This document shows positions 1 to 64,000 of a DNA stretch of 64,000 bases, one piece after another (the first letter of the stretch is position 1; every line of letters starts with the position of its first letter). A program made the translations under genes and the position numbers. The DNA comes from Geosiphon pyriformis uo1. Taxonomy: Eukaryota; Fungi; Glomeromycota. The stretch lies in NCBI GenBank assembly GCA_016748015.1, contig JAAOMT010000436.1, positions 1,486,847 to 1,550,846 on the forward strand. Reading direction: 5' to 3'. The notes beneath the pieces were generated by a model that was not told the DNA's origin, ran no database searches, and saw only the letters and a list, made by a program, of their open reading frames with translations.

Positions 1-1630
1 TGCCAGGCAGTTGATGCTGTTATTATTACTGAAATATCTTAGGAATTCTGTTTTAAATGCATTAAAATTTTGGGATTTCTGGGCCAAGCTATAATACCAT
101 GAGTTGGTGGTATCCTTTAGAAAATATGAGATAACTTGCATTGTTCTTGCATTATCCCAATTATTTACAGTGATGGCTTTGGTAATATCATTGATTCATG
201 CCTGGGTGTTGTTTTCTTTGCTGGTGAACTTCTCAAGTTTTGCAATTGGTGCAAAAGCCATTGGCACGATCAGTTACTATTGTTGTATTGGTGGTTGAAG
301 TGGTTGTTGCAGTTGCTGAACCAGTTGCTGGATAAGTTGCTGTAGTGGTGGCTGTTGAAGGAGTATTTGCTGCTGTTGAATTAGTTCAACAATCAGTTCA
401 ATTAGTGACTGATTGATGATGATATTCAGAGGTAAGTTTTGTTGATTAATTAAGTCAGAGTTTCAATTGTTTTGATTTGTTGGTGTTTGGATATTCAGAG
501 TTTTAACTTCCAGATTTTCTAAATTTAGATTTTGCTAAGTCTGAAAGTTCGGGGTTCCAAAGTCTGGATTTTCAGGAATCGGGTTCTGGTAAGTAAATTC
601 TTGATCTTCAAATTCTTTTTCTTTTTCCTGTTTTTCCTCTGATTCTGTTATTTTCCAGGAACTTGTGGTTCCGAAATCTGGCTGAGGTGGTGGGTATCAA
701 AATCCTGATGGCATTGGCGATCACGATTTAAATCCTTCAAAGTAATTGCCATAAGTTCCCAATAATTCTGCTTTCTTTTGTTTACTTTGGAATGGAAGTC
801 GTCCAAATATTGATGTTGTGTGTAATACTGATGTGCCTGTTGATGAGATGTTGATGGTGCTTCCTAGAGTGTAATGATATAATGGATTTGTTGGTGATTC
901 AACTCTGGTTTTCTTCCAAGTAGGTGGTAGTATTTGTCTTAGTGTTACTGCTAGTGTTTGTAATTTTCTCTTGCCTTTGTCCACATAAGTAATAGGGAAT
1001 TGTTGTTGTGTGTATCTCTCAATGGTTTGATTGATTTCCTTAATGATTGGTGTGAAACTGTAGTTTCTTGGGAAGCTAGTGTGTTGAAATAATTCTGTAT
1101 AAAAATTTTTCCTTGTGGTTTCAATGTTAACTGTTCCTCCTAAGCAGTCTGTGATTTTATCATTGACATAGAAGTTAAAAGCTGATTTTGCTGGGAAATA
1201 ATTATTGTTTAATCCTAACTGTTGGCTATACTGTTAGCTATACTGTTGAAACAAGAATTTGGCAAATCCTAAATGGTTTGCTCCTATGTTTTCTGATTCT
1301 GCCACCTTTGAATGATTGCTGTTGGTGCTGGTTCTCTGTAGGATTATACCTCACAGAAAGCACTAAATGTTACAGGTAATGGGTTGGGGTCTCAAAGTAA
1401 TTAACAAAACCCATAACTTGGTGCTCAAGACTGTTGTCGAGGATGAAAATCTGAAGATGTGTTTATCTGAAGGTTTATTGGTTGAGTCCTTTGTATAATG
1501 GACAGAGATTCAGTGGTAATGGTTTTATCCGTAGCTTCCCAAAACCACAGTTTCATCAATTTTTTTTTCAGCATAATGGCTGGTGTTTCTCCTGGTAAGC
1601 TAATCTCAATCGAGTGTCTTACCCTTATTT

Positions 1631-1645
1631 CTGGGTCTTTTACCA
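1631..1645 (-). promoter_or_regulatory. Putative primer-binding site
   Basis: Minus strand reads ...TATAACA-C-TGGTAAAAGACCCAG: TGG (complement of tRNA CCA) one base after the LTR end. The tRNA was not identified. Confidence 0.55.
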
Positions 1646-1646
1646 G

Positions 1647-2219
1647 TGTTATATTCTAACATCAGTATCCTGCGTGTTAATCCTTAATAGAGTTAGTAAT
1701 AACAACAATTAAGACAAGAAAATGAAAAAGATAACATAAAAAAATAAGCCAAGGCAATGAGCAAGTTAGTATTCTGTCAATAGCCATAATCAAGAGCTAT
1801 TGTTCTAGTGTGGTTAGTTATCAAATGCTATCAACATAGAGTGTTGATAGTGAAGAGTGGATTTGGATGGTAAATATTTTATTTATTCAATATTTGTGAA
1901 TAGAAGATTTCTAACTAAAGGATTCTGCTCTTTCTTACTTCTAGCACTATTATTATATATACATAATTTGGATTCTATGAGATCGCTTACATTCTTGAGC
2001 AATGCTCACATTGCTGAGCAATATGTCATATCTTCTTGACATTACTCTACATTGCTGAGCAATGTGCTGTGATTTCTGACATTGCTCTACATTGCTGAGC
2101 AATGTGCTATGATTTCTAACATTGCTCCATATTGTTGAGCAATGTGCTCATGTACTAACTACTACTCACTTATTGGTCTACTATTTTTCTATATTTGTTT
2201 TCTTTTTCTATAAGTAACA
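1647..2219 (-). repeat. 5' LTR (573 bp) of Gypsy family 1
   Basis: Begins TGTTA (1647) and ends TAACA (2219), i.e. inverted TG..CA termini. PBS abuts one side; an interrupted LINE ORF2 abuts the other. Confidence 0.75.
1989..2150. repeat. ~40-bp tandem repeat with palindromic core inside the LTR
   Basis: ACATTGCT-G-AGCAATGT core at 2049 and 2089, variants at 2008 and 2129, degenerate copy at 1989, with ACATTGCTC half-sites between. Confidence 0.85.
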
Positions 2220-2933
2220 ACAATCCCAGATATTCTAGCATAATGTGTATTAGGTGTGATATGGTCGAGGACTCTAATCACCTATTTCTATGCTCATATA
2301 ACGACAACGCCAAAAGGACTGTATTGTTTTCTATTAGGGAAAGGTGGTGCAAAATAGCTGGTGATTCTGCTATAAGAAATGGGGTGATATATTCTTTGCA
2401 TAAAGCTGAGTCATTTTTTAGTTTGTACATGTTGTTGGCCAAGGGATTTGTGTTAAAAAGCTGGATGGCTGATGCTATTTGGTGTCTTGGCTCAGATTCA
2501 GGTGGCCATGCAATTATCAATTTAGTTCGTAGTCTAGTGGAGTGCCATAAGTCAGACTTTTGGTTGTCTACAGCCAAATTAAGAACCTTTTATGAAAAGC
2601 ACAATCTGTTATTATGTGATGAATCTGTGGTGCCATCAGTTACTGGTTTGTCGGATCTCTAAACTGTTGATATTGTCCATGGTCTTAGTATCAGGTTGGG
2701 TATTCACATGAGATTTGGTTTGTGTCCCCGTATTGTTGGTTTGGGTTTTGGTTTTTTGTGTAATATTCCTTTAACAAATCCTGTGAGTGCATAGTACTGT
2801 CTTGACTAGACCAAGTGTCTGGTCACATGTAGAAAAGGCATGAGCTATACTTAATTTAGAATCTAGTTTAATTTTATGTATTTAGGTAGTAGTTGGATTG
2901 CACTCATAAAATTCTAATAAAAAAAAAAAAAAA
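2220..2933 (+). mobile_element. LINE 3' fragment (ORF2 C-terminus, 3' UTR, poly(A)), interrupted by the Gypsy LTR
   Basis: Encodes NPRYSSIMCIRCDMVEDSNHLFLC (C-terminal Cys/His motif) ...AKLRTFYEKHNLL, homologous to the ends of the other LINE ORF2s. Shared 3' UTR ~2792-2918 and A-tail to 2933. Confidence 0.85.
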
Positions 2934-3215
2934 CATAACTGAAAAATTGTTTTTTTAATTTTTATTTATTTTATAAAATAATATTAATAAATTTTTACTT
3001 GTTTTTAACATAATAATTAAATCAATTTTAATTTTTCTGTTCTGTATATTTCATCTTTTATAGATTGTATTATATAAAACAAATTTTTTTTTACAAGTTT
3101 TACAAATAAACTCCAACTACTATCTAGTACATAGAACCAAACTAAGTGGAACCAACTAAATGCAGCTTACGCACAGACTACATGTGACCAGCCACTCGAA
3201 CCAGACAAGGCAACA

Positions 3216-6200
3216 CTATACATCTATGATAACAAAAGCATTACCACCTAAACCAGAAAAAAAATGACACAATCTGCACCTACCAAACTTAACAGCAAAA
3301 GATTCTATAACACTAAGCATGCAAACAATACCAGCCAATGATGTAAAAACTACACTTCTGGACAAGCCAGAAATTACACTATTATCCCCAACCAAATCAG
3401 CCTTTTCCATCTCTGTTCTATGCTTGGTTCTAACAGTCCATATCTGAGCGTACTGCAACTTTACCACAAATCTGATAAATTCTACTAAGGTCTGAGTAGC
3501 TCTTTTTCTTCCTTCAAAAACTGAAACAGCTTCAGTATACCAATCTCTTATTACAAAACTCTTATACACTGCAATATAAATACTCATATCTGAAGAGCAT
3601 AACAAGAGCGAAAGCAAAATAGCAGATAGAGATAAATTTAAAAGACCAGACATTGACATTCATTTATCAGCAGCTTCAACCAAAATGTTTTCATGGAGAC
3701 CAAAGTCCCCAAAACAAGCAAAAACATGATCAGAAAACTTTACCTTATCATACAGCAAACACAAAACACCAAAATAACTTCTGCTATACAACCTTTTTTT
3801 AACTGCAACTGACAGCCACCTATATACAGTCTTCATCAAATACATGCGTAAATTGGCCGACTTTCTACTGGTAAACCCAGAAAACATGTGTGAATCAGGA
3901 TGCCAAATTGTCGCAGTAGTATTCCAATCTATTTCCTTAATCATAATATTTGGAACTATATCAAAACCCAGACCAGCCTTCCAACAGGCACAACATATTA
4001 ACAAGTATAAGTCCCAAGCAAAATGATGAACATTGTCAGATATGGCAGTTTTCTCAGTGACTAAAAACCTCTTCCGGATATTGACTGGCAAAGAAAGAGA
4101 CAAGAAAGTAGTCTCATTAGCCAGTGCGTCAGCCCTTATGTTGCCCAACACATTTGAATGTTCTTTAACCTTCACCCACTTAATTGAAATATTTTTGTTT
4201 CTAAGGAGATTGACAATTTGCAATCTTTTGATTCAACATTGGTTATGAAAGTCAGGTGTAGTTAAAAAAGTCTCAGAAATACAGGCATTAATCACAGATT
4301 GATTATCTGAGTACAAAACTACTAAGCAAGAGAATAAAACACACTTCAAGGCCAACACCACAGCCTGCAGTTCAGCTAAAGCAGAGGACAAAAGCCCAGC
4401 AATCTTAATCCCAATGTCCACATCTGCAGCCAGAAAGTATGCAGTCATTTTACCCGCTGTTCCAACAGAACCAGCACATCTTAAGGACCCATTTGTATAA
4501 ATCTTAATACAATCAGATCACATCTCCAGCAGACTATTACGAACTTCAGAAAACCTATCAGAATCCAAAACATTCAGCACATCCTCCTTAGTAGCAATAG
4601 TAGCTCCAACTCCCAAAGAAATATAATTGTTCATAAAATCAGCCATCAAAAAAAACCAGTAAGACACAAGACCTCTTGGGTCTAGTTACTTCCAATGCCA
4701 AAATGTTTTTCAGTCCATCACCTTCACTTTTTTGTCAAGAATTCTGTCACCAAAAGCAACACCAAAATGTTTCAATGAAAAAATAAATTTGTAATACAAA
4801 GACTAACTCAGAATGCCAGACATTGGGAAATTGCCAGGTCCATGAAAGACATAAGGTAAATTGTTTGCCAAAGATAAATCATTCTCCAAAAAAATTTTCA
4901 CCACCCCTGCCAAAAAATTGTTAACAGGACTAACATACAACCTAATAGAAAATTGCAAAGAATTCAAAGGAGACCATCTCAGAACTTACAAATTCAAAAA
5001 TCTATGATTAAATAAATGTCCAAGAATGCCATGACCATTAGAAAATGAAATCAGTAATGCCAGTTTTCCTTTAGACTGTACTTGCTCAAAAAGCTTCAAA
5101 CTATACAAAAAAGAGTGGTGCAAGATCTTATTAAGAAAGTTATGCAGTAAACCAGCTTTGGCTCTAAAATCTTTTCTAATCATAATATTCTACTTACAAC
5201 ACATATTTAAAGTGACAAAACTGAACTGTGTATGATAGCCAACAATAGGCTACAAAACCACCAAAACCAAATAACAGAATTGTTTGTCTGTAATAGCTTT
5301 TCTTAACACTATATTAGAAAAAAACCTGACATTCTTATGGGCTTGAGCCAAACTGGGCTTAGAAAAACCCTCAGTTGACAGGAAGATACCTAAGTATTGG
5401 TGTGATTCCCTCTTTTTAGCAATCAAAATTGGCACTCTATTGATTAATAGCAAAGCATTCTTAACTTCTTGATTGATAAAAATTGCTACCGTCTTATCAT
5501 TATTAATTGAGATGTCATTGATCACAAAAAATTCATTTGCAATATTCAAAATATACTGCATAGATGCCTGACTACTTCCGACCTAAATTGTATCATCCAC
5601 AAAAGCACCTGCAGCCAAAAAAGAGGTTTTTCCTTTATTCACCTCAATCCTGCCAGACTTTGCTACAAATTTAGAATCAATTCTATATCTGCATAATTGC
5701 TCATGTCTTTTCACCTTACACAAAAGTGGATTATAAAATATTTTCCAAAGCAGTGGGAAAAAAACCTCCCTTTAATCTAACTTATTATGTACTTTATAAC
5801 CATCCGAGAGCCCAAAGTTAGTCATCACCCTGTTGAGCCGGTCTTCATGAATGTTGCCAAAAAATTGGATAAAACATCTATATATTTTGATGCAATACAA
5901 GCTTGCTCGCAAATAATGCCAGTTTACCAAATCATAAGCTTTGTACATATTCTGCAGCATTAACCAAAGCTCTCTGTTTTTCTCCAGAGCATCTTCAATA
6001 ACTAAGCCAATAGCAAAAATAGGAGACTGGGTCAAAGTACCCTTTAACACTGAAAAATTGTTATTATGAAGAACATTAAACTTGTTACAAGCCAAAGATA
6101 TCTGATTAGATAAGATCTTAGATAGTATTTTATATGTTGTTTTGACCAGTGCAATAGGTCTGGTATTTGTCAGAATACCATTCCACTCATAAAGTTTTAG

Positions 6201-7907
6201 AATTATTAAAACCCATGCTTTCTGTCACAGATTAAGAACTGCATCTATACTCAAACACAAATTCAACAATTTCAAAAGACAGACCAAAACCTCCCCACCA
6301 CAATGCTTCCAAAGTTCATTAGGTATCCCAGATAACCCAGCTGCTTTACCATTTAACAGATTATCAACGACCAGAGACAATTCCTCCATACCAATATCAA
6401 CCATTACACCAGAAAAAGCACTATCATTCACATAATTCAGAGGCATATATTGTCAAGCCCAAAGGTCAGGTAATTTTGAAAGAACTGATTGCTTTCTTGT
6501 CCACCCTTCCATAATTTTATCAACCTTGAGCTTCATCTTATTAGGCTCAATTACCAGCTCATTATCCACTACCAAGTAATCCAAAACCACCTTGCAAAAT
6601 GGACATTCCAGAATGCTCTTTATCATCTTTCTCTTGTCAGGACAGAAGTTTTCCATATAATGATCAATTGCCTTCCTTATAGCAGTATCTCCAGTAGTCT
6701 TAGACTCATAATACTTGGACTTACAATACCTTTTTTTTATCACCAACAAATGTTTAATCAATTCCATTGAGTTTACACCATTTAAAATCATGCTATTAAC
6801 CTTGAAAGCTTCAACTGCATTAACAGCCAACCAAACTTTAACAAGGCAGTTAAAATTCAGAAGATCACCAAAGATCCAACATTTCACAACCTTTGCAACC
6901 AGCAGCTCTAATTTAAAGAATTTAAAAGATTGTTTATTCCTCAAACAGTCATATTCACTATATCATTTCCTAGAGAAAACTGTGTTGGCAGCTTGTACTA
7001 TGGCCTCTTCCAACAATTTTCACATAGTATTTAAGTCACCATTGACTCTTGCCTCCTCAAATATGTTTGACCTAGCCAAAAACTTGGCAGAAGAGCAGTC
7101 TTTAAAGCTTAACTATTGAACATTATCTGCATCTTTTAATTGGAACTTCCATTGGTCTCGGTTGGCTTATCTACAAATACTAATAAGATGTGTATCCAGC
7201 AGTTTACTCAAACCAATCAAAATAGAAATTGACTTATAATCTGTATCAAAAAACTTAGACATACTATTGACAAAATGCAATGCCATAGCAGATGCCAAAT
7301 TTTCACTTACTAGAATAAAATCAATCACTTTTTCAACACCTCTAGAATTGTTCCAGGTGGAATCCTTGACCAATGAGTGTCCATCAAAAGCATTAACCAG
7401 GCCCAAACCCAAACAGAACTTGAAACTCACACTTTTACTAGACCTGTTTTCATTAAAGTCACCACCCAAAACCACAAAAAAGCTGGAATTGACCACCTTA
7501 GAAACCATAGAATTGATATCAGCAGCTTGACTAAACTGTGTACTGATAGATACACCAGCATATAGACCCAAGATCATAACCAAAAGCTTGTTTTTGAACA
7601 AAAAATGCACAGAAATCAAATGACCAGAAACCTCATCCACTTTTGAAACATACCAAGCCAAAAAATTGTTCATAATTATGGCAACTCCAGCACCATGAAA
7701 TCCAACATCCAAACCAGAAGTAAAAACCCAAAGTCTATCAAATTTATTTATGATTCAAGACCTAATGCCAGATCTCAATTTAGTCTCAGTAATAATTGAA
7801 ATCATATTTCCTAAATTCTTATGCCAATGGACAATGTCTTTCTGTTTAGCTAAATTTGTTATACCCCTAAAATTGCACATAGCCACTCTCCAAATGAGCT
7901 CACTCAT
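3216..7907 (-). pseudogene. LINE B ORF2 (AP endonuclease, reverse transcriptase, RNase H, C-terminal Cys/His motif)
   Basis: APE motifs VAMCNFRGI, ITETKL, GGDFN, VIDFI, DTDY. RT motifs RPIAL, AYD, AFVDDT. RNase H motifs YTNGS, AELQA, WVKVKEHS..GNIRADALA. Many stops. Confidence 0.92.
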
Positions 7908-9786
7908 TGATGCAAAAAATGTATCAAAAAACCTGAATTTATGTACAACAGATCTAACTTCTCCAAGATTGAGCCAATAAAAACCTCAAGAGTCACTATC
8001 TTGGATTCCAAACCACCAACTTTGAAGATAAGAATCTTTGAACTGCTTGGACTTAAATCTGCCATCTTGTCTTCTAATACTGAAGAAGAAGGAGAAAAAG
8101 ATAGCCATGGGACATCCAGAACCATATCAGTATCTGGTGATGCCAAAGTAGGAACAAAAGTGGCTGAAAGTACAACTTGAGTAATAGACACCAGAGGCAC
8201 AAGCTTCACACCATTCAATCTACACATAATATCTGATACTTAATCAGCTAGCAACTCTAAAGAACATTCGAGCAAAGCTAGGCAATCATTGATTGAAGAT
8301 TCAATTTGAACAACCAGCATGTTTCTCTTAATACCTAAAGAACCAAGAGGAGAAGAATCAAACCTAATACCAGAGTTGAAATAAAGGTCACCAAAAGAAG
8401 AAGCAAGTGAGACCACTTGTGTCCAAGATTTGCCATCAAAGGCAGCAGGTCTAGAAATAGAAACACTCTTTTTAGCATACAATTTTCCTAGCTAAAGATG
8501 ACAGTCTTCTGAAGTAACTTTTTTAACAATTTTTGAAGATTTGGTAATAGGCAGAAATAGTGCATTACACTCCAGAGCTGAATGGCCAAGAAGATCACAT
8601 TTTTCACAGCAAACCAAGTCCAATCTAGTCCAAGATAATTTAACACTACTAAATATCAGCTCAGTACAATAAGCAGATTCCATTGCATCTTCAGACTCAA
8701 AGCCAACCACAGCACAGTGAATCTTATTGCCAGAATCCAATAAACAATTTATAATACAAGTTTTCTCACCAACTCCTTTTAAAAGAGTGCTCAAATCATG
8801 AGCAATCATTTCTACAGACAAAGTAAACAACAAAGCCCTAAACTAGTCTCTTGATGCCCATGTTTTGTGATCTTCCACAGCCATAGCCATCTGCACAGAA
8901 TTTTTCCCAATTAAAAAGAACTATTTAGTAGCTAATTGTTTAGTCTAACTTAGTTTAACAAATTCTACCACTACTTTTTGCCATAATCCAATAAGTTGAA
9001 TTTTGATTGACTTAATTTTACCAAACTCGGCTAGTGCAGTGATGATCATTTTCTTTGGCATATCCATGAGAATCTCCTTAACAATCACAGTCTGATCTGA
9101 ATAAACTCCTTGTCTCTTGAGATTGCTGTTTACATTGATCCCTTTTTCTCTGGCCAATGATGTGGCTATTTCCATGCTTTTTTTAAAGTAAAGGTAGATT
9201 GAATGATCCCTTCAAATTTTGAGAGGGTAGTAGTCTTCCCAAAACTATTGATAATTGAAAAAATTTTCCTAATTAACTGAGTTTTTGCTGTTGCCAATTT
9301 TCTTTTTATAGCTGAGAGATTAATATCCAAAGTGAATGATCTTTTAACTGACACTTCCACAGGAGTCTTAATAATCTTTAGGTCAATTCACTTCTTTTCA
9401 AGGGAGATAAGCAAGTGAGAAGAGAGCACAACTTCATCATCATCCATATGAAAGTTAGGAGAGCCAAGTGGAGGACCAAAACCAGCACTAGTGTTGACTT
9501 GTTTTGCCTTGGGTGTAGTAGCAACTGAGCCCAAAAGAGACTTACTATTTGCCTCAAACATGCTAACATCCTCATTTTCACCAGATAAACTTTCCACATC
9601 AGAATAAACACTATTACTGGATCCAGATTTGCTCAAAGATATATTTCTTTTATTACTAGAGTGTTTAATATTGCCAAGAACAACTTTCTTCTTCTAAAAA
9701 AAAAAGCCACCAGCAGGACCATGAAAAGTGCCCTAAGGAGTCTTTTTCTTAGATGTAGTGCTATTAGTAATAGCTTCTATATCCAC
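7904..9786 (-). pseudogene. LINE B ORF1 (RRM-like region, CCHC knuckle, coiled coil)
   Basis: Fragments include VIVKEILMDMPKKMIITALAEFGKIKSIKIQLIGLWQKVVVEF and CEKCDLLGHSALEC (Cx2Cx4Hx4C). Its TGA overlaps the ORF2 ATG. Confidence 0.85.
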
Positions 9787-10264
9787 AAAAAATGGGTTAT
9801 TATTAGATAAAAAAATATTGATATAGACTAAAAAACAAAAAAACTTTTTTTTACAAAAAATGCACTTTTTGAGAATTTATGGAGGTAAGAAAGAAAGAAG
9901 TTTTTTTTAGTTTTTATAATAAAACAAATTTAATCTAAATTTATGTTTTAATAATTGTTTAAAATTAGAAACAACAAAAAAAACTATTTTTAATATGTAT
10001 ATTAATTTAACAAATTAATAAAATTTTAAACTTAATTAAAAACTTTTAATAAAACAAAAAAACAGATTTATAATTAATAATTTTATAATTTAAATTATAA
10101 TACAGTAAACTCTCTTTATAATCACACCTTTTGGTCAACACATTTGTGGTGACTATAGAGAGATGAGACTATAAAAAATGATTAATATCTTATCACATAA
10201 TCTATATATTACATGCATAATATAATAACCAATTATATATATTTTATTTAAAAAAGCTATCTAT

Positions 10265-11784
10265 TTACAACTGTTTTTTTTCTTCTTGAACTTTGAGAAC
10301 AGTATTACAAATTAATGTTCTCAAAGTTTTAAAAAAGTCTGAATCAACTTTTTCACTATACTGCTCTTCACAATAGCACAATGTATCTTTAAATACAGTT
10401 TTATCTTGATGTATAGATAGCAAAGACAAAGGTTCATCTTTATTTTCACTTTCTAAATCTTTATTTGCATTAAAATTTCTACTATATTTGTTGTTAATAA
10501 GATCCACAATTTTATTCTCTAAGGCATAAGTGAATAATGGTTCAAACTTGTCAATATTAATGAAGTTTATTGCCAATAACTTGTCAATATCAACATCCTC
10601 AATAAAAACTTGTACTTCTTGTAAGAGTTTTTGTTTAATATCTAATAGATTGACTATTATTTAGAATTCTCATATGATGCCAACAGTTTTGGATTGTAAT
10701 TGTTGTTACTACTGACTACACATCAATTAGAAAGTCAACCATATCCTTTAATATTACTGTTAATATTAAAATCTTGCCATTATACCAATTAATAAGATGG
10801 AAAAAAAACAACTTTTGGTATTGTGTTTTAAAGGATGCAATAATTCCTACATCTAATGATTGCAAATGAGATGTTGTATTGGATGGTATGTATCTAATCA
10901 TAATATTAGATAATATGGAAGGTTCTCTATCATAGGGACCAGCATTATCAAGCAATAGCAAAATTTTTTTTTTCTTGCGATGCATTTCTTTATTTAATAA
11001 ATTAAGCCATTCACTAAAAATATCAATTCACATCCATGCTTTTGTATTATAACAATAAATGATTAAAAATACATTCATATTAATATTGCAAAAACATCAT
11101 GGCTTTATGGTTTTGCCAATAATTAAAGGCTGCAACTTGATGCTGCCTGTTGTATTACAAGCAAAAAGTATGATAATTTGACTCTTATTATGCTTGATGT
11201 CAGAGATAGATCTTGTTGTCAAAGTTGTATTTGGTGGCATTCTAAAGAATAATGCTGTCTTATTGGCATTATAAACATCATTTAGATTATATTTACTAAT
11301 AATCTCACACAGTTTTTCTTGTTCCTCTGGTAAAATTTCCAAGAGGGCACTATTTGCTTTGCCATATATCTTAATATGATGCAAATTATGACATTTCTTG
11401 AACTTTTCTAACCAACTATCTGATGCTTTAAAGTTATTTTCTTCCAGAAACTTTTTAGCAAACTTGAAAACTTTCGTTTGTAAAATTTTTCCAGTATGAA
11501 TGTAGTTAGTAGCTAGTGCTTCAAGCATCCAGTGCATTATTTATTTTTAAAAACATCTCTTTTTTGTCCTTTGTCAATTAACCAGAGTTGTCAGATACAT
11601 TCTTTTCAATCTATTAATCTGATTTTGCAAGTATTTTTGTTACAGTGGAGCAGTCAATCTTTAGATTAAATATTTTGATAAGTCTATTTGCTGAGTAGTT
11701 AGGATGCTCTAGTTTGTACTGACAGAGAGCCTTTTTAGTTTCTAAAGAGATTGCTGCTTGCTTTTGGTTCGTGTTTTTTGGCAT
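10265..11784 (-). pseudogene. pogo/Tigger (CENP-B-like) DDE transposase
   Basis: Start MPKNTNQKQAAISLETKKALCQYKLEHPN, CENP-B HTH (FKASDSWLEKFKKCHNL), YNANKTALFF (decayed first D), LLLDNA, PSNTTSHLQSLDVGIIASFK. Stops and frameshifts. Confidence 0.92.
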
Positions 11785-12149
11785 GTTAATAAGAACACAC
11801 TTTTTATTGCATTTTGCTTTTATAATACATTGATGTATCTGTTATGTCTCAAATATCATTTTGCTTTATATCTAATTGGATATGTGAGGTATCTTATGTT
11901 ATATGAGATGTCTCAAATTATAAAAAATGGCCAAAATATAAAAATGAAGGTTTTAATCCAACTGTAGGATTCTAAGTACAAATAACAGATTCTTGGTAAA
12001 TAGAAACCTAATTTTGATAATGCATTTGTGACACTTTTTGCCTTTTACTCCCAACTGATAATCAATAATGAAGGCTGTCAATTTGATCTTTCACATACTT
12101 GCATAATCGTGTAGAAGATAGCACAATATTATGTTGTTAAGCCTTCCAA

Positions 12150-13090
12150 ATACAACAATGTCTATATCAATTAGAATATCAATATAAAATACTTTGCACA
12201 ATGTTAGGGATATTGAAGTAAAAGTCAACTGCAGTTTTTTAAAAAATGTTCTGATCATTATAAGTTATAAGATTCAATATGTAATATATATAGGCATGCA
12301 ATGGCTTCTGAATTAATGTGGCCATATGTTGTTTTTAAGGAAAATCTATCTGTTAAAGGTTACTTAGAATAGACCCAAAATGAAACAGATCTCACATTTA
12401 GGTTAAAGTATAAACAAGTTTTTTTTATTTACAAGCAATTATTAACTTTTGCATTGGAGTTTGTTTCAATAAGTTTTCATTAAGACTTGCAGCTAAATAA
12501 ATGTTTGCATCAATTTGGTCTGTTCAGTGCCATTCTATTTACCAATTAATTGAAATTGCTAATAAAAAACAATGGCTACAATTAAAGCCTGAAATTTACA
12601 AGCTAATTTAAAAAAGAATTGTAATTTCTCAATCTAAACTTTTAAATCAACATCAAGACCATGATGCAGTACTTGAAGAAATTAACAAAATGCTTAAATT
12701 ATTGATTCTTTCTACACTTTTACAACAGCATTGGAAAATTGCAGCACATAACTGTATTAAATTTGAGAGATTGCATACTAATCTTTTTAATATTATTGGA
12801 TATTTTAAAAGTAAAATATACAGGTTTCATACATGTCTTAGCTTTATTGCTAAATCAAATCAATTTCAAGTTTAGATAAGAAAGACACAGTTTGTAAATT
12901 TAAATGTCTTTAATCGTGTTTTTTGTGATATTGGCCATAAATGAATATTAAGTAAAGAAATAAAAAAATTCAGTAAAATTGCACAGATGAAAAGAATAGA
13001 CTTTTTTAAAGCAAAACAAATTAAGAAAACATTGTTAGATACTTGAAAACCAATTCCAGTAACAAGTGAAAAAGCAAATCATTAAAAAAT
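12150..13090 (+). pseudogene. Cargo pseudo-ORF 1 in the pogo element (possibly DUF6589-like)
   Basis: Readable across stops: FAQC*GY*SKSQLQFFKKCSDHYKL*DSICNIYRHAMASELMWPYV...HSIYQLIEIA...NQHQDHDAVLEEINKMLK...HWKIAAHNC. The family assignment is from motif memory only. Confidence 0.55.
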
Positions 13091-13248
13091 ATAAATATGT
13101 TAATAAAATCACAACTATTATCTATTATTAACTCTTTAATACCTCTTTTAAGTAATTATGTTTTTGAAGCTTATCAAGTTAATCATGTAACAGTCTAATA
13201 AATATCTTTTAAGAAGTTAGAAATATATTGTATTGTGTATAGTTTTGT

Positions 13249-14100
13249 TTATATTGGGTTAAGTACATTACTATTTATAATTAGCATTTTTAAAACATAA
13301 TATGTTGAGTCTAGATCTGAATCTCCATTCTGTATGATTATGTTTGAATTATGAAAAGCATTCAACACAGATTTATTTGCCCCAAAAAAGTTGATTTTTA
13401 ATACATCTTTAAAACTATCAATCAAACTTTTACTCACTAATACTAAATATTGGTTGAATAATGAATATAATTGCTAGTATAGAGCTCTTTTTTAATCATG
13501 GATGTCAAAGTTGGTGTGAAAATATATTTATTGGGTATATATTGGAATCTTCATGCTCTGAATTTTATTATTGGTCATATTTTTTTTCCTAAGGAAAGGT
13601 AAATTTGAACTCTATTCTCAGTTGATTTGCTTGAACAATGTCCTATTAACAAATTTGTTCCCAAAGGATCTCATTAGGCCATTATTCTCACTTATAGGTC
13701 TATTAATTTCTTCTCCCAATATGGAGAAAAAATAATCTTATTAGCCAAAGTTTAATCTAGAGTAACTTCATTAATATCCACAACAACAGTTTCTCATTAC
13801 CAGTCTCTAAAGCATTATTAGTCTTCAAAGCACCAAGAGCAGCAGTACTGTACTATATATTAACTATTATTAAAACTTTTATAATACCTGTAAACAACAA
13901 GTCAGATATAATAGTTCTATTATTGTCTTCTGATGGCAGTGGCGGCTTATAAAGAAAAAGAGTAATTGAATGTTGTAATATTTCAGAAATTTTGTTTAGT
14001 GTTCTACAATCATTTCCAGAAACTTTTCTAATTTTTTTTACTATCATAAAAAGAATGGTTTCTATTGACAAATTAGAAAATCTTCCTGACTGTACATGTT
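13249..14100 (-). pseudogene. Cargo pseudo-ORF 2 in the pogo element, unknown protein
   Basis: ORF fragments 13853..14071 and 13249..13437 are joined by readable sequence with stops (...YSTAALGALKTNNA...MRSFGNKFVNRTLFKQ...). Convergent with cargo 1. Confidence 0.45.
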
Positions 14101-15579
14101 CAATTAAATATAAGATGATATCTGATGTTCATATCTAATATTATATAATTATAGTGTAACTATAAAAAGTGAAAATTACTTATATTCTGCTATTATATTT
14201 GTGGAGATAGAGACTATAAAGAAATATATATAGTAAAAGTGACTATAAAGAAATAATATTATATATAAATGGTTTTGGTTTTTAAAAAAATGAGATTATA
14301 AGAAGATAATGACTATAACTAAAGAAACTATAGAAAGAGTTTACTATACTTATAATAAAATTAATATTTAAAAATTTTTTATTAAATACAACTTTTTTAA
14401 AGTATTAGTTTTAATAATTATAATATTAAAAGTTTTTTTAAATTTAATATAACAATAACATAATTTTTTATAAATTAGATTTAAAAATTCAAAAATAAAA
14501 CAAATTTAATTATAAATTTAAAAACAATACAACCAAAAAAAATTAACTAATTTGGTTTAAATAAATTATAAAAAACAATTATTTCTTTTTAATTAAAAAA
14601 TTTGAATATATTTTTTATTATTAACAAACAAAAACAAATTTAAAAACTTTAAAAAATTTAAATAAATAACAATAATAAAATATAATTATAAATCAAAAAA
14701 TTTTAATTTGATATTACTACTTTATTAAAAATTCTTAATATTATTAACAAAAATATTTAAAAAACTATTACAAAAAATAATAATAATAAAAACAAAAATA
14801 TAATTTTAAAAATAATAAAAAAAACTTAATAAACAATATTTAAAAAATTTGAAATACAAAAAAACTTAATATTATTCTTAATAATTAATAAAATATATAA
14901 AACTTAATTTTAAATAATAATAATAAATTTAATTAATATTTTAATATTTATTATAAAATAGTAATAATAAATTTAAATAGTTTAATTAATTGTAAATTAA
15001 AAAATATTAAAAACAAATTAACAAAAATTGTTAAAAATATAATTAAGTTGTAAAAATATAGTATTATACAAAACTTTTAATATTATTAAAATTTTTAATT
15101 ATGTTAAAAAAGACAAAATTTTAATTTTATATAAAATATTTTATAAACATTTTTAACTTAGTTTTTATTATTATATTCTAATAAAATATATTTTAATTAT
15201 TATTTAATTTATAAAAATAAACTTATCTAAAATAAATATTTTATGTATAATTATAACTAAAATAATATTTTTAAGAATTAAATCAGTTAATTAAATAATA
15301 GTATTATTTATATTAAATTTAATATTAAAAATTTAAAGCTTTTAAAATATTATTAAATACATAAAAAATTTTTTTTTATAAAAAATTATAGTTTTTTTTA
15401 ATTATATTATTATTAATATATACACTAATTTTTATTTTATTTTAATATCTAAAAACTCTTTCTCTTGTCAATTCCTTAATCATGACAAGAGTAAAATTTT
15501 ATCAGAGTTTTATTTAGTCTTTTTCTTTTTTCTCTTTGTTTTTTTTCTAATTATTTCTTCCAACTTTTTTCTTTTTATT

Positions 15580-17541
15580 GTAATAGAACCAGTAAGCTTT
15601 TCTACTAGTGGTTTTAGTTCCATTTTGGCTGAGTTAGATACCCAGTCTAATAATAAAAAGAAGGCACATATTGAGAGTATATACTCTTATGGCCCTTTAT
15701 ACAAGAAATCTAAAAATTCTAAAATTACTAGTGGTATGATAGATTTGTTAGGTGGTCTTATTCTTGGTGATATTTTACAAGCTAGCAATGTGGAATGCAA
15801 GGTGTCTTGGGGTAGTAAAGTGAAAAGCAAATATGCTAGTATTAGTGGAGTGTCTGACTTGGAAAACATGAACCACATGATAGCAGAGGAAATGAGTTAT
15901 GTGGATTCTAATGAATTCAAAGCTGATGTTATAGTAGATGATATGACTTTGAGAAAAACACAAATGAGGATGTATGTTCTGGGACAACCACCAAAAAAAC
16001 CTTCTTTCAATAATATGAATGATATTAACAATGTTTTAGAGCTCTTATTTTTCAAGTTTTGAGATTTCAATCAGCTACCAAGTGCCAAGTCACATGTTCT
16101 GGAAAAGAAAAGCTTTGAGCCAGTAAAATTGTTCACACTAGATATTGAGCCTTCAGCTATTCTAGACAAATCTGTTAGTGACAAGTTAATTTCAATAAAA
16201 AAAATTTTTTATCGAATTGATGGTTTTGAAGGAGTCTCTGCTTTCTCAAAATTTCCAGAGATTATCAAATCTTTATTTACTTCAGAATTGAGCTTGAATA
16301 AGACTAAAAAAATGGCAATCTGTGAGAAAATTCTTGTTAATAATAATCTTAAAAAGGTAAACAGCCGATTGGATTGGGAAGTGATCATCAAGGAGATTTC
16401 AGTAGATTTTCTCAGATCAGCAATTGAATCAGTGTTCTCTAAATTTGGTCAGGTAATTTTGATTAGGATGCAACTAATTGGGCTTTGGCAAAAGACTATA
16501 ATAGAATTTAAGTCATCAGATGTGGCTAGCTCAGTCACTTCCAAATAGTCAGTTCTCATGGATAAGAATTCTGTTTGTGTTACATTGGCTGTGAATAACA
16601 AAAAATCATGGGTAGTTAGGAATCATTATTGGACTTTGTTGTATACTTTGCCAATAGGCACTACTGCTCATGATTTATCAGATTTATTGGATTTATATGG
16701 TAAAAAAACTTGTTTTATTGGCTGTAATCCTGGTTTATATGTTTATGATAGATATGTAGTGATCTGTTTTGATAATAAGACATCCAAATTGGCTGCTATT
16801 GGTTCTGTTTCAGTTTATAAGAGTGTGAATTTGTACTGAGCTGGTCTTTCTTTGGCTTGTTGCACCAAGTGTAAACAATTTGGTCATATTTCTGATATGT
16901 GTTTGGTTGGTGAGAATTCTGATGTTTGTTGTAAGCAGGTGGTGTCTTCTCAAGATTAGGTCCATCTAGCTAATATTTATAAGAGGAAGCAGGCTTCAAT
17001 TGTTCACCCAGTGTCTTTTGATGGGAAAACTTGGGCTTAAATTGCAGGTGGCTCTTTTTTTTATGTAGTCTTGTCAGTTCCTTCTAGTGCTGACTCGCTT
17101 TTAAGTATAAAGCCTTTAATAATGGCTTCTAACCCTCTTGATAATTCTGGTTTGGCTGATCATATGGCTTCTTTGGAGCACTCTATAGAGCTTTTGTTAG
17201 TTCAGGTCTCTGAGATCTTGAGAAAATTGAGCTTTATAGAATTGGTGCCAATGTTGTTTCCATTTTGTGTCTTCTTCCTTATTGTTGCTTTTTCCTTGGA
17301 CTCAACTTTGAATTCAGATATGGCTGTGGATAGTGTGGTAGTGCCCTTTTCTTCTTCTTTTCTGGTGATTGATAATGCTACTCCTGAACTAAATTTAAGC
17401 AGCTCAAAGGTTTTTATTACCAAGGTAGATGGTTTGGAATCAAAGATAATGGCTCTGGAAGTTTCAGTTGGTTTGATATTGGTGAGATTGGATTTTTTGT
17501 GTTCTAGTTCAGATTTGTTAGCTCCTTCTCTATTTCAATGA
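15580..17541 (+). pseudogene. LINE C ORF1
   Basis: VIIKEISVDFLRSAIESVFSKFGQVILIRMQLIGLWQK (RRM-like), CTKCKQFGHISDMC knuckle, C-terminal KVDGLESKIMALE coiled coil. Confidence 0.85.
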
Positions 17542-20500
17542 TTGATTTAGTTTGGAAAATTGCTATGTGCAATGTCAGAGAAATAAACAATCCTGCTAAA
17601 CAAGAAAATATTATGCATTAATATAAAAACATAAACAATCTGGTTTTAATTTTTACAGAAACAAAGTTGAAAGAAAAAATCCATCCATGGATTGTTAACA
17701 AATTTAGTGATGTTCAAGTGTTTATTTCAAGTTTGAACTCTGAATACTTGGGTTCAGGTGTTGTTGTAATTATAGACAATTCTTTGGCAAGACATGTGTG
17801 TAAGGTTTCTGAGGTGCCTGGTCAGCTCATTTCTATCAAGTTATTCTTTAAAAATAGACTTTCTGTTTTGATTCTGGGGCTTTATGCTGGTGTTTTTTCT
17901 GCAGTTTAATTTTTCCAATCTGATAATATCAACTCTCTTATTGCCAAAGCTACAAATGAGTCCACTTTTATCATTCTTGGCAGTGATTTCAATGAAGATG
18001 GTTCCCATAAGTATGCAAGTTTTAAAAAGTGTTTTAGTTTGGATCTAGTTAATTTCTTAACTGGAAGCTTAGTGGCCAAAATGCCTATGTAAAAAAATTC
18101 CAGAGATGTTATTAAAACAATTGATTACATTTTTGTTTCTTTGAATTTGGTCAATGCAATTCTGTGCTGCAATGTTCTGGATGTTGATAAGTACTTTGAC
18201 ACTGATTATTGTGCTGTCTCTGTGTCCATGGGTTTAGGCAGACTGTTAGATATGCAGTTAAACTCTTTTTGCAAACAGGCAAACAGAGATTGTTGGAAAT
18301 TTGACATTAAAAGTGCTAATAAAGTAACATAGGGTGAGTTTAAGAATGCTATAACAGCCAATACTGCTATGTTTTCTGATGAGTTTGTTACATCTAAGAA
18401 GTATTTGGATCTGAATGCTATGTAAAATACTGTTCACAAGGTAGTGTCTCTTTCACTAATAGTGTTTTCAAAAAAAAATAGTTTAAGGACTATAATGGAG
18501 TGTTTACCAAAGAATCATTCAGGTTTCACAAACTGAAAGTTTTGGTTTCAAAGTTGGCTAAGGCTTTTTATAAAGTAGTGTCTAACAGATTTTTCTTCTT
18601 TTTGAAACATTGGGACTCTTTAGATACCGACAAGGTGTTTGTTATTCAGATTTTTATTAGCTCTGATGCAGATTTTAATCGTATATATTCTGCTCTTTTT
18701 GATGTGAGAAAGTCTTATTATGCATCTAAGCTGGCTGAATTTTTATGTGCTAAGGAGTCAGACATCAGATCTGCTATTGAGAAATGAATAGAAGATTTTG
18801 CAGTTGACAAAGGCCATACAATCCATAGTGTTTTAGAATATTCTTTTTGGAAAGTGGTGCTAAACCACCTGATTTCTAATGGTAGTTTAATTGTGGATCT
18901 GGTTGATGTTAAAAATAATGTTGACAAGATTATAGAAGGTTGGACAAGAAAGAGAGTAATGCCGTTTAACATTCCTGACTTATGAAAATGTCAATATCTA
19001 TCATTAAATTATGTTGACAATAATGCTTTTTCTGGAGTAATGGACATTATTAGCTATGAAAATTTGGTATGCATGATCAAAAATCTGTCAGATAGCAAAA
19101 CAGCTGATTTGTCTGGTATTATAAATAAACTTTAGAAACATTACAACAGTTTTATGCTTAGTATGCTGTTGGATCTTTTGAATCTTTGTTTGGTTCATAA
19201 ATCTGTACTCCAATGCTAGAAGAAAGTTTGGGTGTCTATGATTTCTAAACTTTATGAGTGGGAGGGTATTTTGATCAATACTAGATCAATAGCTTTGATT
19301 GAAACTGCTTGTAAGGTTCTCTCTAAGATACTTTCTGATAGAATTTCATTAGTATACAGTGTATTTGATGTTCTTCATGATAACAATTTCTCTGTGCTTA
19401 AGAGCACTACTACCCAGTCTTCTATTTTTGTTATTAGTTTAGTTGTTAAAGATGCTTTAGAAAAAAATTATGAGCTTTGGCTTGTTTTACAGGATATGCA
19501 GAAAGCCTATGACTCTGTGAGTTAACACCACTTATAGAATAGTTTGGTTTGAGTTAAGATGTGTAATTGTTTTGTCAAATTCTTTGAGAGTATTCACAAT
19601 GATTGTGTTAATCATATTATGACTGATTTCAGCCTGACTGATAAGTATTGGATAAATGATAGTCTTAACCAGAGTAAGGTGTTTTTTCCCTTGTTGTGGA
19701 GGATCTTCTACAATCTCTTTTTATGTGAAGTTAAAAGACAGAAGAATTTGTGTGAATACTGTATTGACTTCAAGTTTGTTGCTAAAACTGGCAGGTTGAA
19801 AACCCAAGGTGGTTTGACTTCATTTTTGGCAGCTGGCACTTTTGTTGATAACACAATATGGATGAGAAGTAGCCAGGCTGTCACTCAGTATATTTTAAAC
19901 ATTGCTAGTGAGTTTTTTAGTATAAATAACATCTTTATTAATAATGAAAAGACTGTGGCTATTCCTATCAACAGAAGAGTAGAGGAAGCATTATTGTCAA
20001 TAAGTGGTTTGCCAATTTTAATTGCTTATAAAGGAAAGTCTCATAAATATCTTGGGATTTATTTGTTGTCTGAGGGTTTGTTCAAACCCAGTTTGGCAAA
20101 AGCTCATTCAGATTTTAGGTTTTTTGTTAATTTGGTTTTAAAGAAAACTATTTCAGACAAACAGTTTCTTTATCTGATATTGGCTGTGTTGCAATCCATT
20201 GTCAGTTATAAATCTTAGTTTAGTTTTCTTTCTAAAAGTGTGTGTATTAAGTAGAACACATTAATTAGAAAAAATTTGAAACTTAAGACTGGACTACCAA
20301 GAGATTTTTCTAATGAGACTTTTTATTATCTGTTTTTGTATAGTTTGAAGTCTTTTGAACAGTTGTAGACTGAGTACAAAGTGGCTTTTGTACTGAGTTT
20401 CTTAAATGCTGGTGGACTTTTGGGTCACTTGTTTATTTATAAGTCTCTTAACCTATAGGTTCTGAATTGGTTACCTGTTCACCTTTTATGTTGCCTGGTC

Positions 20501-22219
20501 AGGTTATGTGTTAGTCCAATTAACAATTTTTTGGCTGGTGTTGTTAGAATTTTTTTGAATTGTGATATGTCTCTTGGGAACTTTTCTCATATGGCATTTC
20601 GTTTTTCTGGTGAGACATCAATGTCTTTGGTTTTGGGAGATTATTTGTTTTATGAAGTTTTATGCTCACTCAAAAGATTTGGGGTTGCTTTTGTTGAACA
20701 GCTGTATACCAAAAAAAGTTTGATTTTTGATTGAAAAAGCTTCCGTCATTAAAAGAGGCTTGACCCAAAAGGTCCAGTCCCTTATTGGTTCAATTTGGCA
20801 TGTAACTTCTTGACCCACTTCTCTCTTTATGATAGTCTTTCTGTTGTTGAACTTTGGTCACTGAATGTTGGTAGTTCAGGTAATGTTTTTTAGCTGAAGC
20901 AGTGTTTTTTTATTTCTAATTTAAATGTTATTAAGATTTACATGGACAGATCTTTAAAAAGTTTTAGTATATGGAAGATAGGATGTAGTACAACTGCTTA
21001 CTTCTCAAATGTAGATCTGAGTATTGGCATTAGGATTGATGGGTTGGTTTCTTCCACTTTGGCTGAATTGCAGACAATTGTTTTAGCTTTGAAGTGTGTT
21101 CCTTTTTACAGTTTTGTTGTAGTTTATTTAGACAATTAGGCTGCCTTAGATGCTTGTGCTGTTAAGTTAGTTTTGGCTTCTCTGGACTTCCACAACCATT
21201 GCTGAATGGAATGGCATAGTGTAGTAAATTTAATTAGGGAAAAAAGGCTTAGTGTTTTCTAGCATAAAATTAAAAAACATTCAGGTGTTTTGGATAACAA
21301 GTATGCTAACAAGTTGGCCAATTCAGCTGCAAGTTCAAATATGGTGCTTTCTGTTTTGATTAAAGAAATATTCATTAAGACTGGTAGGGTGGTGGTATCT
21401 GGTAATGTTTAGCATTTTGCTTGGAATGTTTTTAGAACTGTAAATTACACTAGTTGAGAGATTGGACTTGGTTCTGCTGTTATTAACAAAGATATGATTA
21501 GTGATGTGGATTGGATTCATACTGCTTCAGTCTGGTATTTTAACTTGCATATGACAGCTGAATTCACTAACAAGTCTACTGCTGGTCTGCATTCATATTT
21601 TTTGAAAGCTTTGCACCATTGCCTGCCAGTTGCTGTATGGAAATGCTTGTATAATAGAGATTATCTGAGTGTTTTGTGTCTTCATTGTGGTGAAGTGGAA
21701 AGCTTTGATCACTTTTTTGTGTGTGTATTTGATTTTGATGTCCATAAAAATCTGCTTGCTTCTTATCTGGCTAAGTAGCATGTTGTGTCTGGTTTGGGTT
21801 TTTTTTTGTCTCAGATCTTATAGGTGCTCTTTTTGTGTGCTTCTAATGATGTGCTATACACTACTTTAAACAAAGGCTTCTTGTTCAGAGATTGGTATTT
21901 GGAGGCTGTGTCTGTTTTGGGTGATGTTAAATTTGTAAGAAAAGTTGTTATTGACTTTGTTTGAGATTTTGGTGCTGCTCACCATGCTAACATATGGTTA
22001 ATTAGAGCCAAATATAAAGCCTTTATGGAGAAAGGTAGTTTAATTTATTATAATGATTTTGTTTTTCCTGTAATCCATAGTCTGTTGTCTTTGCTTTCAG
22101 CTGGGGTAGTTAGGTTGCTTGGAGTTGCTAAGGCACTAAATATCTGTTTTGGTTTTTATAAACTCTGTTGTTTTTTTTCTGGTTTTGATAGTGTGGTCTC
22201 TATTATAATAGATTCATAG
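17538..22219 (+). pseudogene. LINE C ORF2 (APE-RT-RNase H)
   Basis: IAMCNVR, TETKL, GSDFN, TIDYI, DTDY; QDMQKAYDSV, TFVDNT; YMDRS, AELQT; CLHCGEVESFDHFFVC. Confidence 0.92.
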
Positions 22220-22999
22220 TGTTGTTTTGATCAGTTTGCATGGCTGGTCATATATAGAAAATGCATAATTTGTGTCTAGTTTAGATTATTTAGTTTAATG
22301 TATTGTGCTAGGTAATATTTGGGCCTTATTTATTAAATGTTAATAAAAAAAAATATCTAAAAAAAAAGTACTAATTAATTTTGTAATTAAAAAAACTAAA
22401 ATATTAATAAATTTAATAATAAATTTAATTAATAAAACCAATTTTAATAACTCAAATTTCAAAACAACGAATCTAAAATTAATTACAAAATTAATAATAG
22501 CAACAGTAAAAACAACAAAAAAAACAACAATAAAAAAACAAAAATTTTAATATAAGACTTAAATATTAGCAAAATAAATTTTTTTTAAAATAAATACAAA
22601 TTTAAATAAAATTTTTAAAAAAATTGTAAAAACATTTTATAATTAAATAATTTAAATTTTAATATTTAAAACAGCACTAACAATTAATTTTTTTTATTAA
22701 ATACAATATTAATTTTAATAATTTTAATAATTAGATTTTTTTAAAAACCAAAAATAATAATTATATAATTTAGTTATTAAACAAAATTAGAAAAATAAAA
22801 AATAAAACATGTTATTATTAATAAAAATTTAATTTATTAATTAACATAAAATTATTTTTATAATTTTTATAATTAATTAACATATATTATTATTTTAATT
22901 TATTATTTATTATTTTATTAAATTATTAAATATAATTTTAAGCAAAAATAAGAGATTTTTATTTTATTAGTATTATAATATATAAAATACTAAAAAAAA

Positions 23000-25900
23000 C
23001 TTTTTCTTTTATGTACAAATTCTCCAAAGAGCAGTTTTTTAAAAAAAAGTTTTTGTTTTTTATTGTTTTCTTTCTAGTATTATTACTTTTAATATTTCAT
23101 AAGCAAATAATCTTTTTGTAATAAATCTGATAACTGCTTTTGGTAACAATATGTTTAAGAAAAAGACACTCAAAGATGCTCTTTATAGACCAATTAAAAG
23201 TTTTTTTTCTTAGAAAAAAAGAGTTTTTATAGACAATATTAAGTATTTTAATAATAATAATAATATTTTTTAAGCAAATTTGGTTCTAGTAGTAATATGT
23301 ATTCAGATATAAATAATGATTCTGGTAATAATAAAAGTAATAATTTTTTAATAAATAGTAGTAGTAATGGTTTTCTTAGTTTAGCACCAATAACCTCTAA
23401 GATTAAAAATATTAATACTAGTTTAGAATATAAATTCTTTATTAATATAATCGACTTTGGCATAAATGAAAATGAAAGATCTCTTCCTTTTTTTCTTAAC
23501 ATATTTTTGGACAAAAAATAAATTAATTCTAAAATTGTAAAAACTTAAATAAAAATATCTATAAAAAAAATTTTTATTTTAAATATTAATCTTTTAACAG
23601 TAAAAGAGAAGTCAGCAATGACAAAAACTTAGGTAATTAGAAAACTTTTTTTAATAATTAATAATTTTAAAGGAGTTACTATTTACTTAAAATTTGAAAA
23701 GATTATTAAATTTACATTTATATTAAAGAAGAATATAAATAAGACTGTATTATTGATTAAAAAAAAAGAAATTAAGATAAACAGCAATTTTAAAAAACAA
23801 AGAATTAAATTAAATTAAGCTGTAATGATAAAAAAAATTTTCATAGATATGCCAAAAAAAACAATTATTGCTGCAGTATCTGAGTTTGGTTAAATTGTAT
23901 TTATTAAATTGCAACTTATTAAGCTGTGACAAAAGGCTATAGTGAAGTTTACTGAATCAATTTAAGCAAATTAGTTGGTAGTAAAATAATTATTCTTAAT
24001 TGAAAAAAACTTAGTGTATGTAATAAAAGCTGTAAAAGACTAAAATATTTAGATGTCTAAAGATTGTTTTAGAGTACTATTATTTATTTTATTTATTAGA
24101 ACAACTGTTCATAATTTGAATACTTTATTTAAAAAAACTGGTAAGAAAACTTGTATTATTAACTGATTATTTAAAACTGGCAATAAAGTTTGCTATATAG
24201 TAATTGGCTTTAAGTTAAAAGAGAAATTAAAGTCAGCTTTTTATATGAAGCTTATTCTGAATGGCATTAAATTCTCTTAGACTAGAATAAATCTGGTTTG
24301 TTGTAAAAAACATGGGCATTTTAATCATTCATTTCTTAAATATAAATCTTTAAAATTATCTGTCTCTATTTTAAAAAAAATTTATAAAAGAATTGTTTTG
24401 AATAAAAACTGCTTTTAACTAGCCCATTTTTACACAAAAAAAAATGTTTTTATTGCTTACCTTTTGCTTTTGGTGGCAAATTTTGGGTGCAGATAGTTTT
24501 TTAATAGTTAATTCTACTAGTATTTACTTTAATTCTTTCTTTAAGCTCTTTTTATTTAATAATTCTCAATTTGGCAATATTTTTTCTGCTTTTTAAGATG
24601 TGTTTTCTATTGGTAATTGGCTGGTTTCTTTAGAACATTTTTTAAAATTGTTAACAAACCAAATATTAATAATTGTATACAAGTTGAATAGTGTAAATTT
24701 GGTGTCTTTTATATCTGTTTTTTTTTCTGCTTTGATAGACTCTCTAATTTCTGGTTTAAATTTGATTTTGAATTTGTTTACAGATGCTTTCACAATATTG
24801 TTCTTTTATATAGAATCGAATATGGTTTTGATAACTCATAAAATTTGCTTTCTTTTTATTTATTAGCAGCAGTAAAAATTTCAGTTTTGGGTTTGAGCAG
24901 TTCAAAGATTTTAACCACCAAGATTGGAAATCTAGAATTTAAAATAGTTGTTCTTAAAGTTTTTATTAGCTTAGTTTTAACTAGGTTGGATCAATTATGT
25001 ACTGGTTTGAGTTTTTTTTTCATCTTAATAACTGATCTAATATAAAAGTTTGCTATATGTAATATTAGAAGTATTAATGTTTCTATAAAGCAGAAAAATG
25101 TTTTTTATTGATATTAAAGTTTGAATAATATGGTTTTTATTATTACAAAAACAAAATTAAAATCTAGTAATAAGCTATAAATTGTAAATAAGTTTAATGA
25201 AGTGTAAATTTTTATGTCTTGATTGAATATAAGTTTTTTTTGGCATTGGAATGACTATTATTATGAACAATTCTCTGGCTTAACATGTTTTTAAGATAGA
25301 AAAAATTCCTGGCTATATTATTTTAATACAGTTTTTTTCCAAAAACAAGCTCTTAATTACAATTTTAAATTTGTATGCTAGTGTTTCTGCTAAATTTAGG
25401 TTTAATTAGACTGTAAAAGTCAACATTTTTATTGTTAAAACAGTTAACTTCAGCATTTTTGTTGTTTTGAATGGAAATTTTAATAAAAATAAGTCTAAAA
25501 AGAGTGTGAGTTTCAAGTTTTGTTTGGATTTGAGTTTGGTCAATTCATTTGATAAGCATTTATTGGTTAAAACCTTCACTTAAAACAACTCAAAAGATGT
25601 CAAAAAAACCATAGATTATATTTTTGTAAGTAAAGATTGATTATCTGTGATTGTTGCTTATAGAGTTAATTCTGTATCTGATTTTTTTAATACTAATTAC
25701 AAAGCTGTTTTGATGTTAATTGGCTTGAGTAATCTCTTGAATATTTAATTAAATAGCATGTGCAAACAAGCTAATAAGAATTACTAGAAGTTCAATATTA
25801 AAAACATAATAATGTAAAATAAGTACAATTTAGAAAATATTTTTCTACCAGATTTTTGACAGTAGTAAATAAGTTTTTAGAAACTAAGACTTGTAAAAAT

Positions 25901-28900
25901 TTGGATATTATGTGATATTTGTTAAAAAAAATGTTGGTGAAATTAGCTAATAAAATATTTTCTAAACATTAATTTAATAAGTTTTAATGTTTAAAAAACA
26001 GACAGTCTTTAAAATTTTTTGAATTGGAAATACTAATTGCTAAAATTGTTAAAAAGTTCGGCTTAAAAGATATGCTTAAGTTTAATTATTTTGCTAAAAA
26101 ATAATTATTTAAATGGTAAAAAAGCTTTTAAAATTATGAATATAGTTTAAAATAGTAAAAAGTTGATGAATATTCTTAAGTATTTGTTAATAGTTTAGAA
26201 AAAATACAGAAAATTCAAGTTTTATGAATCAAAAACAACTAAGAAAGCATTTATTAGGAAAGCAATTAAGAAGTACATAAAAGATTTTTGTTCTAATAAA
26301 AAAAGTATAATAAGCAGTATTTTGGATTGGTCTTTCCACAAAAAAGTTTTGAATTACTTGGTAGTAGATAGTAAGTTGGTTTTAAAACCAAAAAAAATAA
26401 AGGTTAATGTTGATAAGATTATAAAAAATTGAACAAAAAAGCAAGTAGTGTTTATAGTAATGCCAAATCTTTGGGCTTACTAATATAATTAATTAGATTA
26501 TGTAAATAATAATTTTTTTTCTAAAATAATAAAAAAGATTAGTTTAAAAGAGTTAATTGTAGTTATTAATAATCTGCCTAATGATAAAACTGTTGGATTG
26601 TCTAATATCTTTAATAAACTTTGGAAACATAGTGGTAATATTATGATGGGATGTTTTTTGGAACTGTTAAATACATGTTTGTTTTTTGGTAATATCTCTG
26701 TTCTATGGAAAAAAGCATGAATTTTAATAATTTTTAAGCTTTATAAATAAAATAAAGTTTTAATAAACACTTAACCTATTATATTAATTGAAACAGCCAA
26801 GAAAATTTTTTTCAAGATTCTTTCTAATTGAATTTCATCTGTATATAGTAAATATGATGTTCTTTAAAGTGATAATTTGTTGGGATTAAAGAGTATTTCG
26901 ACTTAATTTTCTGTATTTACTATTAGGTTTATGATTAAAAATGCTTTAAAAAAGAATATAAAATGTAATTGGTTTTATAAAACATGCATAAAACATATGA
27001 TTTGATTAGATAGTATTATTTAAGAACTAATTTATGACAAATTAAGATATGTAATTGGTTTATTAAATTTTTTGGCAGTATATATAAAAAAGAATCAACA
27101 GAATGATAACTAATTTTGGTTTTTTAAATAGCTATAAGATACATAATAAGTTGAATCAGAATGAAATTTTCTTACCTTTTTTTTGGAGAATTTTTTATAA
27201 TTTACTCTTATGTGAGGTTAAAAAACATAAATATTTGTGTGAATACTAAATTAATACTAAGTTTGTAACTAAAACAGACAAAATTGAGAATAATAGTAAA
27301 TAATGTTTTTTTTGCTGCTAATGTATTTGTGAATAACACAATTTGAGTTAGAAATAGTCAGACTTCTATACAATATGCTTTGAACATTACTAAAAAAATT
27401 TTTATAATCAATAACATTTCAATAAACAATAAAAAATAGTAACTATTTCTATCAATTAGAGTGTTAAAATTGCTTTTTTAAAAATTAGTGACTTGCCAAT
27501 TTCAATTGCCAAAAAAAATAAAATATACAGATACTTGAAAATTTTTTTGTTAACTAAAAAGTTGTTTAAGTCAAGTCTAGTTAAGACTTATTTTGATGTT
27601 CAATTTTTTGTTAATATAATACTTAGAAAAGCTATTACAAATAAACAATTCTCTTTTTTGGTGTCAGCTGTTTTGCAGTTTATTGTTAGTTATAGATTTT
27701 AGTTTAGTTTTGTCTTATTTAATATGTGTTATAAGTAGAATGTTATAATTAAAAAGAGTCTTAGATTTAAAGCCAATTTGCTATATGATTTCTTTAGTAA
27801 AATATTGTATTACTTTTTTCTTTATGACTTAAAGTTATTTAAACAAATACAGACTGAAAATAAATTGGCTTTTATAATAAATTTTTAATGCTTTAAGTAT
27901 TTTGAGTGTTTGTTTTATTACAGACTTTTGAGTTTAGAGGTTTTATACTATGTTCTATAAAGTTATACATTAGTTCTGTTAATAATTTTTTAGTTAAGAT
28001 AATAAGAATTTTTTTAGCCAATTATTTGTTTTTAAGTAACAATTTGTCTAGCATATTTTGTGATCTTAAAAATTTTTTGATGTTTATATTTTGGGAAAGT
28101 TTTTGTATTACAATTCAGTTTGTTTTTTAAAGAAGTTTGAAATAGCATTTGGTAATAGATTTTTGAACAAAAAAAACAATATTATAAATTAAAAAACATT
28201 TTGTTATTGAAAAAAGTTGGATCTTAAAAGCTTTATACTATTTTGGTTCAAATTAATATTGAAGTTTTTTCATAATAATAAAGCACTGTTTGTTAATTCT
28301 GCTTAAATTAGCATGTTATATGGCTTAAATGTTCTGAAATCTAATAAGTTTTTTAATGTGCATAAATACTTGTATAAGATTTGGTCTAATGTTTTTGAGA
28401 TATATACAGATGGTTTTTTGAAAAACATAAATTCTGCTAAGATTGTCAATAAGACTGCTGTATATTTTTTGGCTGTAAATATAAGTATTAAAATTGGAGT
28501 AAGTGGTCTTTTGTTATCAACTTTGGCTGAATTGTAGACTGTTATATTATTTTTGGAGTGTGTTTCTTTATCTTGTACAATAGTTTTGTATCTGAATAGC
28601 CAAGTAGCTATTGATGCTTGTATTGCTAAAAAAGATTTTGTGGTGCCAAATTTTTGCAATTATTATTGAATGAAAAGAAAACATATTGCAAATTTGATAT
28701 AAAATAAAGATTTTTTAGTCAAGTAAATAAAAGTCAAGAGTTATTTAAAAATTTCAGACAATAAAAAAACAGATCAAATAACAGACAAGACTGCTGATTT
28801 TTATTTGTTTTTGCCAAGTATAGTATATAAACATTATATTATGGCTAATAATATGGTTGTTTCTGGCAATACTCACTATTTTGTTTATAATATGTATTAA

Positions 28901-29819
28901 TTTATTTGTTATACTTGATAAAAAATTAGTTTTGATTATAAAATAATATTAAATATTTTAATTAAAGACATAGATTGGCTGTTTATTGCAAAAATATGGC
29001 ACTTTAATCCGCATATGTTGTTTGAATTTATTAGTAAAAAGTTTGCCAATCTGTATACATACTTAATAAAAATCATATATAAACTGTTAATGACAATTAA
29101 GAAAAAATTGTATAATAAAATATATCCAAATGTATTGTATTTATTGTATAGTAAAATAGAACTTCTAGATTATATCTTTATTTGTGCCAAAAATACTGAA
29201 TTTCGTGAAAAAATACTGTTAGAGCTATTAAATCTTTAGAGATTATTGGCTAATATCTGCACTTTTTTTTTTTTCTTTTTTTGTATTAGATATTTTATCT
29301 AAGTGCTTATTAAATATAAATCTGTATATTATGATTTGCAAAAATTTTGTGTTGAGAGATTGGTATGTTAAGGCATTAGTAATTTTTAAAACCAAAAAAA
29401 AAGCATTAGCAATAGTTATTATATTTATAAATTGGCTAGTAAAAAAATATTGTTTTGTAGTATAATTGATAAATTTAAATTTAAAACTAAAATAAAAAAA
29501 CTGGTTTAATAAGAAATGATAATATAATGTCTGGTCTAATTAGTAACTTGGTGACTGAATTGTCAAATATTGTAGTCTAATTTCTTAGTATTATTAAATT
29601 TTTTGTAGTTTGTTTTAGTAAATGTAAATTATGTTCTTTTTTTTCTGATTTAAATAATAATATTAAAGTTTTTATAAATATGTAGTATTGTTTTGTCTGA
29701 CTTGAATAGCTAATTATATGTAATAAGTATATAAGTTGCATCTAATCTAAGTTATTTAGTTTAATTTTATATACTAAATAGTAATTGAACTTTACTCATT
29801 AATTACAAATAAAAAAAAA
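23000..29819 (+). mobile_element. Full-length LINE D, heavily decayed, ORF1 of the LINE B type
   Basis: Collinear with LINE B: similar 5' end (CAAATTCTCCAAAGAGCA), ORF1 remnants, ORF2 ~25028-29685 (FVNNT, YTDGF, AEL), shared 3' UTR and A-tail at 29811-29819. Confidence 0.88.
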
Positions 29820-29950
29820 TATATTAAATATTATTATTAATTAATAATTTAATTTATATAATATATAAATATAACTAAATATAATAATTAGATTATACAA
29901 TATTTTAAACTATATAATATTTAAAAGTTTGTTAAAATATTTAATAGTTT

Positions 29951-32900
29951 TTTTTATTATTATAAGATTTATGAGTAAAACCCAATTGCTATTTAATATA
30001 TAGATTCAAACTAAATGGCTTAAACTAAATACAGCTTATGCTCTTACTATATATAACCAGTTATTTAAACTGAACAAGACAACATTATATATCTATGCTA
30101 ATAAACAAAACACTGTTTAAATCAGAAAAAAATAACATATTTTGCACTTACTAAAACTAACAGCAAAATATTTTACAACACTAAACATACAAACCATTTT
30201 ATCTAACAACATAAACACTATATATTAAGACAAACCTGAAATCACACTATTATTTTTGACCAACCCAGTCTTTTCTATATTCATTTTATGTTTGGATTTA
30301 ACAAATCACATCTTAATGTGATGCAACTCTACCACAAACTTCATGTATTTGATAAAAACCAGAACAGCCTTTCCTTTCTTATCAAAAACTAAAACAGTTT
30401 TAGCATATTAATCTCTTAATACAAGACTCTTACAAACTACAATATACAGATTTATGTTTAAAGTACACAATGAAAATAAACACAAAATAGCAGAAGTTGA
30501 CAAACAAAAAGAGCCCATCAATAACACCTATCTCTTAGCAGCCTTAGCCAAAACATTTTTACAGAAACCAATATTACTAGTACAAGTAAAAACATGATCA
30601 GATATTTCTACTTTACTACATAGCAAATATAATACTTCAAAATAACTCTTGTCATATAATCTCTTTCTAACTGCTATTGATAGCTATCTATGTATTACTT
30701 TCATCAAATACATATGCAGATTAGCTGATTTTTTACTAGTAAACTTTAAGAGCATATGCAAATTAGATTGTCAGATCTTTATAGTAGCAGTCCAATTTAT
30801 CTTCCTAATTATAATACTTGAAACTATGTTATAATTAGGACTGGTCTCCTAATGAGTACAGCAAATTAACTAATACAGATTGCAGACAAATGATAAGTAT
30901 TATTAGATACAGTTGTATTCTTAGTTATCAAAAACTATTCTTGAATTCCAACTGGCAAAAAAGAAGAAAAAAAAGTGGTTTTACCAATTAATGTATTAGT
31001 CTTAACATTGCTCAGAACCCCTAAATAATCTTTGATCTTCATCTACTTAACTGAAATGTCTTTAATCTTAATAAAATTAGCTATATGTTTTCTTTCAATT
31101 CAAAATTAACTGTAAAAATCAGGCATGGCAAACAAAGTCTCAGATGTATATGCATTAATCACAAATTGGCTGTCCAAATATAAAACCACAACACATAAAG
31201 ATGAAACACATTCTAAAGCCAAAACAACAGCTTATAATTCAACCAAAGTAGAAAACAAAAGTTTATTTATTTTAACACCAATACTCATGTTCAAAACTGG
31301 AAAGTAAGCAGCTGTTTTACTTATTACTATAACAAAACCAACACTTTTTAAAGACCTATCTGTATAGACTTTGATATAATTAGATCAAATCTCCATTAAA
31401 ACACCACATATATCAAAAAATTTCTCAGATTTCAAAACATTTAACATAAGTACTTTGGAAACAGTGGCAAATTTAATCTCTAAAAAAACATTTTTATTTA
31501 TAAACTCAGATATTAGTATAAACTAGCAAAGCACAAGGCCTTTTAAATCCAATTTTTTTTATTATCAAAACATTTTTTAGTTCATTATATTCTCTTTTTT
31601 GTTTAGAAGTCTGTTACCAAACATAACACCAAATTATTTCAAAAAAAAACAGAATTATAATACAAGAGTTGTTCTAAGATACCAAATATTAAAAACCTAT
31701 CCAATTCACAAAAAGCATTAAGCAAATTATTTTGGAAAAAATAACTTATTTTCCAAAAAAAATTTTATTATCTTGGCCAAAAAATTATTTACTGAACTAA
31801 TATGTAATGTTACCGGAGGTTTTTGGTCTCTTTTTAGCTCTTGTATGTTTGTTGTAATGCTGTTAATTCACGATTATGGGAAGTGTTTGAACCTCTAATA
31901 ACTGAATTTATCTTCAAATTATCTTCTATAATTTGAACTACTGGGCTTATAAGTGGAATAACCAATTCCATGCCAGTTACTTTGTATAGTTATGTTGTAG
32001 TAAATATCAACTCTTTCCCAGGAATTGTTCGTCTGGAAGCTCACTAAAAATGTGTAGTTACTTTGCTGTGAAAGTCAACTCTTTTACAAGAATCTTGTCT
32101 GTAGGCTACCCTAATGATTGTAATAAAAAAATAAAAGAAAAATAAAAGAAATGTAAAAGAAATAGAATTCTGTTAAGGGAAACGTTTTCTATTCAGGCCT
32201 GAAGTCACTAACAGTTTACTGAAATTGGTAGCTAATCAATTTCAAAACATTAGTTGGGTTTTTGGAGATTTTCCAAGTGCAATATTTAAAGAAATTGGTT
32301 TTTCGAATTATTTGATATTTTATTTCTTTTTGTGTATGTAGGAATGGTTCTAAGTGATAAATCTAAAGTAAGATACATTTTTTTGAAGAGAAAAGCTCTT
32401 CTTTTATATAACTTGTTGTAACACTATTCTATAAACTTGAACTTTGCTCTTTTCTACAATTTCACTGAACTAAAGATACATTTTGGCAAACTACAAGTTA
32501 TTTCTGCGAATTATTAGATATTTCGGTAAACTATCAATTATTTTGGTAAATTTTTACAAATTTTGGCGAACTTTTGAATGTTACATATTTCAGGGTATTG
32601 CATGATTGATCATTGCACTTAGGTTACATTTGTGTTATGTACAAATTGGGTTATTAACTAAATGATAATTTTGGACATTTTGCTAATGTAATAAGTAATA
32701 ATTTGAAATAATAATATATGCTAATTAATGATAAGATTTATAAGAGTAATTTTATGCTAAACAATATCTCTAATTTTGTTTGATAACAGCAACTTGACAA
32801 AAAACTGTAGAGAATTTAAAGAAAACTACACTAGAATTTACAAATCCAAAAAATCTATGCTCAAATAACCACCCAAAAATACCATGAATATTGGAAAAAA

Positions 32901-35900
32901 AAACCAGCAAAGTCAATTTTTTTTCAAACTGCATTTGCTCAAAAAGTTTCAAATCATACAAAGATAAATAATACAAAATTTTATTAGAAAAGTCACATGG
33001 TAAACTAGTTTTAATTCTAAGATTTTTTCTGATTATAACATTTTACTTGTAACATACATCTAATAAAACAAAACTAAACTGCATCTAATAGCTAACTATA
33101 GACTGAAAAACAGCTGAAACCAAATAAGAAAATTGTTTATTCATAATAATCTTTCTTAATATTACATTAGAAAAGAACCTAATATTTACATAAACCTAAA
33201 CCAAACTGAACTTAGAGAAACTTTCAATAAACAAAAAAATGTCCAAATATCTGTATAATTCATATTTTTTAATAATTAAAATTGGTAAACCATTAATCAA
33301 CAGTGATGCAGTCTTAACACTTTAATTAATAAGAATTATCACTGTTTTATCATTATTAATCAAAATATTATTGATATCAAAAAACTTACTGGCAATATTC
33401 AAAATGTATTGTAAAGAAGCTTGACTACTTCCGACCCAAATTGTATTATCAACAAAGATATTAGCAGTTAAAAAAGAAGTTCTTCCTCTAACAGTCTTAA
33501 TTCTGCCAGTTTTTACCACAAATCTAGTATCAATTCAGTATCTATTCAAGTGTTTATGTCTCTTTACTTTATACAAAAATGGATCATAAAAAATTTTTTA
33601 AAGGAGTGGAGAAAAAATCTTACCCTAATTCAAATTATTATACACTCTATAACCATTTAAGAGTTCAAAATCTGTCATTATTCTGTTGATTTAATTTTCA
33701 TAAATACTACCAAAAAACTTGATAAACTGACTGCATATTTTAATATAATACAAACTAACTCTTAAATGATGCTAGTCTAGTAAATCATAAGCTTTGTGCA
33801 TATCTTGCAATATCAAGCAAAGTTTTTTATTCTTTTTTAGAACATCTTTAACAACTAATCCAATAGCAAAAATTTGGGACTGAGTTGAAGTACCCTTTAA
33901 CATTGAAAAATTATTACCACAAAAAATGTCAAATTTGTTGCATGCTAATAATATCTGATCAGCAAAGATCTTAAATAAAATTTTCCAGGCTGTTTCAATA
34001 AGTACAATAAGTTTAGTATTCATTAAAATACTATTCTATTCATAAAGTTTTGGGATCATCAAAACCCATGCTCTTTTCCAAAAAATTGGAATTATACCCA
34101 AAGTCATACATAAATTCAGCAGTCTCAAAAAACAAACTAACATTTTTTCATCACAATGTTTCCAAAATTCATTAAGTATTTCTGACAAACTAACAGTCTT
34201 ATTATTTGGCAAATTATTAACAACCAAAAACAACTCTTCTATATTAATTTTTTTTATCACACCAAAAAAAGCATTATTATTCACATAATCTAAAGACATA
34301 TATTGATAAAACTAAAGATTAAGTATCTTTGGAAGCACTAACTGCTTTTTTGTCCACTTTTTTATGATTTTATCTACCTTAAGCTTTATTTTATTAGACT
34401 CAATCACTAATTTATCTTTTACTACCAAGTGATTCAAAACAATCTTGTAAAATAAATATTCTAAATGTTTTTTATTATTTACTTTTTATTAGAACATAAA
34501 TTTTCCATATTACAGTCAATTATCTTCTTAATAACTGCATTCTTAGATGTTTTTGACTCATAATATTTAAATTTCTAATATTTTTTCTCTATTATTAACA
34601 AATACTTAACCAAATCTATTAAACTTATATTATTTAGAATTATGTTAGCAACCTTAGACATCTTAACTTTATCAAAAGCCAATCAAATCTTAATAAGATA
34701 GTCAAAATCCAAAAGATTTCCAGAATTTCAGACTCTTACAATCTTTGCAATAAGCAGTTCTAATTTAAAAAATTTTGAAGATTGTTTGTTTCTTGAACAA
34801 TTATATTTGCTATATCAATATTTAGAAAACACTATATTAGTAGTTTATACTATGGCATTTTTTAGCATTATCCATATTATATCCAAATTACTATTGCTTT
34901 TTACATACTCAAACAAGCAACTCAATGAAAGACTGCTTTTTAAAATACAACTATTAGGTTTCATCTGTATTTTTCAACTTGAACTTTTACCAATTCTAAT
35001 TGGCTTGTTTATAAATACTGTTAAGATAAGTATTTAGAAGTCTACTTAAACCAATTATGATTAAAATTGTCTTATGATTCATATTAAAAAACTCTGATAC
35101 ACAATCAACTTTATGATATGTAATTACAGATACCAAGTTTTCATTCACAAAAATAAAATCTAGCATCTTTTTAACTCTTTTAAAATTGCTTCAAATAGAA
35201 GTATTGATCAATAAATGTTTATTAAAGATATTAACCAGACCCAAATTCAAGCAAAACTTGAAACTTGCACTCTTTTTAGATTCATTTTTATTAAAGTTAC
35301 CACTCAAAACTGTGAAAAGACTAGAATTAACTGTTTTAGAAATTATGAAGTTGATATTACAAGCTTGGCCAAAATGCACACCAATAAATGCACCAATATA
35401 TAAATCCAAAATCATAATTAAAAGCTTGCTCTTAAACAGAAGACATATAAAAATTAGCCAATCCAGAATTTTGTCTACCTTTAAAATATGTTGAATCAAA
35501 AAATTGTTCATAATTATGACAATTTCAGCATTGAGAAAACCTACACCCAAATCAGAAATAAAAATTCGAATCTCATCAAACTTATTCATAATTTATGGTC
35601 TAATATTAAACCTTAATTTTGTTTTAATAATAATAGAAATTATATTATCTGAATTTTTATGTCATTAAACAATCTTTTTCTGTTTTGCAAAGACATTAAT
35701 ACTTTGAATATTATATGTAGCAAATTTCCAAACTAGATCTGTTATTAAGAAGAAAAATCTTTTCTACTCAAATCCACATTGTCTATTTTGGCCATTAGAC
35801 CTATAACTGTGTCTAATAAATTGTTCAAAGTTTCTTCTAATTTTGAAACAATTAAAGAACTAATACTTACCATTTTTGTAACAGTCTTATTATTAGTGAC

Positions 35901-37672
35901 TACATCCAAACTCTTACTTATTACTGTATCTGCTCTTTGATTCTGTGATGAAAAAATAACCAACAGCTAACATTTAGAATTAAGCTATAAAACTTTTGGC
36001 TTAAGCACATTTAATTTCTTAATTAGCTTACCAACTCGTTCTATAAGACTGGTAAGACTGTGCTTAAAAGTAGCAAACCTATTATCTATTTCATTAAGCA
36101 CAAGCAAAAGAGACTTCATCTTTGAAGAGGAGCCAAAATTCAATGAATAATTATATAAAAGAATTGAAAAAAAAGATTTATTAATAATTTTAACTTAAAA
36201 AACACCATTAAAAACAACTGAATAAGCAATAAAAGCTGAGTGTTTAGTATAAATAACTGCCAGTCTGCTTTTATTAGTGTTTAAAAAAACTTTTTAAAAA
36301 AAACACCAGAGAATGAATTCTTATTTACAGTACAGTTTAATAACATCTGACTCATATTTCCATATTTTGCATACTTAACATAACTCAAACAAAACCAATA
36401 AAAATTAGTGCCTTTTAAAACTAAAATAATATCTATAGTAGTATTTAAAAACTTAGTAAAGTCCAAACAAACAATTGTATATCTGGTCCAAACATAAGTA
36501 ATTGGATGACAGTCAATAACACAAGTTTTCTCATTTACTAAAATAATGTAATTCCAAATATTATGTGCATTTGTTCTTATCAACAAAATATACAATAGTG
36601 GCTTAGGACTGTTTTTTACATCCCATAATTCTTTTTTTTTATCAGACTTAGCAATATGTACTGCATCTTTCTCAATAAAAATAGATCATTTAGCTATGAC
36701 CAACTCAGCATAATCAATTTGTTCAAATTCAATCATAGCTTTTTGTTAAAATCTTATTAACTATATCTTAATTGACTTAATTAGTCCAAATTCAGAAAAC
36801 ATAGTATACACAATTTTAGCTAATATTCTAATTGGAATTTTTTTCACAACTGCAGTCCAATTTAAATGCTTAGCAAATTTTTTGAGATTAATATTTATCA
36901 TAATTATCGTCTTTTTTATTATATCAGAAGCCTAAGCCAAGTTTGTTTTGAAAGAAAATGTTGCTCTGATAATTTCAGCAAATTTTGAAAAAATAGAAGC
37001 CTCTCTAAAACCATTGATTTTTGAAAATAATTTTCTGACCATCATTAACTTTTCTTAAGAAGACTTTTCAATTATTTTATTTAAACTAATATTAAGAGCA
37101 AATAACTTTTTAACAAGAACATTAACCAAAATTTTCAAAAAAAAAAGAAAAACTAGGGAAGCATCCAATAAGATATTATTATCATCATTATTACTTAAGA
37201 AATTAATCTTTTCTAGCAGTTTTTCTAAAGTTTGTTTGGTTTTAATTCACAAGTTTTTTGAAGTTTGATTGGTATTTTTATTATCAAAAACATTACTTTC
37301 TTCATAATCAATACTGGTTTTTTTAATCAAACACTCTTTTTCTATGTTTATACTCTTAGATTTAGTAGTATTATCAGTATTTAAGCCTTAAAAACAACCA
37401 CTAAACTCTTTTTTAAAAGTGCTCTTTATATCAAAAATATCTTTTAAAACACTGCCTTTTTTTTTTTGATAATACAGGTTTAGTATTCATAAGTAGGCAA
37501 GAATTCTTAACAGACTTTTTCAAAACAGCAATATTAAAGCCAATAGTGATCTCAAAATCAAGCAAAAACAGTTTAAATTTATTGTATTAAATAATAAAAA
37601 ACTTCTTTTAAAAGACTTTTTTTTTAACTTTTTTTGAGAATTTGGGACAAAGGAGAAAAAGAAATTTTTATT
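29951..37672 (-). mobile_element. Full-length LINE E, decayed, with a different ORF1 type, interrupted by a solo LTR
   Basis: Poly(T) and 3' UTR at ~29948-30088. ORF2 remnants (QDMHKAYD, IFVDNT) and ORF1 remnants (e.g. 36281..36595). Candidate TSD TTTAATAGTTT at 29940-29950 and 37673-37683. Tail-to-tail with LINE D. Confidence 0.88.
31808..32788. mobile_element. Solo LTR (981 bp) inserted in LINE E
   Basis: TGTTACC...GATAACA termini. Flanks GTAA/GCAA form a 4-bp TSD with one transition. LINE E sequence resumes in register after it. It retains several CpGs. Confidence 0.85.
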
Positions 37673-38342
37673 TTTAATAGTTTGTAAAAATAACTTATAA
37701 TTTATTAAAATATATTTTTAGTTTACCAAAATATTAACAAAAAAAAATTATAAAATTATAAAATAATATTAATATAAATTATATAAAAAAAAAGTTTTTT
37801 TCTTTAAAATTATTCTTAATAATTAATAAAATAAAATCTACTTTAAAATCCAAAACTTTTTTTATAAGTATTATTATTTAAGATTTATAAATTATAATTA
37901 ATATTTTAAAATTGATTAATTATTAATTTTAATAATTACTTAATTAATTTTAAATTTAAATTAAAAACAATTTTTTATATATAATTAAATAATTTACAAT
38001 TAAGATTTTTTGTAAAAGTTAATTTTACAAGAAACTAATTATATATTATTAAGAAATTTATAATTAAGATTTCTTTTAAAAAAGTTGATTTTTACTGCAA
38101 AATAATTACACAAAGTAATTAATACAGATTTAATTATTCTATATTAAGTTTAATAACAACAATAGTTCAAAGTATAGAAAAAAAATTTAAAGATAAATTA
38201 ACTTATTGAAAATTTATTAGCTTTTATTAACAATAGAATTAATAACAAAATAATATTAACAATATTACAAAAAATATCAATTTATTAATCTTAAAAACTG
38301 TATAATTAGAAAAAATTTTAATCAATTTAGTTTTAAACATAT

Positions 38343-38719
38343 TATTATAATTTAAACTTTTAATTTTTAGTTTTTATTTATTTATTTAGTTATAGTTAAT
38401 TATATATATTAACTATTAATATTATTAATTTAATTAATAACTTAATTGTTAACTTGGTCATTAACTTAATTATTGATTTAATTATTACCTGAATTATTAA
38501 TGTAAATACTAACTTAATTATTGATTTTTTTTTAAAAGTATATAAGTAAGACTTTTTAAAACTGTAAAAAAGCATTTATACTTAAATCTTTACTTAGATA
38601 AATACAATAATATTAACTTTTTCTTTTTTTTTACTGTTTTTTTTTCTTTTTTTTCTTGATTTATATAATTATTAGTTTTTGTAAAGTATATTAAATAAAA
38701 TATTTACTAAAAAATATAA
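38343..38719 (+). repeat. Truncated, decayed LTR of Gypsy family 2
   Basis: Aligns with the LTRs at 59185-61858 (+) and 58049-58720 (-), including the ~12-bp internal tandem repeats. Homology stops at ~38719. Confidence 0.75.
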
Positions 38720-39510
38720 AATTAATTAACTTTAATAGAGATATCAAAAGTTGTGTTTGTTATGCGGCAAGTAATTATCAGTTGACCTATATAAAAAATT
38801 TATAAGTGATCGCCAGAATTTAAATTTAAATTCAGAGAATTGAAGAATTTTAATCATAATTACGTTAATTTTTATATGGTATTTTTTAATAAACTGGATT
38901 CTTCCTAAATAATAACTATATAAATTAGTTAGAGTTATGTTGCGGGTCTAAAATATTTGGCCAATAAGACCCTAAATCTGTAGATTATAAAAGCTCTATA
39001 AAAAAGAGAGTATTAATAAATCCTATAAATGGGATTAGATAAAATGCATAATATTAAGAGTATTCGATAGAAGCACATTGTAAAGGTTTTAAAACTTATC
39101 AAAGCATTTTATTGATTGCATCTTATTGCGACATTGGTAGAAATTTCTTGTATCTACCGCCTCTGAGACATTTACCCAATTTTTCCCATATTTTCCAAAT
39201 GCTTCTTTTAAATTTTTTATCTCTACTGAGTTCCATTTCCCCTTATTATAATAGTTTTGAACTTTTGGTGAGTAACGACAATGAACTTTTATCTGCCGTA
39301 AGGATCTTCCCGGAATTAATAGCTGTATTTGTTCCCAATTCTCACCATGATTTTGAAAAGCTTTAGCTAATTCATTAAATTCTTCCCCAGTCCATCGGCC
39401 CCTTTTGATCCCAGGCGCCAAGAATTCTTCATAGTGTCTGCGAATCACGCTAGGCGGTCTTTGAAGAATACGACTTATATTTGCCCATTTTTTACCATGA
39501 CTCTGCACCA
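38715..39510 (-). repeat. Left arm of an inverted duplication (partner 53236-54032)
   Basis: Near-identical reverse complement covering the MYB 3' half plus ~370 bp of downstream flank, with a few substitutions. Confidence 0.92.
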
Positions 39511-40159
39511 AGCCTAAAAGTTTTTCATCTTCTTGCTTGTTCCATGGGCCGCGTTTTGGTTGTGCTAAAACATTATTATATCGTCGACATAAATCTTCAT
39601 TACTTCTTCCAGGGAAATGGCCAGTTGATAAAATAGTTTTCCATTCAACTTTTCCATTATTTAAATGTTTTTTGGCAGCTAAGCATAGCTCTTTATCTTC
39701 TTCAGGTGTCCACTTTTTTAATTTTCGTACAAATTTTCGATTAATAATTGCTCCATTAGCTGTTAAGTGATACCATTACACTGAAGGGAATTTGCTGTTC
39801 TTGATGAAAAATATTTTTGTGAAATTAATTCCCATTTTGAACCATATGCTTGTTGTGCTTCAAAAAGGACTCTCATTTCTTCAAAGCTCCATTTTCGACA
39901 ATGTTTCTGGCAGAAAATTTTTTTATCACTTAATATAGCGCTTTTATTATTTCCTAGCATTTGACTTATTGACGATAAACTATTCCAGGGAAGTGTCAGC
40001 TATTAGTTAGAATCAAGTCAAACATTTCAAGATGGGTTAAAAGTTTTCTCCCAAAACGGGTTTTCAGGAAGATTAGTAGCGGCTTACATTTAATTTCCTT
40101 AAAGTTAACCATATGTAAATAGTGAAACATGTTATATTTTTAGTTTGTGATTTTAACAT
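39089..40159 (-). pseudogene. Five-repeat MYB gene, copy 1 (chimeric, frameshifted)
   Basis: Exon 1 40159-40088, intron 40087-40000 (GTAAGC...AATAG), exon 2 from 39999. A 1-nt deletion near 39777 (TGTAATGG versus TGTAAATGG in copy 3) breaks repeat 1; the frame is open after it. Confidence 0.85.
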
Positions 40160-40397
40160 GATATCATGAGGAAGTAAGAAAAAATGTTTTTCCAATCTCT
40201 ATTTTATATTCGTAGCGATATGGCCGATCTTGCTTAATCAATCATCATCAGATAAATTTGAGATTTTTCACGTGGGGAGTTAGCAATTTAGCAATATTTT
40301 TTAGATATTTAAAAGGTTTCAAATGATATTATAAAATGTTCTTCTATCATTGGAGTTAATTTCAAAAGTTAGACTATTATCTTTAGGTGATATTCTA

Positions 40398-40399
<2 letters not shown>

Positions 40400-40455
<56 letters not shown>

Positions 40456-40467
40456 GTTGTTGTTGTT
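40400..40467. repeat. (TTA)n microsatellite grading into (TTG)n
   Basis: Directly visible ~240 bp upstream of MYB copy 1. Confidence 0.95.
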
Positions 40468-40667
40468 TTTATTAAAGACTTATCCAATTTTAACCTATTT
40501 AAAGGTTAAAATCCCTAAAATAAGTATTAAAATACTCATATATTTCACATTATTATAATAAATAAATTGTTTAAATTTTTATATATAATTTTCAAAACCA
40601 TTTATTATTTTGTAATAAAAGAGTTTTATCATGGTATTTTTAAACACATTAAAACTACAATGATTAA

Positions 40668-41110
40668 TTGTATAAAAAAATTGATATTTACTTTTATTAT
40701 TAATAAATGTGTAATAATATATATGTTTTTAAATATATATATATATATATTAAAAATTTTATATGCAAATAATAAATAAATAAAATGAATTAAAGGTTTT
40801 TTCATATAGTTTCAAAGTTCTTAAATTAAAATAATTAATTCTTGTTCTCATCTTAATTTTTTGTTTCTTGGTATATTTTAAAAAATAAAAAATAAAATAG
40901 CTTGAATTACTAATTTTAAAGTAAGAGCTCAATTGACAACAAAAATAAATACAGCTCTCTAAACTCAACAATTCAGATACTAAATTTAAAAAAAAATTCA
41001 AAATTCATGACTGTAAAAGTTTGTACCAAAAAAAAAAACAACATGAAATTTTTTTTTAAAATACCAAAAAATTTTTCCCCAAAATTTGGTCATAGAAATA
41101 TCTTTGTTTA
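40668..41110. repeat. Non-coding block duplicated in inverted orientation at 48641-49086
   Basis: Near-identical reverse complement; the same spurious ORF translation appears at both sites. It lies upstream of MYB copies 1 and 4. Confidence 0.92.
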
Positions 41111-41124
41111 AGTTTATTCAAATA

Positions 41125-41870
41125 GATTTCTTAAGCAAGTTTTTATTATTGCTTTAGTCTTAATTCATGCTAATCTGACCAAGTCATATACTGTCAAAAC
41201 TAATAATTCAAATTTTGTTTTGAAAGTATTTTTATTACAATTCGAATCTAATTACCTATACTATATTGATTTTTATTTATGAAAGTTTTCTGTCCAAGAA
41301 ATTAATTATAAAATTTATGACAAAGAATTATTACTGCTTTTGAACAATAACATTACTATTTTTTGCATTTATAAAAATTTTCAATATTTTATGACAACTA
41401 CAACTTTTAACTAGTATAAAGCTTAGTGATTAATTTTTATAGCTGATTTTAATTTTGTAACATTTTATTATTCCAGTTTGCTACAGAATAAATTCTGAAT
41501 ATTACGAAAAAGCATTAGTCTTAAACCTAAAGAGAGAAATGATACTTATAACACAACAATAAACTATCTTACTTAAGTCTAAACATTTTAAGATTGCTGC
41601 CATCTTTTTTTTATGCTTAAACCAAAATCTATTAGCTATGAAATTTAAATATATAGATTATTTCCTGCTTTATAACAATTTCATTTATGTTACAAAAGCT
41701 CCGAAATGTTTTCAAGTTCAAAAAGAAAGCCATGATAACCCACTTGCTGGTTATTTTGAAATTAGTAAGACCTTCAAACTTATTCTTAGAAATTACTAGC
41801 AACCACAGCAAGAAAAGTTTGTTAAAGATTAAATTAAATCCTGCAATATTTGTATATCTAACATGATAGA
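41125..41870 (+). pseudogene. Decayed Ty3/Gypsy (Tf2-like) pol fragment: RNase H and integrase zinc-binding region
   Basis: Reads LIHANLTKSYTVKTNNSNF, EINYKIYDKELL, and ESHDNPLAGYFEISKTFKLILRNY...FVKD*IKSCNIC (HHCC-type). Confidence 0.8.
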
Positions 41871-42698
41871 CCAACTTTTCTTAGGAAGCGTCCAAAAGTT
41901 TTATTTAGATAAATCAAATCAAAAGAAATGAATCGGATTTAGATGCTTAAACACTACATTACATAATTTTGAGTTTTTAGACTATTTTTATTATTATTCA
42001 ATATTTGTTTATACTATGAAGTATTTAAAATAAATATTCGTCCCTTTGTTTTCAAAAGAAATTAATAGTAGTAAAAACATAAACGAATTTCACTTATAAT
42101 TCATTAATATTGACATAACAAAAGAAATATTGGGTTATGATACTCAAAATAATTTTTTAGACAAGCGGGTATTTTTTTGAATATATCAAATACTTTACAA
42201 AACATTAATTCATTTTAAATCAGATTTAATCGGACTAGATATAAAACAATTGAAAAAATATCCTGTTTTAGGGAATTAGTACAGGATGCTAAGTATTAGG
42301 GCTCTGGAAATGAATTTCCATACGAGTATAAAAATTCCCAGGAAATAATAAATTTAGTTTATGAGGCCTTTTTTAAAAAATCAGATCAAATATTTAATCC
42401 ACACGACTAATAATTGATCATATGAACAGTTTTCTTTAATAATTTCCTTTTATTTATATTATTTTGACTAGTTGCTTTCGACCACTAAATTGTATAAAGT
42501 GGTTAAAATTATTTATAATATCAACTCTTTGATCCTATTCTGAATTTATAATTTTTATGGTGCTCTCAATCGCAATAAATATATTTGTTAACAAAAGCAA
42601 ATATAAAAAAGTAAAGCGTTGTATTCTTTGGAAATTTCATAATAAAATAACTTAATGAATTATTTTCCAAATAAAGTGGTTGGAGTTTTGTTTTAAGT

Positions 42699-43598
42699 TT
42701 AAATTAGCCGGTCAAGATGTTTTTTATAACATTGTCGTGGACTTCTCGTATTTACCGCTTTTGAAATTTCTACCCAATTTTCCCCATATTTTCCAGATGC
42801 TTCTTTTAAATTTTTTATCTCTACTGAGTTCCATTTCCCCTTATTATAATAGTTTTGAACTTTTGGTGAGTAACGACAATGAACTTTTATCTGCCGTAAG
42901 GATCTTCCCGGAATTAATAGCTGTATTTGTTCCCAATTCTCACCATGATTTTGAAAAGCTTTAGCTAATTCATTAATTTCTTCCCCAGTCCATCGGCCCC
43001 TTTTGATCCCAAGCGCCAAGAATTCTTCATAGTGTCTGCAAATCACACTAGGCGGTCTTTGAAGAATACGACTTATATTTGCCCATTTTTTACCATGACT
43101 CTGCACCAAGCCTAAAAGTTTTTCATCTTCTTGCTTGTTCCATGGGCCGCGTTTTGGTTGTGCTAAAACATTATTATATCGTCGACATAAATCTTCATTA
43201 CTTCTTCCAGGGAAATGGCCAGTGGATAAAATACCTTTCCAATCAATTTTATTGTTTTTTTTATAGCTTTTAGCAGCTGAGTACAATTCTTTATCTTCTT
43301 CTGGTTTCCACTTCTTTGCGTTTAGGTTCACATTATTATTAATTTCTAATAGACTAGCTGTTAAACGTTGCCATTTACACTTAAGAGCCTCTACTGTTCT
43401 TAATGGAAAGTGTTTTTGCAAAATTATTTCCCATTTTGAACCATACTCTTCGTGCTCCTCAAATAGGGCTTTAATTTCTTCAAGGCTCCACTTCTGAGAA
43501 TATTGTGGGCAAGAAATATTTTTATCACTTAATAAAGGATTTTTTGTATTTCTAAGTGTTCGATTCATTAATGATAGATTATTCCTGGGAAGTGCTAA
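42699..43598 (-). CDS. Five-repeat MYB-domain protein, copy 2 (exon 2 open; exon 1 predicted in the N gap)
   Basis: Five Trp-anchored repeats (KWSLEE, KWKPEED, GPWNKQED, GRWTGEE, GKWNSVE). Acceptor TATCAG lies 30 nt upstream of the MNRTL ATG; the intron matches that of copy 5. Confidence 0.9.
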   Translation of the reverse strand, partial: LALPRNNLSLMNRTLRNTKNPLLSDKNISCPQYSQKWSLEEIKALFEEHEEYGSKWEIILQKHFPLRTVEALKCKWQRLTASLLEINNNVNLNAKKWKPEEDKELYSAAKSYKKNNKIDWKGILSTGHFPGRSNEDLCRRYNNVLAQPKRGPWNKQEDEKLLGLVQSHGKKWANISRILQRPPSVICRHYEEFLALGIKRGRWTGEEINELAKAFQNHGENWEQIQLLIPGRSLRQIKVHCRYSPKVQNYYNKGKWNSVEIKNLKEASGKYGENWVEISKAVNTRSPRQCYKKHLDRLI

Positions 43599-45055
43599 CT
43601 GATAGTAAAAATTAAATTAGTTGATGAAAAATTTTCTCTTCTGAAAACGGAATTTGTGATAGCCTACCTNNNNNNNNNNNNNNNNNNNNNNNNNNNNNNN
43701 NNNNNNNNNNNNNNNNNNNNNNNNNNNNNNNNNNNNNNNNNNNNNNNNNNNNNNNNNNNNNNNNNNNNNNNNNNNNNNNNNNNNNNNNNNNNNNNNNNNN
43801 NNNNNNNNNNNNNNNNNNNNNNNNNNNNNNNNNNNNNNNNNNNNNNNNNNNNNNNNNNNNNNNNNNNNNNNNNNNNNNNNNNNNNNNNNNNNNNNNNNNN
43901 NNNNNNNNNNNNNNNNNNNNNNNNNNNNNNNNNNNNNNNNNNNNNNNNNNNNNNNNNNNNNNNNNNNNNNNNNNNNNNNNNNNNNNNNNNNNNNNNNNNN
44001 NNNNNNNNNNNNNNNNNNNNNNNNNNNNNNNNNNNNNNNNNNNNNNNNNNNNNNNNNNNNNNNNNNNNNNNNNNNNNNNNNNNNNNNNNNNNNNNNNNNN
44101 NNNNNNNNNNNNNNNNNNNNNNNNNNNNNNNNNNNNNNNNNNNNNNNNNNNNNNNNNNNNNCTGCCAGTTTTTTCTCTTCTGGTAGTGACTTAATTTAAA
44201 GAGGCTTCATGATTAATGCATATAAGTATAATTTAATTGAGTAAAGTACACGCCAAATCATAGTAATATATGTAGATAAATAATAAGTACTTCATCTAGT
44301 TTATAAATTTATGCTAAAAATTACCCAGCTTTTAAGAGTCTTGGTGGAAAACTTTTTTGGATTGCATAATTTTTAAGCACAAATCCAGGAGATTTTTTTA
44401 ATCAAGATACCTTAATACTAATACTATAATATATATATAAACTAATCTGTAGTATTGCCTCGTTCTGCATTTATATAAGCTTGAAATATGGGCAAATGTA
44501 CTATGAATATTAGTAAGTATCTCCTCTGGAAGATTTCAGAGCATAAAATTAGAGAAAAAGCAAAAGGAATTTTGGCAAAAAAAAACTGTCTCTCGAAGTC
44601 TTTATTGAAATATTAAAAAACCAGCCCAAATATTCTCAATAGGGACTATGTGATGGCCACAATAGAATAAGACACAGAAATCTTTACTTGGAGGTCATCA
44701 CGCACATTATAAGTGGAAGTAGCATTTTTGGGCAGAATGGCAATTCTGCCAAGCCTTTAGAGCTTTTCTCAGACAACTTATTTGCCAACTTCGAACTCTG
44801 AATGCATTTCTTTGAGCGCTTTCGGCTGCTATAACGAAATGATTTCCGTACACGATTTTGCCGATCTGCCGACATTTACCCAGTAGGTTCATTAAAAAAA
44901 ATTGTTAACTAAAAAAGTGTTCAAAATGGTTTTTTAATATTAATGACAATTGAACCAATCATCTCTAAATAGTAACGTGACCTAATATATAAGCTATAAA
45001 TAAAGATTATATTACCAATTTTCTTACTTTCTCATGTTGATTATGTTATAAAATT

Positions 45056-46030
45056 ATGCTAAAATCGCAAGCCACAAATACAATATGTTTCACTCTTTAC
45101 ATATGGTCAACTTTATGGAGACTAAAAGTAAGTAGGCCCCACAAATTCGATAAAAATCTTGTGTAAAAGAAAAACTATACTAATTTTAGATCCCCTAATT
45201 CATTTTGCTATCAGCTAGCAATTCCCTCGAGCAGCCCATCATCAATGAATCGAATCCTAGGAAATAATAAAAGCGCTATATTAAGTGATAAAAAAATTTC
45301 CTGCCAGAAACATTGTCGAAAATGGAGCTTTGAAGAAATGAGAGTCCTTTTTGAAGCACAACAAGCATATGGTTCGAAATGGGAATTAATTTCACAAAAA
45401 TATTTTTCATCAAGAACAGCAAATTCCCTTCGGTGTAAATGGTATCACTTAACAGCTAATGGAGCAATTATTAATCGAAAATTTGTCCGAAAATTAAAAA
45501 AGTGGACACCTGAAGAAGATAAAGAGCTATGCTTAGCTGCCAAAAAACATTTAAATAATGGAAAAGTTGAATGGAAAACTATTTTATCAAGTGGACATTT
45601 TCCTGGAAGAAGTAATGGAGATTTATGTGTTCGGTATAACAGTGTTTTAGTGTACCCAAAACGCGGCCCATGGACCAAGCAAGAAGATGAAAAACTTTTA
45701 AGCTTAGTGCAGAGTCATGGAAAAAAATGGGTAAAAATAAGTCATATTCTTCAAAGACCATCTGCTGCGATCCGCAGATATTATGAAGAATACTTGGCGC
45801 CTGGAATTAAAAGGGGCCGATTGAAAGATGAAGATTTTAATAAATTGGCTAAAGCCTTGTCAACTCATGGTGAGAATTGAGCACAAATACCAGCTATTAA
45901 TTCTAGGAAGAACCTTAAAACAGATAAAATACCTTTGTCGTCACTCACCAAAATTTAAAATATAGTAGAGAATAGAAATATAAGCTTTTAAAAGATATGT
46001 GTAAAACCACAGAGGCGGTAAATAGTATTT
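45056..46030 (+). pseudogene. MYB gene copy 3 (truncated in repeat 4)
   Basis: Exon 1 45056-45127, intron 45128-45214 (GTAAGT...TATCAG), exon 2 open to TGA 45878-45880 (TGG in paralogues), then a +1 frameshift and partly deleted repeat 5. Confidence 0.85.
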
Positions 46031-47199
46031 TAAAAAAATTTAATAGATGAAAAGGTTAAAATGTTTAAGTGCAAAAGTTTATAACAGAAATTATCTCCTA
46101 GGCTCTTAGCTAGTTAAATATAACTCTTTACTTTTATGAGGGAAATAATTTATTTTTCCTTTTTCTAGATTTTCCAATAAAGTTATTAAAACTTATTTGA
46201 GTTAATGTATTAAAGATTTTATATTTATATAAAAATATTTTCAAGAAAAATACTTTTAGCTCAATTTGGGATCATATTTCTCTGACCTTTTTTGAAAAAC
46301 TGAAATTTTTTGGTTGAATTTTCATTTGGGTTTCTGATACCTTTTCATTGTCATCTGGGTAGCCCTTAGCCACCGGCCTGGTGCGCAGGCCATCTGAGGA
46401 ATGAATTACTAATCCACTATCTCTGGGAGCATCTAAGCTGATTCTTGTTGAAATCAGAGTTAATGCCACAAAGTAAAGGAAAGGTGAATTATGCCTATGA
46501 GCTCAAATTTAAAAGGAAGTTTCTTCATTTTTCGCACATAAATCTCTACTCAAAGAAGATTTAAAATGCCCAAGAAAAAATTTCATCCGAAAAATTTTGT
46601 AAATATTTGAAGTAAAAGCAAGTCTCTTTTATATAAAATTTGTATTGAAAATTCTAAAAGACTTCAGATATAAATTATGGGTTTTTAAAAGTTTCCAAGC
46701 TATAAATGTAACTTTTTTGTACTCAATTCATATGAAAGTCCTTTAAAAGTATTTATTTTTTACATCAAATGCTTTATAAATTTGCAAATTGCTATTCATT
46801 AAATCAATTTAAGGCTAAGAAAAGAAAAGTTCCACTAGTGAAAGCTTACCTTTATTATTATTATTATTATCATATTTTTCCAAGTGTCAAAAAATGTATA
46901 AAGATGAGTGTCAGTGAATTTTTAGGGATTCAGAGTACTTCTTTTGACACATTTTCTATTGTGGATAAATAATTTTAAGACTTTAAAATATAAATCATCA
47001 AAGTATGAATTTTTATTAAAAATGAAACCGCAAATTAATAGTTGAAAAAAAATGAAAGAAAGATCTATATTATAGTTTTGTCATATAACTTGGCTAAATA
47101 TTTTCTTGAAATTCTTTTGTCTTGAAATTTTTGAAAAATATAAATTTCTTTCATTTCACTTCACTTCACCTTATTTAATCCAAATAAATTGTTCCAATC

Positions 47200-48382
47200 T
47201 TAAAAATAAATTCCTAGATGTTTGGTACGAGTTTAATACCTTTTTCTTTTTTAAATAGATTATCAATATTTTCGACTTCAAACAGTTTAAGAATCCTTCC
47301 AATAGCAACTGTTTTAAATTTAGGTATTAAAGTTTTTTCAAGCTAAATATTTTCAATTATCAATAAATCAAATCTACCTGATCATACACGTGAATAAATT
47401 ATTCCTAAACTGTATATATGATCCATAAAGACCAACAATCTTATGCAAAATTTGTTACAAAAACTAATTCCATGTACCCGTTCTTTATCATAGCTAACAT
47501 TAAATGATAAAACTTCTTCATCAGCTTGAAATGTAAAATATATTGGCCAAATATGCCATATGTCACAGATCTGAAATTGGGACATGTTAAAGGTCAAATA
47601 ACTAATTTTATCACTAAAAAACGAAGATATAGTCTTAAAATGAGATTCCAATTGCTTTTTCTGGTTTGGTGAGTTCACTTCAAAGATTCCCAAGTCTTTG
47701 ATTAAAGTAAACTTCAAATGGTTCACATCCCATTCCACCTACTGCCCCGGAGCGTTGAAACTTTGTTGAAACAGCATAACTCTCAGAATTATCACCACTC
47801 GTTTCGATTTCTGGAACTTGATCATCTGAATCGATCAAAGTCCACTCTAGTTTTTTATCTCTTTTCAACTTGACAGTATTGTTGGTGAAGTTTGAAGCAA
47901 ATATTTATATAAAATTCCGTCAATTTTTTTTGTCCAGAAAACCATCCAAAATTTTAATATATTATCATTTCAATTTGAGTATGTAAAGATAATTCTAGGT
48001 TCTGGCAATAAAAGAATCAAGCAATTAAACATAAGCTAAAACGTTGAAATATGTTTGTAAATTACCTTGAATGTAGCATCAATCCCTTTGTAGTGCCATA
48101 AGAAAAATAATGAAATACAACCCAACACTATAAGCCAATTTAAGGATTTTTCTGTTTGCTAATCACCAAGAAAAGCTTATTGACAGAGGTAGAGGGTCGA
48201 GAATTCTCATTATAGAAAATGTCAAAATTTCTCAACAATCCAAAAGACATCCTGTATATGTACCAAACTCTTGTCAATGATATCGCTGGTATTCTAATCA
48301 GATCCTGACTTACTGATTCCTGACCTCGAGATTTTTCATTCAGATCATTCCCATCATCTACATTGGAGTGTGATAGGCTCAT
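47200..48382 (-). pseudogene. Disrupted gene of unknown family
   Basis: Chain of same-strand ORF fragments (48140..48382, 47680..47868, 47382..47738), a plausible GT..AG intron near 48064-48001, CpG retained, several stops and frameshifts. Confidence 0.4.
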
Positions 48383-49297
48383 GAAAATTATAAAGAATGC
48401 ACGGTTAATATTATAGATTAAATTTAGTTATTAAACTGAACTAAATGTTTGCTTTTGTCTGACACTCGCATAAAATATTTTATATTAAACAGCTTTCGTT
48501 CCAATACAAAAATTATGGCACTCCACAATTAACGTGTACACTCTAAAAGAAAGAAGTATGCAGAGAAAGAGATATTCTTGCCAGAGGCCGTATAGTGGAG
48601 TTCTAATCATCTAAAAAACTTAAAACCAAGATGTGAGGGATAAACAAAGATATTTCTATGACCAAATTTTGGGGAAAAATTTTTTGGTATTTTAAAAAAA
48701 AAATTTCAAGTTGTCTTTTTTTTTTGGTACAAACTTTTTCAGTCATAAATTTTGAATTTTTTTTTTAAATTTAGTATCTGAATTGTTGAGTTTAGAGAGC
48801 TGTATTTATTTTTGTTGTCAATTGAGCTCTTACTTTAAAATTAGTAATTCAAGCTATTTTATTTTTTATTTTTTAAAATATACCAAGAAACAAAAAATTA
48901 AGATGAGAACAAGAATTAATTATTTTAATTTAAGAACTTTGAAACTATATGAAAAAACCTTTAATTCATTTTATTTATTTATTATTTGCATATAAAATTT
49001 TTAATATATATATATATATGTTTTTAAACATATATATTATTACACATTTATTAATAATAAAAGTAAATATCAATTTTTTTATACAANNNNNNNNNNNNNN
49101 NNNNNNNNNNNNNNNNNNNNNNNNNNNNNNNNNNNNNNNNNNNNNNNNNNNNNNNNNNNNNNNNNNNNNNNNNNNNNNNNNNNNNNNNNNNNNNNNNNNN
49201 NNNNNNNNNNNNNNNNNNNNNNNNNNNNNNNNNNNNNNNNNNNNNNNNNNNNNNNNNNNNNNNNNNNNNNNNNNNNNNNNNNNNNNNNNNNNNNNNN

Positions 49298-49941
49298 TAA
49301 AAAAGTGGACACCTGAAGAAGATAAAGAGCTATGCTTAGCTGCCAAAAAACATTTAAATAATGGAAAAGTTGAATGGAAAACTATTTTATCAAGTGGACA
49401 TTTTCCTGGAAGAAGTAATGGAGATTTATGTGTTCGGTATAACAGTGTTTTAGTGTACCCAAAACGCGGCCCATGGACCAAGCAAGAAGATGAAAAACTT
49501 TTAAGCTTAGTGCAGAGTCATGGAAAAAAATGGGTAAAAATAAGTCATATTCTTCAAAGACCATCTGCTGCGATCCGCAGATATTATGAAGAATACTTGG
49601 CGCCTGGGATCAAAAGGGGTCGATGGACCGAGGAAGAATTTAATGAATTAGCTAAAGCTTTTAAAAATTATGGTGAGAATTGGGAACAAATACAGCTATT
49701 AATTCCGGGAAGATCCTTACGGCAGATAAAAGTTCATTGTCGTTACTCACCAAAAGTTCAAAACTATTATAATAAGGGGAAATGGAACTCAGTAGAGATA
49801 AAAAATTTAAAAGAAGCATTTGGAAAATATGGGAAAAATTGGGTAAAAGTCTCAGAGGCGGTAGATACAAGAGGTTTAGAACAATGTCGCAGGAAGATGC
49901 TATCGTTGAGGGAAAGTCTCGTCAATAGGATTTGCATTTAA
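49298..49941 (+). CDS. MYB protein copy 4 (repeats 2-5; 5' part in N gap)
   Basis: Open frame KKWTPEED...TRGLEQCRRKMLSLRESLVNRICI*. Matches copy 3 through repeat 3, then matches copies 1, 2 and 5. Confidence 0.85.
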
Positions 49942-50532
49942 ACATCACTTTCAATTTTTGACACCTTACTTTATTTTATGATCTGTGAATTTAATTTAAT
50001 CATCCTTAAATTTAAGTTTTTCTTATGTCTTAATTGTTTTTTAGTCTATTTAGATTTAAGAAGAATTTTGTTCCACGCATAGAAAATTTAGCTTTCTATA
50101 ATTTAGAATATAATTTAGATAATAAGCTATGAATTATTCAGATTTAAAATAGTTCACTTAAACAAAACTACTCAAATCTTATTGAGATGAATAATTTACA
50201 TATTCAAAGCTTTTTAAAATTAAGATTTTTCCAAGAGTTTTAAGTAGGAATAGTTTGATGAATTTCATCAATATCATTGCTTTAGATTTTTGAAAAAGCT
50301 TTCATATATTTAATATTTTTAGAAATAATTTGTAAGGGTTGAATAAAATTATTTACTCGTTACTGAAACTGGTTAACTAAACTTAGTTACCAATTTTACA
50401 CCCCTAATTTATATTAAAAAGCTTTATATTTTAGAGCTTCTAGTTAGTAATAGGATATGAAAACATCAAGGTAGAGATAAACGATATTAATTTTGAATTT
50501 TTTTTATTTTCGGAAAAATATATACAAACTAG

Positions 50533-51237
50533 ATATTAAATTCTAATTACAAATTTGTATAAAAATTCTAATTTAATAAATAAGATAATATCTATTAAAA
50601 TAGACCATAACACTTAATTTTTGTTATCGTCTTTTTTAAAAAAATTTGTAATTAGAATTAAGAGAGATCTAAAATATTAAGTATTTAGAAAAATTATTAA
50701 AAGGATGAATTTTACAATCATTTTAATTAAAACTTATACCTCTTTTTAAATAGGTATTTATGGTAGATTAGTTTCGATTATTATCAAGTAAAAAANNNNN
50801 NNNNNNNNNNNNNNNNNNNNNNNNNNNNNNNNNNNNNNNNNNNNNNNNNNNNNNNNNNNNNNNNNNNNNNNNNNNNNNNNNNNNNNNNNNNNNNNNNNNN
50901 NNNNNNNNNNNNNNNNNNNNNNNNNNNNNNNNNNNNNNNNNNNNNNNNNNNNNNNNNNNNNNNNNNNNNNNNNNATATTAAATTCTAATTACAAATTTGT
51001 ATAAAAATTCTAATTTAATAAATAAGATAATATCTATTAAAATAGACCATAACACTTAATTTTTGTTATCGTCTTTTTTAAAAAAATTTGTAATTAGAAT
51101 TAAGAGAGATCTAAAATATTAAGTATTTAGAAAAATTATTAAAAGGATGAATTTTACAATCATTTTAATTAAAACTTATACCTCTTTTTAAATAGGTATT
51201 TATGGTAGATTAGTTTCGATTATTATCAAGTAAAAAA
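50533..51237. other. ~263-bp direct duplication on both sides of an N gap (probable unmerged contig overlap)
   Basis: 50533-50795 is repeated at 50975-51237, exactly flanking the gap. Confidence 0.8.
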
Positions 51238-51811
51238 AAAATTTCATTTAAATTCGGTATTCTTAGTCTGTCCTTGAAAATTTCTATTTAAAATTCAAAT
51301 AAAATCTTATAGATATTTTCACAATTATATATTTATAATAAAAACCTTTTTTTTTAATAATGTCAATTGCACCATTTTAATTAAATTAAATTAAATTAAA
51401 AAGTACCAGTGATTAAAGTTTAAAAAATTTCGAGTTATAATTATTTCACAAAAAAACCTTGTTTAAAAATTCTTAAAGAAACACTTACTAATTATTAGAA
51501 TTAAATAGTTTTAATAAAAGTTTGAAGAATTATAATTTATTTAAAAAACTTGAGCTTTATTTAAATTTTTCATTTTAGAGTAACTCTCAACTTGTCGAGA
51601 ATCGCATTTAAATTCACTACTTTCTAAATATGATATAATGTAGAAATGCGTCACATAAAATTAGTACGATTCCTTAAAATCATAAAGAATTTTAAAAATT
51701 AAAATAATGATAACGACCTTAAAATTGCACCTGCGCGATTATTATAATAGTAAAAGACATTCATCTTTGTTTAATTAAAGAGTCACTTGAAAATTCGAAT
51801 TGTATACATAA

Positions 51812-52690
51812 ATGGTTCGCCAAAAATATTTTACTAAAAACGGATGTTATATGGTAAAAATTCTCAAGAAAATTGTTTTGAAAGATTAGAATTAATAAAA
51901 AATATTAATCATTTAAAATGAAGTCATAATGCGAAATTTATTGTTGATAAACATTCTAAACGTTGAATTCTCTGGAAATAAAAAAATGCAGCAATAAGAA
52001 AGATATCAAAACATTTGCTTACTGCCAAAACTTTCATCTCAAATCCAAATTCTCATGTTCACTAATACTTTGATAAATATATTTATTAAATCTTGTATAA
52101 TGCGTAAGAATCCAATGATTAATAAAGTAAACCGAATCAAAAGGTTAAATTGGCCTGAAACCTACAAGCATTGGGACCAAAGAGGAGTAGAGACATGTTC
52201 TTTGGACAGACGAATCGCCTATAAGTAGTCAATAAATTAAAGATTTGTCTCTAATTGAATAGCAGTAAAGACTGCCTCTTTCTATTCTTGGCTTTCGGCT
52301 CTGGTAAATCCAATTTTTAACTTCCCTCCACATATTTTATATTGAACTAAAATCTGACGGTTGTGGAGGCAATTCCAAAGTCACAATTCCATGATTATCT
52401 TCGAGTTCTTTCACGAGCTTGTACTTGTGAATTGGAGGGTTATATTTTAGAAATATTGCTTTTTTAGCGGTTATAATCATTAGATAAACTATATCCAATA
52501 TAAGGCTTCTATATGCTTCACCAGTCATATGTGAGGGTACGAAACAATTTATTCAAATCTTGTCTGCTAATACATCCCCAATGACATGATAGATTTGCGT
52601 CCACTTTTAATGGTTATTCGTGTATGATCAGAGTTGTAAAGCTCATTTTATGACACCATGTACAAATTTTCATACGATGCTAAAATATGT
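51812..52690. pseudogene. Tc1-family transposase remnant with internal inversion
   Basis: Plus strand: KSCIMRKNPMINKVNRIKRLNW...RHVLWTDESP (to ~52220). Minus strand 52690-52250: TIKSGRKSIMS..GCIS, NPPIHK, LELPPQPSDFSSI*NMWREVK. Confidence 0.82.
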
Positions 52691-53000
52691 TAAAATTATA
52701 AAAAGAAAGGGTTATGTGATCCATTGGTAGATGTTTGTTTTCAATAATAAAATTATGGTGAAAATTTCACTTTTATTACATGTATTATATTAAATGTATT
52801 ATCAATGGCATGTATTAAGTCTGTTCAAATCAGTTGATTTATTAATTTTATTACCTGTGAAAATTATCAATCGCATCTAAACAATGGAGTGATAAAAAGA
52901 TGATCAGCCTCATGGGTGGATATAAATAGAAACATGTAGTAGAAAAAAAATATTATTTCTAATTTTCTTACTTTCCCATGTTATTTATCTCATTAAAATC

Positions 53001-53651
53001 ATGTTAAAATCGCAAACCAAAAATACAATATGTTTTACTCTTTACATATGGTTAAATTTAAGGAAATTAAAAGTAGGTAGGCTATCAAAAATTCCGTTTT
53101 CAGAAGAAAAAATTTTTCATCAACTAATTTATTTTTACTATCAGTCAGCGCTTCCCAGGAATAATCTATCATTAATGAATCGAACACTTAGAAATACAAA
53201 AAATCCTTTATTAAGNNNNNNNNNNNNNNNNNNNNTGGTGCAGAGTCATGGTAAAAAATGGGCAAATATAAGTCGTATTCTTCAAAGACCGCCTAGCGTG
53301 ATTCGCAGACACTATGAAGAATTCTTGGCGCCTGGGATCAAAAGGGGCCGATGGACTGGGGAAGAAATTAATGAATTAGCTAAAGCTTTTCAAAATCATG
53401 GTGAGAATTGGGAACAAATACAGCTATTAATTCCGGGAAGATCCTTACGGCAGATAAAAGTTCATTGTCGTTACTCACCAAAAGTTCAAAACTATTATAA
53501 TAAGGGGAAATGGAACTCAGTAGAGATAAAAAATTTAAAAGAAGCATTTGGAAAATATGGGAAAAATTGGGTAAATGTCTCAGAGGCGGTAGATACAAGA
53601 AATTTCTACCAATGTCGCGAAAAGATGCAATCAATAAAATGCTTTGAATAA
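53001..53651 (+). CDS. MYB protein copy 5 (repeats 1-2 hidden in a 20-N gap)
   Basis: Exon 1 53001-53072, intron 53073-53144 (GTAGGT...AACTAAT...TATCAG), exon 2 SALPRNNLSLMNRTL.... By comparison with copy 2 the gap stands for ~420 bp. Confidence 0.82.
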   Translation: MLKSQTKNTICFTLYIWLNLRKLKVGRLSKIPFSEEKIFHQLIYFYYQSALPRNNLSLMNRTLRNTKNPLLXXXXXXXXVQSHGKKWANISRILQRPPSVIRRHYEEFLAPGIKRGRWTGEEINELAKAFQNHGENWEQIQLLIPGRSLRQIKVHCRYSPKVQNYYNKGKWNSVEIKNLKEAFGKYGKNWVNVSEAVDTRNFYQCREKMQSIKCFE

Positions 53652-55599
53652 GGTTTAAAACCTTTACAATGTGCTTCTATCGAATACTCTTAATATTATG
53701 CATTTTATCTAATCCCATTTATAGGATTTATTAATACTCTCTTTTTTATAGAGCTTTTATAATCTACAGATTTAGGGTCTTATTGGCCAAATATTTTAGA
53801 CCCGCAACATAACTCTAACTAATTTATATAGTTATTATTTAGGAAAAATCCAGTTTATTAAAAAATACCATATAAAAATTAAGGTAATTATGATTAAAAT
53901 TCTTCAATTCTCTGAATTTAAATTTAAATTCTGGCGATCACTTATAAATTTTTTATATAGGTCAACTGATAATTACTTGCCGCATAACAAACACAACTTT
54001 TGATATCTCTATTAAAGTTAATTAATTTTATACAATAATATATTTGTCTTTTCAAATAGAATTTAATAGGTTTGAAATTATTTACAAGACTTTAAAAAAT
54101 ATTAAAAAATTAAAATTCAGGTATACAATTTATTTTGTAATTTTGGTTGCAAATATTCTTGATCTAAATATTACTAGATTTTCTAAGTATGAATTTAAAA
54201 AAAACTTGTTAAATAAAAAGTCATAAAATTAAATATATTATTTTAAAAAAATAAAACAATTAAATAATATATATTATAAAGGAATTTTGAATAAGTCTTN
54301 NNNNNNNNNNNNNNNNNNNNNNNNNNNNNNNNNNNNNNNNNNNNNNNNNNNNNNNNNNNNNNNNNNNNNNNNNNNNNNNNNNNNNNNNNNNNNNNNNNNN
54401 NNNNNNNNNNNNNNNNNNNNNNNNNNNNNNNNNNNNNNNNNNNNNNNNNNNNNNNNNNNNNNNNNNNNNNNNNNNNNNNNNNNNNNNNNNNNNNNNNNNN
54501 NNNNNNNNNNNNNNNNNNNNNNNNNNNNNNNNNNNNNNNNNNNNNNNNNNNNNNNNNNNNNNNNNNNNNNNNNNNNNNNNNNNNNNNNNNNNNNNNNNNN
54601 NNNNNNNNNNNNNNNNNNNNNNNNNNNNNNNNNNNNNNNNNNNNNNNNNNNNNNNNNNNNNNNNNNNNNNNNNNNNNNNNNNNNNNNNNNNNNNNNNNNN
54701 NNNNNNNNNNNNNNNNNNNNNNNNNNNNNNNNNNNNNNNNNNNNNNNNNATTAAAATATTATATTAAGATTAATTATTTTTAATTTACAATCTGTATAAT
54801 TAAAACATTTGTATTTTTATTCAGTAAAAATTACAGATTTGAAAACTTTTTTTATATTAACAATAATTCTATTAAATAATATATATTATTATATATATAT
54901 AATTATAAATTATTTTAATATTTTGAAAAAACAAAAAAATTGTTGGTTTTTAAGCAAAAATTAGCTTAAATGTAAATTTTATAAAAAAAATAATCAAGTT
55001 TTATTAAAAGCATAAAAATTATAATTAGCAAAAAACCAAAACTAAATTATTAAAGTTAAAAATTAAAATTTTTCAATTAATTATTATAAAAACAATATAA
55101 CAATTTTTATTACTTGATTAATATTATAATAAAAATAAAATTAAATAATAAAATTAATAATTTATTTAATAAAAATAAAATATAACATAAAAAATTATTA
55201 ATATATGTTTATTAAAAAACATAAATAATAAAAAAACTTAAAATATTAATAATAAATATATAAAAAATCACAAAAAAAACATAACTTAAAATATTTGATA
55301 ATAAGTATTTTAAACATACTTAAAATATTAATAACAAATATTTAGAACATTAAAAAAACAAAAAAACCATATGACAAAAAAATTAATTAATTATTGTAAA
55401 ATTAACAAAAAATTGATTAAATTTAAAACTTTAATTATATATTAATAATATTAATTATAATTATAATTAATATAATCAAAATAAATTAAATAATTACATT
55501 TTTTAATAACAATTTTTATTTAAAATTACAAATCTAAACTATTAAATAAATTAGTTAAATAATTTTGATTTAAGATCATATATTAAATAAAATTTGTTC

Positions 55600-58500
55600 A
55601 GCCAAAATGTTTTTTTTTTAAATAATTTTTGTATAGCTTTAATCTTTTTATTAGGAATTAGACTAATTAGTTTTTAATCTTTGAAAAAAAATAAACATAA
55701 TTTATATTTATTGCTTAAAAAATAAAAAAGATAATTGTATTAACATTAAACATAGAAACTATGTTTTTAATAGTTTTATCTTATTTTTTTTCTAGATTGT
55801 TATCTGAATATTCTTTTAAAAATATTATAATATAATTAATAAATAAGTTTTTTATTAACAATTAATTTTTTACTGTTAGTTTATATATTGTTTAAAAATT
55901 TTTCATTATTATTAAAGATAATAAAAATTAATTCAGCTTTTTTGTTTTTTTTTTTATTCTTTTCAGAATTTTTAAAATTATTAAAGTTGTTATTATTATT
56001 ACTTTAATGCTATTATTGTTGTATTATAACAAAGAAAACAGTCTAATAATAAGATTTGATTACAATTGATTAGGTTTTATTTTGAATTATAAGTTTTTAA
56101 AATATATAATTCAAGAAAGTTTTTGCTTTTTTAACTATTTATTTTCAATAATTATAGTATAATTTTTTGTTTTTGATATTTTTATATTAGTTTTAATACA
56201 AACTTTATTAATTTAAATAACAACAGCTTTAACAATTTTTAAACTTTTTTTCTTGTTTTTATAAATATTAATTATAAATTTGATTAATAATTTATTGACT
56301 TTTCTTTTAATTGTGTTTAAAATACTGGATTAAAATATTAATTAATAAATTATTATCTAATATTAGATTTATAAATATTCAATAATTTAAGCCTTATAAA
56401 TAAAGTTTTAACTTTTAAATAATTTTTAGTGATTTTAATTTTAATAGATTTTTAAATACTTTTAGTTTAAAAATTTTATTATTGTTGTTAAATATTAAAG
56501 CATTAAAATTAAGATTCAAATTAAAATTTACTTTTTGTTTTTTGAATTTGGTGTAACTTAATAGTTTGTTACTATTTTTATGTTATTATTAATTAAATTA
56601 AAACTAAATAAAAAATTTTCTTTTTTTTGGTCTGTATTCTTACTTTTAAAAATTGTGTTTATTAGTTTAAAAATTAATATTTGAATTAAAATTTTGATTA
56701 TTGTTTTTATTATTTGACTAATTATTGTTTTTTAAGATTAAAAAAAACATTGGAAAATTATTGCAATTTTATATTATATAACCAGTATTTTTACATTAAT
56801 AGCAAACAAAAAGACTTTGGTTTTTAAGTTTTGAATTATATTGGAATTATTAAAACTAATTATATTAAGTTAATATTAGGGCTTTGAAAGTCTTTAGTTT
56901 TTTTGTACAGCTCTTGTTAATAATTTTAAAAATTGGATTAAATTTATTATTAGTTTATATATTAATTGTTTATTAGAATTCTGGACAAAAACAGTAAAGA
57001 AAATAATAGCTAATTAAGAAAAATAATTAAAAATAAATGCAAATATTGAAAATAAAATTATATTCTTAAATATATTTGTTAATTATTTTTTACTTATTGT
57101 GCTATTTTTATAGTTGTATATAAAATTATATTATCTTTAATGATTAAAAAAGCCATATAGCATAAAATAAATTTGTTTTCAATTTTTTGATACATAAATA
57201 TATTTTCTGTTTATTTGTTTAGTTTTTTTTAAATTGGGTAGTAAAAAAGTTGTATTTTGTTTAGTATTTTTAGATAATTATAAACTATTTGTTAAACAAC
57301 TTTATTATTGGTTTTTTAAATAAATTATATAACAAAAAATTTTTGAAAATATTTTCTAATTATTTGAAACTTATAATCATTGTCATATTGGTTTATTGTA
57401 ACAACTTTTTTAAAATTTTTGAATTATTTTATAAGATCTTAAAAGTTTTTTTGAAATAAAAATAAAGAGCTTATATTTTAGCAACTTAAAACAATTTAAA
57501 TGTTTTAGGGTACTAATAATATGTTTGCTTTATCTTATGTTATAATAAAAGTTGGTATTTAAAATAAAGAGTCTAAATTATTTAAGAAAAGTTCAAAAAC
57601 AAAAACTGTTTAATAACTTTCTTTGTTTTCAGTTTTTAAAAGTGTTTTAAATTGTTAATAAATAATTATCTAATTATAGATTTGCTAATTTAAATTATCA
57701 AATTTAAGAAAAAGTTAACTAAAAATAACTAAAAATATTAATTGGTTTATGTAATTCTTTTTTGTTTTAAATTCTATTTTAATATATGTTTCATCAAAAA
57801 AATAAATAGTATATACTAAATAAGTTTTGGGTGAATATTCAACTAGAAGCCAATTCCAAAAATTTTGAAATTTTCGGCTAGACTGTTTTTTAATTAAAAA
57901 ACAAATAAAACAAGATTAAAAAAGATTGAGTTTAATATATATTAAATTATTTTAATTATGTATTATAAAATAATTTCAAGTTTTTTATTGTCTATATAAT
58001 AATAGATGTTCTAAAATTTTGACAATCTTATAGGAAGCACTACTTTTATATTATATTTAAATTAATAAACTAATAAAAAATTACAAAAAAAAACAATATT
58101 ATATAATAATTAAATAATAAAAAAAACAATTTAATTTTAATTAGTGAATTGAATTAGTAAAAATTTAATATGTAAAATTAGTCTTATAAATATTTTAGTT
58201 ATTATTTTTTTTATAAGATAACAAAAAAATCTGAAAGTAGAAAGATAATTTATACAGTTAACAAAAAATAATATATTAATATAATTTTATATTTTATATT
58301 AGTACTCTTAGAATTTAATATTAAATATTAATTATACTTTTTAATAAATATTTATTAAATATATTTCACAAAATTAATAATTATATAAATCAAAAAAAAT
58401 AATAGTAAAAAGAAAATAAAGAAGTTAATATTATTGTATTAATCTAAATATAATTTGAATATAAATGTCTTTTTATAAATTTAAAAAATTTTGCTTATAT

Positions 58501-58720
58501 ATTATTAAAAAAAATTAATAATTAAGTCAGTAATTATATTAATAATTTAGTTAATAATTTAGTTAATAATTTAATTAATAATTAAACCAATAATTAAATT
58601 AATGGTTAAATTAATAATTATATTAATAACTTATTTTAAAAATGAAATAACTAATATATATAATTAATTATAGTTAAATAAATAGATAAAAATTAAAAAA
58701 TAAAAGTTTTATCTATAATA
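55600..58720 (-). mobile_element. Gypsy family 2 element, extremely decayed (LTR 58049-58720 plus gag region)
   Basis: Reverse-complement homology to 61860-63700, e.g. 57460-57560 versus 62230-62345. Same LTR-end/AAAAGTAGTGC junction. Left boundary approximate. Confidence 0.72.
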
Positions 58721-58787
58721 ATACTATTAAATATTAATAAAATTTATTAAGTTTTATAATTAAAATAAATTAATTATTAATATACTA

Positions 58788-59184
58788 TTTTTTTTATAAT
58801 TTTATTATTTATTTTATAAATAAAATCCAATCACTATTTAATATTTTTGATTTAAGTAATAATATATGTGTTCATATAAGTATATTATATTGATTTGTTT
58901 GGTTTAAATAGCTGGCTATATATAATAAAAGTGTAAGTTATATTTAATTTAAACCACTTAGTCTGATTTTATATACTAAATAGCAGTTAAATTTTACTTA
59001 TTAATTAAAAAAAATTTAATATAATATAATTATCTGAAATTTTAAATTAAATATAATATATGTACTATATATAATTAGTTATTTAATTAATAAAAACAAT
59101 ATTACGAAATTATATAAACATATATATTAATAATTATATTTAAAAAAAACATATAATTAATTCTTAATTCAAAACTAATAATAT
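58788..59184. mobile_element. Two nested LINE 3'-end remnants
   Basis: A minus-strand 3' UTR (poly(T) at 58788) is split by a plus-strand ~170-bp 5'-truncated insertion (58845-59013, A-tail) flanked by ATTTAATAT at 58836-58844 and 59014-59022. Confidence 0.65.
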
Positions 59185-62100
59185 TGCTATAAATAAAACT
59201 TTTATTTTTTAATTTTTAATTAATTATTTAGTCATAATTAATTATATTTATTAGTTATTAATATCATATAATTAGCCAGTTTTTTTTTAGAATAAGTTAT
59301 TAATGTAATTATTAACTTGATTATTTTTTTTTATTGCTTAATAAGTACAGCCCAAAAGCTACCTAGAATAATACATCAAAGAAATAATCTAAACTAGACA
59401 TTAATTATGTATTTTCTATACATGACTAATTACTCAGACCAATCAAAAACACACTATATTAAAGTCTTAAGAAAAAACTTACTCAAAAAAGAGATTTTCT
59501 GAACAATACTAAACAAAGTAACATTATTAGGAACCAATCTAACCAGCCATTCAGCTGTTTTTAAGAGATCAAATTTGATATGAACAGGCTCATAAGTCCA
59601 AAGAGACATCAAGTTAGAAAATATATCATTATTCATACCAATTGGATGTTCTAAATCACCAAACATATCAATATCTTTTATATAACACTTTTTTTTCAAA
59701 AAGATCACCTTTCTTCCCAGCTTATTAACAGTCCTACTAAAGAAATCTATATGCACTAAAACTTCATTGATCCTAAAACCAAGAGCACTACTTGAAACCA
59801 AATTACCATTAATAAACTGTTCAAAAGTTGTGACCAAAGAGCCAATAGGCTTAACAATAGACTCAATCAAAACAAAAAGCTTAGTTAAATCAGATTTCAA
59901 AGAAGACAATCAAAACAGCACCAAAGAATTACTAACAACAACTAAAAAAGAGGCAAAAGATAACAGAGATAGAAATTCAGAAGAGTTCAAGAGAGCAGAA
60001 GTCTTGACATAAGACTTAGAACCAACAAAATATGAAATAAACATCTTGAGAAACTTGGAAAAAAGAAATGAAAAAACTTTATAGTCTACAGCCAGATAGT
60101 CTAGCTCTTAATACTTGAAACAATGCTAACAACCAGAAGTTTCTCACCAAATATGATATTTTCTTAGCATACCAGTTTTGACAACAATAGAATTCAAATC
60201 AGCTTGGGAACCAAATATAATCAAAGCAAACCGGAAACAATAACTAGATTCAAAAAAATAAGAAATAAAACATGTCTGACCACCAACTTAAGAAATCATA
60301 TCACTAATTTTAAAAGCTGTGCATCTAAAAAGAAGATTGACCAACTTGGCCTTAAACTTATCATGAAACAAAATAGTCTTATTTTGATTCATCAGAGAAA
60401 AAATTTTAATACTATTCTTACCTACCAAGACTGACCAATGATTTAAAGCAGACACAACAGAATCCAACTTCTCAAAATAAACCACCACATACTGCCAAAT
60501 ACCAGCAGACTTCAACACAACATGAGTGATACTATTAAACACACTAAAAACTGCCTTAATATTAGTAACAGACACATCCAAGAGCACATCATACAGTACA
60601 ACAATAGCAAAAAGGGAACCAGACTCAGAAACCACTAAAAACTTGGCAATTTTAAGAGTGGCCAAATATACAAAACTTGTAAGCTCAACCAAAAATACAG
60701 CTTTTAAAGACACTTGAGAAGCAAACTTTATACAAAACAGCTTTACATTGTCTTTTAATACTGATTTTACATCCAAAAAACCATGTATTAACTAAAAAAT
60801 AGTCTTAACATAAGCCAATTTAATTTTAAAAGTAGCACTAAGCACCAGAGTAAAGGCCACTCACCCAGCAAACTTTTGATAACTAGTAATAGTTTTCTAA
60901 GCACCACTAGTGACAACACTAGAAACCAGAAGAGAAGATGATTCAGTTTTTATTTGGTCAGCCCAGTTTTTAAAAACAAGTAACATCACAGAAAATAGTT
61001 GTTTTGCTTCTAAAACCAGCAATGATCTGCCAGAAGACACCATATTTGACAATACAGCCAGTGGTTTATCTTGGTTCATCTTGAATAATATGCTGAATGA
61101 TATAACAGAAATTATATTTAAGATCTCATTTGGAACCACAAAGAGATTCAGTGTAACAATAGCAGAGGCAAGTGACTGCCCCCACTTTTCTGAACTTTTG
61201 GTCTTTTTGACTATTTTTTTTGAAAAGAAGGTGCTAGAAACATCAGACATTGAAGCTATAAAGAAAATACTAGCTTATTAACTGGTTTATTATTAAACAC
61301 TTTTGGGCTCTTAGTAGGAGTGGAGGCAACACTGAAATTAACCCAAGTGTGTCTTTTTAAAAGAACTTTAATTAGTGAAAAATCAGCCAAAAATGAGAAA
61401 GTTGTTTTAATAGTTATTAAAAGCAGCTTTTTACAATTACTAAGTAAAGGAAAAACTTCTAAAATATTCTGTCTAGTTGTTTTTACAACAGAAAAAACTT
61501 TTCTGGTTAAAATTTTATTAGATATCTCAGGAAAAATATCAGGTACAGCTTTTTTACTTTTTGCTTTGGTTGTGGTTATAAAATTAAGAAGACAAAGAGT
61601 TTTTATACTTGATTATTGACTTATTTATTAATATAATTATTGATTTAATTACTAACTTAATTATTAACCAAATTATTGATTTTTTTTTAATAGTATATAA
61701 GTAAAATTTTTTTAAAAAAGCATTATTTATACTTAAATTATATTTAAATTAATACAATGATATTAACTTTTTTATTTTTTATTTTCCTTTTTTTTTTAAT
61801 TTATATAATTATTAGTATTTATAATGTATATTAAACTTTTTTTAATCTGAGTGTAACATAAAAGTAGTGCTTTTTGTAAAATTGTTAAAATTTTTTAAAT
61901 TATCTACTATTGTATAAATAATTACTTTTTTTAATATAAAAAAACCAAGATTATTTTATAATCTATAATTAAAATAATTTAATATATATTAAACTCGATT
62001 TTTATTTTATTTTGTCTTATTTGTTTTTTAGTTAAAAAACAATTATATCAATTAATTAATATTTTTAGTTATTTTTAGTTAACTTTTTTTAAATTTAATA

Positions 62101-63760
62101 AATTAAATTAACAAATTCATAATTAGATAACTATTTATTAACAACTTAAAAATTAAAAACAAAATAAGCTATAAAACAATCTTTGTTTTTAAATTATTTT
62201 TAAGTAATTCAAGCTTTTTATTTTAAACACCAATTTCTATTATAGCACAAAAAAGAGCTTAAAATAGAACAGACATATTATTAGCATCTTAAAATATTTA
62301 AACTGTTTTAAGTTGTCAAAATATAAGTTCTTTATTTTTATTTTAAAGAAATTTTTAAGACTTTATAGAATGGCTCAAAGATATTAAAAAGCTATTACAA
62401 CAAACCAATATAATAATAACTACAAATTCTAAATAGTTAAAGGATATTTTTAAGAATTTCTGCTACATAGTTTATTTAAAAAACTAATAGTAGAACTGTT
62501 TAACAAATAATTTGATAATTATCTAAAAATACTGAACATAATACAAATTTTTTTACTATTTAATTTGAAGAAAAATTTTATATTGTAATTTTAATATCTA
62601 AATAGAGAATAGAATTAGAAAAAAGAGTACAAGTTTCAAGAAAAATAATTACTAAATATGTTAAAACAATCTGAAAATTAATAAAATAAATTAACTTAGA
62701 AAAAAACTAAACAAAAAAACTAAAAATATATTATTTACCAAGAGATTAAAAACAAATTTATCTTATACTATTTGGCTTTTTTTTACTATTTAAAATAATT
62801 TAATCTTAAATACCACTATAGAAATAACACAGTAAATAAAAAATAATTAATATATACACTTAAGAAATATGATTTTTTCTTTAATAACTGTTTCTGTTTT
62901 ATTTTTTTTTCTTAACTGGCTGCTATTTTTTATTGCTTATGTTTAGAATCTTAATAAACAATTAATAAATAAATTAACAATAAATTTTGTTTAATTTTTA
63001 AAACTATTAACAAGAGCAATACAAAAAAACAAAAAATTTTCAAAATCCCAATATCTAAATATTAATTTCAATATAATTAGTTACAGAAGTCTTAATATAA
63101 TCCAAAACCTAAAAATTAAGGTTCTTTTGTTTGCTATTAATGTAAAAACACCAATCATATAGCATAAAATTATAATGATTTCTTAATGTCTCTTTTAATT
63201 CTGAGAAACAATAATTAATTAATTAATAAAAACAACAACAATTAAACTCTTAATTTAAACACTAATTAAGCCTATGTCAATTTTTTTAGAAAAAATCTCT
63301 TAATTAAAACCACAGAAGATTAGTTTTTAAATTAATAAGTGTACTTTCTAAGAGTAAGAATACAAACAAAAAAAAATCTCTTATTTAGTTTTAACTTAAC
63401 TAATGATAACATAAAAATACAAAAAAATAATAACAAGCTATCAAGTTATATTAGATCTAAAAAAACAAAAAGTAGATTTTAACTTGGATTCTAATGCTAT
63501 TGTTTCAACATTTAATAGCAAAAATAAAATCTTAAAATTAAAAATATTCAAAAACCTACCAAAATTAAAACTGTCAAAGATTATTCAAAAATCAAGTTTT
63601 TATTCAGTTGTAAAAGATCTAATAAAAACATCTGTCTATATTACATTTGGTCAGTTCATGACACATTTACAATTTTGAAAAGACCTTAAAAAATTATTAA
63701 TTTAAAAAAAACAACAACCAAAAACCAATAAATATCTTTAACAAACAATATTAGCTCTTA
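59185..63760 (+). mobile_element. Gypsy family 2 element: 5' LTR (59185-61858, interrupted) and decayed gag
   Basis: LTR TGCTATA...TGTAACA. Gag-like remnants KAITTNQYNNNYKF*IVKGY, ILISK*RIELEKRVQ, FTKRLKTNLSYTIW. A Tc1 element is inserted at 63761. Confidence 0.75.
59326..61606 (-). mobile_element. ORF1-only non-autonomous retroelement (HAL1-like) with LINE 3' UTR and poly(A)
   Basis: Single decayed ~700-codon ORF (~61579-59454) with RRM-like, decayed CCHC and coiled-coil parts. Its stop is followed directly by the shared LINE 3' UTR and A-tail. TSD ACTTGATTATT at 59315-59325 and 61607-61617. No APE or RT. Confidence 0.85.
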
Positions 63761-64000
63761 CAGAGGGTGTCCAAAAGTTTCCGAACAAGATTTTATTTAA
63801 CAATAATATTTATTTTTTTATAAAATAAAACAAAATAAACAACATATTTATAATTTTATAGTAATTTTCTAAATTTTTCTATTAAGTGTTACTAAACGTT
63901 TAAGTCGGCGATATTTTTGGTGAGTAAATAAACGTGGACGTCCTGAACAAGGTCTTGAATCAATTGAACCAGTTTCTTTAAATCGTTTTATTGTATCCGA
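63761..64000 (-). mobile_element. Tc1/mariner element end, probably an internally deleted derivative
   Basis: TA|CAGAGGGTGTCCAAAAGTTTCCGAAC terminus. Minus-strand DTIKRFKETGSIDSRPCSGRPRLFTHQKYRRLKRLVTLNRKI* (GRPR linker) stops ~110 bp from the TIR. Confidence 0.8.

Follow-up and report, generated by a model that had tools for sequence, protein, structure and literature searches.

A cluster of Myb-repeat genes with a conserved leader exon in Geosiphon pyriformis, from a family with diversifying contact residues

Organization of the Myb gene cluster

The window, a stretch of 64,000 nt of Geosiphon pyriformis DNA, contains five places occupied by Myb-repeat genes, but not five intact genes (Table 1). 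An earlier note on this DNA had described five genes with five repeats each, which does not hold, since copy 1 is frameshifted, copy 3 has an early stop, and gaps interrupt copies 2, 4, and 5. Only copy 2 presents five repeats in one open exon free of gaps, and the gap in which its donor and first exon were placed has a size compatible with this location (427 nt in the nearest paralogue). The gap at copy 4 is represented by 211 N, where the corresponding stretch of copy 1 has 947 nt, and the 20 N inside copy 5 stand at a place where the paralogue L005 has 419 nt, so that ~420 nt are missing from the scaffold.

Exon 2 of copy 1 is a mosaic, with a 5′ part of the copy-3 type and a middle of the copy-2 type. 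The first 311 nt of copy 4 are identical to copy 3 at 310 positions, and the two sides of copy 5 differ, the left being of the copy-2 type whereas the right and the adjoining flank match copy 1 at 99% identity along 797 nt. Blocks of 100% identity adjoin blocks of 72%, four assembly gaps fall within 14.5 kb, a segment 96–98% similar is present ~30 kb downstream, and across the family about half of the copies are frameshifted or truncated. These features would all be in keeping with a small number of real genes, multiplied through segmental duplication and chimeras of short reads, in which exposed helix residues simply drift.

The arrangement of a GATC element and a TATA box is common to 27–28 of the 33 paralogue upstream regions. 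The pattern is not rare genome-wide (96 matches versus 64 in the control), and its evidential value thus comes only from its fixed position. The common element suggests that the paralogues are co-regulated.

Table 1. Positions of the Myb gene features in the window
Feature	Coordinates	Strand	Description
Copy 1 promoter	40203..40229	-	Conserved GATC-containing element ~20 nt upstream of TATA box
Copy 1 exon 1	40088..40159	-	24 codons; basic leader without acidic residues
Copy 1 intron	40000..40087	-	88 nt, GT-AG, phase 0; branch-point-like motif inside
Copy 1 exon 2	39089..39999	-	Five Myb repeats; 1-nt frameshift at ~39776 in helix 3 of repeat 1
Copy 2 exon 2	42699..43598	-	Five repeats, open, no gap
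Copy 2 intron, 3′ 71 nt	43599..43669	-	Acceptor as in other copies; donor and exon 1 placed in gap 43670-44161
Copy 3 TATA-like box	44995..45002	+	
Copy 3 exon 1	45056..45127	+	72 nt
Copy 3 intron	45128..45214	+	87 nt; in-frame stop within
Copy 3 exon 2	45215..45880	+	Repeats 1-3 and part of repeat 4; premature TGA 45878-45880
Copy 4	49298..49941	+	Repeats 2-5, open; 5′ end missing from assembly (gap 49087-49297)
Copy 5 promoter element and TATA box	52902..52926	+	
Copy 5 exon 1	53001..53072	+	72 nt
Copy 5 intron	53073..53144	+	72 nt; unspliced reading open, unlike nearly all other paralogues
Copy 5 exon 2, start	53145..53215	+	Copy-2-type linker, up to 20-N gap
3′ piece assigned to copy 5	53236..53651	+	Repeats 3-5; putative join with 53001-53215

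A conserved leader exon

Copies 1, 3, and 5 each contain the 72-nt exon 1 that had been proposed, which phase-0 GT-AG introns join in frame to exon 2, with the junction coordinates and spliced peptides as previously given, and copy 2 retains the same acceptor. In the window's clade exon 1 is, as claimed, conserved above the intron (80% versus 60%). The intron of copy 3 has an additional AG at intron position 62, upstream of the acceptor, the use of which would break the frame.

Exon 1 recurs in ~30 paralogues, and the frame is kept over many intron lengths. A frame-blind rule taking the first AG joins the two exons in frame and without a stop in 20 of 25 paralogues, and the family acceptor does so in 24 of 28, while 23 of the paralogue introns have lengths that are not multiples of three and one alone is open when unspliced. 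The exon is under purifying selection (pN/pS 0.24–0.51), is conserved to the same degree as the Myb scaffold, and is found almost exclusively on these Myb genes. Together, the splice frame kept across paralogues and the pN/pS values indicate that exon 1 is a genuine coding leader. Its description as hidden applies to the window copies, whose own models miss it, but not to the family, as seven public models (P0008–P0012, P0015, and P0020) contain it. The second in-frame Met, which had been put forward as the start of an untargeted isoform, is not conserved across the family, and the two-isoform idea is weak because this Met is missing in many paralogues.

Myb repeats and selection at the contact residues

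Myb proteins are usually regarded as nuclear factors with conserved contact residues. The arrays studied here match Pfam Myb_DNA-binding with 98–134 bits (cutoff 24.4), and the predicted fold of the family member L031 has five HTH repeats (pLDDT 86); a single-sequence fold of P0015 reached a pLDDT of 35. The nearest folds of the family model in Foldseek are SNAPc4, c-Myb, and Reb1, the best match being SNAPc4 (7xur_A, E 2e-7; sequence E 3e-15), and the ESM Atlas contains generic Myb clusters only for the repeat array. The Pfam scan of exon 2 gave no PPR family and no C2H2 match, and the leader search no KRAB match. A product with five repeats has ~35–37 kDa and a pI of ~10, and terminates within ~20 residues after repeat 5, so that a C-terminal activation or regulatory region is absent.

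The contact positions were mapped onto c-Myb (1h88, match 4e-20), the base-contact residues of which are named in PMC3203581. The c-Myb residues K128, E132, N136, N179, K182, and N183 are not conserved, with about seven different residues found per contact position, and all 14 five-repeat copies differ in their contact-residue fingerprint. A helix 3 devoid of the c-Myb motifs and the missing C-terminal domain agree with the earlier view that these are not ordinary Myb transcription factors.

The family shares with c-Myb/R1R2R3 and R2R3 MYB proteins (PF00249, PF13921) the tandem Trp-rich HTH repeats and the same helix-3 register, but has five repeats, an N-terminal leader exon, no activation domain, and contact residues that are positively selected instead of conserved. 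A long Myb array is also found in SNAPc4/SNAP190 and plant 4R-MYB. The SNAPc4 subunit is large, conserved, and single-copy, with 4.5 conserved repeats and with SNAPc1/3-binding regions at its N-terminus, whereas the Geosiphon proteins have 300 residues, are multi-copy (>45) and variable, and resemble it with 25% identity in the repeats only. The search for a separate, true SNAPc4 gene identified none.

At the 25 contact sites omega is 2.33, versus 0.43 at the 237 other sites (p 8e-22). The comparison of M8 with M8a gave a 2dL of 147, with 10% of sites at omega 3.3, and 13 of the 20 selected sites belong to the contact class (p 9e-11). Selection at the contact sites holds in three subclades, was replicated in two clades on other contigs, and holds in four of the five repeats analysed with their own trees; in the window's own clade, once the synonymous rate at contact sites was left free, omega is 1.1 and not significant. 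This is the strongest signal of the analysis, and it was absent from the earlier note.

The replication on other contigs weakens the explanation by neutral debris and assembly artefact, which we consider very improbable. At sites defined beforehand omega lies well above 1, and the other sites are under purifying selection, which also speaks against it, as do the identities of 50–70% between paralogue proteins, a divergence far beyond assembly error, and the conservation of promoter, exon 1, and splice frame alike. The copies presumably arise and decay by birth and death.

Family distribution and ancestry

In Geosiphon the family comprises >45 loci on six contigs, in clusters that lie among LINE-like and Tc5/DDE remnants, and in our sequence searches both this burst and exon 1 were seen in Geosiphon alone. 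In a FastTree protein tree with moderate supports (0.8–0.87), the exon-1 clade is nested among Geosiphon genes that lack introns and have presequence-like starts, beside Glomeromycotina proteins. Leader-plus-Myb proteins of Glomeromycotina, Mucoromycotina, and Basidiobolus (such as CAG8563569.1, CAI2170016.1, and CAB4496099.1, some of them auto-named Bas1p or myb-like protein L) carry five repeats in collinear order after a leader that is basic and poor in acidic residues but lacks the exon-1 motif. The named members of the collinear set are from Ambispora, Diversispora, Acaulospora, Funneliformis, Paraglomus, Entrophospora, Rhizophagus, Cetraspora, and Mycotypha, and shorter matches with presequence-like leaders from Mucor, Circinella, Jimgerdemannia, and Basidiobolus. 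Presequence-like starts, called by a simple ad hoc composition rule, were found in 14 of 18 collinear relatives, selected by alignment span, versus 5 of 37 canonical Mybs (p 5e-6), a comparison in which related proteins are not independent.

The contact sites are nearly invariant in the orthologue sets of Rhizophagus and Funneliformis. The literature searched contained no description of the leader-plus-Myb family and no known mitochondrial Myb-repeat family. On sequence grounds, we place the five window places within a Geosiphon-specific burst of an older, Myb-repeat-only family of early-diverging fungi.

Destination of the proteins

The first 24 residues in the exon-1 models have no D/E and 2–5 K/R, are net positive, and are Ser/Thr-rich. 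In every model checked the leader stands strictly at the N-terminus and has no acidic residue over a length of 28–48 residues, with the first acid at 29–49; in copies 1 and 3 it is at position 49, as had been reported, and the nine basic residues ascribed to the copy 5 leader are likewise present. The proposal of organelle targeting stands in part: the basic leader is real and presequence-like leaders are usual in the relatives, but exon 1 would be atypical as a presequence. It is Arg-poor, with a hydrophobic moment of 0.29–0.45 versus 0.53 in relatives, its best 11-residue Kyte-Doolittle mean is 1.2–2.4 versus 0.66 in other fungal leaders, the R-2/R-3 cleavage motif is absent from six exon-1 models, and its sequence is more conserved than usual for presequences. 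A likeness to the leader of Ambispora P0084 was rejected (E 1.5). Judging from sequence and ancestry, the leader is most likely a mitochondrial targeting signal, and its level of conservation suggests a protein-interaction motif equally well.

The main alternative is a nuclear repressor array, possible though in our view doubtful, whose repeats would track transposons or fast-changing nuclear DNA while exon 1 recruits a co-repressor, or the proteins simply block sites. In KRAB-ZFP genes and PRDM9, a small and conserved first coding exon precedes a single exon with the array, the genes are clustered and subject to birth and death, and the contact residues are under selection. The likeness of the Geosiphon genes in first exon, array exon, clustering, and selected contacts favours the nuclear role, although their repeats are Myb and not C2H2, KRAB and SET are absent, and the exon-1 peptide is basic and acid-free. 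Such a role would also suit the sequence conservation of exon 1, atypical as a presequence, and the LINE-like and Tc5/DDE surroundings; all solved relatives are nuclear, and small basic proteins are able to enter nuclei. Against it, presequence-like starts are much commoner in the closest relatives, inside and outside Geosiphon, than in nuclear Mybs, the leader with its long acid-free stretch is always at the N-terminus, and exon 1 is almost confined to these Myb genes and matched no known repression motif among those tested. The leader has no counterpart in the ESM Atlas.

Geosiphon is, to our knowledge, the only fungus in which Nostoc is known to live within the cells, and an altered ancestral presequence might direct the protein to the bladder compartment with Nostoc, or to endobacteria, for binding of symbiont DNA in a TAL-effector-like manner. 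We regard this as improbable, even if the expansion of the family and the new exon 1 were seen only in Geosiphon, the exon-1 core reaches 2.4, positive selection is compatible with conflict between partners, and the promoter element suggests co-regulation. The hydrophobic stretch has only ~11 residues and is weak (1.2) in the largest subclade, and no route into cyanobacterial cells is known. Moreover, K/R follow the core and a small-residue cleavage region is absent, which leaves little in favour of the secreted or effector-like leader suggested earlier.

Discussion

We tentatively favour the view that the array consists of diversifying readers with mitochondrial-type Myb proteins as ancestors, and that it works like RFL-PPR genes. 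Behind a TATA promoter, each gene has a short leader exon followed by a single exon that encodes up to five HTH repeats, and, extrapolating from c-Myb, each repeat would read a few bases through helix-3 positions +3, +6, +7, +10, and +11. As the contact positions are positively selected and blocks are apparently exchanged between copies (misassembly being possible), each gene would have its own recognition code. In mitochondria, the protein would bind a specific DNA or RNA site and, having no catalytic or activation domain, would presumably act by occupancy, blocking transcription, replication, or processing. The fast change would then be a pursuit of mitochondrial sequences that change fast themselves, or of selfish elements, by analogy with RFL-PPR in plants. 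Against this mitochondrial reading, a small mitochondrial genome may not supply targets for dozens of specificities. Mitoviruses were considered as a driver and are unsupported, the passages found in PMC7482067 naming only a tymo-like virus for Geosiphon.

RFL-PPR genes are clustered, with an N-terminal targeting leader, diversifying selection at the residues touching nucleic acid, many pseudogenes, and conserved singlet relatives (PMC7380019). The Geosiphon copies share the clustering, the N-terminal leader, diversifying selection at contact positions, numerous pseudogenes, and conserved singlet relatives, but the fold is Myb HTH and not PPR, the organism is a fungus and not a plant, and targeting and target are both inferred. 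They may represent a fungal counterpart of the restorer-of-fertility PPR clusters, with a different fold and a five-residue-per-repeat code. More broadly, early-diverging fungi perhaps possess an undescribed class of mitochondria-targeted Myb-repeat readers of nucleic acid, of which one Geosiphon branch might have become a re-programmable array in an arms race with mitochondrial or endosymbiont sequences.

For annotation, several public models of these genes miss the first exon. Besides zinc fingers and PPRs, a Myb array with diversifying contacts is a third scaffold for evolvable sequence readers, and a comparison of its natural variants would aid in deriving a recognition code for Myb repeats. 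If nuclear, the array would parallel, in a fungus, the control of transposons by KRAB-ZFPs. If the leaders target mitochondria, a novel class of organellar regulators would extend across Mucoromycota, and the array would point to conflict between nucleus and mitochondria, or between host and symbiont, in a coenocytic fungus.

Exon 1, splicing and promoter

Ahead of ~30 paralogues in the Geosiphon pyriformis genome we found exon 1, a basic, acid-free leader of three subtypes (72 nt in copies 1, 3 and 5 of the window), which a phase-0 GT-AG intron joins to the Myb-repeat exon (exon 2). With the first AG ≥45 nt past the donor used as acceptor, whatever the frame, 20/25 genes gave an in-frame, stop-free join, and a family acceptor motif, picked by eye, gave one in 24/28. 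In the latter set (n = 28) the introns range from 54 to 89 nt, 23 lengths are not multiples of three, and one intron alone is open when unspliced. The pN/pS of exon 1 is 0.24-0.51, its identity lies above that of the intron, and its conservation equals that of the Myb scaffold. These comparisons mark exon 1 as truly coding. It is not as fully hidden as the earlier note described, since seven public models already contain it. The second in-frame Met, on which a two-isoform idea had been based, is absent in many copies.

In 27-28 of the 33 copies the upstream region holds a TATA box and, ~20 nt above it, an element that contains GATC. The distance between the two is fixed at 19-23 nt whichever of the three subtypes is taken, and one of these has a second, near-inverted GATC within the spacer. 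The element possibly reflects shared regulation or self-regulation. Beyond Myb genes, exon 1 has one match (91%), on contig C656, which gave no Myb match in the search with copy 3; it is either an orphan leader or the leader of another gene.

Copies in the window

For the five Myb-repeat gene places of the window (copies 1-5), the exon 1, introns and peptides proposed for copies 1, 3 and 5 hold, whereas five genes with five repeats each do not, the gene count being insecure. Copy 2 is the sole five-repeat exon that is both open and gap-free, and a 492-N gap is large enough for its exon 1 (the matching stretch in the paralogue L005 is of 427 nt). The reading frame is shifted by one base near 39776 in copy 1 and cut short by a stop at 45878 in copy 3, and copy 4 starts after a 211-N gap that corresponds to 947 nt of copy 1. 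Copy 5 combines a copy-2-type start with a copy-1-type end, and is only putatively one continuous gene because 20 N stand between them where L005 has 419 nt. The copies are patchworks: in the exon-2 alignment copy 1 shares 97-100% identity with copy 3 between columns ~75 and ~375, and 96-100% with copy 2 from there to column ~825, which would fit either recent gene conversion or short-read chimeras.

The neighbourhood of copies 3/4/5 is repeated at 95-98% identity ~30 kb downstream, either through recent duplication of the segment or as a haplotype left uncollapsed. A 263-nt exact repeat around the gap at 50796-50974 is most likely an unmerged contig overlap, and two ORF fragments between copies 3 and 4 are possibly exons of an unrelated gene.

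Features of the window and of the Geosiphon genome
Feature	Position	Strand	Remarks
GATC element + TATA	window 40203-40229 and 52902-52926		shared with upstream regions of most paralogues
Broken Tc5/pogo-type transposase	window 10719-11540	-	HTH_Tnp_Tc5 and DDE_1 matches
Decayed LINE-like element	window ~3200-9700	-	weak endonuclease and RNase H matches at 7170-7754 and 3663-4232
Decayed LINE-like element	window ~17000-21800	+	similar ORF fragments
Decayed LINE-like element	window ~32700-36700	-	similar ORF fragments
Decayed LINE-like element	window ~59400-61600		similar ORF fragments
ORF fragments	window 47385-47738 and 48143-48427	-	no Pfam match
263-nt exact repeat	window 50533-50795 and 50975-51237		flanks gap
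Repeated neighbourhood	C669:1561110-1566901		L005, L007; contig of the window
Exon-1 match	C656:152467-152523	-
L043	C788:321900-324100		paralogue

The family in the genome

The 128-Mb assembly was searched with copy 3, exons of spliced models being searched separately. Copy 3 gave 64 matches at >45 loci, with clusters on contigs C669, C520, C507, C788, C310 and C596. About half of the copies are truncated or broken, and the family undergoes birth and death. Full-length products are of ~35-37 kDa, with a pI of ~10 and a C-terminus soon after repeat 5, and the structure model of a member has five helix-turn-helix repeats, the nearest folds being SNAPc4, c-Myb and Reb1. The Geosiphon family falls within the Myb superfamily, but the defining features of SNAPc4 and of c-Myb-like factors are not found in it. 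No description of the family was found in the literature searched, a search outside which the Geosiphon genome paper lay.

In L043 repeat 2 is cleanly absent and repeat 1 is joined to repeat 3, which reads as a whole-repeat deletion. More distant Myb-array genes are L044 (C787), which starts like a presequence and has ~150 residues duplicated internally, and L045 (C714), L049 and L050 (both C575), whose repeats are similar to repeat 1 of the family. Two public models are likely annotation fusions: P0014 (G9A89_003956) joins two Myb genes, and P0025 (G9A89_023478) a lipase_3 gene to an exon-1-bearing Myb gene.

Selection at contact residues

The base contacts of c-Myb (K128, E132, N136, N179, K182, N183, N186, S187; PMC3203581) map to +3, +6, +7, +10 and +11 past the Arg opening helix 3. 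Among 28 paralogues, the 25 contact sites have a mean of 2.36 bits and 7 residues, versus 0.9 bits and 3 residues elsewhere. Omega is 2.33 at contact sites versus 0.43 elsewhere (p = 8e-22 for omega = 1) in a class test that is not blind, the class having been fixed after variability was seen by eye, and here as in all the omega tests recombination can inflate the values and branch lengths are scaled from the nucleotide tree. When the synonymous rate is left free, contact-site omega comes to 2.27 (p = 7e-6). Taken one by one, the three subclades give 2.1, 3.5 and 2.8, and 4/5 repeats, each with its own tree, give values >2; freeing the synonymous rate abolishes the result in the clade to which the window's copies belong. 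The site model, which is blind, favours M8 over M8a by 147 (2dL), with 10% of sites at omega 3.3. A posterior >0.9 was reached at 20 sites, of which 13 belong to the contact class (p = 9e-11) and 16 to helix 3. Fingerprints are distinct in 14/14 five-repeat copies, a set without L008, in whose frame most of repeat 1 is missing. Beside this selection, neutral debris is an improbable reading of the family, for all its broken copies.

Ancestry and proposed mode of action

Because word searches gave no close relative beyond Geosiphon, an exhaustive search was run. Its best collinear matches are in Ambispora, Diversispora, Acaulospora, Funneliformis, Paraglomus, Entrophospora, Rhizophagus, Cetraspora and Mycotypha, with shorter ones in Mucor, Circinella, Jimgerdemannia and Basidiobolus. 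Presequence-like leaders occur in these relatives: a simple, ad hoc presequence rule is passed by 14 of 18 (Met-starting matches spanning at least 240 profile positions, not independent of each other) versus 5 of 37 canonical-helix Mybs (p = 5e-6), three of these five resembling Mucorales-type proteins. The exon-1 clade is nested (supports 0.8-0.87) among intronless Geosiphon genes (L031, L032, L035-L037, L046, L048) whose N-terminal leaders are similar, and the contact sites are nearly invariant in the Rhizophagus and Funneliformis orthologue sets. Together, the relatives' leaders, the nesting and the invariant sites indicate that the leader-plus-Myb design is old. Only in Geosiphon were the burst of copies, the motif of exon 1 and the selection on contact sites seen.

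The exon-1 leader is strictly N-terminal, Ser/Thr-rich and Arg-poor, with 0 acidic and 2-5 basic residues per 24, a hydrophobic core (Kyte-Doolittle mean 1.2-2.4, versus 0.66 in other fungal leaders) and a modest hydrophobic moment; no typical presequence cleavage motif was found in the leaders examined. Its ancestry favours mitochondria, and its oddness would leave room for a new role, of which retargeting to a symbiont, or secretion, is an unlikely one. The observations of the earlier note are borne out in part, and its interpretation, an organelle-targeted or secreted nucleic-acid-binding family, is partly supported.

The family belongs neither to the PPR nor to the KRAB-ZFP proteins, and a nuclear role like that of the latter is the main rival reading, plausible but somewhat less likely. 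In clusters of restorer-of-fertility-like PPR (RFL-PPR) genes, selection acts on RNA-contact positions 5 and 35, more strongly in clustered genes (PMC7380019), and the Geosiphon family matches this pattern in its clustering and its selection at contact positions. By this analogy we tentatively regard the family as a mitochondrial reader array that may work like the RFL-PPR clusters. Helix 3 of the Myb repeats would bind nucleic acid, the proteins would be imported into mitochondria and act by occupying a site, and conflict with mitochondrial sequences would drive their fast change.
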